Shown here piece by piece: positions 1-60,000 of a stretch of DNA of 60,000 bases. Below the pieces are notes generated by a model, which did not search any database, was not told the origin of the DNA, and was given only the letters and a program-made list of their open reading frames with translations. Position 1 is the first letter of the stretch, and every line of letters begins with the position of its first letter. Position numbers and translations under genes: made by a program. The DNA is from Mobula hypostoma. Lineage: Eukaryota. The DNA lies in assembly GCF_963921235.1 (NCBI RefSeq), contig NC_086097.1, positions 19,780,001-19,840,000 on the forward strand, read 5' to 3'.

Positions 1-262
1 GTATGCCTCAATCAAATCTCCTGTCAATCTTCTATGTGCCAAGGAATAAAGTCCTAGCCTATTAAATGTTTCCTTATAATTCAGATCCTCCAGTCCCAGC
101 AATGTCCTTGTAAGTATTTTCCATACTCTTTCAACCTTATTGACATCTTACCTGTAGGTAGGTGACTAAAACTGCACAGAATACTCCAAATTAGGCTTCA
201 CCAAGTTTCATACAACTTCAACATAACATCCCATCTCCTGTACTCAATACTTTGATTTATGA
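1..262 (-). mobile_element. CR1-type LINE RT fragment
   Basis: Reverse strand resembles the CR1 RT C-terminal region (LEY.VQF.SP motif at about 160-195). Confidence 0.6.
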
Positions 263-611
263 AGGAAAATAAATGGCTGATTTAATTTCCCTCTTTCACA
301 ATCTCAGATTACTGCAAGGAGTTTTACACCAATACATGTGACCATTATTGCATTGTAGGAAGTGCAGTGGTCAAACAGCACACTTGTAGCTCCCACAGCA
401 TCAGTCCAGAGCAACCAGATTGGAGACAGTGATTTAGTCTTCATTATTTAATTAAGGAGGGTTATGGTCTGGGTGCAGATCAATGGGAGTCGCCAGTTTA
501 AATAGTTCAGCATGGACTAGATGAGACGAAGGGCCTGTTTCTGTGGCATATTTTTCTATGATTGTTTATCGGCCAACAACACTAACTCCCTTTTCTGCTT
601 TGCAATAACGT

Positions 612-885
612 CCATAAGACATTGGAGCAGAATTAAGCCATTCGGCCCATTGACTCTGCTCTGCCATTCCATCATCTTCCCTCTCAACCCCAATCTCCTG
701 CTTTTTTCCCCATAACCTCTGACTCCCTGACCAACCACGAACATACCAACCTCCGCTTTAAATATGCCCAATGACTTGGCTGCCACAGCTGTCTGTGGCA
801 ATGAATTCCACAGATTCACCACCCGCTGGCTAAAGGAATTCTTCTTCATCTCTGTACTAAAGGGATGTCTTTGTATGATGAGGCC
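612..885 (-). mobile_element. CR1-type LINE 3' end
   Basis: FSQRVVNLWNSLP motif and the CR1 3' UTR shared with many copies in the window. Confidence 0.75.
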
Positions 886-1049
886 TCCTCTTGCTCCTAA
901 TTCATCGGGTCAAAAGTTCATATCAATTCCCACCCTTCACCTTGTCCTGCAGCTCAAAACCTGCTTGTTTTCTGACCCTTCCCCGTTCTGAGAAGAGGCC
1001 AGTGATCTGAGACGTTTCCGCAGCTTAACGGAGCCCTCAAAACAGCAAA

Positions 1050-1380
1050 GGGACGAGTGGAACAGAGGGGTGACATCGGGAGGTGGGAGAGAGGAGTAAC
1101 GGAGATGGGGGGGGAGGAGAGAGCAAGGGGTAAGGGAGGTCACAACGGGAGTAAGAAAAATGAGAAAACAGGTTTTGCAGTGGGAAGGATCGAAGAGGAG
1201 GAGGGAACTGGGTGAAGGGGCAAAGGGGACAGGAGGGCGAAGGGGACGGGGGTGGAAGGGCGAAGAAGATAGGGGGCAAAGTGGACATTGTGGTGGGAGT
1301 CAAAGTGGGTGGGGAGGAGGGCAAATTGGACGGGGGAGCAAGGTGGAAGGAGAGGAAGGAGAGGGAGCAAAGGGGACGGT
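1050..1380. repeat. Low-complexity purine-rich (G/A) tract at the start of ACSS1-like intron 1
   Basis: Runs of GGA/GGG/GAAG over about 330 bp; the overlapping ORFs are Gly/Glu/Arg- or Pro/Ser/Leu-rich artefacts. Confidence 0.7.
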
Positions 1381-1910
1381 GCGAGACGAGATCCGCCACG
1401 TTCTGAAACACTCACCCGAGACATTGAGCTGCCCGCCCTCGAACCATCGGATCTTGCCGCGGGACAGGTCACAGTCGCTCACCGTGTGGAAGGGGCTGAT
1501 CCAGGACAGCCGGTCCCTGGCCAGCGCCCCCCAGAACCGTTCGGCCTGTTGCAAGGAGAATTGCCGCAGAGCCGGGTAGTCCCGGACCCCGGCGAAAGCC
1601 GTCGCCTCGGGCATAAACGCCGAAATGTCGCCGGTGCAGCAGCACCGGGCGAGCAGCGAGCCGAGACGGTCGGGCAGGAGGACCCGGAGCGAGGCGAGCG
1701 GCTTCCCCACCAGCCTCATGGTTCAGCCGTGTCGCTAGTGGTCCCGGGAACAGCAACGGATTCAGCGGAACTCGGGCAGCGACCGGACGCCGAACTGGGA
1801 ACCTGCCTCGGGGCGGGTGACGAAGTCCACATCTGGCTTGGGTTTCGCGTTCAAAATGTGATCGCGTCGCTCTCCAGCTCCTCCTATGATCCGCTATCCC
1901 ATCGTCCGCC
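1380..1910 (-). promoter_or_regulatory. CpG-island promoter / first-exon region of the ACSS1-like gene
   Basis: Strongly CpG-rich against a CpG-depleted background. GC box GGGGCGGG at 1810-1817 abuts a half-CRE TGACG at 1818-1822. No obvious TATA box. Confidence 0.65.
1416..1719 (-). CDS. acss1: Exon 1 of a mitochondrial acetyl-CoA synthetase (ACSS1 family, probably the ACSS1B paralogue)
   Basis: ATG at 1719-1717 in an ACCATG context. Arg/Leu/Ser-rich N-terminus typical of a mitochondrial presequence, followed by ACS N-terminal motifs FWGALARDRLSWISPF and IRWFEGGQLNVS. Ends at a G|GTGAGT donor (GT at 1415-1414, phase 1). Further exons are not seen in the window. Confidence 0.9.
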
Positions 1911-2676
1911 GTTTCAGCAATTCCCTCTGATTAACATCTAAACTTCCCAACATTTGAGAAGTTTGTATAAGTACATGGATGCGAGGGGCATGGAGGGCTA
2001 TGATCCAGATACAAGTCTATATCAGAATAATAGATTATATTGTCATTATATAGATTCTAATGATAGGCATGTTTCTATGGTGTGGGACTCTTTTGACTCT
2101 ATCCACGTTTCATTTAGAATTATAGACTAATAACCCAACAGAAACAAACTCCAACAGTCTATCTAGTCTATGCCATCCAAGCCAAGGTGCCTATCTAACT
2201 TAATTACTTACCTGAGCCCATCACCCCTACTGGGACATAGGCCATCGACAGCAGCCGTCCTGGACCAGTCCTTCAAGTTATCTCAGATGCAGCCCATCTT
2301 CTCCTGCCTCTCCCAGGGATGAGGTCTTTAGAGTTTCTGCTGGTGTTTCAGTGGCACTGGGTTTTAACGTGATGGGGTTGCTAGCCGAATGTCCTACTCT
2401 CCTCCTTTCACAGCCGGGCTTGGGACCATCCATGGCGCAGTTACGCCCACCCAAGCTGGTCTCATTTGCCCGTGTTTGGCCCATATCAATTAATAAATAA
2501 CACTTGGTGACAATTTTATTATTGGAATGCACAGGAGCCCTTCAGCCCACGATGTCTATGCCAGCCATGAGGACAACATCTCCAGAATTGTCTGTTTTCT
2601 CTTCAGATTTCCAGGTTCTGTTTCTGAGTATCATACAGGTGAGATTTGCTGAGAACTTATTTTCATCCTTCCTGTG

Positions 2677-3970
2677 ATGTTCACAGCAGATGCCATCTCA
2701 TTGACTCTTCACTCAACCCTGGCACATCTGGCCAACAAAGGTGCATGCAGCAGGATCCTCTTTTTTAAGTACAGCCCAGCATTCAATGCCTTCGTCCCCT
2801 CAAAACTAATCAATAAGCTCAAGACATTGGCTTCAAAGCCTCCTTGTATAATTGGATCCTAGATTTCCTTACTTGCAGACCCCAGTCAGTTTGGATTGGC
2901 AATGACATCTCCTCCACAATCTCCATCAGTACAGGTGTACCACAAGACTGTGTGCTTAGCCCCCTGATCTACTTGCTTTACACTTATGACTGTGAGGCTA
3001 AGCACAGCTCCAATGCCATATTTAAATTTGCAGACAACACCACTGTCTTGGTCGAATCAAAGGTGGTGACAAATCAGCATATAAGAGGGAGATTGAAAAT
3101 CTGGCTGAGTGATGCCACAACAGCAACCTCTCATTCAATGTCAGTAACACCAAGGAGCAAAATTATTGACTTCAGGAGGAGAAATTGGAGATCCATGAGC
3201 CAGTTCTCATTGCAGGATCAGAGGTGGAGAGAGTCAGCACTATTAAATTCCTCAGTGTTATCATTTCGGAGGTCCTGTTCTGGGAAGTACGGTACTTAGT
3301 AGTTTACAAAGATTTGTCATGACATCTAAAACATTGACAAACTTCTATACATGTGTGGTGGAGAGTATATTGACTGATTACGTCACAGCCTGGTATGGAA
3401 ACACCAATACCCTTGAACGGAAAATCCTACAAGCAGTAATGGATGTGGCCCAGTCCATCACAAGTAAAGCCCTCCCCACCATTGAGCACAGCTACACGGA
3501 ACTTAGTTGCGGAAAGCAGCATCTATCATAAGGGACCCCTACTGCCCGCTTCTCGCTGCTACCGTCAGGAAGAAGGTACAGGGGCCTCAGGACTCACACT
3601 ATCTGGTTCAGAAATAGTTTTTACTTCTCAACCATCAGGTCCTTGAACCAAAGGAGATAACTTCATTCATCTTCACTTGCCCCATCATTGAAAAGTTCCC
3701 ACAACCTATGGACTCATTTTCACCTTCATCTCATGATCTCAATATTTATTGTTTATTTGTTCATAATTATTATTATCATTATTATTTATTTTTTCCCTTT
3801 CTTTTTGTCTTTTGCACACTGGTTGTCCCCTCTGTTGGTGTGGTCTTTCATTGATTCTATTATGGTTATTGTTTTCACTGAGAACGCCTGCAGGATAGTG
3901 AATCTCGGGGTTTTATATGGTGATATACAGTATATGTACTTTGAAAATAAAATTACTTTGAACTCTGAAC
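2677..3970 (+). mobile_element. Degenerate Rex-Babar LINE, 3' half
   Basis: [32 protein letters not shown] and FYTCVVESILT motifs, with frameshifts. Confidence 0.8.
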
Positions 3971-4175
3971 TAACATGGCAATCAGTTTTGTACAGTACTC
4001 AAGATGTTGGGCTAACCAAAGTCTGTAACATGACCTTGACTTTTACACAAACACTCTGATTAACGAAGGCGAGTGTGTCATTTACCTTCTTTACCATGCT
4101 AAGAACTTGCTCTTTTCAAACAACTGCCTAAAATCTAAAGAAAAGGGGCATTAAATACTCTATTATTTACACAGT

Positions 4176-4477
4176 TTAAGGATTAAGGATAAAGGGGAAG
4201 CCTTTTAGGACCGAGATGAGGAAAAACTTCTTCACACAGAGAGTGGTGAATCTGTGGAATTCTCTGCCACAGGAAACAGTTGAGGCCAGTTCATTGGCTA
4301 CATTTAAGAGGGAGTTAGATATGGCCCTTGTGGCTAAAGGGATCAGGGGGTATGGAGAGAAGGCAGGTACAGGGTTCTGAGTTGGATGATCAGCCATGAT
4401 CATACTGAATGGCGGTGCAGGCTCGAAGGGCCGAATGGCCTACTCCTGCACCTATTTTCTATGTTTCTATGTTTCTA
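4176..4477 (+). mobile_element. 5'-truncated CR1 copy, same family as the 13415-16663 element
   Basis: Very similar to the reverse complement of about 13415-13712; ends in a (TTTCTATG)n tail. Confidence 0.85.
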
Positions 4478-6779
4478 TTATTGGAATATAGTCATAGTCA
4501 TACTTTATTGATCCCGAGGGAAATTGGTTTTCGATACAGTTGCAAGTGATAAAACCATAAATAATTAAATAGTGATAAAACCATAAATAGTTAAATATTA
4601 ATATGTAAATTATGCCAGGAAAGAAGCCATGGAATATTAATATAATAATATGCCGAAGTCCAGAAAATCTGCCCAGAGTTTCAAGAGTAGCAGACCAATG
4701 GAATTTCACTAAACCAATTTTCCCATAATTAGAACATCACGACCATAAAACCCAGAATCTCTGTCAATGTACAGTCCACCCAGTTCAGAGCAGTTGTTCC
4801 AAGAACAGAACGTTCAAGGGAACCTCATGATGTTCGGAAACTTGGTAACCAGAAGACACCGATCTGTCACAGAGTCATAGAAAAGTACAGAAACAGGCCT
4901 TTTGGCCCATCTAGTCCATGCTGAAACATCTGAACAACAAAATAAAACTGCAGAAGCTGGAACTTCCAGAGTGTAGCTGAGAGCTTGGCTAAGAAGCCTG
5001 AATCTGAGGAGAGCAAGTATCTCAGAATTCTATAGGTCTGAAGAAATGAGGAGGGGTGAGGGAAAGGGAGAATATAAAAGCATGGAGTTAATCAGGGACA
5101 TGCATTGGAACTTATGTCCAACCACTGTTGGAAGAATGAGTCGACCACAAGCACAGGAAAACTCCAATAATCTGGCAGATTGGGACTTTGATGGCACCGC
5201 ACTGACTGACTGTCCAAATGAAAAGATGACCATCCAGTTCCCTCCACAGAAGTCTATCCAGCATTTTGTGTGTATCTGATTTTCCAGTCTGTCAGATGTT
5301 TATTTATATTTCACTTTTTAAAATATCTATGTACAGTACCATTCAGAAGATTTAATTAGGCACACACATATATATATAGCTAAGGTGCCTAAGATTTTTG
5401 CACAGTACCACATTTGTCAATGTGGAGCCGGCAAGTTTGTAAATCTGGTGGGAACAAAGGATGTTGGGAATAGTGAGGGTGGAGCGCCACGGGAGGGATG
5501 TGGGACAGGTGACAGAGAAGAAATGTCGTGTCGGGAGTGGGGCAAGTGTAGACACACCCAACCCTGAGACACAAAGCTCCTGGAGCATGGCAGTGAAGAG
5601 AAGAGGGGATGACCCAGATAGTGAGGGTCCTCAGTGATAGATGCCACTTTCTTGAGTCACCACGTTTTGAAAATTGGGGTGAGAGAGTTTTACACAAACT
5701 CTGCTCAGCCAGTGAGTGAGAAACAGACAAGGACTCCGATCTCTGCTCCTGGTGCACTATTGGTCCACAATTTGGATCTCAGCACCAAACTGCTCTGGAA
5801 CAATGAGTGATGCAATTGGCAAACTATTAAAGTTTCCAGATAATCAATTGCCCAACCATATACACCCATGCCTGAGTGTATGTGCAAATATGATGTACTT
5901 AATTATCATCGGGCAGGGTTCTCTAGAAGGTGACCATAAAATTCTTTTAATCTATATCCTTTCACAGAGAGGAGCAACTGGTGACGTGTTTGAGGTCTTC
6001 AGGATTAAGCAAGGGGTAGAGAAATGGAAGAAATACTTTCACATTTAAAGAACACATGCAGGAACACAGATCAAACGATTTCAGACAAACAGGAGCCAAA
6101 TGGAACTGGATTAAGTGGGCATCTTGGTCGGCATGGACAAATTGGGCTCTTGTTTTCGGAGGACTCTGCAGTTCATGTTATACATGTTTCTGGTTACTGC
6201 TTTTGTTATTGCTATTCTGCCCAATTTTGATTGGGGTGGACTGGCTCTGCGGCCGGCAGTTAGTGAACAACACAGCGCTAAGTTGAACTGAACTCAACTA
6301 AACTAAACGTTTCTAGACTGTTTCAAGGATTCTGTGGCTTGATGATTAATATTCTTTGTGTTATTCACTCGGTTTTTTACTGTTTGCATGATTTGTTCTT
6401 TTTCTTGCACGTTGGTTGTTTGATATTTTCTTTGAATGGGTTCCATGGTGTTTCTCTGTTTCATGCCTGTTGGTGGGAAGGCGAATCTCAGGGCTGTATA
6501 CCGTATACATACTTTGATACCAAACGCACTTTGAATCTTTGAAGAGCCCGTTTCTCTGCTGTATTCACACCTCCCTCCCACATCTTTGTACTGTCCATCT
6601 TCCCTCTACACCCTCAGCCCTGACTGCAGTGTCTCGATTCAAAAGGTCAACTGTCCTTTAGCTTCCACAGATGCCACCTGACCTGCTGGCATCCCCCAGA
6701 TGTTTGTTTTTAGCCCTTTGTACCTGTGCCGGCTGAGAAAAGCTAGCTTAGCTGAGGCAATTGATTCAAACCGCATTTG

Positions 6780-7300
6780 CAATGTTGTGAGCACTTTCGG
6801 CCCCTTATCTAAGAAAAGATGTGCTGGCATTGGAGTGGGTCCAGAGGAAGTTCATGAGAATGATCCTGGGAATGAAATGGTTAATTTACATGGACCATTT
6901 GATGGCTCTGGGCCTGTACACAACGGAGTTTAGAAGATTGAGGGGGATCTCATTAAAACTGATCAAATATTGAAAGGCCTTGATAGAGTGGATTTGGAGA
7001 GAATGTTTCCGGTAACTGGGGAGTCCAGCACCAGAGGGCACAGCCTCAGGATATAAGGACGTCCATTTGGAACTGAGAAGAGGAAGAATTTCTTTCGCCA
7101 GAGGGCAGTGAATCTGTGGAATTCATTACCACTGGCGGCTGTGGAGGCCAAGTTATTAGGCATATTTAAAGTGGAGGTTCATAGATTCTTAAGGGCATCA
7201 AAGGCTATGGGGAGAAGGCAAGAGAACGGGATTGAGAGGGATATAAATCAGCCATGATAGGATGCTGGAGCAGACTCAATGGGCCAAAAGGTCTTATGCT
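6780..7300 (+). mobile_element. CR1 LINE 3' fragment
   Basis: RT C-terminal coding remnant and CR1 3' UTR. Confidence 0.75.
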
Positions 7301-8589
7301 CTTAAAAGACAGTCCACTCTTCTACTGTCCTGATGAAGGGTCTCGGCCCAAAATGTTGACTGTTTATTCATTTCCATGAATGCTGCCTGGCCTGCTGAGT
7401 TCCTCCAGCATTTTGTGCGTGTTGCCTTGGATTTCCAGCAGATTTTCTCATGTTTGTGAAGGGGTAGATTGATCCTAGTGTGCTGTACCATGCAAAAGTC
7501 TTTAGGCACCCTAGATTTTTCTATATGGTTTCAGATGGTATGGCCTTCACAGAGCCCTGATCTCAATATCTTTGAGACTGTCTGGGATTACCTGGAGAAG
7601 TAGAAATAAACCAGATAGCCAAAGTTTGCAGAAGAACTGTGACAAGTTCTCCAAGATGCTCTGAACCATCTATCAGCTGATTTCCTTATAAAACTGAACG
7701 ACATTGTACCTAAGACAATTGATGCAGTTTTAAAGACAAAAGGCACTCATGCTAAATATTGATATGATTTAGTATTTTTACAGTTTACAGATCTTTATAG
7801 TAATTCTTTGATATTTAGAAACTTTTCAATTGATTATTTTTGAAAACATCTTGGCTTTGCAGATTTTTTTTTACATGTGTCTAAGACTTTTGCACGGTAC
7901 TGCAGGTTGAAAGAACAGCACAAAATTGTGGGCCAAAGGGCATGAAGTGTGCTGTGCTGTTCTATATTCTAGTACAGGTTTTACTTGGGAGGGAAGGAAT
8001 GTAAAGGTGATCTGAGAGGTTTGTTTTTCATACAAAGGATGGTGGTTATCTGGAACGAGGAAGTGGTAGAAGCACATAGAATTAAAACACTTAAATATAT
8101 TTCAGACAGGTACTTGGGTAGGAAACACATAGAAATGGTCTTAGTGCAAGAAAATAAGACTAGCATAGACAGGCCATGACAGTCAGCAAGGAGGAGGGAG
8201 GTTGAAAAGGCCCACTTATGTACTGTGCAGTTCTGTGATTCGACAGTGTGTGAACAACAGCTGAGATGGTTCAGCACAAGGCGGGTGGGATTGTTGCCAA
8301 GGAAGCATTGGGTAGACTAATCCAGCTGCAATAACATATACACAACTCCCAGAATTCCCTGGCAGGCAGGGCAGAAGATGGTGGCTGAGCTGTGTTTTTG
8401 TGCAAAGTTTGTGTAAAACTCCCTCACCTCCTCCAAATTGTTTCAGAAAAGCCACTCGGCTTGCCTTCCCTGGAGCGAAGGAGACTTTATAGAGATACAG
8501 AAAAGAGATATGTAAATGTATCAGAAGCATTAATGTATTATTTTATATAATAGAGATATGTTAGAGATTATAATATATAATAAAGACTG

Positions 8590-9149
8590 TACATGCACTG
8601 GCCACGTTATTAGGTACATCCTGTACCCAACAGAGGGGCCACTGAGTGTATGTTCATGGTCTTATGCTGTTGTAGCCCATCCACTTCACGGTTTGACGTG
8701 TTGTGTGTTCAGAGATGCTCTTCTGCACACCACTGTTGTAACACGTGTTTATTTGAGTTACTGTCACCTTCCTGTCAGCTTGAACCAGTCTGACCTTTCA
8801 CCTCTGACCGCTCTCATTAACAAGGCATTTTCACCCACAGAACTGCTCCTTTTCTTGTTTTTTTTTTGTTTTTCGCACCAACCTCTGTAAACTCTAGAAA
8901 CTATTATTTGTGAAAATCCAAGGAGATCAGCAGTTTCTGAGATAATAAAACCACCCCGTCTGGAACCAACAATCATTCCATGGTCAAAGTCACTAAGATC
9001 ACATTTCTTCCCCACTCTGATGTTTGGTCTGAACAACAACTGAACCTCTTGACCATGTCTGCATGCTTTTATGCATTGAGTTGCTGATTCAATATTTGCA
9101 TTAGTGAGAAGGTAGACAGGTTTACCTAATAAAGCAGCCACTGAGTGTA
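8590..9149 (-). mobile_element. Non-autonomous Tc1-like DNA transposon (N-terminal HTH remnant only)
   Basis: Terminal inverted repeats related to TACACTCAGTGGCCACTTTATTAGGTAC; internal GKKCDLSDFDHGMIVG...SETADLLGFS...VSRVYR Tc1 HTH. Confidence 0.8.
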
Positions 9150-9924
9150 TAATAGAGAAGCATTATTATTTTAGTCTGATCAACATCTCCACCCTTTAAC
9201 CCACCCCACCAACCCCCACTACCAGTACATACACGTCACCTGGCACCACATACAATCAATGTTATTGGTACAGTACATTGTGTTTTATAGGGTTGCTTTT
9301 ATCTTTACATTTATTGTGCTCTGTATGCTTATTGTGTTTTATTTACACTGCTTCATATCCGGAGCAATGATCGTTTCGTTCTCCTTTACACACAAGAATG
9401 AAAATGAACTATCTTAAATCCTGAATCTTGGGTATGAATATATTATTATCACATACAACATAGAACAGTATAGGCGATGTTGTGCTGACCTTTTAACCTA
9501 CTTCGAGATCGATCTAACCCTTCCATCCCACATAGAACCTCTATTTTCTTTCATCCGTTTGCCTACCTAAGAGTCTTTCAAACACTCCTAATATAACTGC
9601 CTCTACCACCACCCCTGGCAGTGTGTTCCATGCACCCACCATTCTCTGTGTAAAAACCTTCCTCTGATATCCCACTTATACTTTGCTCTAAGTACATTAA
9701 AATTATGTCCTCCAGAAGGATTCCAGTGTGGGAAAAAGGCGCTGGCTGTCCACTCTATCAATGCCTCATCCTCCTTTCATCATATATATTAGACATATAC
9801 TAGATATATTACATATCAAAGTTCAAAGTTTAAATAAGTTTATTATCAAAGTACATATATATCACCATATACAAACCTGAAATTCATTTCCTAGTGGGCA
9901 TACTCAATAAGTCCACAACATCGA

Positions 9925-10692
9925 CAACTCCTCCGTACAGAACGTTAAGAGCACCAAATTTCTTGGTGTTCACCTGGCGGAGGATCTCACCTGGTCCCTC
10001 AACACCAGCTCCATAGCAAAGAAAGCCCAGCAGCATCTCTACTTTCTGCGAAGGCTGAGAAAAGTCCATCTCCCTCCCCCCATCCTCACCACATTCTGCA
10101 GAGGTTGTATTGAGAGCATCCTGAGCAGCTGCATCACTGCCTGGTTTGGAAATTGCACCATCTCGGATCGCAAGGCCCTGCAGCAGATAGTGAGGTCAGC
10201 TGAGAAGATCATCGGGGTCTCTCTTCCGTCCATTACAGACATTTACACCACACGCTGCATCCGTAAAGCAAACAGCATTATGAAGGACCTCACGCACCCC
10301 TCATACAAACTCTTCTCCATCCTGCTATCTGGCAAAAGGCACCGAAGTATTCGGGCTCGCACAACCAGACTATGTAACAGTTTCTTCCCCCAAGTCATCA
10401 GACTCCTCAATACCCAGAGCCTGGACTGACACCAACCTACTGCCCTCTACTGTGCCTATTGTCTTGTTTATTATTTATTGTAATGCCTGCACTGTTTTGT
10501 GCACTTTATGCAGTCCTGGGTAGGTCTGTAGTCCAGTGTAGTTTTGTGTTGTTTTTACGTAGTTCAGTGTAGTTTTTGTATTGTTCATGTAGCACCATGG
10601 TCCTGAAAAACATTGTCTTGTTTTTACTGTGTACTGTACCAGCAGTTATAGTCAAAATGACAATAAAAAGTATCTTGATTTGACTTGACTTG
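9925..10692 (+). mobile_element. Rex-Babar LINE 3' fragment with (GACTT)n tail
   Basis: [27 protein letters not shown] and NSFFPQVIRLLN motifs; 3' UTR nearly identical to the reverse complement of 51936-52240. Confidence 0.8.
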
Positions 10693-10699
10693 AGCATAA

Positions 10700-11460
10700 T
10701 AATAACCATAATAGAATCAACGAAAGGCCGCACTAACTGGGCGTTCAATCAGAGTACAAAGGACAACAATCTGCGGAAATACAAAAAGAAAGAAACAATG
10801 ACAATAAATAAAGAAGCAATAAAATGAAGAACGTTGGTTGTCTGTACCTTCTTCCTGATGGTAATGGTAAAAAGAAAGCATGACCTGGCTATTGTGGGTC
10901 CCTAATCATGATGCTGCTTTCCTGCGACAATGCTTTGTGTAGTGTATTCAATGGTGGAGAGGGCTGCTTTACCCATACTGGGGCGTATCCTTTATTTTTT
11001 GAAAGATTTTCCATGTAAAGACATTGGTGATTCCATACCAGCCTGAGATGTAATTAGTCAATATACTCTCCACTACACATCTATATAAGTTTATCAAAGT
11101 TTTCGATCTTCGCAAACTCCTAAGTAGATAGAGGTGCTGCCGCGATTTCTTTTTAATTGCACTTATGTGCTGGGTCCAGGATAGGTTTTCCGAAATGATA
11201 ACACTGAGGAATTTAATGTTGCTAACCTTCTCCACCTCTGATCCTCCGATGAGGACTGGTTTCCTCCTCCTGAAGTCCATAATCTGCTCCTTGGTCTTGC
11301 TGACCTTTGGGGAGAGGTTATTGTAATGACACTACTCTGTCAGATTTTCAATATCCCTTCTATATGCTGATTCATCACCACATTTGTTTTGGCCTACGAT
11401 AGTGGTGTCTTCAGCAAACTTGAATATGGCATTGGAGCTGTGCTTAACCACAAGGTCATA
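10700..11460 (-). mobile_element. Degenerate Rex-Babar LINE fragment
   Basis: [16 protein letters not shown] and LYRCVVESILT motifs. Confidence 0.7.
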
Positions 11461-11476
11461 TTGGAGATTATTACAT

Positions 11477-12468
11477 TGTCACGTACCCCGTGACGGGAAT
11501 AAAGAACCAGCAGAGATGGAAAACACTTTGGAGTCCAGTATTGCTATTGACTAATAATATTTATTAGTAGCTATGCAATACAGTAATATAAATGTAGATA
11601 AATCAAGCAGGTTAGCAATGATTATATATAGGTAAGTAAATCAGTAAGTGTGGAAATATATATGAAAAACCAAGCTTCTTCAAGTCTAGGGGTAAAAAGA
11701 TACAGTCTTACGTTGATGAGTAAAGTTCAGTTCAGTTCGTGGTATTGAGTTGAATAGTGAAGGAGAGAGAGGGAGGGAGAGATTTGAGTCTTCAGGTGAG
11801 CTGATGCCGTCGATCTTCTCGTTGTCCTCCGAAATTCCTTAAGAAGTCACTGACTGTGACCACAACAAAGGGGACCGGTTGTCTGTGGTGGAGCTATCAA
11901 CCCAGGCAAGGGTGGACACATGGACAACTCCCCACCAATCAATCCCTTTTCTCACTGCAAGAGCGACTGATCGATCTGCCTGATCGACCCTCCAAAAACC
12001 CACTTTTTCTGCGGGCACAACAAAGCTCATTCAGTGTCCAAAACATGTGTCTGAGGTCTATATCATCTGAGCTCCTATTTATCTCCCCGTGCTGAGCACC
12101 AACTGTCTCTCAAATAACTCCTCCTTCCTTTCTCTGTGTAAGAAATGCAAGCAGGCAAATGTCCTTGAGAAGTCTCAACACGCTGTCGAAAAATCGTAAC
12201 ATTGATTGTCCATCAAATAACGCCACCTTCGGTCACCATAGCAACTTACAAGCTGCTTGGTGCCATCTCCAACTCAGCAGAAATCCAAAAGTTAGCCAGT
12301 TCTTTCTCGTGCCTTAAAGTGACAGTCCAAAAGTTAGTCTTCGTCTCTCTCTCTCTCTTTTCAAAACAACATGTCAGTGTTAAATAATTCTCTCTCTCTC
12401 TTTTCAAAAGCACAGTTCATAGGTGTAATCGAGCACAGGTTATAGGGGTAATTCAGGACCCCGTCACA
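11477..12468. mobile_element. Probable solo LTR (about 990 bp)
   Basis: TGTCACG...CGTCACA termini (TG..CA, imperfect inverted ends); flanks ACAT/ATAT as a 4-bp TSD with one mismatch; non-coding and unlike the neighbouring LINEs. Confidence 0.55.
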
Positions 12469-12805
12469 ATATATCGTAGAGATACTGCATATAAACTATG
12501 AAGGGATAGATGGTCAAGTTCTTTTTCCCAAGATAAGGGTGCCAACTTTTTAGCAACAGCTTCTTCCCCTCCACCATGAGAATTCTGAACAGACAGTGAA
12601 CCAGCCCACCAACACTAACTCATTATTTTTGTTCTTACTTATTTTAATTATATATATATATATTTGTTATTTTACTTTATAGTATATTTTATGTACTGCT
12701 GCCACAAAACAACCAAATTTCACAACATATGTCAGTGATATTAAATCTGATTAAAAACAAGTGGGCAAGAGTTAAAGCTCAGTGGAAGGACTTCCAAGGC
12801 AGAGT

Positions 12806-13414
12806 CAGAATCAGAATCAGGTTTATTATCACCGGCATGTGACGTGAAATTTGTTAACTTAGCAGCAGCAATTCAATGCAATACATAATCTTGCAGAGAA
12901 AAAAAATAAAATAATTATAATAAATAAGTAAATCAATTACTGTATACATATATATTGAACAGATTTTTTAAAATGTGCAAAAACAGATATAGTGTATATT
13001 AAACAAAAAGTGAGGTAGTGTTCAAAGATTCAATGTCCATATAGGAATCAGATGGCAGAGGGGAAGAAGCTGTTCCTGAATTGCTGAGTGTGTGCCTTCA
13101 GACTTCTGTACCTCCTACCTGCTCGTAACAGTGAGAAAAGGGCATGCCCTGGGTGCTGGAGGTCCTTAATAATGGATGCTGCCTTTCTGAGACACCACTC
13201 CTTAAAGATGTCCTGGATACTTTGTAGGCTAGTGCCCAAGATGGAGCTGACTAGATTTACAACCTTCTGCAGCTTCTTTTGGTCCTGTGCAGTAGCCCCT
13301 CCATACCAGACAGTGATGCAGCCTGTCAGAATGCTCTCCACAGTACAACTATAGAAGTTTTTTGAGTGTATTTGTTGACATGCCAAATCTCTTCAAACTC
13401 CTAATGAAGTATAG
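12806..13414 (-). mobile_element. Rex-Babar LINE, 3' part (host of the nested CR1)
   Basis: FYSCTVESILTGCITVWYG and FRNSFFPSAI motifs; (ATTCTG)n tail at 12806-12820. Confidence 0.85.
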
Positions 13415-16400
13415 AAACATAGAAACATAGAAACATAGAAAATAGGTGCAGGAGTAGGCCATTCGGCCCTTCGAGCCTGCACCGCCATTTATTATGATCA
13501 TGGCTGATCATCCAACTCAGAACCCCGCCCCAGCCTTCCCTCCATACCCCCTGACCCCTGTAGCCACAAGGGCCATATCTAACTCCCTCTTAAACATAGC
13601 CAATGAACTGGCCTCAACAGTTTGCTGTGGCAGAGAATTCCACAGATTCACCACTCTCTGTGTGAAGAAGTTTTTCCTAATCTCGGTCCTAAAAGGCTTC
13701 CCCTCTATCCTCAAACTGTGACCCCATCGGGAAAATCTTCCTGCATCTAGCCTGTCCAATCCCTTTAGGATCTTATACGTTTCAATCAGATCCCCCCTCA
13801 ATCTTCTAAATTCCAACGAGTACAAGCCCAGTTCATCCAGTCTTTCTTCATATGAAAGTCCTGCCATCCCAGGAATCAATCTGGTGAACCTTCTTTGTAC
13901 TCCCTCTATGGCAAAGATGTCTTTCCTCAGATTAGGGGACCAAAACTGCACACAATACTCCAGGTGTGGTCTCACCAAGGCCTTGTACAACTGCAGTAGT
14001 ACCTCTCTGCTCCTGTACTCGAATCCTCTCGCTATAAATGCCAGCATACCATTCACCTTTTTCACCGCCTGCTGTACCTGCATGCCCACTTTCAATGACT
14101 GGTGTATAATGACACCCAGGTCTCGTTGCACCTCCCCTTTTCCTAATCGGCCACCATTCAGATAATAATCTGTTTTCCTATTTTTGCCACCAAAGTGGAT
14201 AACTTCACATTTATCCACATTAAATTGCATCTGCCATGAGTTTGCCCACTCACCCAACCTATCCAAGTCACCCTGCATCCTCTTAGCATCCTCCTCACTG
14301 CTAACACTGCTGCCCAGCTTCGTGTCATCCGCAAACTTGGAGATGCTGCATTTAATTCCCTCATCCAAGTCATTAATATATATTGTAAACAACTGGGGTC
14401 CCAGCACTGAGCCTTGCGGCACCCCACTAGTCACCGCCTGCCATTCTGAAAAGGTCCCGTTTATTCCCACTCTTTGCTTCCTGTCTGCTAACCAATTCTC
14501 CACCCACACCAATACCTTACCCCCAATACCATGTGCTTTAAGTTTGCACACTAATCTCCTGTGTGGGACCTTGTCAAAAGCCTTTTGAAAATCCAAATAT
14601 ACCACATCCACTGGTCCTCCCCTATCCACTCTACTAGTTACATCCTCAAAAAATTCTATGAGTTTCGTCAGACATGATTTTCCTTTCACAAATCCATGCT
14701 GACTTTGTCCGATCATTTCTCCGCTTTCCAAATGTGTTGTTATCACATCCTTGATAACTGACTCCAGCAGTTTCCCCACCACCGACGTTAGGCTAACCGG
14801 TCTATAATTCCCCGGTTTCTCTCTCCCTCCTTTTTTAAAAATTGGGGTTATATTAGCCACCCTCCAATCCTCAGGAACTAGTCCAGAATCTAACGAGTTT
14901 TGAAAAATTATCACTAATGCATCCACTATTTCTTGGGCTACTTCCTTAAGCACTCTAGGATGCAGACCATCTGGCCCTGGGGATTTATCTGCCTTCAATC
15001 CCTTCAATGTACCTAACACCATTTCCCTACTAACATGTATTTCACTCAGTTCCTCCATCTCACTGGACCCTCTGTCCCTTACTATTTCTGGAAGATTATT
15101 TATGTCATCCTTAGTGAAGACAGAACCAAAGTAATTATTCAATTGGTCTGCCATGTCCTTGCTCCCCATAATCAATTCACCTGTTTCTGTCTGCAGGGGA
15201 CCTACATTTGTCTTTACCAGTCTTTTCCTTTTTACATATCTATAAAAGCTTTTACAGTCCGTTTTTATGTTCTCTGCCAGTTTTCTCTCATAATCTTTTT
15301 TCCCCTTCCTAATTAAGCCCTTTGTCCTCCTCTGCTGAACTCTGAATTTCTCCCAGTCCTCAGGTGAGCCACTTTCTCTGGCTAATTTGTATGCTACTTC
15401 TTTGGAATTGATACTATCCCTAATTTCTCTTGTCAGCCACGGGTGCACTACCTTCCTTGATTTATTCTTTTGCCAAACTGGGATGAACAATTGTTGTAGT
15501 TCATCCATGCAACCTATAAATGCTTGCCATTGCATATCCACCGTCAATCCTTTAAGTGTCATTTGCCAGTCTATCTTAGCTAATTCACGTCTCATACCTT
15601 CAAAGTTACCCCTCTTTAAGTTCAGAACCTTTGTTTCTGAATTAACTATGTCACTCTCCATATTAATGAAGAATTCCACCATATTATGGTCACTCTTACC
15701 CAAGGGGCCTCTCACGACAAGATCGCTAATTAACCCTTCCTCATTGCTCAAAACCCAGTCCAGAATAGCCTGCTCTCTAGTTGGTTCCTCAACATGTTGG
15801 TTCAAAAAACCATCCCGTATACATTCCAAGAAATCCTCTTCCTCAGCACCTTTACCAATTTAGTTCACCCAGTCTACATGTAGATTGAAGTCACCCATTA
15901 TAACTGCTGTTCCTTTATTGCACACATTTCTAATTTCCTGTTTAATACCATCTCCGACCTCACTACTACTGTTAGGTGGCCTGTACACAACTCCCACCAG
16001 CGTCTTCTGCCCCTTAGTGTTACGCAGCTCTACCCATATCGATTCCACATCTTCCTGGCTTATGTCCTTCCTTTCTATTGCGTTAATCTCTTCTTTAACC
16101 AGCAACGCCACCCCACCTCCCCTTCCTTCATGTCTATCCCTCCTGAATATTGAATATCCCTGAACGTTGAGCTCCCATCCCTGGTCACCCTGGAGCCATG
16201 TCTCTGTGATCCCAACTATATCATAATCATTAATAACAATCTGCACTTTCAATTCATCCACCTTATTACGAATGCTCCTTGCATTGATACATAAAGCCTT
16301 CAGGCACTCTTTTACAACTCTCTTAGCCCTTGTACAATTATGTTGAAAAGTGGCCCTTTTTAATGCTTGCCCTGGATTTGTCGGCCTGCCACTTTTACTT

Positions 16401-16663
16401 TTCTCCTTTGTACTTTTTGCTTCTACGCTCACTTTACACCCCTCTGTCTCTCTGCACTGGTTCCCATCCCTCTGTTGTGAACTAACCTCCTCACGCCTAG
16501 CCTCTTTAATTTGATTCCCACCCCCCAACCATTCTAGTTTAAAGTCACCTCAGTAGCCCCCGCTAATCTCCCTGCCAGGATATTGGTCCCCCTAGGATTC
16601 AAGTGTAACCCGTCCTTTTTGTACAGGTCACGCCTGCGCCAAAAGAGGTCCCAATGATCCAAA
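13415..16663 (-). mobile_element. Young CR1 LINE, 5'-truncated in ORF1, with near-complete ORF2
   Basis: (TTTCTATG)n tail; TATAG duplicated at 13410-13414 and 16664-16668; ORF1 C-terminus with the SGNH-type DGLHLN motif; ORF2 with APE and RT domains. Confidence 0.93.
13517..16528 (-). pseudogene. CR1 ORF2 (APE endonuclease + reverse transcriptase) interrupted by one in-frame stop
   Basis: ORFs 15860-16528 and 13517-15829 share a frame, separated by TAA at 15862-15860. Motifs GITETW, MGDFN, SDH, KSPGPDG, YLDFQKAFD, GVPQGSVLGP, FADD. Confidence 0.9.
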
Positions 16664-18826
16664 TATAGTCGCTGTCTTGCCTTCTTTATAACAGCATCGA
16701 TATGTTGGGACCAGGTTAGATCCTCAGAGATCTTGACACCCAGGAACTTGAAGCTGCTCACTCTCTCCACTTCTGATGAGGATTGATACATGTTCCTTTG
16801 TCTTACCCTTCCTGAAGTTCACAATCAGCTCTTTCGTCTAACTGACGTTGAGTGCCAGGTTGTTGCTGCGGCACCACTCCACTAGTTGGCATATCTCACT
16901 CCTGTACCCACTCTCGTCACCACCTGAGATTCTACCAACAATGGTTGTATCGTCAACAAATTTACAGATGGTATTTGAGCTATACCTAGCCACACAGATG
17001 TATATATAGAGAGTAGAGCAGTGGGCTAAGCACACACCGCTGAGGTGCGCCAGTGTTGATCGTCAGTGAGGAGGATATGTTATCACCAATCCGCACAGAT
17101 TGTGGTCTTCTGGTTAGGAAGTCAGGATACAATTGCAGAGGGATTTACAGAGGCCCAGGTCCTGCAACTTCTCAATCAGAATTGTGGGAATGGTGGTATT
17201 AAATGCTGAGCTATAGTCGATGAACAGCATCCTGACATACATGTTTGTGTTGTCCAGGTGGTCTAAAGCCGTGTGAAGAGCCATTGAGATTGTGTCCGCC
17301 ATTGACCTATTGTGGCGATAGGCAAATTGCAATGGGTCCAGGTCCTTACTGAGGCAGGAATTCATTCTAGTCATGACCTCTCAAAGCATTTCATCACTGT
17401 AGATGTGAGTGCTACTGGGCGATAGTTATTAAGACAGCCCACATTATTCTTCTTAGGCACTGATATAATTGTTGCCTTTTTGAAGCAAGTGGGAACTACC
17501 ACCCTTAGCAGTGGGAGGTTGAAAATGACCTTGAGTACTCCCGCTAGTTGGTTGGCACAGGTTTTCCGAGCCTTACCAGGTACTCCATCGGGACCTTCCG
17601 CCTTGCGAGGGTCGCTCTCTTTAAAGACAGCCTAACATCAGCCTCTGAGACAGAGATCACAGGGTCATCAGGTGCAGCAGAGATCTTCACAGCTGTAGTT
17701 GTATTCTCCCTTTCAGAGGGTGTATAGAAGGTGTTGAGTTCATCTGGTAGTGAAGCATCGCTGCCATTCATGCTGTTGGGTTTCACTTTGTAGGAGGAAA
17801 TATCTTGCAGACTCTGCCAGAGTTGCTGTGCATCCAATGTCGCCTCCAACCTCATTCGAAATTGTCTCTGCAATAGCCCTCTGCAAATCATACCTGGTTT
17901 TCTGGTACAGGCCTGGGTTGCCAGACTTGAATGCCACAGACCTAGCCTTCAGCAGACGATGTACCTCCTGGTTCATCCACGGCTTTTGGTTTGGAGAATG
18001 TACAGCAAGTCTTTGTAGGCACACACTCATCCACACAGGTTTTAATGAAGTCAGTAACAACTGCAGCATACTCATCCAGGTTCGAAGGTGAATCCCTGAA
18101 AACAGTCCAGTCCACTGATTCAAAGCAGTCCTGTAGGCGCTCCTGTGCTTCACCTGTCCAAACCTTCTTGGTCCTCACTACTGGTGCTGCAGTCTTCAGT
18201 CTCTGCCTATACTCAGGGAGTAGAAGTACAGCCAGGTGATCAGACTTCCCGAAGTGAGGGTGTGGAATAGCATGGTAGGCATTCTTGATGGTGGTGTAGC
18301 AATGGTCCAGTGTGTTGTTTCCTCTGGTATTGCAAGTGATCTGTCGATGATAGTTGCTTAGTGATTTTTTTTAGACTGGCCTGGTTTAAAATCCCCCACA
18401 ACGATAGTGAAGGCATTAGGGTGTCCTGTTTCATGCATGTTGATCCCATTGCTTAGATCATCTAAAGCCAGCTTGACATTGGCCTGAGGTGGAATGTACA
18501 CTGCTACCAAAATTACCCTGAGAACTCCCATGGTAGGTAAAAAGACCAGCACTTTACTGCTAGATATTCCAGGTCTGGTGAGCAGAATTGGAACAGCACT
18601 GATATATTTGTGCACCAAGAAGAGTTGATCATGAGACATACTCCTCCACCTCTGCTTTTGAGAGACTCTATAGATCTATCCTGATGGTGTGTAGAAAACC
18701 CGTCGATCTGAATTGCTGCATCTGGTACGGAGAGGGTTAACCAGGATTCTGTGAAACAAAGGACACACGCAGTGCTACTGTCCCTCTGATTCAGCACCCT
18801 AGTTCTGAGATCATCGATTTTATTCT
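16664..18826 (-). mobile_element. Rex-Babar LINE, 5' part (APE endonuclease + RT, frameshifted)
   Basis: [57 protein letters not shown] and KFVDDTT motifs; continuous with 12806-13414 once the CR1 is removed. Confidence 0.88.
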
Positions 18827-18911
18827 GCGGGGTCAGTATTTTTAACTCAGAGAGTGGTTGATATGACACCAAAGACACTAGCAAATTTTAACTGCTAATT
18901 TTAATTTAGCA

Positions 18912-19432
18912 CAGTGGAGAGCAATCTAACTGGCTGCATCACCCTCTGGTCTGGGGGGTGGGTGGGAAACAGAGTGGGAGGTGGGTGGCCCTGCGCAGGA
19001 TCGCAATTAGCTGCAGAAAGTTGTGAGCTCAGAATGCTCCATCATGGGCCTCCCGGATCCAGGGCATCCATTCAAGGAGCGATGCCTCAAAAAGGCGGCA
19101 TCCATCATTAAGGATGCCCCTCATCCAGGACATGCCCTCTTCTCAGTGCTACCATCAGGATTGAGGTACAGAAGCCTAAAGGCGCACACTCAATGATTCA
19201 GGAACAGCTTCTTCCCCTCTGCCATATGATTTCTGAATGGACATTGAACCCATGAAGACTATCTCACTACTTTTATTTTTTTCTTTTTGCTCTACTTATT
19301 TAATTTAACTTAATATATATACACTTCTTACCATAATTTACAGATTTTATTATTATGTATTGCATTGTACGGCTGCCGCATAACAACAAATTTCACAACA
19401 TACGCCAATGATATTAAAGCTGATTCTGATAT
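18912..19432 (+). mobile_element. Rex-Babar 3' fragment
   Basis: ESNLTGCITLW motif; 3' UTR ending GATTCTGAT. Confidence 0.7.
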
Positions 19433-19679
19433 CAGAGGTGGTGATGGAATGTTTGGGAGGCATTCGGGGGGCATTTCAATAGACAAGGCACAAAGGATAC
19501 ATTCCTAGTGCAGGCAAACCGGATTAGCCAAGATGGGTTAAAGGATTGGCAAAGTCAGGGAGCCACTATCTGTATGTCTAAAACTAGGCGAGATGGAAAA
19601 AGTTTAAGAGGGATCTTGGGGTAAAAATGTACCCTTCAGTACAAATTTGTTATCTGGGATGATATTTCTGCATCAGGTG

Positions 19680-19845
19680 AGCACGTAGTGGTTGGCACAA
19701 TGCTACTACTGCACCAGCGACCCTGGTTTAATTCCTGCCACTGTTTGTGAGGAGTTTGTATGTTCTCCCTGTGACTGTGTGGGGATCCTCCCACAGTTCA
19801 TAGACGTACAGATTAGTAGGTTCAGTGGCCACGTGGGAGTAATTG
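19680..19845 (+). mobile_element. HE1/V-SINE-like element
   Basis: tRNA-like head followed by a GAGTTTGTATGTTCTCCCTGTGACTGTGTGGG V-domain-like core. Confidence 0.65.
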
Positions 19846-20945
19846 AATTGGCTTTATTTCTTACATCCTTCACGTACATGAGGAGTAAAAATATTTACAT
19901 TATGCCCACATCTAAATGTGCAATGTGCAATCATAGTAATTTATAATAAATAGAACAGTCACTGTAATATAGAGTACAATCAAATCAGCGTGAGTACATC
20001 AATCTGATGTGGTGGAAGAGGCTGTCCCAGAGCCTGTTGGTCCTGGTTTTTATGCTGCGATACTGCTTGCCGGATGGTAGCAGCTGGAATAGATTGTGGT
20101 TGAGATGGCTTGGGTCCCCAATGATCCTTTGGGCCCTTTTTACACACCTGTCCTTGTAAATGCCCTGAATCATGGGACGTTCACAACTACAGATGCGCTG
20201 GGCTGTCTGCACCACTCTCTGCAGAGTCCTGCGATTGAGGGAGGTACGGTTCCCATACCAGGCAGTGATGCAGCCAGTCAAGATGCTCTCAATTGTGCCC
20301 CTGTAGAAAGTTCTGAGGATTTGGGGGCCCATACCAAACTTCCTCAAATGTCTGAGGTGAAAGGGGTGTTGTTGTGCCTTTTTCACCACACAGCTGGTGT
20401 TTACAGATCACGTGAGGTCCTCGGTGATGTGGATGCCGAGGAACTTGAAGCTGTTCACCCTCTCAACCCCAGATCCATTGATGTCAATAGGGGTTAGCCC
20501 GTCTCCATTCCTCCTGTAATCCACAACCAGCTCCTTCGTTTTTTGCGATGTTGAGGGAGAGGTTGTTTCCTTGACACCACTGTTTGACATAAGGCCCATC
20601 AACGTAGTGTTGTCGGCAAATTTAATTTGCAAGTTGGAGCTGTGGGTGGCGATACAGTCATGGGTATACAGAGAGTAAAGGAGGGGACTCAGTACTCAGC
20701 CCTGAGGGGCTCCTGTATTGAGAGTCAGAGGGTTGTAGATGAGGGAGCGCACTCCTACAACCTGCTGGCGATCTGACAGGAAGTCCAGGATCCAGCTGCA
20801 CAAGGCAGAGTGAAGGCCGAGGTCTCTGAGCTTCTTGTCGAGCCTGGATGGAACTATGGTGTTGAGTGCTGAACTGTAGAACAAGAACAGCATTCTCACA
20901 TAAGCATCCTTCTTCTCTAGATGTGTAAGGACGGTATATAGGGCA
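19846..20945 (-). mobile_element. Rex-Babar LINE RT fragment
   Basis: YVRMLF..YSSALNTIVP, KFADNTT, KFLGIHITEDLT and FYRGTIESILTGCITAWYG motifs. Confidence 0.85.
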
Positions 20946-21064
20946 CTGGCTTTTGCATCAGGGTAATTGGGCAGGGCAGGCCCACTGGGGCCAGTTATCA
21001 CACTGTATCTCTAAATAAAAATAAAAATGACAATTTGTTCCAAATTCCAGCTCATCCCTGCTGG

Positions 21065-21300
21065 GTGGCACCATGGCACAACCAGTACAACCACTACTTC
21101 ACAGTGCATGAGATCCCAGGTTCGATTCCAACCTCAAGTTCTCTAGTATGTGGAGTGTTCGTGTTCTCCTTGTGACCATGTGGGTTTCCTCCAGGTGCTC
21201 CAAATTCCTCACACATTTCAAATTGGTCCCTAGTGTGTTGGTGAAAGTTAAAATCTGGAAGAGCTGGTGAGGAAATGCACAGAATATAAATGTGCCAATG
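21065..21300 (+). mobile_element. HE1/V-SINE-like element
   Basis: B-box GGTTCGATTCC at about 21119 and a TGGGTTTCCTCCAGGTGCTCC core. Confidence 0.65.
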
Positions 21301-21423
21301 AGCCTGTGTCACAGTTAATCCAAACATTGTTTGTGCCCAGTGTAGGGCACTGTGTGACATTGGGTGCCATCTAGTGGAAGGATTAGGAAGCACTAATGTT
21401 TGGAAACTACAAGGAAGAGTCTG

Positions 21424-22094
21424 CACTCAATGGTCACTTTATGAGGTACATACCTACATCTGCTCGTTAATGCAAGTATCTAAGCAGCCAATCACATGAC
21501 TGCAACTCAATGCATAAAAGCATGCAGACATGATCAAGAGGTTCAGTTGTTGTTCAGACCAACTTTAGAATGGGAAGAAATGTGATCCAAGTGACTTTGA
21601 CTCTGGAATGATTGTTGGTGCCAGACAGGGTGGGTTAAGCATCTCAGAAACTGTTGACCTTCTCAGATTTACATCCACAGCTGTCTCTAGAATTTACAGA
21701 GAATGGTGTGAAAAATAAAAAAATATCCAGTGAATGAGAGTTCTTTGGGTGAAAATACCTTGTTAATGAAAGAGGTCAGAGGGGGAATGGCCAAATGAGA
21801 GAAAGTCTGCAGGTGCTGGAAATCCAAGCAACACACATAAAATGCTGGAGGAACTCAGCAGGCCAGGCAGCATCTATGGAAAAGAGTACAGTCGATGTTT
21901 CAGCCCGACTCTTTTCCATAGAGGAGAATGGCTAGACTTGTTCAAGCTGACAGGAAGGCAACAGTACCTCAAATAACCATGCATTCAAACAGTGGTATGC
22001 AGAAGAGCATCTCTGAACACACAACACATTGAATCTTGAAGTGGATGCGGAAGACCACAAATTAGAGGTACCTAATAGAGTGGCCACTCAGTGT
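21424..22094 (+). mobile_element. Non-autonomous Tc1-like element with a nested Penelope-terminus fragment (about 21794-21919)
   Basis: Same TIRs and HTH remnant as 8590-9149; the insert is flanked by a degenerate duplication, AGAGGGGGAATGGCCA / AGAGGAGAATGGCTA. Confidence 0.75.
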
Positions 22095-22394
22095 ATGTCA
22101 GGGGTGGTGAACCATTTTGAGAGTGTGTGCCCAAATTGTCGATAATCTTCTAAAACATCCTCTTGAATACCATGGTAGATTTTTTCTTTTTCTGGTAAAC
22201 TGTCACAAAAGGAAAGGAACACACTCTCGTCAAGTTCCCCATCACTCAGTCATTCTCTTCTTCATTTGACAATGACGATAAACATAAATATATCTTTTTA
22301 TTATGGGTGGGTTTTAATCGAGGAGTGACACTGCATGCCATGTTGGGCATATATGCCATTGGTTCACCACTGTTGCCAGAGTCAATGATAGGCG

Positions 22395-22940
22395 CAGGGG
22401 ATTCTGCAGAAGCTGAAGATCTTGAGCAGCACACACAAAATGCTGGAGGAACTCAGCAGGTCAGGCAGCATCAATGGAGGGGAAAGAATAGTTGGAGTTT
22501 TGGGCCAAGACACTCTATCAGGAGTGAAAGGGAAGGGGTCAGAAGCCAGAATAAGAAAGGAGGGAAGGGAAAAGCCTATCATCTGCCAGTTTGTACTCCT
22601 CCCCCTCCAGGCTTGCTGGAAGATGATAGGTGAAGCCAAGTGGGGGAGGGGTAGCAGGGAGGTGATTGGTGGAAAAGAGGTGGAGAGTGGACCATGGGAG
22701 AATGGGAAGGAGGAGGGGATCCAGAGGGAGGTGATAGGGGGTAAGAGGGGAGCCAGAGAGGTTAATGGCAGAGGAGTGAAGGGGGAGGAGGAAAAATTAT
22801 GAAAGTTGGAAAAATTGTTGTTCTCATCATCAGGTTGGAGGTTACCCTGATAGAATATGAGATGTCTCTCCTCCAGCCTGAGAGTGGTCTCATTGTGATA
22901 GTAGAGGAGGCCATGGTTCGACATGTCAGAAAGGAAAGTA
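22395..22940 (-). mobile_element. Penelope-like element 3' fragment
   Basis: HGLLYYHNETTLRLEERHLIF GIY-YIG C-terminal remnant, pyrimidine-rich UTR and the common terminal sequence. Confidence 0.75.
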
Positions 22941-24020
22941 TTTGACTGTTTGTACCATGATCATCACATTCTGCAGGAGCACCATTCAAAGGTTCCTGAC
23001 CAGCTGCATCACCGGCTGGCATGTGTATTGCAATGTAGTAGATCCCAAAATCCTGCAACGTATGGTGAGCATCTCTGAAACATCATCCAGGTCTCTACCC
23101 CCCCCCCCCCTATTCAGGACATATATCAGAAGCCCTGATACTCAGTGCCTTCAGCTTTGTCAAAAACCCTTCCCATCCCTCCCACAATCCCTTTGACCTC
23201 CAGCATTCAGGCAGAAGACACCACAGCTTAAGAACTGGTCACCTTTCATCTTTTATTGCTACTGGTTCACATATTTATACTACAGCTTGTTTCATTATAA
23301 TAGTGCCAGTAACATTATACTGTCCTCCATAAACACGCACCTCACACTTTATGCCAACCTCTCAATCGTCAGGCCCTGTCACTCAGGGACTTGTGTTAAT
23401 ATGATTTTGTGACTGTATGCATTGGATTGTCACTATGTGCGCTGTGTGTGACTGTGTATCACGTTTGCCCCAGAGGAACTTTGTTTTGTTTTGCAGTATA
23501 AATTTGTACAGTTGAATGACAGTAAACTTGAACTCCAACTTGATTGGGGATTGGAATTAAAATGCTTGGCCACCAGGAAATCGAGCTTGTTGTAGGCAGA
23601 GCAGCGAGTACAGACCCAGAGCTATCAAGTGTTCCTCGTATGATAACCCTTTCATTCCCAGAATCATCCTTGTGAACCGCCTCTGGACCCTTTCCAATGC
23701 CAGCATATCTTTTCTTAGATGAGGAGCCCAAAACTGTTCACAATACTCAAGGTGAGGCCTCACCAGTGCCTTATAACGCCTCAGCATCACATCACTGCTC
23801 TCGTATTCAAGACCTCTTGAAATGAATGCTAACATTGCATTTGCCTTCCTCACCACCAACTCTACCTGCAAGTTAACCTTCAGGATGTTCTGCACAAGGA
23901 CTCCCAAGTCCCTTTGCATCTCATATTCCTGGATATTCTCCCTGTTTAGAAAATAGTCTGCACATTTATTTCTCCTACCAAAGTGCAAGTACATGCCATT
24001 TCCAACATCGTATTTCATTT

Positions 24021-25354
24021 AACACACGTAAAAATTGCTGGTGAACGCAGCAGGCCAGGCAGCATCTCTAGGAAGCGTTACAGTCAACGTTTTGGGCTGA
24101 GACCCTTCGTCAGGACTAACTGAAAGAAGAGCTAGTAAGAGATTTGAAAGTGGGAGGGGGAGGGGGAGATACAAAATCATAGGAGAAGACAGGAGGGGGA
24201 GGGATGGAGCCAAGAGTTGGACAGGTGATTGGCAAAAGGGATACGAGAGGATCATGGGACAGGAGGCCCAGGGAGAAAGAAAGGGGAAGGGGGGAAGCCC
24301 AGAGGATGGGCAAAGGGTATAGTGAGAGGGACAGAGGGAGAAAAACGAGAGAGAGAAAAAAAGAATGTGTGTATATAAATAAATAACGGATGGGGTACGA
24401 GGGGGAGGTGGGGCAATAACGGAAGTTAGAGAAGTCAATGCTCATGCCATCAGGTTGGAGACTACCCAGAGGGAATATAAGGTGTTGCTCCTCCAACCTG
24501 AGTGTGGCTTCATCTATACAGTAGAGGAGGCCGTGGACAGACATATCAGAATGGGAATGGGATGTGGAATTAAAATGTGTGGCCACTGGGAGATCCTGCT
24601 TTCTCTGGCAGACAGAGCGTAGGTATTCAGCGAAACGGTCTCCCAGCCTGCGTCGGGTCTCGCCAATATATAGAAGGCCGCATCGGGAGCACTGGACGCA
24701 GTACATCACCCCAGCCGACTCACAGGTGAAGTGTCGCCTCACCTGGAAGGACTAATCCACATCCCATTCCCATTCTGATATGTCTATCCATGACCTCCTC
24801 TACTGTCAAGATGAAGCCACACTCAGGTTGGAGGAACAACATCTTATATTCTGTCTGGGTAGCCTCCAACCTGGTGGCATGAACATTGACTTCTCTAACT
24901 TCAATTAATGTCCCACCTCCCCTTCATACCCCATCCGTTATTTATTTATTTGTTTGTTTGTTTATTTATTTATATACATATTTCCCGCTCTCTTTTTCTC
25001 CCTCTGTCCCTCTCACTATACTCCTCGCCCATCCTCTGGGCTTCCCCCCTCCCCCTTTCTTTCTCCCTAGGCCTCCTGTCCCATGATCCTCTCATATCCC
25101 TTTTTCCAATCAACTTTCCAGCTCTTAGCTTCATCCCTCCCCCTCCTGTCTTCTCTTATCATTTTGGATCTCCCCCTCCCCCTCCCACTTTCAAATCTCT
25201 TACTATCTCTTCTTTCAGTTAGTCCTGACGAAGGGTCTCGGCCCGAAACGTCGACTGTACCTCTTCCTATAGATGCTGCTTGGCCTCCTGCGTTCACCGG
25301 CAATTTTTATGTGTGTTGCTTGAAATTCCAGCATCTGCAGATTTCCTCCTGTTT
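24021..25354. mobile_element. Inverted (head-to-head) Penelope-like insertion with an 11-bp TSD
   Basis: GIY-YIG motif GVMYCVQCSRCGLLYIGETRRRLGDRF on the minus strand (ORF 24116-24742); second arm on the plus strand from about 24756; GTATTTCATTT at 24010-24020 and 25355-25365. Confidence 0.88.
25220..25257 (+). ncRNA. Minimal type-I hammerhead ribozyme (best-preserved copy)
   Basis: UAGUC-CUGACGA-A-GGGU CUCG GCCC-GAAAC-GUC|GACUG. Stem I AGUC/GACU, catalytic CUGANGA and GAAA boxes, stem II GGGU/GCCC, palindromic ACGU helix III, GUC cleavage triplet ending at 25252. Confidence 0.8.
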
Positions 25355-28351
25355 GTATTTCATTTGCCACTTTCTTGCCCATTCTCCTAATTTGTCTAAG
25401 TCCTTCTGCATCCTACCTGTTCCCTCAACACTACCTGCCCCTCCATGAATCTTCTTATCATCTGCAAACTTGGCAACAAAACCTTCTATTCCATCATCTA
25501 AATCACTGATACACAGCATAAAAAGCAGTGGTCCCAACCCCGATCCCTGTGGAACACCACTGGTCACTGGCAGCCAACCAGAAAAGGATAATTTTATTCC
25601 CACCCCCTGCCTTGTACCAATCAGCCAATGCTCTAACCATGTTAGTAACTTTACTGTACTAGTATGGGCTCTTAATTTGATAAGCACCCTCATGTGTGGC
25701 ACCTTGTCAAAGGCCTTCTGAAAGTCCAAATATACAATATCCACTGCATTCCCTTCATCTATCCTACTTGTAATCTCCTCAAAGAATTCCAACAGGTTTG
25801 TCAGGTAAGATGTTCCCTTAAGGAAACCCTGCTGACTTTGTCCTGTGTCACCAAGTACCCCATAACCTCATCCTTAACAATTGACTCCAACATCTTCCCA
25901 ACCACTGAGGTCAGGCTAACTGGTCAATAATTTCCTTTCTGCTGCCTTCCTCCTTTCTTAAAGAGTAGAGTGACATTTGCAATTTTCCACTCCTCTGGCA
26001 CCATGCCAGAGTCCAATGATTTTTGAAAGATCATCGCTACTGCCTCCACACCACCTCTTTCAGAACCCTAGGCTGCAGTTCATCTGGTCCAGGTGATGTA
26101 TGTACCTTAGGTCTTTATGCTTTTGCGCACCTTCTCCCTTGTAATAGTAACTGCACCTATTTCTCTTCCTTCATACGCTACAACATCTGGCACACTGCCA
26201 GTGTTTTCTACAGTGAAGACTGATGTAAAGTACTCATTTAGTTCATCTGCCATTCCTTGTCCTCCATTATTATTTCTCCTGCCTCATTTTCTAGCGGTCC
26301 TCTATCCACTTTCGTCTCGCTTTTACTTCTTACATACTTGAGAAACCTTTTACTATCCACTTTGATATTGTATGCTGGCTTGCTTTCATATTTTGTATTT
26401 TCCCTTCTACTGATTCATTTAGTTGCTCTCTGTAGTTTTAAAAGCTCCCCAAACCTCGATCTTCCCACTAATTTTTGCTTTGTTGTATGCCCTGTCTTTT
26501 GTTTTTACGTTAGCTTTGACTTCCCTTGTCAGTCATGGTTGTACTATTTTGCCATTTGAGTATTTCTTTATTTTTGAAAAAATCTACCCTGTACTTTCCT
26601 CATTTTTCCCAGAAACACATGCCATTGCTGTTCTGCTGTCGTCCTTGCCAGCATCTCCTTCCAACTTACTTTGGCCAACTCCTCTCTCGTACCACTGTAA
26701 TTTCCCTTACTCCACTGAAATACTGCTACGTCAGACTTTACTCTCTCCCTATCAAATTTCAAGTTGTACTCAATTTTGTTGTGATCACTGGCTCCTAATG
26801 GCTCTTTGACCTGACACTCCCTCATTGCCCCTGGTTCACTACATAACACCCAATCCAGTCTAGTAGGCTCAATGACAAACTGCTTTAAAAAGCTCTCTCT
26901 TGAGCATTCAACAAACTCACTCTCTTGAGAGTCATTACCAACCTAATTTTCCCAATCGACTTGCATGTTAAAATCTCCCATGACTACCATAACATTGCCC
27001 TTTTGACATGCCTTTTCTATTTCCTGTTGTAATCTGTAGGCGATATCCCAGCCACTGTTGGGAGACCTGTATATGACAGCCTTCGACATCCTTTTACCCT
27101 TGCATTTTCTTAACTCAACCCACAAGGAATCAACATCTTCCAATGCTAAGTCACAACTTTTCACTGATTTGATATCATTCTTTACCAGTAGAGCTACACC
27201 ACCCCGTCCTTCAACCTTCCTATCCCTCGGACACAACATGTAACTTTGGACATTCAGCTCCCAACTACAACCATCCTTCAGCCACGATTCAGTGATGGCC
27301 ACGTCATACCCAAAAATCTGTAGAAGTGCAACAAGATCATCCACTTTATTTCTTATACTCAGTGCATTGAGATATAACACTTTGGGTACTGTATTTGCGA
27401 CCATTTTTGATTCTGCATCCCTAATGCACTGATACTCATCCAGCTGACTGCAATTTTGTTCTGTCATCTGTCTGCCCTTCCTAACAGTCTGACTGCACAC
27501 TATCTTTGCTTTTTTACTATCCGTCCTATCCTGATTTCCTTCATTCTGGTTCCCTCCCCGCTGCCAAATTAGTTTAAACCCTTCCCAACAGCTTTAACAA
27601 ACCTGCCCGCGAGGATATTGGTCCCCCTCAGGTTCAGGTGCAACCTGTCCCTTTTATACAAGTCATACCTCCCCCAGAAGAGATCCCAAAGATCCAAGAA
27701 CCTAAAGCCTTAATCCCTGCACAGGCTTCTTGGCCACACATTTATCTGCCAAATCATCCTGTTTCTACCCTCACTGGCACGTGGCACAGGTAGTAATCCA
27801 GAAATCTCTATCCTGGAGGTCCTGCTTCTCAGCTTTCTACTTAGTTCTCTAATTTCTCTCTTCAGGACCTCTTTGCTTTTCCTTCCTCTGTCATTGGTAC
27901 CAATATATATGAAGACATCTGGCTGCTCTCCCTCCCTCTATAAAGTGCTGTGGACACGATCCGAGATGACCCTGACCCTGGCACCTGGGAGGCGACATAC
28001 CATTCAGGTGTCCCATTCACATCCACAGAATCTCCTGTCTGTTCCCCTGACTATTGAGTCCTCTATCACTACTGCTCCCCTCTTCTCCCTCTTTCCCTTC
28101 TGCACCATGGACCCAAGCTCAGTGCCAGTAACCTGGTCTCTGTGGCATTCTCCTGGGAAGTCATCCCCCACATATAAAACTGTATACTTATTTTTTGAGG
28201 GGAATGACCACAGGTGTGCTCCCCACTAACTGCCTATTCACATTTCCATTTCTCCTGACAGTCACCCAGCTGCTCGCCTCCTGGAATTTAGGGGTGACTA
28301 CTTCCCTGTAACTCTGATTGATTATCTCCTCAGTCTCCCGTTAATCTGGGT

Positions 28352-28660
28352 GTGGCACAGTGACTCAGCTGGTGAAGATGCTGCCTCAACAACCCAAGGA
28401 CCTCGGAATGCTGTCTATGTGGAGTTTGCATGCTGTCCCGCTGAGTGTGTGCCCCAGCATCCTCCATCATCCCAGAGATGTCAGGTTGGTAGGTTATTCA
28501 GCGGCTATAGATTGCAGGTAAGTGGCTGAAAATGGGGATGTTGACGGGAGTGTGGGGGCAACAAAATGGGATGACTGTAAGACTGGTGTAAGTGAGTGTT
28601 TGACATTTAGTATGGACAGTGGACTGAAGGACCTGTTTTCATACTGGATGTCTCTGTGGT
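28352..28660 (+). mobile_element. Degenerate HE1/V-SINE-like element
   Basis: TGGCACAGTG A-box-like head and a GTGGAGTTTGCATG core. Confidence 0.55.
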
Positions 28661-28664
28661 TAAT

Positions 28665-28956
28665 AGAACATAGAACATAGAATAGTACAGCACAGTACAG
28701 GCCCTTCAGCCCACAATGTTGTGCTGACCCTTAAACCCTGCCTCCCATATAACCCCCCACCTTAAATTCCTCCATATACCTGTCTAGTACTCTCTTAAAC
28801 TTCACTAGTGTATCTGCCTCCACCACTGACTCAGGCAGTGCATTCCACGCACCAACCACTCTCTGAGTAAAAAACCTTCCTCTAATATCCCCCTTGAACT
28901 TCCCACCCCTTCCCTTAAAGCCATGTCCTCTTGTATTGAGCAGTGGTGCCCTGGGG
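28665..28956 (-). mobile_element. CR1-type 3' end
   Basis: (ATAGAAC)n tail; RVVGAWNALP on the reverse strand. Confidence 0.7.
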
Positions 28957-29870
28957 CATTAATCTGAAGAGTCATTGAATTTGACAATGAATAAGCTTTA
29001 ATTAAACATAATCATTCGAGATTCAAGACTGTTTATTGTCAATTGTCAGTACAGAAGTGTAAAGGAGAACGAAATGATTGTCACCCTGAATCATAATGCA
29101 GACTAAAAACACACAATAAGCACAAAAACACAATATAAATAAATACAAATACATTAGATTAGTTGATATACCTGGACTGATTGTACGTGCATAAAGTGAC
29201 ACTTGGTATAGGAGCACTAACACAAGAGATTCTGCAGATGCTGGAAATCCAGAGTAACACATGCTCAGCAGGTCAGGCAGCATCCATGGAAACAAATGAA
29301 AAGGCAACAGGAGAATCTGTACATAAGGTGACTCTGGCAAGAAATTATAAAGTGGGGAGCTTGGTGGGGTGGGTTAATGGGTGGGGGTGTTGATCAGTCT
29401 GATGGCTTAGGTTAGGGGAAGTAACTGCTTTTGAGTCTGGTGGTCCTGACATAGATGATCTGTAGCCTCCTCCCTGATGGGAGTGGGGACGAACAGTCCA
29501 TAAGCAGGGTGGGTGGAATCCTTCATGGTGAGAATTTGGACCTCTGAGTCACAGAGTTTTACAGCAAAGAAACAGGCCCAGCTTGTCCATGCTGTTTAAC
29601 TGAGCTAGTCCTATTTGCCTGCATTTGGCCCATATCGTTGTAAACCTTCTCTATCCGTGTACCTGTCCAAATACCAGCCCGTGATTAATGAGTCTATTAC
29701 GCCCGCTGTATGGCACTCGTTGTCACCCTGAATGCTTGCATTAATGTGTGCTGCTAAAGCCTACCACAATAACACGTAACATTACCATGTAGGAACGATT
29801 ACTAACATAGCCCTATAGTCAGACATAGCCCCAGGCAGTCTTTGTTTATGTACAGTTTTTCATAAATTCT

Positions 29871-32800
29871 TTTTTTTTGCTCAACATAACAAAACTTTCA
29901 ATTTACAGATACATTTACATTTACATTTCTTCCCCTCACAGATATCAGCTATCAGAACACTTCCATCAAAATATAGACATAACCCCAACATCCTGTACAA
30001 AAGCCCTTATTAGTATAGCAGACAGGCTTGTATCTACATACTGCAGAAAGGGTTGCCATGTTTTATGAAAACTATTTGCTTTTGAGTGTACCATACATGT
30101 CAAAAAGTCCAAAGGAATGTATTCCATGATTAATTTATGCCAACCAAAAAGTCCAGGGGCCTTATTGGATATCCAACAAAGTAAAATGTTCTTCCTTGCA
30201 CAAAAAGTCAGGATGTTAAAAAGTTTTTTCCTGATGTGCATTAATAATACGACTGCTGGGTAAGCCTAAGAGAAAAGACACAGGGTCCAGTTCGAGCTCC
30301 ATCTTCAGAATCTGTTCCATTTCACCCAAAGTATCACTCCGGTATGCCTGAAGCTTGGGACAAGTCCAAAAACAGTGGGTGAAAGTTCCAGTATTTACTT
30401 TACATTTAGAACACATTGGAGAAACCCCCGTCTTAAATTTCGACAGACAATCCGGAGTCAGATGGACTCTACGCGGCATTTTGAGTTGCAGTGCTTTAGT
30501 TCTATTACAAACTGAAATTTTCTTTGCATTATCACAGACGTCTTCCCATGTTTCAGCTGTAATGTCTACTCCCAGCTCTTCCTCCCAGACCCTTCCCAAC
30601 TGCTCAGCCTCTCCACAAGAACATTCCCTCCGGATGCTGTAAAAAGTACTAATAGAGACTTCACCCTTAGAATGAAACACCCTGTTTTCAATGTCAGAAC
30701 TATAGAAATCAGTTAGCAATGATGTTTTTTTCTGTAATAATCTCTTATCTGAAAGAAACGAAAAAGATCCTTGCTGGGTATGTTAAATTTCTGTACTATT
30801 TGACTAAAAGACATCATCGTTCCTTCATCAAACAAATCTCCAAGATGGAAAATACCCTTAGAAATCCAGAGTTTAAATCCAGAATCCATTATGCCAGGCT
30901 GAAAATCTGGACTGCTGGTTATTGGAGTGAAGGGTGATATTTTCACTGCGTTGCCCTCAATTTATCGCACCGCCCTTCAAGCCCTGACTGTATTAATTGT
31001 TATCCGATTGAGACAATATTCCTTAACTAGCTTCATCTTATTGAGGAAATGCAAGTTAATAAGAGGGCATTTTGCTTGTGAAGCTTCAATGTCTAGCCAA
31101 ATTGAAGAGGGGTCCCTGCAAACCCAGTCAACCACATAAGATAAAAAGGAACTTAGTTGATATTTTTTGATGTCTGGAAAATCCAGACCCCCAGACTACT
31201 GGGAAGCTGTAACTTAGACATTTTAATACAGGGTCTTTTTTTGTTCCAGATGAAAGAAACAAACCAGCCATTTATTTTTTTTTAGTATTTATTGGGTAAA
31301 AATGACTGGAATCATTCGTATTGGGTAAGGCAGACATGGAAGAATGTTAATTTTGAGCAAGGATATTCGGCCAAGCCAAGAAATGGGAAGAGTGCTCCAT
31401 CACTCAAGATCCTGTTTGATTTTGTCAAATAACTGTATAAAGTTAGCTTTGAACAATTGATCAAACGTAGGTGTGATAAATATGCGTAAGTAAACAAAAC
31501 CTGTCTGCAAGCATTTAAAGAGGAAAACACCCTGCCTGTCAGGTACCTGCTACAGATTCCCCAGAGGCATAGCCTCTGATTTAGTAAAGCTGATTTTATA
31601 ACCCGACAAGGAGCTAAATGAATTGATGCATTGTATAAGGTGGTGCACTGATATAGCAGGGTTTGATAAGAAAATTAGAACGTCATCCACATACAACGTA
31701 ATTTTATGTGCCTTTAGTCCTATGTTTGGAGCAGATATTTTGGGGTCTCGCCGAATAGCCTCAGCCAATGGCTTGATCTCCCACTTAATAAAATTATTGC
31801 CCAAACCAAATCATTCTGAAGTGATAAAAAGATACGGCCATTCAAAATGATCAAAGGCCTTTTCTGCATCTAAGGAAACCACCATGCTGTCCACTGCCTG
31901 TTGCTGACATGCCTGAATCACATCAAGTAATCTTCTGATATTGTTAGATGATCTACGGCCTTTTACAACACCCGTTTGATCCTATTTTATGATAAAAGGT
32001 AACACAGTTTCAATTCGCAACACTAAGGTTTTAGATAAGGTTTAAAAGTCAACATTTGACAATGAAATAGGCCTGTAGGAGGCACAATCTTCAGAGCTCT
32101 TTCCTTTCTTAAGAATTAGGGAGATATTAGCTTCTCTCAATGATGGTGGGAGGAGACCACAATTAAATGCATGATTGAACATGTTTAGCATAGGCTCTGA
32201 TAATAACCCTGTGAACCCTTCATAGAATTCACTAGTGAGTCCATCAGGACCAGGGGCCTTTCCACTTTGGAGCTGTCTCACAGCTTCCTGTATCTCATGT
32301 ATAGATAACAGAGCATTGAGGAGGGACTCTTGTTCAGAAGAAATGCCTGGGAGATCTAAATTCCTGAAAAAGGATTCCATCCTAGATTGTCCATCATTAC
32401 ATTACTCAGATTGATTGACACAGTTTAGAATAAAAATTCTTAAACACAACATTAATCATTTTAGAATTACTAGTGAGGGCTCCTGTCCCATCCCTAATTG
32501 AAGCAATAGTCTGAGAGGCATTTTTCTTTCTGGCCAAGTAAGCCAAATACCTACCTGGTTTTTCACCATGTTCAAACAATTGTTGTTTAGCAAATGTCAA
32601 TTTTCTTTTGGCTGCTTGTGTAAGTAAAGAGTTTAGTGTACAGCGTAGGGTTGTGATATTCTGTAACTTCGTTGCAGAAGACTTACTAATATAATCCTTT
32701 TCAGCTGCCGCAAGCCTTGTTTCCACTAGGCGCTGCTGTTCTGCAGCTTGTCGCTTCTTACTAGCAGGGTAGGAGATAATTAATCCCCTTGCATAGGCCT

Positions 32801-33274
32801 TAGCGGTTTCCCAGAGCATTGATGGACTACCAGCTGATTCGGAATTAATAGATAGGAAAGTTTTGAATTCAGAAGTAAAATAGTCTATAAATTTATTATC
32901 TTTTAGAATAAATGGATTCAGCCTCCAATGTCTAGATCATGCTGAATTATCTTTGGGCTTAATATGTAAATATACTGCTGCATGGTCAGAAATAGTGATA
33001 TTTCCAATAGTGCAGGATACAACTAAATCTAGGAAGGTTTTGGGGTTAGAAAAAAGTCTATTCTGGTGTAACATTTGTGTGGATTAGAAAAAAATGTGAA
33101 GTCTTTGTCTGAGGGATGTAACAACCTCCAGACATCCACGTAAAGTCCTAGTTCTCCACGTAAGCCCATGATTTGTTTGGACTGTGAGGAGAGCAATGGG
33201 GGACCTCTAGGCACTCTGTCCATCAATGGGTCCATGAGACAATTAAAATCCCCATCTACAATAAGGTTTTGTAT
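29871..33274 (-). mobile_element. L1-clade LINE, 5'-truncated in the endonuclease, degenerate ORF2
   Basis: GDFNCLMDP, TFFSNPHKCYTRIDFF, LWETAKAYARG, KAPGPDG, YRPISL, YVDDVL and the C-terminal CSKC..GTFTHCFWTC knuckle; oligo-A tail (T run 29871-29878); ATAAATTCT TSD at 29862-29870 and 33275-33283. Confidence 0.9.
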
Positions 33275-33734
33275 ATAAATTCTATTGTGTTTCTTTATGT
33301 TTCTGTAAATGCCTGCAAGAATATGTATCTCAAAGTAGTACATGGTGACATACACATCCTTTGACAATAAATTCACTTTGACTTTAGCTGCTGGTCAGAA
33401 TATAATGTGGTTTGTTAAAGTCTAGTAAAGAAGACACACAAGTCTGAATCATTTTGGAGAATTCTCATGGCACCTTTTATTTTTTTTCCATGTGAATGTA
33501 ATCTTTTTATACAGAAATTCAAACGAGAAACACATAATTTTAATAACTACAGTTTGATATATTTCAATATCCAGGTTACCCCAGTGGAACTTGGGTCACA
33601 GTATGTACAATATTTACAGTGGTTCCACATTCCAATACACTTCAGGTCCATCCAGCTAATAAATCATAGAGTCATAGAGCACTACAGCGCAGATGCAGAC
33701 AGACCCTTCAGCCTATCTAGTCTGTACCGTATTG

Positions 33735-34130
33735 TTAGAACACAGAACATAGAAGCGTACAGCACAGGAACAGGCCCTTCGGCCCACAAATGTTGTGCCG
33801 ACCAAATAAATTAGTAAGGAAATGGCCAACTAAACTAACCTGTTATACCTACACAATGTCCGTATCCCCCTATTTTCCTCATATTCCTGTCCTATCTAAA
33901 GGTTTTTTAAAAGTCCACAATTATCTGCCTCTATCAACACCCCAGGCAGCGCACTCCAAGCACCCACCACTCTCTGTGTATAAGAAACTTTGCCCCTCAC
34001 ATCTTCTTTAAAATTACTCCCTCTCAACTTAAATGCATGCTCTCTGGTATTAGACATTTCAACCCTGGGGAAAAGACGCTGTCTGTCTACGCTATCTATG
34101 CCTCTCATAACCTTATAAGCCTCTATAATT
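33735..34130 (-). mobile_element. CR1-type 3' end
   Basis: TQRVVGAWSALP motif and an (AGAAC)-type tail. Confidence 0.7.
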
Positions 34131-35619
34131 CTACCTAGTCCCGCTGACTTGTACCTGGACCATAACCCTCCATACCCCTCCCATCCAGGTACTTATCCAA
34201 ACTTCTTTCAAATGCTAAAATTAAAATGGCCACGGGGCAATGAGAGAAGAAAGAATGGGCATGATTTGGAGGTTGCATGCTGCTGGGGAAGGAACTCTGA
34301 TGCCTCGATAATGTCACTGGCTACTAAGTTCCCCACTTGGACAAGGTCTGAAGGTCATTGGATCCCCAGGCACAGGTCTACCTCATTCATTCAGTTTCAG
34401 CCCAACCCACGTTCACTTAGATCCACTTCGAGCACCAAGAAATTCATGCCACCTGTTCGGAGAAGCTGCTAGATGGGAACGTATTCACATCTCCAGAATC
34501 TCATTATCTCTGCTACACGAGACAAGTTCCAGCATGTATGAGAGTGTTCCGTTCAAACTTCCTGCATCAGTGGTGGGTTTGAACCACACAGGCAAAAGCA
34601 AGTTGCCTGTCATTCACATTATTACATTTGTCCAATAGACAGACAGAGTTGGATCACTTACCTCTGCCGAGGGTGTCGAAGTGAAAAAAAAATTGTATAA
34701 AACATGCCTACATCTATTCTCAAAGTATCCCCACCAAAGCAATTCTGACTGAAATGCCCTCTAACTTCCAAGAATGTGTTTCCCTCTGCGTTATAACCAG
34801 CCAGAACGGAGATGAGTGGGTAATTGAACCGACAATCAAATTTGGTGACAGTGCTGCTTTAAGTGAACAAGTGACACATACAGAATGCTGGAAGAACTGA
34901 GCAAGTCAGGCAGCATCTATGGAGCAAAGTGAACAGTCAACATTTCAGGCTGAAACCCTTCACCAGGGTTGGAAAGGGGAGGAAGCCAGAATAAGAGGGT
35001 GGGGAGTGGAAGGAGACTGGGATTGATTAAGTAAATGAGACCAGTTTTAACCTTACAATTTAAACACAGGCAACCTCCATAGATTACCATAGTCTGTATT
35101 ATAATATATTATGCTGGGGAAGTTTCCCTGCTTTTGCTGGCAGAAGCTGCTGCGGTTTCTATTCCTCTGCTCATTAAATAGATACTGCTTTCTGTATAAA
35201 TTGTCATTGTTGCACGATAAACAGTTTGATCAAGTTATACTCCCACCTGCAGATATCATAGGCTGGCATGGGGCTGTCAATAACTATTCTCTTTATAAAA
35301 TGACAGGTACAGGTTTTACCTGGTTGTAGGATAGCTTGATCGTTAGGCAAAAACAAAATACTCAGATTATATTCCATTGTTTAAATTTAATTTCCCTGGT
35401 CCCTAGTGCAATTAGATGGAGTCTTGACCTCACACTCTACCTCGTTTTCATCTTGTAGGTTATTGTCCAACTGCACTGCAATTTCACTGCATCTGTTACG
35501 CTTTATTCTCTATTGTTTATTCTGTCTCAGTGCTCTATGCAATAGACCATAAAACAAAGGATTAGAATTAGGTGCCTACAATCTATATTTGATTTGATCT
35601 GGATGAATAGTATTGCGAG

Positions 35620-35820
35620 TAACACGCACAAAATAACAGGTCAGGCAGCATCTATGGAGAGGAATAAAGAGTCGACATTTCAGGCTGAGACCCTTCATCA
35701 GGACTCAGGGTCGCAACCTGAAACATCGACTCTTTATTCCTCTCCACAGATGCTGCCTGACCTGCGGAGTTCTTCCAGCATTTTGTGTGTGTTCTTCTGC
35801 ATTTCCAGCATCTGCAGAAT
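35620..35820. repeat. Fold-back element made of two inverted Penelope termini
   Basis: 58-bp arms at 35637-35694 and 35707-35764 with about 5 mismatches and a 12-nt loop. Confidence 0.8.
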
Positions 35821-36184
35821 GTATTGTGTTTACGATTAACAGTACAGGAATTTCACTGTATCTTGGTACCTGTAGAAATAAACACCAATACTGTACCAAA
35901 CACCTATTGAAACAGTATTTGTTGGAAATAAACAAATGTGTCAGGCACTATGTGTGGAGAAAGAAGAATTGATAATGTTTTAGGACTCAGACCTTTCAAC
36001 AGGGCAGAAGAAAGTTAAAGGCATGATGCAGAGAAGGAAGGACACGGCTGCAAAATGTCACAGACCTTAAACATTAACTCTCTGTCTCCACAGATACTGA
36101 TTGACATGCTGAACATTTGTATCACTCTGATTCTATACATCTTACTTTCACTACGACTTGGAGTTCTCATTGGATTTTTCTAAA

Positions 36185-36580
36185 CTTGCTGGAGTTGAGA
36201 AGCATGAGGAGGGATCTCATTGAAATTAACTGAATACTGAAAGGCCTAGATTGAGTGGATGTGGAGAGAATGTTTTCCATAGTGGGGGAGTCTAGGACCA
36301 GAGAGAACAGCCTCAGAATAGAAGGGCATCCCTTTGGAACAGAGATGAGGAGGAATGTCTTGAGCCAGAGGTTGGTGAATCTGTGGAACTCATTGTCACA
36401 AATGATTGTGGAAGCCAAGTCATTGAGTATATTCAAAGCAGAGTAGGTGCTGGCTTAGTAAGGGTGTCAAAGGTTACAGGGAGAAGGCAGGAGAACGGAG
36501 TCGAGGGGAAAAATAAATCCGCCATGATTGAATGGCAGAGCAGACTCCATGACCTAATTCTGCTCCTACATTTTATGGAC
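36185..36580 (+). mobile_element. CR1 3' fragment
   Basis: ERMFSIVGESRTR..SLRIEG and QRLVNLWNSL motifs. Confidence 0.75.
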
Positions 36581-36871
36581 TTAGCAGTTGATAAGAAAGT
36601 GATTGCTTCTATGGGAGAGGCCTGTTAACCAAAGACTTCCCATTGGAAGTTACCATTTATTGGCATCCTTGCACAATTCATTTCTCACTGAAGACACTGA
36701 CTTCAATTCACCTTTCCTATGGCTCCTGTCTTTAGGAAACTACAAGACAGTATCGCAGCAGCAGGAGTATTTGCCCAATTTGGAATGAATATAGATCCCT
36801 TAATCTCAAACAAGTCCTGAGTTTGGACATTTAATGTCATTGGTTAGGCTTTCAGTTGAACATGGAGTAAC

Positions 36872-37687
36872 AAACTTGGAATATTGTCTTCAGTTCAGGT
36901 CACCTCATTATAGGAAGGATGTAGAAGCTTTAGAGAAGGTGCAGAGGAGATTGACCAGGTGCTGCCTGGATTAGAGAGCACGCCTTATGAGGAAAGGTTG
37001 AATGAGCTAGGGCTTTTCTCTTTGGAGTGAAGGAGGATGAGATGTGACTTTCTTCGAGGTGTACAAGATGATAAGAAGCATGGATAAAATGGACAGCAAC
37101 AAATTTTTTTTCCCAGGGTTTTTTAAAATCATGTCACACCAGACAGTTAGCCATTCTTGTCTGGCGCATAGTGTCAGGATTGGTCTCCTTTCGAATTAAC
37201 TGGGTCACCATATGAACGTTCCTGACTTGACCCTTTTATTTTTTACGAGGCCAAGTGGCTAGCTCGACGCTCAACCCGGCACCGATGGAAAGCGTGCACG
37301 GGGGATGGCCCGAATTGGATTCGAACTCGGGAACCTTCGCCCCGGAGTCCGGCGCTGATGCCACTGTGCCACCAGCCGGCCAGGGTGAGAATGGCCAATA
37401 GGAGAGGGCATAATTTCAAGGTGATCAGAGCTAAGTGTAGAGGGAAGTCAGAGGTAAGTTCTTTACATGGGGAGTGTTGGGTGCATGGAACACCCTGTCA
37501 GAGGTGGTGCAAGAGGCAGGTACATTTGGGGCATTTAAAGAACTATTAGGTAAGTATGTGGATGATAGGAAAATGGAATGCTATGTAGGATGGAAGGAGT
37601 TCATCGATCTTAGTGTAGGTTAAAAGGTTGGCACAACATCGTGGGCCGAAGGGTCTGTACTGTGCTGTAGTGTTCTATGTTCTATGT
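36872..37687 (+). mobile_element. CR1 3' fragment interrupted by a SINE
   Basis: RT C-terminal remnant and a TTCTATGTTCTATG tail. Confidence 0.7.
37120..37379 (-). mobile_element. tRNA-derived SINE (distinct from HE1) with TSD
   Basis: Minus strand reads CCGGCTGGTGGCACAGTGG (A box)...GAGTTCGAATCC (B box); CpG-rich; A-rich end; CCAGGGT duplicated at 37113-37119 and 37380-37386. Confidence 0.75.
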
Positions 37688-39159
37688 TAACAATGTGCTG
37701 GAGGAACTCAGCACGTTGAGCAGCATCTGTGGGAGGACATGAACTGTCACTTGAGTCCTGACGCAGCGTTTTGACCCGAAATGTCGACAATTCCTTTCCT
37801 CCGAGGCATGCCACTCGACCCTCTCAGTCTCTCTAGCAGATTGTTGCTCTAGATTCTGACAGCCGCAGTCTCTTGTGTCTCTTTCAGTTGAACTTACTTG
37901 TACTACGTGGCACATTGTTTCAAGTGAAAACTCAAATCAGTCCAGTGAGGGTAAGTGCGATTCCTGGGATCCTGGGTGTACAGGGAAAGCAACTATAAAT
38001 CTCCTCAACCAATCAAATGAAAGGGCTAGGAACTCAACAGAGAATGAGTGAGAAGGATGTGTAAGTGGAATGGGTGAATTCCTGATCAAATCAGGTACAG
38101 TTAGGAAAATAAAGGGAGTAAAAGTAACTGGATTGAGAAAGAAAAATAGAAAATCTCTAACAACAGCTAAAATCTTACAGAGTCATAGAGCACCACCGCA
38201 CAGAAACAGGGCCTTTAGCCCATCTAGTTCATGCCAAACTGATATCCTGACTAGTTCCTGGACCATAGCCTCTCTCATCCATGTACTAATCTAAAACTCT
38301 TTTACAAGTTGAAACTAAACCTGCATCCCTTAAATATCTCACCTTTCACCCTTAACCTCTGACCTCTAGTTCTAGTCCCATTGGCAAAAAGCCTACTTGC
38401 AATTACCCAATCTATACCCCTCAAAACCTTGTATACCTCTATCAAATCTTCCTTCATTCTCCTCTGCTCCTGGGAATAAAGTGCTGACCTTTTCAACCTT
38501 TCCCTAGAGCTCAAGTCCTCAAGTCGAGGCAACATTCTATTAAGTCCTACACAAGCATGAGTTAAGAGACATGGTGGCACAACGAATCTTACAGAACGTG
38601 ACTCCACACTTATAATGGTTGATGTTCACTTCAACAGGTGTTGACTTCAGTAATTAACACTAAGTACTTAATTTAAGAAGGGGCTTTGCCCAGAATGGGG
38701 AAAACTTACCTTTCCACAGTGGATATATCAGGCAGTTACAGGAATGTTGGTATTTCATATACCGTATTGCTGTGGTATGTGAGACAATGAGATGGGGGTT
38801 CATGTACCTACATAGGCGTGGAAAGGTGCAATTTCTGAATGTGTGAGTTTAACAAAACGGTTCCTGCAAAACACTGAGGTTAAAGGCAAACAATGAAAAT
38901 GTATGTGCTGGAAACCCGAACCGAAGTTAGAAAATACTGGGGATACACAGCAGGTCAGGCAGCATCTGAGGAGAGAGAAAAACAGCATTGACATTTTGGG
39001 TCAACGACCTTTCATTAGGATTGATTCATTGACCTGAAATATTAACTCTGTTTCTCTGCCGAAATGTCAACTCTGTTTCACAACAGATGGTGCCTGACCT
39101 GCAAAGTATCCACAGCAATTTCTGTTTCACTTGAGTTTCAGGAAAATCGGGTGTCAGTA

Positions 39160-39930
39160 GGATTCCCTGAAGGTTAACTTGCAGGTTGAGTCAGCGGTAA
39201 GGGAAGGTGTAATGTTAGAGTTCATTTCAAGAGGACTGGAATACAAAGCAACGACGTAGTGCCACACACACACAGTGCTGGGGAAACTCTGCAGGCCAAG
39301 CAGCATCTACGGAAAAGATGTAAACAGTCAACGTTTTGGGCCAAGACAAGTGCCAAGGCTTTATAAGGCATTGGTCAGACTGCACTTGGAGTACTGAGAG
39401 CAGTTTTGGATTCCCCTTCTAAGAAAGGATGTGCTGGCCTTGGAGAGTATCCAGAGAAGGTTCACAGGAAAGAAAAGGTTAATGTATGTGGTGCGTTTGA
39501 TGGCTCTGGGCCTGTTCACACTGTAGTTTAGATGAATGAGGGGTGATTTCATTGAAACCTGTCTAATATTGAAAGGGCTGTGCAGAGGATTGAGCATAGA
39601 GAGGACGTTTCCCGTAGCTGGGGTGGGGGGGGGGTCTAGGAGCAGAGGACACACCCTCAGGATAGAAAGGCATCCATTTAGAACAGAGATGAGGAGGAAT
39701 TTCTTTAGCTAGAGCGTGATGACTCTGTAGAATTCATTCTCACACACAGCTGTGGAGCCAAGTCATTGGGTATATTTAAAGTGTAGGCTGATAGGTTCTT
39801 GATAAGTAAGAGCATCAAGGGTTACAGGAAAAGGCAGAAGAATGGGGTTGGGAAGGATAATAAATCAGCCATGATGGAGCAGATGTGATGAGCTGAATGG
39901 CCTAATTCTGCTCCCATATCTTATGGTCTT
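39160..39930 (+). mobile_element. CR1 3' fragment with a short Penelope-terminus insert (about 39263-39347)
   Basis: ALVRLHLEY remnant and CR1 3' UTR; AGTGCCA occurs on both sides of the insert. Confidence 0.65.
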
Positions 39931-40154
39931 ATTGTTCATCCAGGTTGTATACAGGGTTAGACTGCAATATGATGGTTACCATTTTTAGTGATGCACTCTT
40001 AGGCAATGTACGCCCTAAAGATAAAAACTATACAAAGGGTATGTGAAAGTGAGAATCCTTGATTCAACTAATCCAGGGTGGATTAAAGCTTAACTTGGAT
40101 CCCTTGCTTAATGGTATTAGTCCATGGCATTAAAAAAATTGAGAACCCCTGCTG

Positions 40155-40459
40155 TAGAGTTTTACAGAGATTGGTGAGAAAAACAAAAATCATCCAGTGA
40201 GCGGCAGTTGTATCAGCAAATTTGGCTTGTTAATGAGAGGGTCAGAGGAGAATGCCCAGGCTGGTTCAAGCTGACAGGAAGGCAGCAGTGACTCAAATAA
40301 CCATGCATTACAACAGTGGTGTGCAGAAGAGCATCTCTGAATAGACCACACATCAAACCTTGAAGTGGATGGGCTACAACAGCATAAGACCATGAACATA
40401 CAGTCAGTGGCCACTCTATTGTGTACAAGATGTACCTAATAAAATGGCCACTGAGTGTA
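40155..40459 (+). mobile_element. Partial Tc1-like non-autonomous element
   Basis: 3' half of the 8590-9149 family, with the doubled terminal repeat. Confidence 0.75.
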
Positions 40460-42251
40460 TTTCACAGTTCCTTATTGTCACTGGGTCTAATTCACAGAGC
40501 TCCTACCTCAACACCTTCACCAGGAGGACTGCAATGGTTAAGAAGGCAACTCATTACCACCAACAAAGATAACTAGGGATGGGTAACAAATGCTGGCCTT
40601 GCCGGTGAAGCTGAGATCCCAGAAGTGGTTTAAATAAAATTCCTTAAGTAGCCCATTAAAAATTGGGCCAGGTGTGATTTCATTGGCCTCAAAGATCCAG
40701 AATTCTAAGAAGGTGGGAAGGAAGACTTCCACTTGGGTAGGAGCAGATTCCATTGGATTTTCATCCCATGACACCAGGAATGTAAAACAACAGCACAGGG
40801 AGGAGTATGACTGGTGAGTGTTAGGGTGTACTCTGGTGTTATGGAATATAGCAAATATTAATTTCAACAGCAACTAGTCTTCAGATCTGAATATGGAACG
40901 TAGGATGAATTTAAAATGCAGCTCGAAAAAAAATGGTCTTCCTGAAGCTGCATTTTAGAGTAAACACCCAATTGACTGAGATGTCTGCATATGCATGAAT
41001 GCAATCAACACTGCATTGACCTAAGATTATACATGGACATGAATATGGAGTCAATAATAATTAACACTCATTTTGGGTGTTGGTGAGACGATCCAGATAT
41101 TTGAAAAATTACATGTAACTCAAAAGAAGCATCATGAAGGCATTGTAACTATAAAAATTGTCCTGTTACCTTTGTTCTTTAACATATTAAAACTGTGCTG
41201 AAATGTTGGGTCGGGGAGCCCCTCTCTCTCGCCCTCAAGTAACTCCAAAGTCTGTCAGCTTGTGTGTGTCCCGAATAAAGACTTTTATATCTACCAGCTG
41301 TGTCTCTCTGGTGGCTTTGTTCACAGTCACGAGAGTGAGAATATCCATTTGGTTCTCCCTTCTCCTTCCCCACCCAAAAGGGGCATGTCCCAGTAATTTC
41401 CAAAAGAAATATTCCCCTTGCCTACATCTCAAGGCAATTCTCCAATCAGTTTATAGTATGGGAACTGAATCTGATTACCAAGGGGATTCCAGACTGAGCA
41501 AGCAACAGCAATGGCGGGGTGGGGGGGGGGTTGTTGGATTAAAAAGCTTCTACAACCTTGGCATCACAGTTCCTAGGCAACCAACCAACTCTAGCCTGGG
41601 CATTTCACTAACCAACTCCAATTCATGAACCAACACATGGATGAAAGAAAAATGGTGGGCTATAGGAAAGGGAAGGGTTGGTTAAAAGGTCAGCATGACA
41701 TCATGGGCCAAAAGGCCTGTACTGTACTGTACAGATATATGTTCTATGCTCTATGTTCAAGTCTGATCAAAACAATTCATTAATCTCAACTCCTAAACCA
41801 TCTGATCTGATCAACTCATTAACCACAATTCACGAAACGAACTTGACCTGGATTAACCACATCTCAGCAGCAAGCCCAACCTGGGTATCTCATTTGCGAC
41901 TCAAGAACACGCAGAACAGTTTACTTTCGAGCGCCACCCATTACCCCTTCCACGCGCCACCTTCCCGTTTAATCGCAAAGTGATGCCTCCAAGGTTCCTG
42001 CGAGGGAAGATCTGGCTTCAGGCCAGTATTCGTAGTTACCCATTCCAACAATTCCCAGAGGTGCTGGCGGAGTAATAGCTGGTCACCAGACTAAGGTTAA
42101 GGGTTACACACACTTCAGTCCAAGTGGCAAAGGGGGAAAACTGGACCTTTGGCAAATATTCTCTCCACCTACATTAAGTGACTATTTCAGCCATCTCTAA
42201 TTGTGCGTCTTCTGCTTTTGTACCATGTTATAATGCTCATAGTTACAGAAA

Positions 42252-42635
42252 TATACACTAAGTGCCACTTTATTAGGTACACCTGTACACCCGCTTGTTA
42301 GTCAGCCAATCCTGTGGCAGCAAGTCAATGCAAAAAAGCATGCAGACATGGTCAAGAGGTTCACTTGTTGTTCAGACCAAATATCAGAATGGGGAAGAAA
42401 CGTGATCTAAGTAACTTTGCCCATGGAATAACTATTGCTGCCAGGCAGTTATCTAACGAGAGAGGTTAGAGGATAACGGCCAGACTGGTTCAAGCTGGCA
42501 GGAGGTGACAGTAACTCAAACAACCACACGTTACAACAGTGCTGTGAAGAGTATTTCCGAACCTTGGAGTGGATGGGCTACGGAAGCAGAAGACCATGAA
42601 CGTACAGAAACACTTTCAGTGGTCACTTCATTCGG
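42252..42635 (+). mobile_element. Internally deleted Tc1-like element
   Basis: TIR ...GCCACTTTATTAGGTACAC and a VTQTTTRYNS..KSISE remnant. Confidence 0.75.
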
Positions 42636-43489
42636 GTCCTCCTGCAGGTGTGTTTTAGAGACCCAGCATCTAATTGTGGGATCTGGATAATTTATAAACA
42701 ATGTAAGTGTCAGCCTCACAAGGAAGAGGTACTAGAGTGTTATGACAACCTACAGAATTATTCCTTTCTTCAGCTTGGCGGGGAAGAAGGCTGCACCATG
42801 AACATTTCGTAGTTCGTACCAGCTGTTGGGTGCTTGTTTCCTTTCTCAAAACCTTTCCTTAAATAAAAAAAAATTACAGGCTTCCAAATTCGTTGCCACA
42901 CTGTCAAATATTGCCTGTGCTGAGTCAGGCCGTTCCATCAGATGCTGTTACCTAGGCAACGGTATCTCTGGGTCACATCTAGGATAACTGTCCTAACACA
43001 AGTCCCTGCAGAACCCAAGCAGGCAGGAAGACACCCTGCCTAATGATAGCTGCCTCACAGAATGTCTGGCCGTTCTCAGAGCTGAATGCTAATCTGTTAG
43101 CAGGAACATTAAAAAGAGGAGTGAACATAGAACGTAGAAGAGAACAGCACAGGAGCAGGCTCGGTGAACTAATGATCCCTAATTACATTAATTTCTTCTG
43201 CCTGCATATGTCAAAAACCCTTCATCCTCTGCACATTCATGTGCCTACCTCAGAGCCACCGCCCCCCCAGCACATTCCAGGCACCCAACACTCCCTGCAT
43301 TACAGATTTGCCCTGCACATCTGCTTTGAGATTTCTGCTTTGAGATTTCTGCTCTGCATTGGCCATGTTTCCCAAAGAACAAGTTTAAGGGAAGATTTGC
43401 GGGTGAGGAGGGCTACATTGGTGATCCAGCATGGACTCCAGGGGATGAAATAGCCTCTGCCTGAGTCGTTAGGAAACATGGAAGAAAGG

Positions 43490-43692
43490 GTAGAGTGGTG
43501 GTTAGCGCAATGCCATTACAGTGCCAGTGACTCAGGTGCAATTCCACCGTTGTCTGTACATTCTCCGTGTGACCGAGTGTGTTTCCTCCACTTGCTCCAG
43601 TTTCCTCCCACATTTCAGAAACGTACGGGTTAGCAGATTAATTGGTCACTTGGGTGTAACTGGCTCGTTGGGCCAGAAGGGCCCATTATCTC
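43490..43692 (+). mobile_element. HE1/V-SINE-like element
   Basis: GTGGTTAGCGCAATGCCATTACAG head and a GTTTCCTCCACTTGCTCCAGTTTCCTCCCAC core. Confidence 0.7.
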
Positions 43693-44183
43693 TGAATAAA
43701 GCTTGGAGTTAAGCCTACACAAGGACACTGAGTGGGATAAGCTGATCTGGCCTTTTGTGTTTTTTTTATCACCACGTGACCTCTGTAAGATTGTTTGACA
43801 AAAAAAGTCATTGAGGAAATGAGATCTGACTAGGAATCTGTAACTAAGCCAAGAATTTTGAAAAGCAGAATGACATTTTAAAACATATGAAAATAAATGG
43901 AAGATTAAACCTACCAAACTCCACTGGGGTTTTAGGCTGGTGCTACTCCAAATGAGTAATTATAGATTACAGTTAGATACCAAGTCGACAGACGAACAAC
44001 AAATTGTTCAAGAAAAAAAACACATCTGCCAATAATAACCTCAGTAAAAATAAAATGAAGGGAGACCTGCATGTTAAACCAAAATCCATCCTGTGTAGAT
44101 TTTGCCACCTTTAAACAGTCCTGGGGTCACTGCATCATAAAGGACTGCAGAGATATAAAGAGCTAATAGTTTGTGTATAAAGT

Positions 44184-44497
44184 TTAGAACTGTTCAGTTG
44201 ACATCTCGTCCTGCGTTGCTTTTGACTGCTCGCTCTTCATCTCTTCAGGCCTCTCCTCATGGGCCATCTTGCCTTGTCCGTCACCGGACACCGTCCCCAA
44301 CACTTTAGCACTGTGCTCCTGCGCTTTCGCCCTAAGGGCAGCTATGCTGCTCTCCCTCAGTTCCTCCTTAGAAATGGCCCCCTTGGAATCCTTGCCCTTG
44401 TCTTCACGCTGCTCGTCCTCCTGGCTGGGCTGACTGCTGTGTTCGGCCTCCACCTTCCTCACCACTTCAGATGCCTCGAGGGACTTTTTGTGCATTC
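44184..44497 (-). CDS. vsx2: VSX2 exon 5, last coding exon (end of CVC, OAR domain, stop)
   Basis: (G)MHKKSLEA...[30 protein letters not shown]...; the OAR motif distinguishes VSX2 from VSX1. TAG acceptor (AG at 44499-44498), phase matches exon 4, TAA at 44186-44184. Confidence 0.95.
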
Positions 44498-44560
44498 CTA
44501 GAAAGAATTGTTGGTACTCGGTTTTAGAAAATCGCCTGGTCATTGGTAAGCCATCTTGAA
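44498..44560 (-). CDS. vsx2: 63-nt alternative 5' extension of VSX2 exon 5 (upstream acceptor)
   Basis: TTTTCAG acceptor (AG at 44562-44561) lies exactly 63 nt upstream and in frame, encoding [21 protein letters not shown]. This resembles the long VSX2 isoform insert I recall from bony vertebrates. Confidence 0.8.
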
Positions 44561-44764
44561 CTGAAAACGGTAAGCAAAGAAAGATGCCAAAGATTAAACT
44601 GCAGCAGGAATGTGGGAGCTAGGCTTCATTTAACATCGAGACGACAGGTCAAAGGTCAGCTCATTAACACAAATCTTTAGTTTGACAATAAAGCCATCCG
44701 TAAACAGGGTCACCCCCAAACCTGGGAACAGAGGACACACAGATTCTGCTTTGAGGCGTTGGCT

Positions 44765-45200
44765 TAGGGCAGCACGATATCACAGTGAGTGGGGCCTGGG
44801 TTCAGTCCTGTCTGTGGGCTCTGACTGTGTGGAGTTTTCACAATGCTCTCCCTGTGACCCTCTGGGTTTCCTCCACTTGCTCCAATTCCCACCTACCTTG
44901 CAAAGACGCTCTGGCTCATAGGCTAATTGGCCGTTGACCATTTGTTTTATTTAGAGATACACTGCCAATGAGCTGCACTGCCCTGCAACCCACCTATTTA
45001 ACACTAATCAAAGGACAATTTTACAGAAACCAATTAACCTACGTACAGGTACATTTTTGGACTGCGGGAGGAAAACCACGCGGTCATGGGGAGAACAAAC
45101 AAACTCCTTACAGACTGTGCCAGAACTGAACTCCGAACTCCAATGCCCCAAGCTGTAACAACGTCACACTAACCACTGCACATTAACTGCCCCTGGTATG
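44765..45200. mobile_element. Two V-SINE-like copies in opposite orientation in VSX2 intron 4
   Basis: Plus-strand copy at about 44765-44935; minus-strand copy at about 44945-45180 (GGGAGGAAAACCACGCGGTCATGGGGAGAAC). Confidence 0.6.
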
Positions 45201-45225
45201 TTGGTGTATGGTAAAATAGAAGGGA

Positions 45226-45300
45226 CTACTACTACTACTACTACTACGTCGACTCAGACCTAGGGGCCGGCATCGGGCACGATGACAGACTCTCCACTTC
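45226..45300 (-). repeat. (ACT)n microsatellite, probably the tail of a short retroposon 3' end
   Basis: About 7 ACT units at 45226-45247, followed by a CpG-rich 50-bp segment. Confidence 0.5.
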
Positions 45301-46596
45301 TTGAAGGGAAATTGAAGGGAATGTGAATGAAAAGGCTACGAGTAAGTTAGAGGGGCAAAGGGATGGTTTTACTATATAAAATATAGTACACAGTGAATAC
45401 ACCATTTCAGGGAACTGTTCCAATATGGCCTCAAATCACCAGCTGTATTAACCTCTTTTCTTTAATGGGCTTTATTCTGAACACTGAGTGCCCACGACAT
45501 TCAGTATATTTTAAATGCAGGTTTCAGGGAGAAGGCAGGAGAAATGGTTTTGAGAGGGAATAATAAATTGAATGGCAGAGCAGACTTGCTAGGTAAATGG
45601 CCTAATTTGGCTCCCATGTCCTACAGTCTTACAGTCTTATCCACAGAGCACAGGAGCTGATTTCCGTCGGTAAACTGGCAAACTCCTTCCAGAAAGGTCA
45701 AGTGCAAATGATGGTTTGTGTTAGGGATATAAAAGGGCAAAAATTTTGAACAACACACACACACACACAAATGCTGGCCGAATTCAACAAGTCAGGCAGC
45801 ATGTATAGAGGGGAATAAACAGTAGACATTTCAGGCTGATACCCTTCATTGGGAATCATTGTACTTACCACCTAAAACTCAATCTACCCTGACTGTGAAC
45901 AGAATTATATGTAAAAACTGCTGCTACATCTCAATGGTAATAGGTTAAAAATATTTACTCTACCAAAGAATGAGGGACAGAAAATAGTTTTTAAAATTTG
46001 CAGACGCACACCTAATGTTTTTCTTGTGAATGCTTTCTATCCAACACCCTGTACCCGTGATGTAGATGCAAGCAAGTTTTTCGTTGCACCCGCGCATACA
46101 TGTATCTTTGCATATGACAACTAACACAACTTTGATAACAGTAAAAATCTGTCCCTAAAAAAATCTTTAGTGTATTGCAGGTTGTTGAAAGAAAGAATTG
46201 TTAATGGAAAGAACTGTCCATGCACAGTTCCATCACGGCCTCTTTTATTCATGTTCTTACCATCTTTCTTGTGCATTTGACAATAAACTCAACTTTGACT
46301 TTGTCCTTCACATGCCGATGTGGACAATTTTTTTTCACCCATCCTTTGAACAGTTCACACCCAAACAAATAGTTATGGGTCTTAGGTTATATAAAAGTCA
46401 AGCTAGCTAGTGACCGAAGATTCTTTCTCTGAAAGACTTTTTGTGAACCAAGCTATTGTTTACACCACAGCTCAACTGTTTCATGTCACCTTTATTTTAT
46501 TTCAGTTTTTTATAACATTTCATCTTTAATTAAATTTAAGTTCTCTATCTGCTGGTGTGGAATTTGAACTTTAGTATTCTGACAATTAACCTAGAC

Positions 46597-47560
46597 AACA
46601 CAAAAATGCTGGAGGTACTCAGCAGGTCAGGCAGCATCTATGGAGAGGAATAAACAGTTGACATTTCAGGCTGAGAACCTTCATCAGGACTGGAAAGGAA
46701 GGGCGGGGGGTGGCGGAAGCCAGCATAAGAAGGCGGGGAGAGGGGAAGGTGTACAAGCTAGAAGGTGATAAGTGAAGCCAGGTGAGGGGGAAGTTAGATG
46801 GGTAGGGCCGGGGGAGGTGATAAATGGAAAAGGTAAAGGGCTGAAGAAGTAAGAGAAAGCAGGATCTCCCAGTGGACACACATTTTAATTCCACATCCCA
46901 TTCCCATTCTGATATGTCTATCCACGGCCTCCTCTACTGTCAAGATGAAGCCACACTCAGGTTGGAGAAACAACACCTTATATTCTGTCTGCGTAGCCTC
47001 CAACCTGATGGCATGAACATTGACCTCAAACTTCCATTAATGCCCCACCACCCCCTTGTACCCCATCCATTATTTTTTATATATATATTCTTTCTCTCTC
47101 TCTCCTTTTCCTCCCTCTGTCCCTCTCACTATACCTCTTGCCCATCCTCTGGGCTTCACCCCTCCCCCTTTTCCTTCTCCCTGGGCCTCCTGTCCCATGA
47201 TCCTCTCATATCTCTATTGCCAATCACCTGTCCAGCTCTTGGCTCCATCCCTCCCCCTTCTGTCTACTCCTATCATTTTGGATCTCCCCCTCCCCCTCCC
47301 ACTTTCAAATCTCTTACTAGCTCTTCCTTCAGTTAGTCCTGACGAAGGGTCTCGGCCCGAAACGTCAACTGTACCTCTTCCTAGAGATGCTGCCTGGCCT
47401 GCTGCGTTCACCAGCAACTTTGATGTGTGTTGCTTGTAACTGAGAGTACGGGTTTGGACCATGGGAGAAAGAGAAGGAGGAGAGACACCAGAATGAGATG
47501 ACAGGCAGGTGAGGAGAAGAAAAGGGGAGAAAAGAGAAGGGGGTGGGGAGAAATTAGTGG
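46597..47560. mobile_element. Younger plus-strand Penelope fragment (about 46852-47435) within an older minus-strand Penelope
   Basis: THFNSTSHSHSDMSIHGLLYCQDEATLRLEKQHLIF; highly similar to 24756-25320; flanked on both sides by purine-rich minus-strand Penelope UTR. Confidence 0.8.
47334..47371 (+). ncRNA. Hammerhead ribozyme motif, core intact, one stem-I mismatch
   Basis: TAGTCCTGACGAAGGGTCTCGGCCCGAAACGTCAACTG; differs from 25220-25257 by one G>A change. Confidence 0.7.
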
Positions 47561-48399
47561 TTCTAATGGCTCCAATTCACCTGAACACCTGAGTTCCCAA
47601 TCCAGACGTTAACCACTGTGCTACAAGTGAAGGAAACAAAAATACCAATGTGCAGCCATTAGGGAAAGCACCCTTCACTAACTCCTAGAGTGAGCTGGAC
47701 TTTAACATGAATTCTCTTGTAATAACTTTAGGTAGCACCCTGTGCTCCAACCTGTAAATGATATTAAATGTCCATGCTGGAAGTTAGAAGCTCTTATGAT
47801 TCAAATCTCTAATAACTCCAACTTGGATAAAGTCAAGTGGGTTTCTGCAGGAGAGGTCATGGGTGATTATTGGGTATGAGTACAGATCCACCCCGGATAT
47901 TCTCTTTCCTCTCTCCTATCAGCCAGAAGGTACAAAAGCCTGAAAGCAGGTACCCCCAGACTCCCACTGTTATCAGAGTCTTGAACAGACCTCTTGCAAA
48001 ATAAAATGGACTCCTGGCCTCAAAATCTATCTCATTATGAGCTTGCATTTTATCATTTACCTGCACTATACTTTTTTGAAGGGAGCATTTACACTTTATC
48101 CTGCATTGTTATTGTTTTACCATATTCCACTTCAGTGTACTGATCTGCATGAAAGGTGTGTGAGACAAGCTTTCCATTGTGCCTTAGTGCATGTGACAAT
48201 AATAAACCAATCCCAATAATAATGGAATATGGGCTGTTTTGGATTGTGTGCAACTCTGAAAGATTTACATTTGGTAATGAGAAACAATGGTTAAAAAAAC
48301 AGTGCACGGCAACCTATAGAATGGTGAAGCTGTTTGCAGGGAAGTGTTCTTGCTGCGGAACATCAGAGTTAGCTCTGCATTTCTTTTCCACCCAAATCC

Positions 48400-48930
48400 G
48401 ACCATAAAATGTAGGAGGAGAATTAGGCCATTCGGCCCATTAAACCTGCTCCACCATTCCAGCATGGATGATTTATTATCTCACTCAACCCCATTCTCCT
48501 GCCTTCTCCTCATAATCTTTGATGCCCTTAATAATCAAGAACCTATCAACCAGCACTTTAAATATACCCAATGGCTTGGCCTCCACAGTGTCTGTGGCAA
48601 TGAATTCCGCAGTCACCGTCCTCTGGCCACAGAAATTCCTCCTCATCTCTGTTCTAATGGGACGTCCTTCTAATCTGAGGCTGTGACATCTGGTCCTCCC
48701 CACTATAGGATACATCCTCTCCATGTCCACTCTATCTAGGCTTTTCAATATTTGATAGGTTTCAATGAGACTCCCCTCTTGTTCTTCTAAACTCCAGTGA
48801 GTATAGGCACAGAGTCATCAAATGCTCCTCATACATTAACCCTTTCATTCCTTGGATCATTCTTGTGAACCTCCTATGGATCCTCTTCAACGTCAACACA
48901 TCTTTTCTTGGAGAAGGTGTCTAAAACTGC
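48400..48930 (-). mobile_element. CR1 3' fragment
   Basis: RT C-terminal remnant and CR1 3' UTR. Confidence 0.75.
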
Positions 48931-49147
48931 CAGGTCAGTCTCAGCATAATAAAACTCCCACAACTTTGCTCCCTTCACCCAACAACGTACTGTAAATGAG
49001 CAGAAAACCCTAACGCTAACCCTAACCCAACCGAAGTCAGAACCACTTCAGTTTTTGAAGCACCTCTTGACCAGTAGGGGAAGACTTATATCAGTTAGCA
49101 CTGAAGCACAGCTGTTCCAATGAAGCAGGCTCTGTCCTCCTGGAATC

Positions 49148-49870
49148 AAGGCCCCAAATGGTCCTTCTAGGTGAGACAACACTTCACCTGGGAATCTGTT
49201 AGGGTCGTCTACTGTATCTGCTATTCCTGATGCGGTCTCCTCTGTGCTGGTGAGACCTGACATATATTGGATTGCTTTGTTGAACACCTCTGTTCATCCG
49301 CAAAAAGCAGAATTTCAATTACTATCCCAATTCCCGTTCAGACATGTCGGTCCATGGCCTCCTATTGTGCCACAATGAGGTCACTCTCACTGTGAGGAGC
49401 GACAGCTTATATTCCATCTAGGTAGCCTCCGACCTTATGGTATAAACATCAATTTCCTCTTCCGGTAATTTTTCCTCCTCCCTCTTCCCTCTTTTTCTAT
49501 TCCTCATTTTGGCCTCTTACCTCTTCTCCTCACCTGCCTATCACCTCCCACCTGTGCACCTCCTCCTTCCCTTTCTCCCATGATCCACTCTCCTCTCCTA
49601 TCAGATTCCTTCTTTCCAGCCCCATGCCTTTTCCACCTATCACGTCCCAACTTCTTATTTCATACCCCTCACCTGCACATCTGCCTTCACCTATCATCTT
49701 CTAGCTTATACTCCTTCCCATCACCCCCACCTTCTTATTTTGGCATCTTGACCCTTCCTTTCCAGTCCTGATGAAGGGTCTCTGCCCGAAACATTGACTG
49801 TTTATTCATTTCCATAGATGCTGCCTGACCTGCTGAGATCCTCCAGCATTTTGTGTGTGTGTTGCTCTGG
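49148..49870 (+). mobile_element. Degenerate Penelope-like element (GIY-YIG remnant, UTR, decayed hammerhead at 49763-49800)
   Basis: Homologous to the reverse complement of 24021-24750. Confidence 0.75.
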
Positions 49871-50254
49871 GTTTACACTGGCTCAATGACATTTTGATTT
49901 GGATCACACTTTTGCTGGGACATGCAATATGCCATCCTTACCCAGTCTGGCTCCAGCCACAAAGATTAATTTTACCTGATATCTACAAAATACATCAAAC
50001 TTTGTCTTGGAATCTGTCTGTGTTTCTGGCAGTCTTGATTGAGAAAATAAGCACAATTGTTTCCTCCATTACCAAATGACAGGGAGGGAAGAGCCAAAGG
50101 AGACACAGTGAGTTGTCTTAGTACAGAATTAACTGCCAGAAAGATTGATGCAAATAATAACATTCAAATGGAAATTGAGTAGATATTTGAAACCATCTAT
50201 GATGAAGAGTAAGGAAGAGTGACTAAATGGATAACAAGCAATCTACTGAAGAAA

Positions 50255-50720
50255 CTCACACACAAAATGCTGGAGGATCTCAGCAGATCAGGCAGCATCT
50301 ATGGAGGGAAATGAACTGTTGACATTTCAGGCTGAGACCCTTCATCAGGACTGGAAAGGAAGAGGGCAGAGGCCAGAATAAAAGGATGAGAGGAGGAGGA
50401 GGGCACAAGCTGGCAGGTGATAGGTGAGGGAGAAGGTGGGAGGAGGGTTGGGGAGAGGGGGCAAAAACAGAATGAGGTGACAAGCTGGGTGGTTTTGGAG
50501 GAAGATACAGTATCTGTTATGTCTCTGCATCTACTGGAGAATCTCAGCAGATCGAGCACCATCCATGGGGGGGAAAGGAACTGTCAAAGTTTCAGGTCCG
50601 ATGTAGGGTTTTGACCTGCAACTTTGCCCTTCACAGAAGCTACTCAACCCATTGAGTACCTGCACCAGAACGTCTGTCACTCCAGATTCCAGCATCCGCA
50701 GTCTCTTGTGTCCCTATCTG
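50255..50720. mobile_element. Penelope terminus (minus) plus an older fold-back element
   Basis: ACACACAAAATGCTGGAGG...CTTCATCAGGACTGG terminus, then degenerate inverted arms at about 50535-50715. Confidence 0.65.
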
Positions 50721-50919
50721 ACTAAATCAGAAGCTGCTAGACAAAGCTGGAAGGGACATAATGGGCCAAATGGCCTCTCCCTGTATTGCACTGTTACCAG
50801 GCCTAAACAAGTTCCTCAGTCAGCATAGGACCCTCACTACCCCCACCCCTTTGTATTCCACTAGTATTTCCATAGCAACAGCACCGTTGTTGGCCACATC
50901 TCAGTTGGCAACAAGGAGG

Positions 50920-52240
<1,321 letters not shown>

Positions 52241-52567
52241 GAATGGGGCTTCAGCATTACTGGGAGAAGGAACACAAGAACATACAGGAGTAGGCCACAC
52301 TGACAAGACCCCTCCCAACCCCCAAAACCCACCACTATCACAGATCCAGCTCATTCTTGACCCCTGTTGTCCTTAAACTAAACACTTGGCATTGGATCCA
52401 GTCCTATTCATTTGAAAAGGTAAGTGAAGTGAAAGTCACAACTCTTTATTTCACAACAAGTATGTTTTAATTAATTTTATGTATTTCAACTAAAATCATT
52501 TCTTCTGTATTATTTTATTTCATTAAATATCTACAGTGGTTTCCAGATGTCTCCAATCATTCAACAC

Positions 52568-53115
52568 CTACACTTAGTGGCCACTTTATTAGGTACACCT
52601 GCACATCTGCTCATTAATGCAAATATCCAATCAGCCAATCATGTGGCAGCAACTCAATGCGCAAAAGCATGCGGGCATGGTCAAGAGGTTCAGTTGTTGT
52701 TCAGACGAAACATTAGAATGGGGAAGAAATGTGATCTAAGTCATTTTGACTGTGGAAGGATTGTTGGTGCCAGATAGGGTGATTTGAGTATCTCAGAAAC
52801 TGCTGATCTCCTGGTATTTTCACGCACAAAAGTCTCTAGCGTTTACAAAGATTGGTGTGAAAAACAAAAGAAAAACATCCAGTGAGCAGCAGTTCTGTGG
52901 GTGAAAACACCTTGCTAATGAGGGAGGTCAGAGGAGAACAGCCAGACTGGTTCAAGCTGACAGGAAGGTGACAGTACTCAAGTTACCACACGTTACAACA
53001 GTGGTGTGCAGAATGGCATCTCTGAACACACAACACATCGAACCTTGAAGTGGATGGACTACAACAGCAGAAGATCATGAACATACACTCAGTGGCCACT
53101 TTATTAGGTACAGGA
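52568..53115 (+). mobile_element. Non-autonomous Tc1-like element
   Basis: CACTTAGTGGCCACTTTATTAGGTACAC TIR; MGKKCDLSHFDCGRIVGAR HTH remnant; second direct TIR copy at about 53084-53111. Confidence 0.8.
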
Positions 53116-54854
53116 GGTTCCTGCAGGGTAGCCTGAGGTAGGGCCTCAGTTCTATCACCTGATGCCTTGTTGCACCACTCTACTTCACAAGAAGATCATG
53201 ACATTGAGCTTGACAGACTAAGGATTTTCACAAAACGTTACAGCAATCCATTCTGGAAACAACCACAAGCCAACACAAAATTCCTGAAAGCGTTGAGCAA
53301 CCACAATGTGCCCTCTTCTCATTACTACCATCCGGGAGGAGGGACAGAAGCCTGAAGAACTTCACTAAACACTTTAGGAACATCTTCTTCCCCTCCACCA
53401 TCAGATTTCTGAACGGTCTATAAACCAATGAACACTCACTCTCTCACTAGTCCCCTTCCGCACTGTTAATTTATTGTAAGATAGTATTTTATATGTCTTG
53501 CACCATACCTCTGCCACAAAACATGTCGGTGATAATAAAACCTAATTCTAATTTGGTAAAACAAGATTTCATTACATTACATGGCACAGTAGCTGCATTA
53601 AAGGGAAAGAGGCCTTTGGTGCAAATACCATTAACAACCTTAGACGGCCCCAAAGAATTTCAAGCTTTGCATTTTGAAGCATTGTCACTGTTATAAGGTA
53701 TAGATATAGCAGTCAGCTTGCACTTAACAAGTTCCAACACACGTCTATATGGTAACTTTTTTCAACCGTGGGATATTGGTGTCCCTGCCACGGGTAGTAT
53801 TCATCACCTATCTTTCACTGCCCTTTAGAAAGTGGTGGTGAGGTGCCTTCCTCAACTACCACCCTCCTAATAGTGGAGCTGGCAAAAGGCAGAAAGATGT
53901 GAGGTAGTAGATGGATGACTACTGATTCGGGTGGTCTGTCCTTGGATGTTATGAAGCTGCACTTATTCAACAAGCAGAGAGATTTCCTTTGGACTCCTGA
54001 TATATCCCTTGAAATGATAGAAAGGATTTGGCAATAACCACTCTCTGACCAGCTGATAATGCAGTTGCTTTGGCTAACTGCATGGTCATTGATGCTGATG
54101 ATAAGACCATCAAGATCTGGTGGTTGGACTTGTTCTTTTTTGGAGATGGTACTTGCCCTGCAATTGTAGGGCATGGGTACATGTTGCCACTTTCCAGCCC
54201 AAGCCTGAATGTTACCCAGGCCTCGACTATTTGCAGGGGTGGAGTGTCCGGTCTGGGGGGTTACAAATGGAACTGGATGCTGTACAGTCTCCACTGAGCA
54301 TCCTACTCCTGACCAGTGGATGAAGGGAAGGTCCAGATGAAACGGTTGAACATGGCTGGGTCTCAGACTGCCTGGGGAACCATATCCTGGGGCTGAGGTA
54401 TCTGGTATCCTGTAGCTTCACGATGTTCAGAAGTTTGAAGAGTCATGGAGAGAGGTATATGCTGCCAATCAGGCACCTATTCCTACCGTAAACCTGGGTC
54501 TTTAATAGATCAGCAGATGTTCAGTGCCCTGAGAAACTCCAGCAATGGAGATGGCTGGCTTCCAACAACCCCAACGTCATTTCTTGAAGATACTTTTTTC
54601 CAATTATTGCAGCTGGGACAGCAGTTAAGGCAGTGGTACACGCCTCCTGCAGGATGCAAGGATCAGGAAAACTTCCAGAATCCCTGATAACTTCACCTGT
54701 GGGAAATTTGCCCAGCTTCAGCTCCTGGCTGGTCTCAGTTACCCGCCCCACCACCACCTGTGTGAAAAATACATCCATATTGAAGGTCGCACTGAACAAT
54801 ATGATAACGTTAGCATTTGAATTATGCTTTCTTAAGCAATTTACACCCCAGAGA

Positions 54855-55950
54855 TAGAGCATAGAACAGTACAGGCCCTTTAGCCTATGATGTCGTGCTA
54901 ACCATTTAACCTATCCTAAAATCAATCTAATCCTTCCCTCTCACATAGCCTATTTTTCTTTCACCTATGGGTCTTTCGAAGAGTTTCTTAAATGACCCTA
55001 ATATATCTGCTTCTACCACCACTCCTGGCAGGGTGTCCCATGCACCCACCATTCTCTGCATAAAAACTTGCCTCTGACACCACCCCCCCCACTATACTTT
55101 CCTCCAATCACCTTAAAGTTATACTCTCTCATATTAGCCATTTCTGCCCTGGGAAATGGCTGTCCGTTCTATCAATGCCTCTTTTCATCTTATACACCTC
55201 TATCAAGCCAGCTCTCAACCTCCTTCACTCCAAAGAGCATGGTTATTAAGTTTGCAGGTGATACTAAAATACAGGGCATCATAGAGGGTGAAGACACATA
55301 TCAAACATTACACAGAGATCTTGATCAGCTAGGTACGTGGGCCAAGGAATGGCAAATGGAGTTCAATTCAGGTAAGTGTGAGGTGTTGCAGTTTGAGACT
55401 TTTACGATGAACAGCTGAATCTTGGGAAGTGTTGTAGAACAGAGGGACCCAGGAGAACTAGTAGCCAGTTCACTGAAAGGGGTGCCTTAGGTGGACAGAG
55501 CTTGATGAAGCAACTATAACACTGGGTATAGAAGTTGGGACATTATGCTGCGGTTGCACAAGATGTTCACGAGCTTGCGCCTGGCGTACTGTATACAGAT
55601 TTGGTCAGCCCGTTATCGGAAAGACATATTTAAGCTGGATAAAATGCAAAGAAGATTTACAAGAATGTTGCCAGGTTTCAGGAGCCTGGTTATAGGGCGA
55701 GGTCAGGCAGGCTTTACCACTTGGAGCATAGGACACGGAGAGGTGACTTTATCAAGCTGTATATACAGAGGCGGGTGTATGTGGGATGAGCTGGAGGAAG
55801 TGGTAGAAGCAGGGCAAATAAAATTTAAAAGTCACTGGGACAGGTACATGGATAGGAAAGTTGCAGGGCAATAAAACCTGGGCAAACGGGACTAAGCTCC
55901 AATGGGCACCTCCATCGATATGAATGAGTTGGACCGAAAGGATTATTTCC
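54855..55950. mobile_element. Two CR1 fragments in opposite orientation
   Basis: Minus-strand 3' end at about 54855-55235; plus-strand RT remnant (KFAGDTKI, WAKEWQMEFN) from about 55240. Confidence 0.7.
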
Positions 55951-56039
55951 GATCTCTAGGGTCCTGAGTTCCTGTTGTCAGTTGGTAACACTAACACAGC
56001 CTCTGGCTCTGGGATCCCATCAGAATTCAAAATGAAAGG

Positions 56040-56860
56040 AAATAATAGTAATTAAGATTTTAAACAGGAGAAATTAATTTTCAGAGGACACATTCCCAGG
56101 GTTAGATTTAATAGCCTGGTGTGTTCATTCCTCTAGTCAGACGCCGTGAAAAATCAGCGCGGCCGACTCAGATGTTTCCGCAGATGCGCCTGACAGGGTG
56201 GCGCTGTCCTGTTAAGCCGGAGCCGACGAGGAGAGGGCGGGGGAGAGAAGGTGGGGGAAGGATGGGGATAAAAAATTGTCAAAACCATTCAAGGGCCCTT
56301 TGTAATTCATGATGGCTCGTCTTCCCATCAAAGACAGCCGCTGATGAAAAATCGCTTCTGCTGCAAAAGAGGAAGGCGAGTGGCGACCCAAGGGGCAGCC
56401 GGAGTCTGATTGAAAAATAAGTTAATTTCTGCATCAATCGATTGGACAGCTTAGCGACAGCCGCTCAAATATCACGGGAAATTAAACTAGCCTGACTCGG
56501 GGGACAGAATGCATTGACCCGTCCTAATTACAGCCGTGTAGTTATCATTTTCATCCTAACTGCTCCCACCTCGCACGCTCCCCGGGAGAGCTGCATCTTC
56601 TGATTTAACTAATTAAAATGGGAAAATTGGGTGTTAATTTTGTGGTGGAAATTTTCAGAATTACCCTGTAATGGAAATGAAATTAAATTGCTGGCAGATT
56701 GATGGCACAGGTCAAGACATAATCTTCTTCTCTTGATTGCCTGATTAAGGCTGTTATCATTTTAGAAATCACCTCGTGTCCGCGATTCCTTGATAAGTTG
56801 GTTGTGTAGAAGTGCTTGGTATAATTTATCGTCGTTGCTTGCTCGCTCTCTTCTTCCAGA
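56040..56860. promoter_or_regulatory. Candidate conserved non-coding enhancer in VSX2 intron 3
   Basis: About 800 bp with no recognisable repeat; dense TAATTA/TAAT, ATCAAAG, TGATTGA and ATCAATCGAT motifs; CpGs retained. Confidence 0.55.
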
Positions 56861-58779
56861 TCTTCCCATGGGTGGGGGTGGTAATCAGGCGGCAGTGAGA
56901 AGGGATGGTCTTGCCCCCTGTTTTGATGGTGGTGATGGGGGGGGGGGGTCTCGGTAGGTCTCAGCGCTAGATCGGGGATGTAGACCCTAACTGTGCTTTC
57001 AACAGAGAAAGCGGTGGGGGCGGCCGCGCATTACCAATGTTATTCTTTTACTTCAGATATATTATCAGCTTGGTCGATGCCGCCAGAATTAAGGGTGGAT
57101 TGACTTTCAGGTCGGGGAGGGGGTGGGGGAATGTCCACGTCAGGATCTAAATGATAGCAAAGGAAATGCGGGTAGAACCCGATGTTCATGAGTAAGGTAA
57201 ACCTTTGAAAGAAGTATAGTCCCATTCTACAAGGCAAGGTTTCCTTCCGTCTCTGTTGCGTTTGGGTACTGAGTCCCAGGTAGTCGTTCTCCATCTATGA
57301 GTGCCAACAAGCCCCAGTTGCTCAGCTGATTCTTCTATCCATAATACAGGGGCCACGGATATCTACAGCAACCGCCCAGTTCACAAAATCCTTATCTATC
57401 CCTCTCTTTCTTAATGCAATGGGTGCTGGTCCTCCAACAGCAGTTCACTTTTCCTTCAGATGACAGTGTGCTTACCCTCCAGTGGCAGTATGGGTTGTGT
57501 GATGGCAGCGTGCTTTCTTTCTAATGACATTGCTCTGGTCCCCCAGTAGTAATATTTTGGTCCTGCGGTGACCGTTTGTTTTGGCTTCCAGTGGAATGCT
57601 CCGATCCTCAACCAGAGTGCACTGGTATTCCACTGGCAGAGGAATGACCTCCAGAGTCATGTGCAGAGTACCAATGGCACTTTGCTGGTCTTCTGATGGC
57701 AATGCACTAGTCCCATCGTAGGGCAGTCTGGGTGCCAATACCGAAGATCAAAGCCCACAGGTCAATTCGAAGTCAGAAGTCAAAGCCCGATGGCTGGAGA
57801 CTGGCGGCCCAGGCAGCTGTCTAGGGGCTGGAGGACGACATCTGTGTGTGGGCGGGCGGGAGTGAAGAAGGAGCTCGTTTTTGCTGTTGTTGCTTGTTGT
57901 GTTGTTCTACCAAGCATTGTGGGCACGCTATTTTGGCACCAGAATGTGCGGCAACACTTGGGGGCTGCTTCCAGCACACCCCTAGATTGTGCTGGTTAAT
58001 GCAAATGATGCAATTCACTGAGTGCTTTGACGCATTTGAGATAAGTAAACTGTATCTGAATGCTAACATTGCATTTGCCTTCCTTACTATGGACTCAACC
58101 TGCGAGTTAACCCTTAGGGAATCTTGCATGAGAACTCCCAAGTCCCTTTGCACCTGTAAAATCTGAACTCACTCCCATTTTAGAAAATAGTCAATGCCAA
58201 ATGGTGGATGTGCTGTGTAGATGGTGGAACGTGTGGCAACACCTTTTGTCTGCTTCCAGCACATTCTTGGGTCATGTTGGTTGTTAACGCAAATTACACA
58301 CTTCACTGTATATTTTGATGTACATGTGATGAATAATTAATCCGAATCTGTGGAATCCATTACCTCCCTCATTCACCACATCAGAACAGATGTGGTGAAT
58401 GAGGGATGGGGTGGAATTGAGTTGCTTGAGTCTCGGTCAATCAGCACTTCACAAGAAAATTGACAGTTAATCTAAAACCCTTGGGAATGGGAAGATGATA
58501 TATTGGTATCCTGTGGGTTAGAGCAAATATATTTGGAGATAATTTCTCCAAGGAAATAACCTTATCATGGTGCAGAGATCTGTGAGTTCTTGAAATCCCA
58601 ACGATCATGTCAGGATTGGGAAAGTACTGTAACGGAGGGGAGAAGTGTCTATATTCATAGGCAATGCTATGGCAGAGAGATGTTGTGAACTTGAGAGGCC
58701 AGGTCATCCTGGTCACCTTAGGTTAACTTTCACCCCAGCAGCATCCTATGGAAGGGTCACAAGTAATGGTCTGGGAACA

Positions 58780-59155
58780 TGGGAGGTGACTTGATAAAGA
58801 GTACAGAATGATTAGAAGCATAGGTCGAGTGACACACAGAGACCTTTTCCCGGGGCGGAAATGACTAATATGAGGGGACATCATTTTATGGTGATTGGAG
58901 GAGAGGACAGGAAGGACGTCAGAGATACAGTAAGTTTTACACAGAGTGCTGAGTTTGGAAACACACTGTTGGGGGTGATGGTAGAGGCTGATACATCAGG
59001 GACATTTAAAGGACTCTTAGAAAGGTAGATGGCTGAATGAAAACTGGAGGGATATGTGGGAGGGAAGGGTTAGATCAATCTTAGAGTAGGTTAAAAGGTC
59101 AGCACAACATCGTGAGCTAAAGGCTTTGTACAGAGCTGTAATGCTCTATGTTGTA
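58780..59155 (+). mobile_element. CR1 3' fragment
   Basis: Same 3' UTR family as 37400-37687. Confidence 0.65.
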
Positions 59156-59594
59156 CATCCTGTGTAGGCAGTAAAAGATGATAATGTTTGGGATGAAATG
59201 TTGTCACCTGTGACTTGGCCAGCTGCTAACTTTGCACCACTCTACTAATTTCCTTCATCATATCCCACACCAATATTAGTGGCCCAGATTGTGGAATGTC
59301 TCTTTAAACAAGGTCCACTTCAACAGAGATCCCTTTCTTACGAGACTCTAACATGGCATGGTTCTTCCTTTTCCTCTCTCAGGAGGCTCAGTAGACAAGG
59401 TTTCAACTTAGGAGATTGAGAGTATCACATCCTTACATTAAATATGACAACTGATCCCAGGAAATGCTCCATAAAGCATCAAGATCCAAAATAAATCACC
59501 AAATAAATAAACTGCAATCTTTGCACAGGTCACTGGATGAGCTCTCGGTAGATGAGATTATTGCTTTATTACTTTACAAGGACATTGATAAAGA

Positions 59595-59800
59595 AGAAAT
59601 ACTTGCATTTCTGTAGTGCCTTTTACATCACTTTCACAACATCCCAAAGCACGTTACAGGCAAGTAATCACTTTTGCAATCTACTCACAATTTTCACACA
59701 GCCAATTCGCATTAACACAATGATAGATCGTCTGATTTCGGTATGGTTAGATGAGGGTTAAAGACACCGACTAGACAATATTGCGGTACAACCTACAATG
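59595..59800 (-). mobile_element. Probable ancient DeuSINE/SacSINE1-like relic
   Basis: ACTTGCATTTCTGTAGTGCCTTT...TCCCAAAGCAC...CAGCCAATT pattern resembles the Deu-domain SINE as I recall it; highly degenerate. Confidence 0.4.
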
Positions 59801-60000
59801 CCCATCTGTGAGAGGAGACAGGGGCAGGGACTCAAACCAATGATTTGACTCCGACGATGACTCTGCAGTAGAGCTGAGGCTAATGCAACATAGCACATAC
59901 AATATAGGTCCTTCAGCCCACAATGTTGTGCCAACCTTTCAAACTTTAAGTTCAATCTAATATTTTCCTCCCATATAGCCCTCCATTTTTCTTTCATTCT

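Follow-up and report, generated by a model that had tools for sequence, protein, structure and literature searches.

The locus examined here raises the question of whether a 38-nt hammerhead motif lying among repeats of a probable ray genome is a genuine ribozyme sequence, from which element and by what route it came to lie there, and whether it still cuts RNA in the animal. We addressed these questions within a window of 60 kb (the whole stretch of DNA analysed, to which all coordinates refer).

The hammerhead motif and its copies

We found that the motif at 25220-25257 on the + strand is a real minimal hammerhead sequence of a well-described kind (Table 1). It contains the full catalytic core and the NUH triplet, and none of its bases deviates from the family majority. 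Helix III is the palindrome ACGU, and the G10.1-C11.1 pair is present (G25233-C25244). The catalytic nucleotides, stems I and II and the ACGU helix claimed by the initial annotation can all be read at this position, and the cut it placed at 25252/25253 agrees with ours; its anatomy holds as given, except that it left out A25232, which stands unpaired between A9 and G10.1. Such an unpaired base between positions 9 and 10.1 is a hallmark of Penelope minimal hammerheads (Cervera 2014, PMC4209133). A hammerhead descriptor run on both strands of the window returned two matches, 25220-25257 (+) and 35674-35701 (-), compared with a mean of 0.01 matches with a helix III of any length in 200 dinucleotide shuffles, none of which (0/200) contained a loopless helix III. 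Similarly, a 28-nt core pattern with at most three mismatches matched seven times in the window and never in 100 shuffles. The check with Rfam that had been proposed does not detect the motif: no hammerhead family of Rfam 15 was found in the whole window (E up to 1) or at 25200-25290 (E up to 10). The motif does not stand out in its folding z-scores (about -1.3). A stem-free form of the pattern also matched 11 metagenome loci and one viral locus, none of which showed helices or family flanks by eye, and we set these aside as chance matches.

Table 1. Positions of the motif, of the insertion that carries it and of neighbouring features in the window
Feature	Position	Strand	Remarks
Minimal type-I hammerhead motif	25220-25257	+	Every core position and both helices intact; predicted cut 25252/25253
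Helix I	25221-25224 with 25253-25256; U-G pair 25220/25257 in addition	+	Read from the sequence
Core C3-A9 and unpaired extra A before helix II	25225-25232	+	Core 25225-25231; extra A 25232
Helix II	25233-25236 with 25241-25244	+	Three G-C pairs, one U-G pair, 4-nt loop
G12-A15.1; helix III; C17	25245-25248; 25248-25251; 25252	+	Helix III loopless and palindromic
Right arm	24756-25354	+	Endonuclease-coding end, pyrimidine-rich untranslated stretch, hammerhead, 102 nt past the cut site
Left, inverted arm, tail-less	24021-24753	-	87% identical to the right arm over 572 columns
37-nt tail, right arm only	25318-25354	+	From the three-way alignment and loose ends
Target-site duplication, left copy, 11 bp	24010-24020	strandless	
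Target-site duplication, right copy, 11 bp	25355-25365	strandless	Exact duplicate of the left copy
Twin hammerhead, left arm	24081-24118	-	G12 changed to A; likely dead
LINE reverse-transcriptase remnant split by the insertion	25366-25867, continuing at 23557-24020	-	Pfam RVT_1 E 5e-17
Endonuclease piece, left arm	24419-24751	-	111 residues (last 111 codons); 101/111 identical to P0001
Closest same-strand sister with intact core	47334-47371	+	22 kb off; helix I pair beside the cut broken, G to A
Acetyl-CoA synthetase, first exon	about 1300-1722	-	Nearest host gene
Paired-like homeobox gene, exons with OAR motif	44184-51948	-	Nearest host gene

The initial annotation had also claimed that the motif exists in many copies, and this is confirmed by the window and by sequencing contigs. 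An iterated profile gave 26 matches in the window, 24 of them terminus copies at E<1e-3. The whole motif is covered by 15 of the 24, two of which have an unchanged core (25221 and 47335), and the focal copy is the only one with the core and both helices intact; the damage in the window copies is mostly CpG decay. In one DNA run with closely matching sequence, 213,422 contig pieces fell on a 991-bp stretch, a summed depth that does not measure copy number. Among 30 bins, the one holding the motif was the deepest, with a T at 25244 in about half of the contig depth. In run X1, sequences of other subfamilies enter the stretch at 25221 (818 contigs) and depart from it at 25258 (637 contigs), which indicates that the ribozyme is a block kept between subfamilies. 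Two runs that we guessed to be RNA are likewise rich in family sequence (16,012 and 10,563 contigs). The contig depth and the subfamily joints thus support a very abundant family with the ribozyme as a conserved block. In single contigs of runs X1 and X15, the match returns from 25259 to 25221, which doubles the ribozyme unit, and from 25354 to 24837, which gives a partial tandem; tandem forms may therefore exist elsewhere in the genome.

Covariation of stems I and II, whose absence the initial annotation had named as evidence against a ribozyme, amounts to a weak signal among the 15 full window copies. Helix positions are paired in 81% of cells compared with 16-52% when the helices are slid, and two-sided changes occur in three of eight helix pairs, in one sequence each, most changes being CpG decay. 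Shuffles matched the three two-sided pairs in 19 of 500 cases and the covariation score in 70 of 500.

The inverted insertion and its parent element

The motif sits in the right arm of a single head-to-head inverted insertion of 1,334 bp (24021-25354), which the initial annotation had overlooked together with the mutated twin motif on the left arm. Both 3' ends of the insertion point outward, the left arm stops 37 nt before the right one, and the twin motifs lie 1.1 kb apart on opposite strands. Loose contig ends occur at 24753, the boundary of the left arm, and, in 43 contigs of run X17, behind 25355. When the insert is removed, the empty site restores one open LINE reverse-transcriptase frame. 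The exact 11-bp duplication and the restored frame together show that the pair is one insertion. We take the split LINE to be of the CR1 type, judging from its motifs. Another LINE reverse-transcriptase frame in the window is open over 780 codons at 13517-15859 on the - strand (Pfam RVT_1 E 3e-34) and is preceded by an endonuclease-like frame at 15860-16549.

Further head-to-head pairs of termini occur at 35606-35820, 37690-37871, 38900-39150, 50529-50704 and 35939-36115. These five are short (only 180-250 bp), with junctions in or near the ribozyme, and in the first four one arm seems long-tailed and the other short-tailed; the target duplications of the other window pairs are only 6-7 bp and possibly due to chance. 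The pair at 46590-47441 joins two different subfamilies; a target duplication was looked for here and none was found, and it is probably one copy inserted beside another.

The parent element can be approached through the coding remnant of the left arm, which is 91% identical to the Mobula protein P0001 and whose named matches are all batoid (Mobula, Hypanus and Rhinoraja), which makes a ray the likely host. Pfam GIY-YIG matches this piece weakly (E 0.036, below the cut-off, and missed at E 0.01), and a search of solved structures with it gave only matches at E>1. Of its CCHH finger, both cysteines and the second histidine are present; the first histidine is a tyrosine in this copy and a histidine in P0001. 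The relatives carry reverse-transcriptase sequence, recognized by eye, and a GIY-YIG domain with Pfam scores just under the cut-off. A complete C-x4-C-x2-C linker is found in three of the four ray relatives inspected (P0001, P0002 and P0007), and P0004 reads C-x4-C-x2-C without the preceding YP. The linker is cut off at the locus itself and is present in the 87-91% identical relatives P0001 and P0002. A CX2-5CxxC linker marks both Neptune and Nematis elements (Craig et al. 2021, PMC8557442). Together, these observations suggest that the truncated parent was likely a Penelope-like retroelement of the Neptune clade, the clade resting on the relatives, since reverse transcriptase and linker are missing from the locus. 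The motif lies in the terminal repeat of this element, downstream of the endonuclease end and 102 nt from the element end. The earlier identification of a minimal type-I hammerhead in a Penelope-like terminus is therefore borne out by the neighbouring endonuclease, the terminus copies and the published class.

Compared with published systems, the motif shares with the minimal hammerheads of PMC4209133 its type I form, a helix I of 4-5 bp, the unpaired base between 9 and 10.1, the G10.1-C11.1 pair and a loopless palindromic 15.2-16.2, as well as an occurrence mostly as single truncated copies with pairs on opposite strands. Helix II has 4 bp here and 7-8 bp in the minimal hammerheads of Schistosoma, and the 1.1 kb between the twin motifs exceeds the 100-700 bp reported there (PMC4209133); we found no entry for shark, Callorhinchus or Leucoraja in the supplement text of that paper. 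The locus resembles the endonuclease-bearing (EN+) elements of the Neptune clade in its C-terminal GIY-YIG with two cysteines between the motifs, the CX2-5CxxC linker (found here in close relatives), 5' truncation, an inverted adjacent copy, a 30-40 bp tail at one end and a hammerhead near the 3' end, but only the last 111 codons are left here, and the target is a LINE coding stretch rather than a microsatellite (PMC8557442). Inverted 5'-truncated copies with a one-sided tail of 30-40 bp and duplications of 8-10 bp have been described (PMC8557442; PMC3846280). In the Poseidon element PAc of Anolis carolinensis (PMC11167929), the hammerhead likewise precedes two sites at which reverse transcription starts and which set the tail; its copies also derive from uncut RNA, and its target is AT-rich. 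PAc belongs to another clade, however, and its start lies in an AC-rich stem-loop. The arm ends at our locus are rich in GU, and RNAalifold gave no consensus structure downstream of the motif. Non-LTR retrozymes also carry type I hammerheads from Penelope terminal repeats, and the only chondrichthyan sampled is reported to contain them (Li et al. 2026, bioRxiv 10.64898/2026.07.22.740005), but they form head-to-tail tandem arrays. Here the two arms stand head-to-head, with a single motif on each strand; no tandem array is present, the arms being inverted, and we rejected a retrozyme identity on these grounds.

Age, competence and origin of the copy

The focal arm shows 18 non-CpG differences in 465 positions (about 3.5%) and has lost 4 of 13 CpGs; two sister copies show 17 and 14 non-CpG differences and have lost 5 and 7 CpGs. 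As the decay of the focal arm is like that of its sisters, we rejected a young insertion. Within this decayed arm the motif has no change in its 38 nt and retains all five of its CpGs, compared with four of eight lost outside the motif, a contrast short of significance (Fisher p 0.10). At the three-copy rates, a given copy would keep all 38 bases under neutral decay with a chance of 1-3%, which speaks against such survival, but this copy was picked because it is intact. We consider it likely that the motif sequence was kept by chance.

The initial annotation had suggested that this copy may still be competent. In nearest-neighbour energies, which omit the tertiary core and Mg2+ and hence understate active folds, the active frame of the monomer reaches -8.9 kcal/mol compared with -12.9 kcal/mol for an inactive rod in which core and cut site are base-paired to each other, and an active double hammerhead reaches -16.7 compared with -34.1 kcal/mol for an inactive duplex; pairing of two 4-bp palindromes contributes no more than -1.7 kcal/mol. 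In a predicted read-through RNA, 37 of the 38 motif bases pair with the left arm, so that this antisense arm would sequester the motif. A hairpin arm downstream of the motif carries copy-specific changes, and a protein-binding hairpin in this region is unsupported, as RNAalifold found no consensus structure across 17 downstream segments. Published minimal hammerheads showed no monomer cleavage and only low cleavage as dimers or trimers (Cervera 2014, PMC4209133), and the ribozyme of the Anolis element cut only when the protein of the element was present, with no RNA-seq reads ending at the cut site (Frangieh et al. 2024, PMC11167929). The claim that such motifs cleave efficiently as dimers was thus overstated. 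Competence is plausible for the bare sequence, but it is doubtful for the locus, given the old arm, the disfavoured fold and the antisense arm. On balance, an engineered dimer or a version with a closed helix III would probably cut slowly in vitro; the copy at this locus is likely silent and probably cleaves no RNA in the living animal.

The nearest host genes are both encoded on the - strand, so that the motif is antisense to both, and the locus appears intergenic. We assume that the acetyl-CoA synthetase exon belongs to acss1 and the homeobox/OAR exons to vsx1, the gene order recalling the vertebrate acss1-vsx1 neighbourhood. A short hairpin at 40392-40465 with weak microRNA-family scores below the Rfam cut-off is part of a dispersed repeat with further copies at 8590-9162, 21572-22047 and 52634-53122. 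The stretch 8764-9162 reads, as we take it, like the start of a Tc1-type transposase, and the repeat likely consists of DNA-transposon remnants.

We are confident that the locus is best explained as a minimal hammerhead ending a truncated Penelope-like element, likely of the Neptune clade, that inserted head-to-head into an older LINE, was kept by chance and is likely silent. For its origin we propose a two-primer route. From published work on other elements, the ribozyme of an active parent would have lain in the terminal repeat, helix III would have formed only between two copies or with help of the element's protein, and the cut would then have fallen after C17. The protein would have nicked both target strands 11 nt apart, each staggered end would have primed reverse transcription from its own start site, which lay 65 nt past the cut for one end and 102 nt past it for the other, and both copies would have run through the uncut ribozyme, stopped in the endonuclease-coding part and joined, yielding two arms that face outward, of which just one bears the 37-nt tail. 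We infer this route by analogy with PAc, whose protein nicks and extends both strands and whose two internal start sites define the tail (Frangieh 2024, PMC11167929). In 22 of the 24 window copies the first base lies upstream of the cut site by more than 3 nt, which is consistent with uncut or re-joined templates.

The identity of the element might be right and the inverted structure nonetheless have arisen otherwise, through antisense self-priming or two side-by-side insertions. Arkhipova 2013 (PMC3846280) makes the case for self-priming that begins at palindromes where copies meet head-to-head. The two arms are also no closer to each other than to a third copy, since 541 aligned columns hold 35, 29 and 20 differences unique to one of the three, and this three-way alignment shows no gene conversion between the arms. 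However, a single 11-bp duplication encloses both arms, which favours one event, and no long palindrome was found at the arm junction, and we regard these other routes as possible but unlikely. Under another alternative the copy still works as a ribozyme in the animal: + strand RNA that starts inside the right arm would be cleaved at 25252/25253, assisted in trans by RNA of another copy or by protein from an active element. This reading gains from the intactness of this copy alone among the 24, from the abundance of the family in the two runs guessed as RNA, such that partners may exist, from the promoters that terminal repeats of Penelope-like elements typically hold according to a review, and from the Anolis precedent of cutting in the presence of the protein. 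Against it stand the - strand orientation of both neighbouring genes and the distance of 22 kb to the closest same-sense intact core, the weak palindrome duplex, the low published dimer rates, the lack of Anolis reads ending at the cut and the copy-specific changes in the downstream hairpin arm. Among the sequences mapped here, whose contigs show neither RNA ends nor strand, there were no start or end pile-ups, and the raw DNA run X21 gave no matching reads. We judge cutting in vivo at this locus to be improbable. A takeover by the host, for example for the end or processing of a non-coding RNA between the neighbouring genes, with selection preserving the copy, would fit an unchanged motif in an otherwise decayed arm, but the CpG contrast falls short of significance, intactness was the reason for choosing this copy, and no listed contig piece bridges the insertion junctions for an orthology comparison; we find this reading very hard to credit.

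What the terminus copies may record

The profile starts of the 24 terminus copies fall at positions 1-2 in 15 cases, at positions 5-32 in nine and later in none. Of the 15 that reach position 1-2, ten run on into pyrimidine-rich untranslated sequence and five do not, three of the latter abutting an inverted partner. Altogether, 14 of the 24 copies seem to begin inside the roughly 32-nt ribozyme, five of them at the outer edge of helix I and two near the cut, in a small sample whose edges are good to a few bases, which misses very short copies and in which the upstream sequence of some subfamilies is uncertain.

Immediately ahead of helix I, a pyrimidine run that closes with AG (25203-25222) resembles a 3' splice site, and such a run is also present in a second subfamily (49764, 46691 and 50352). 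In the Penelope element of Drosophila virilis, an intron ends at helix I (PMC4209133). Splicing to helix I is unsupported for the ray family, as none of the 15 joints inspected out of 379 looked like it.

Both the motif class and the inverted architecture have already been published (Cervera 2014; Arkhipova 2013; Craig 2021), and in the open-access literature searched we found no paper devoted to Penelope hammerheads of rays or sharks. The role of the ribozyme in transposition is still called unclear (PMC8557442), and cleavage was dispensable in vitro (PMC11167929). One 60-kb window here holds 15 full-length motif remnants, and about 9,000 hammerhead motifs are reported for the whole genome of Xenopus. 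We tentatively speculate, at low confidence, that ray genomes are the densest known store of hammerheads and that their fossil copies record where reverse transcriptase leaves the RNA. Their 5' ends, mapped genome-wide, would bear on whether Penelope ribozymes cut their template in vivo or act as a folded stop or switch. With this locus, the class described in 2014 gains a ray family, and the insertion itself is a textbook case of an inverted Penelope copy; the finding would become more important if a solo minimal hammerhead cuts in vivo or if the ray copies reveal the ends of templates.
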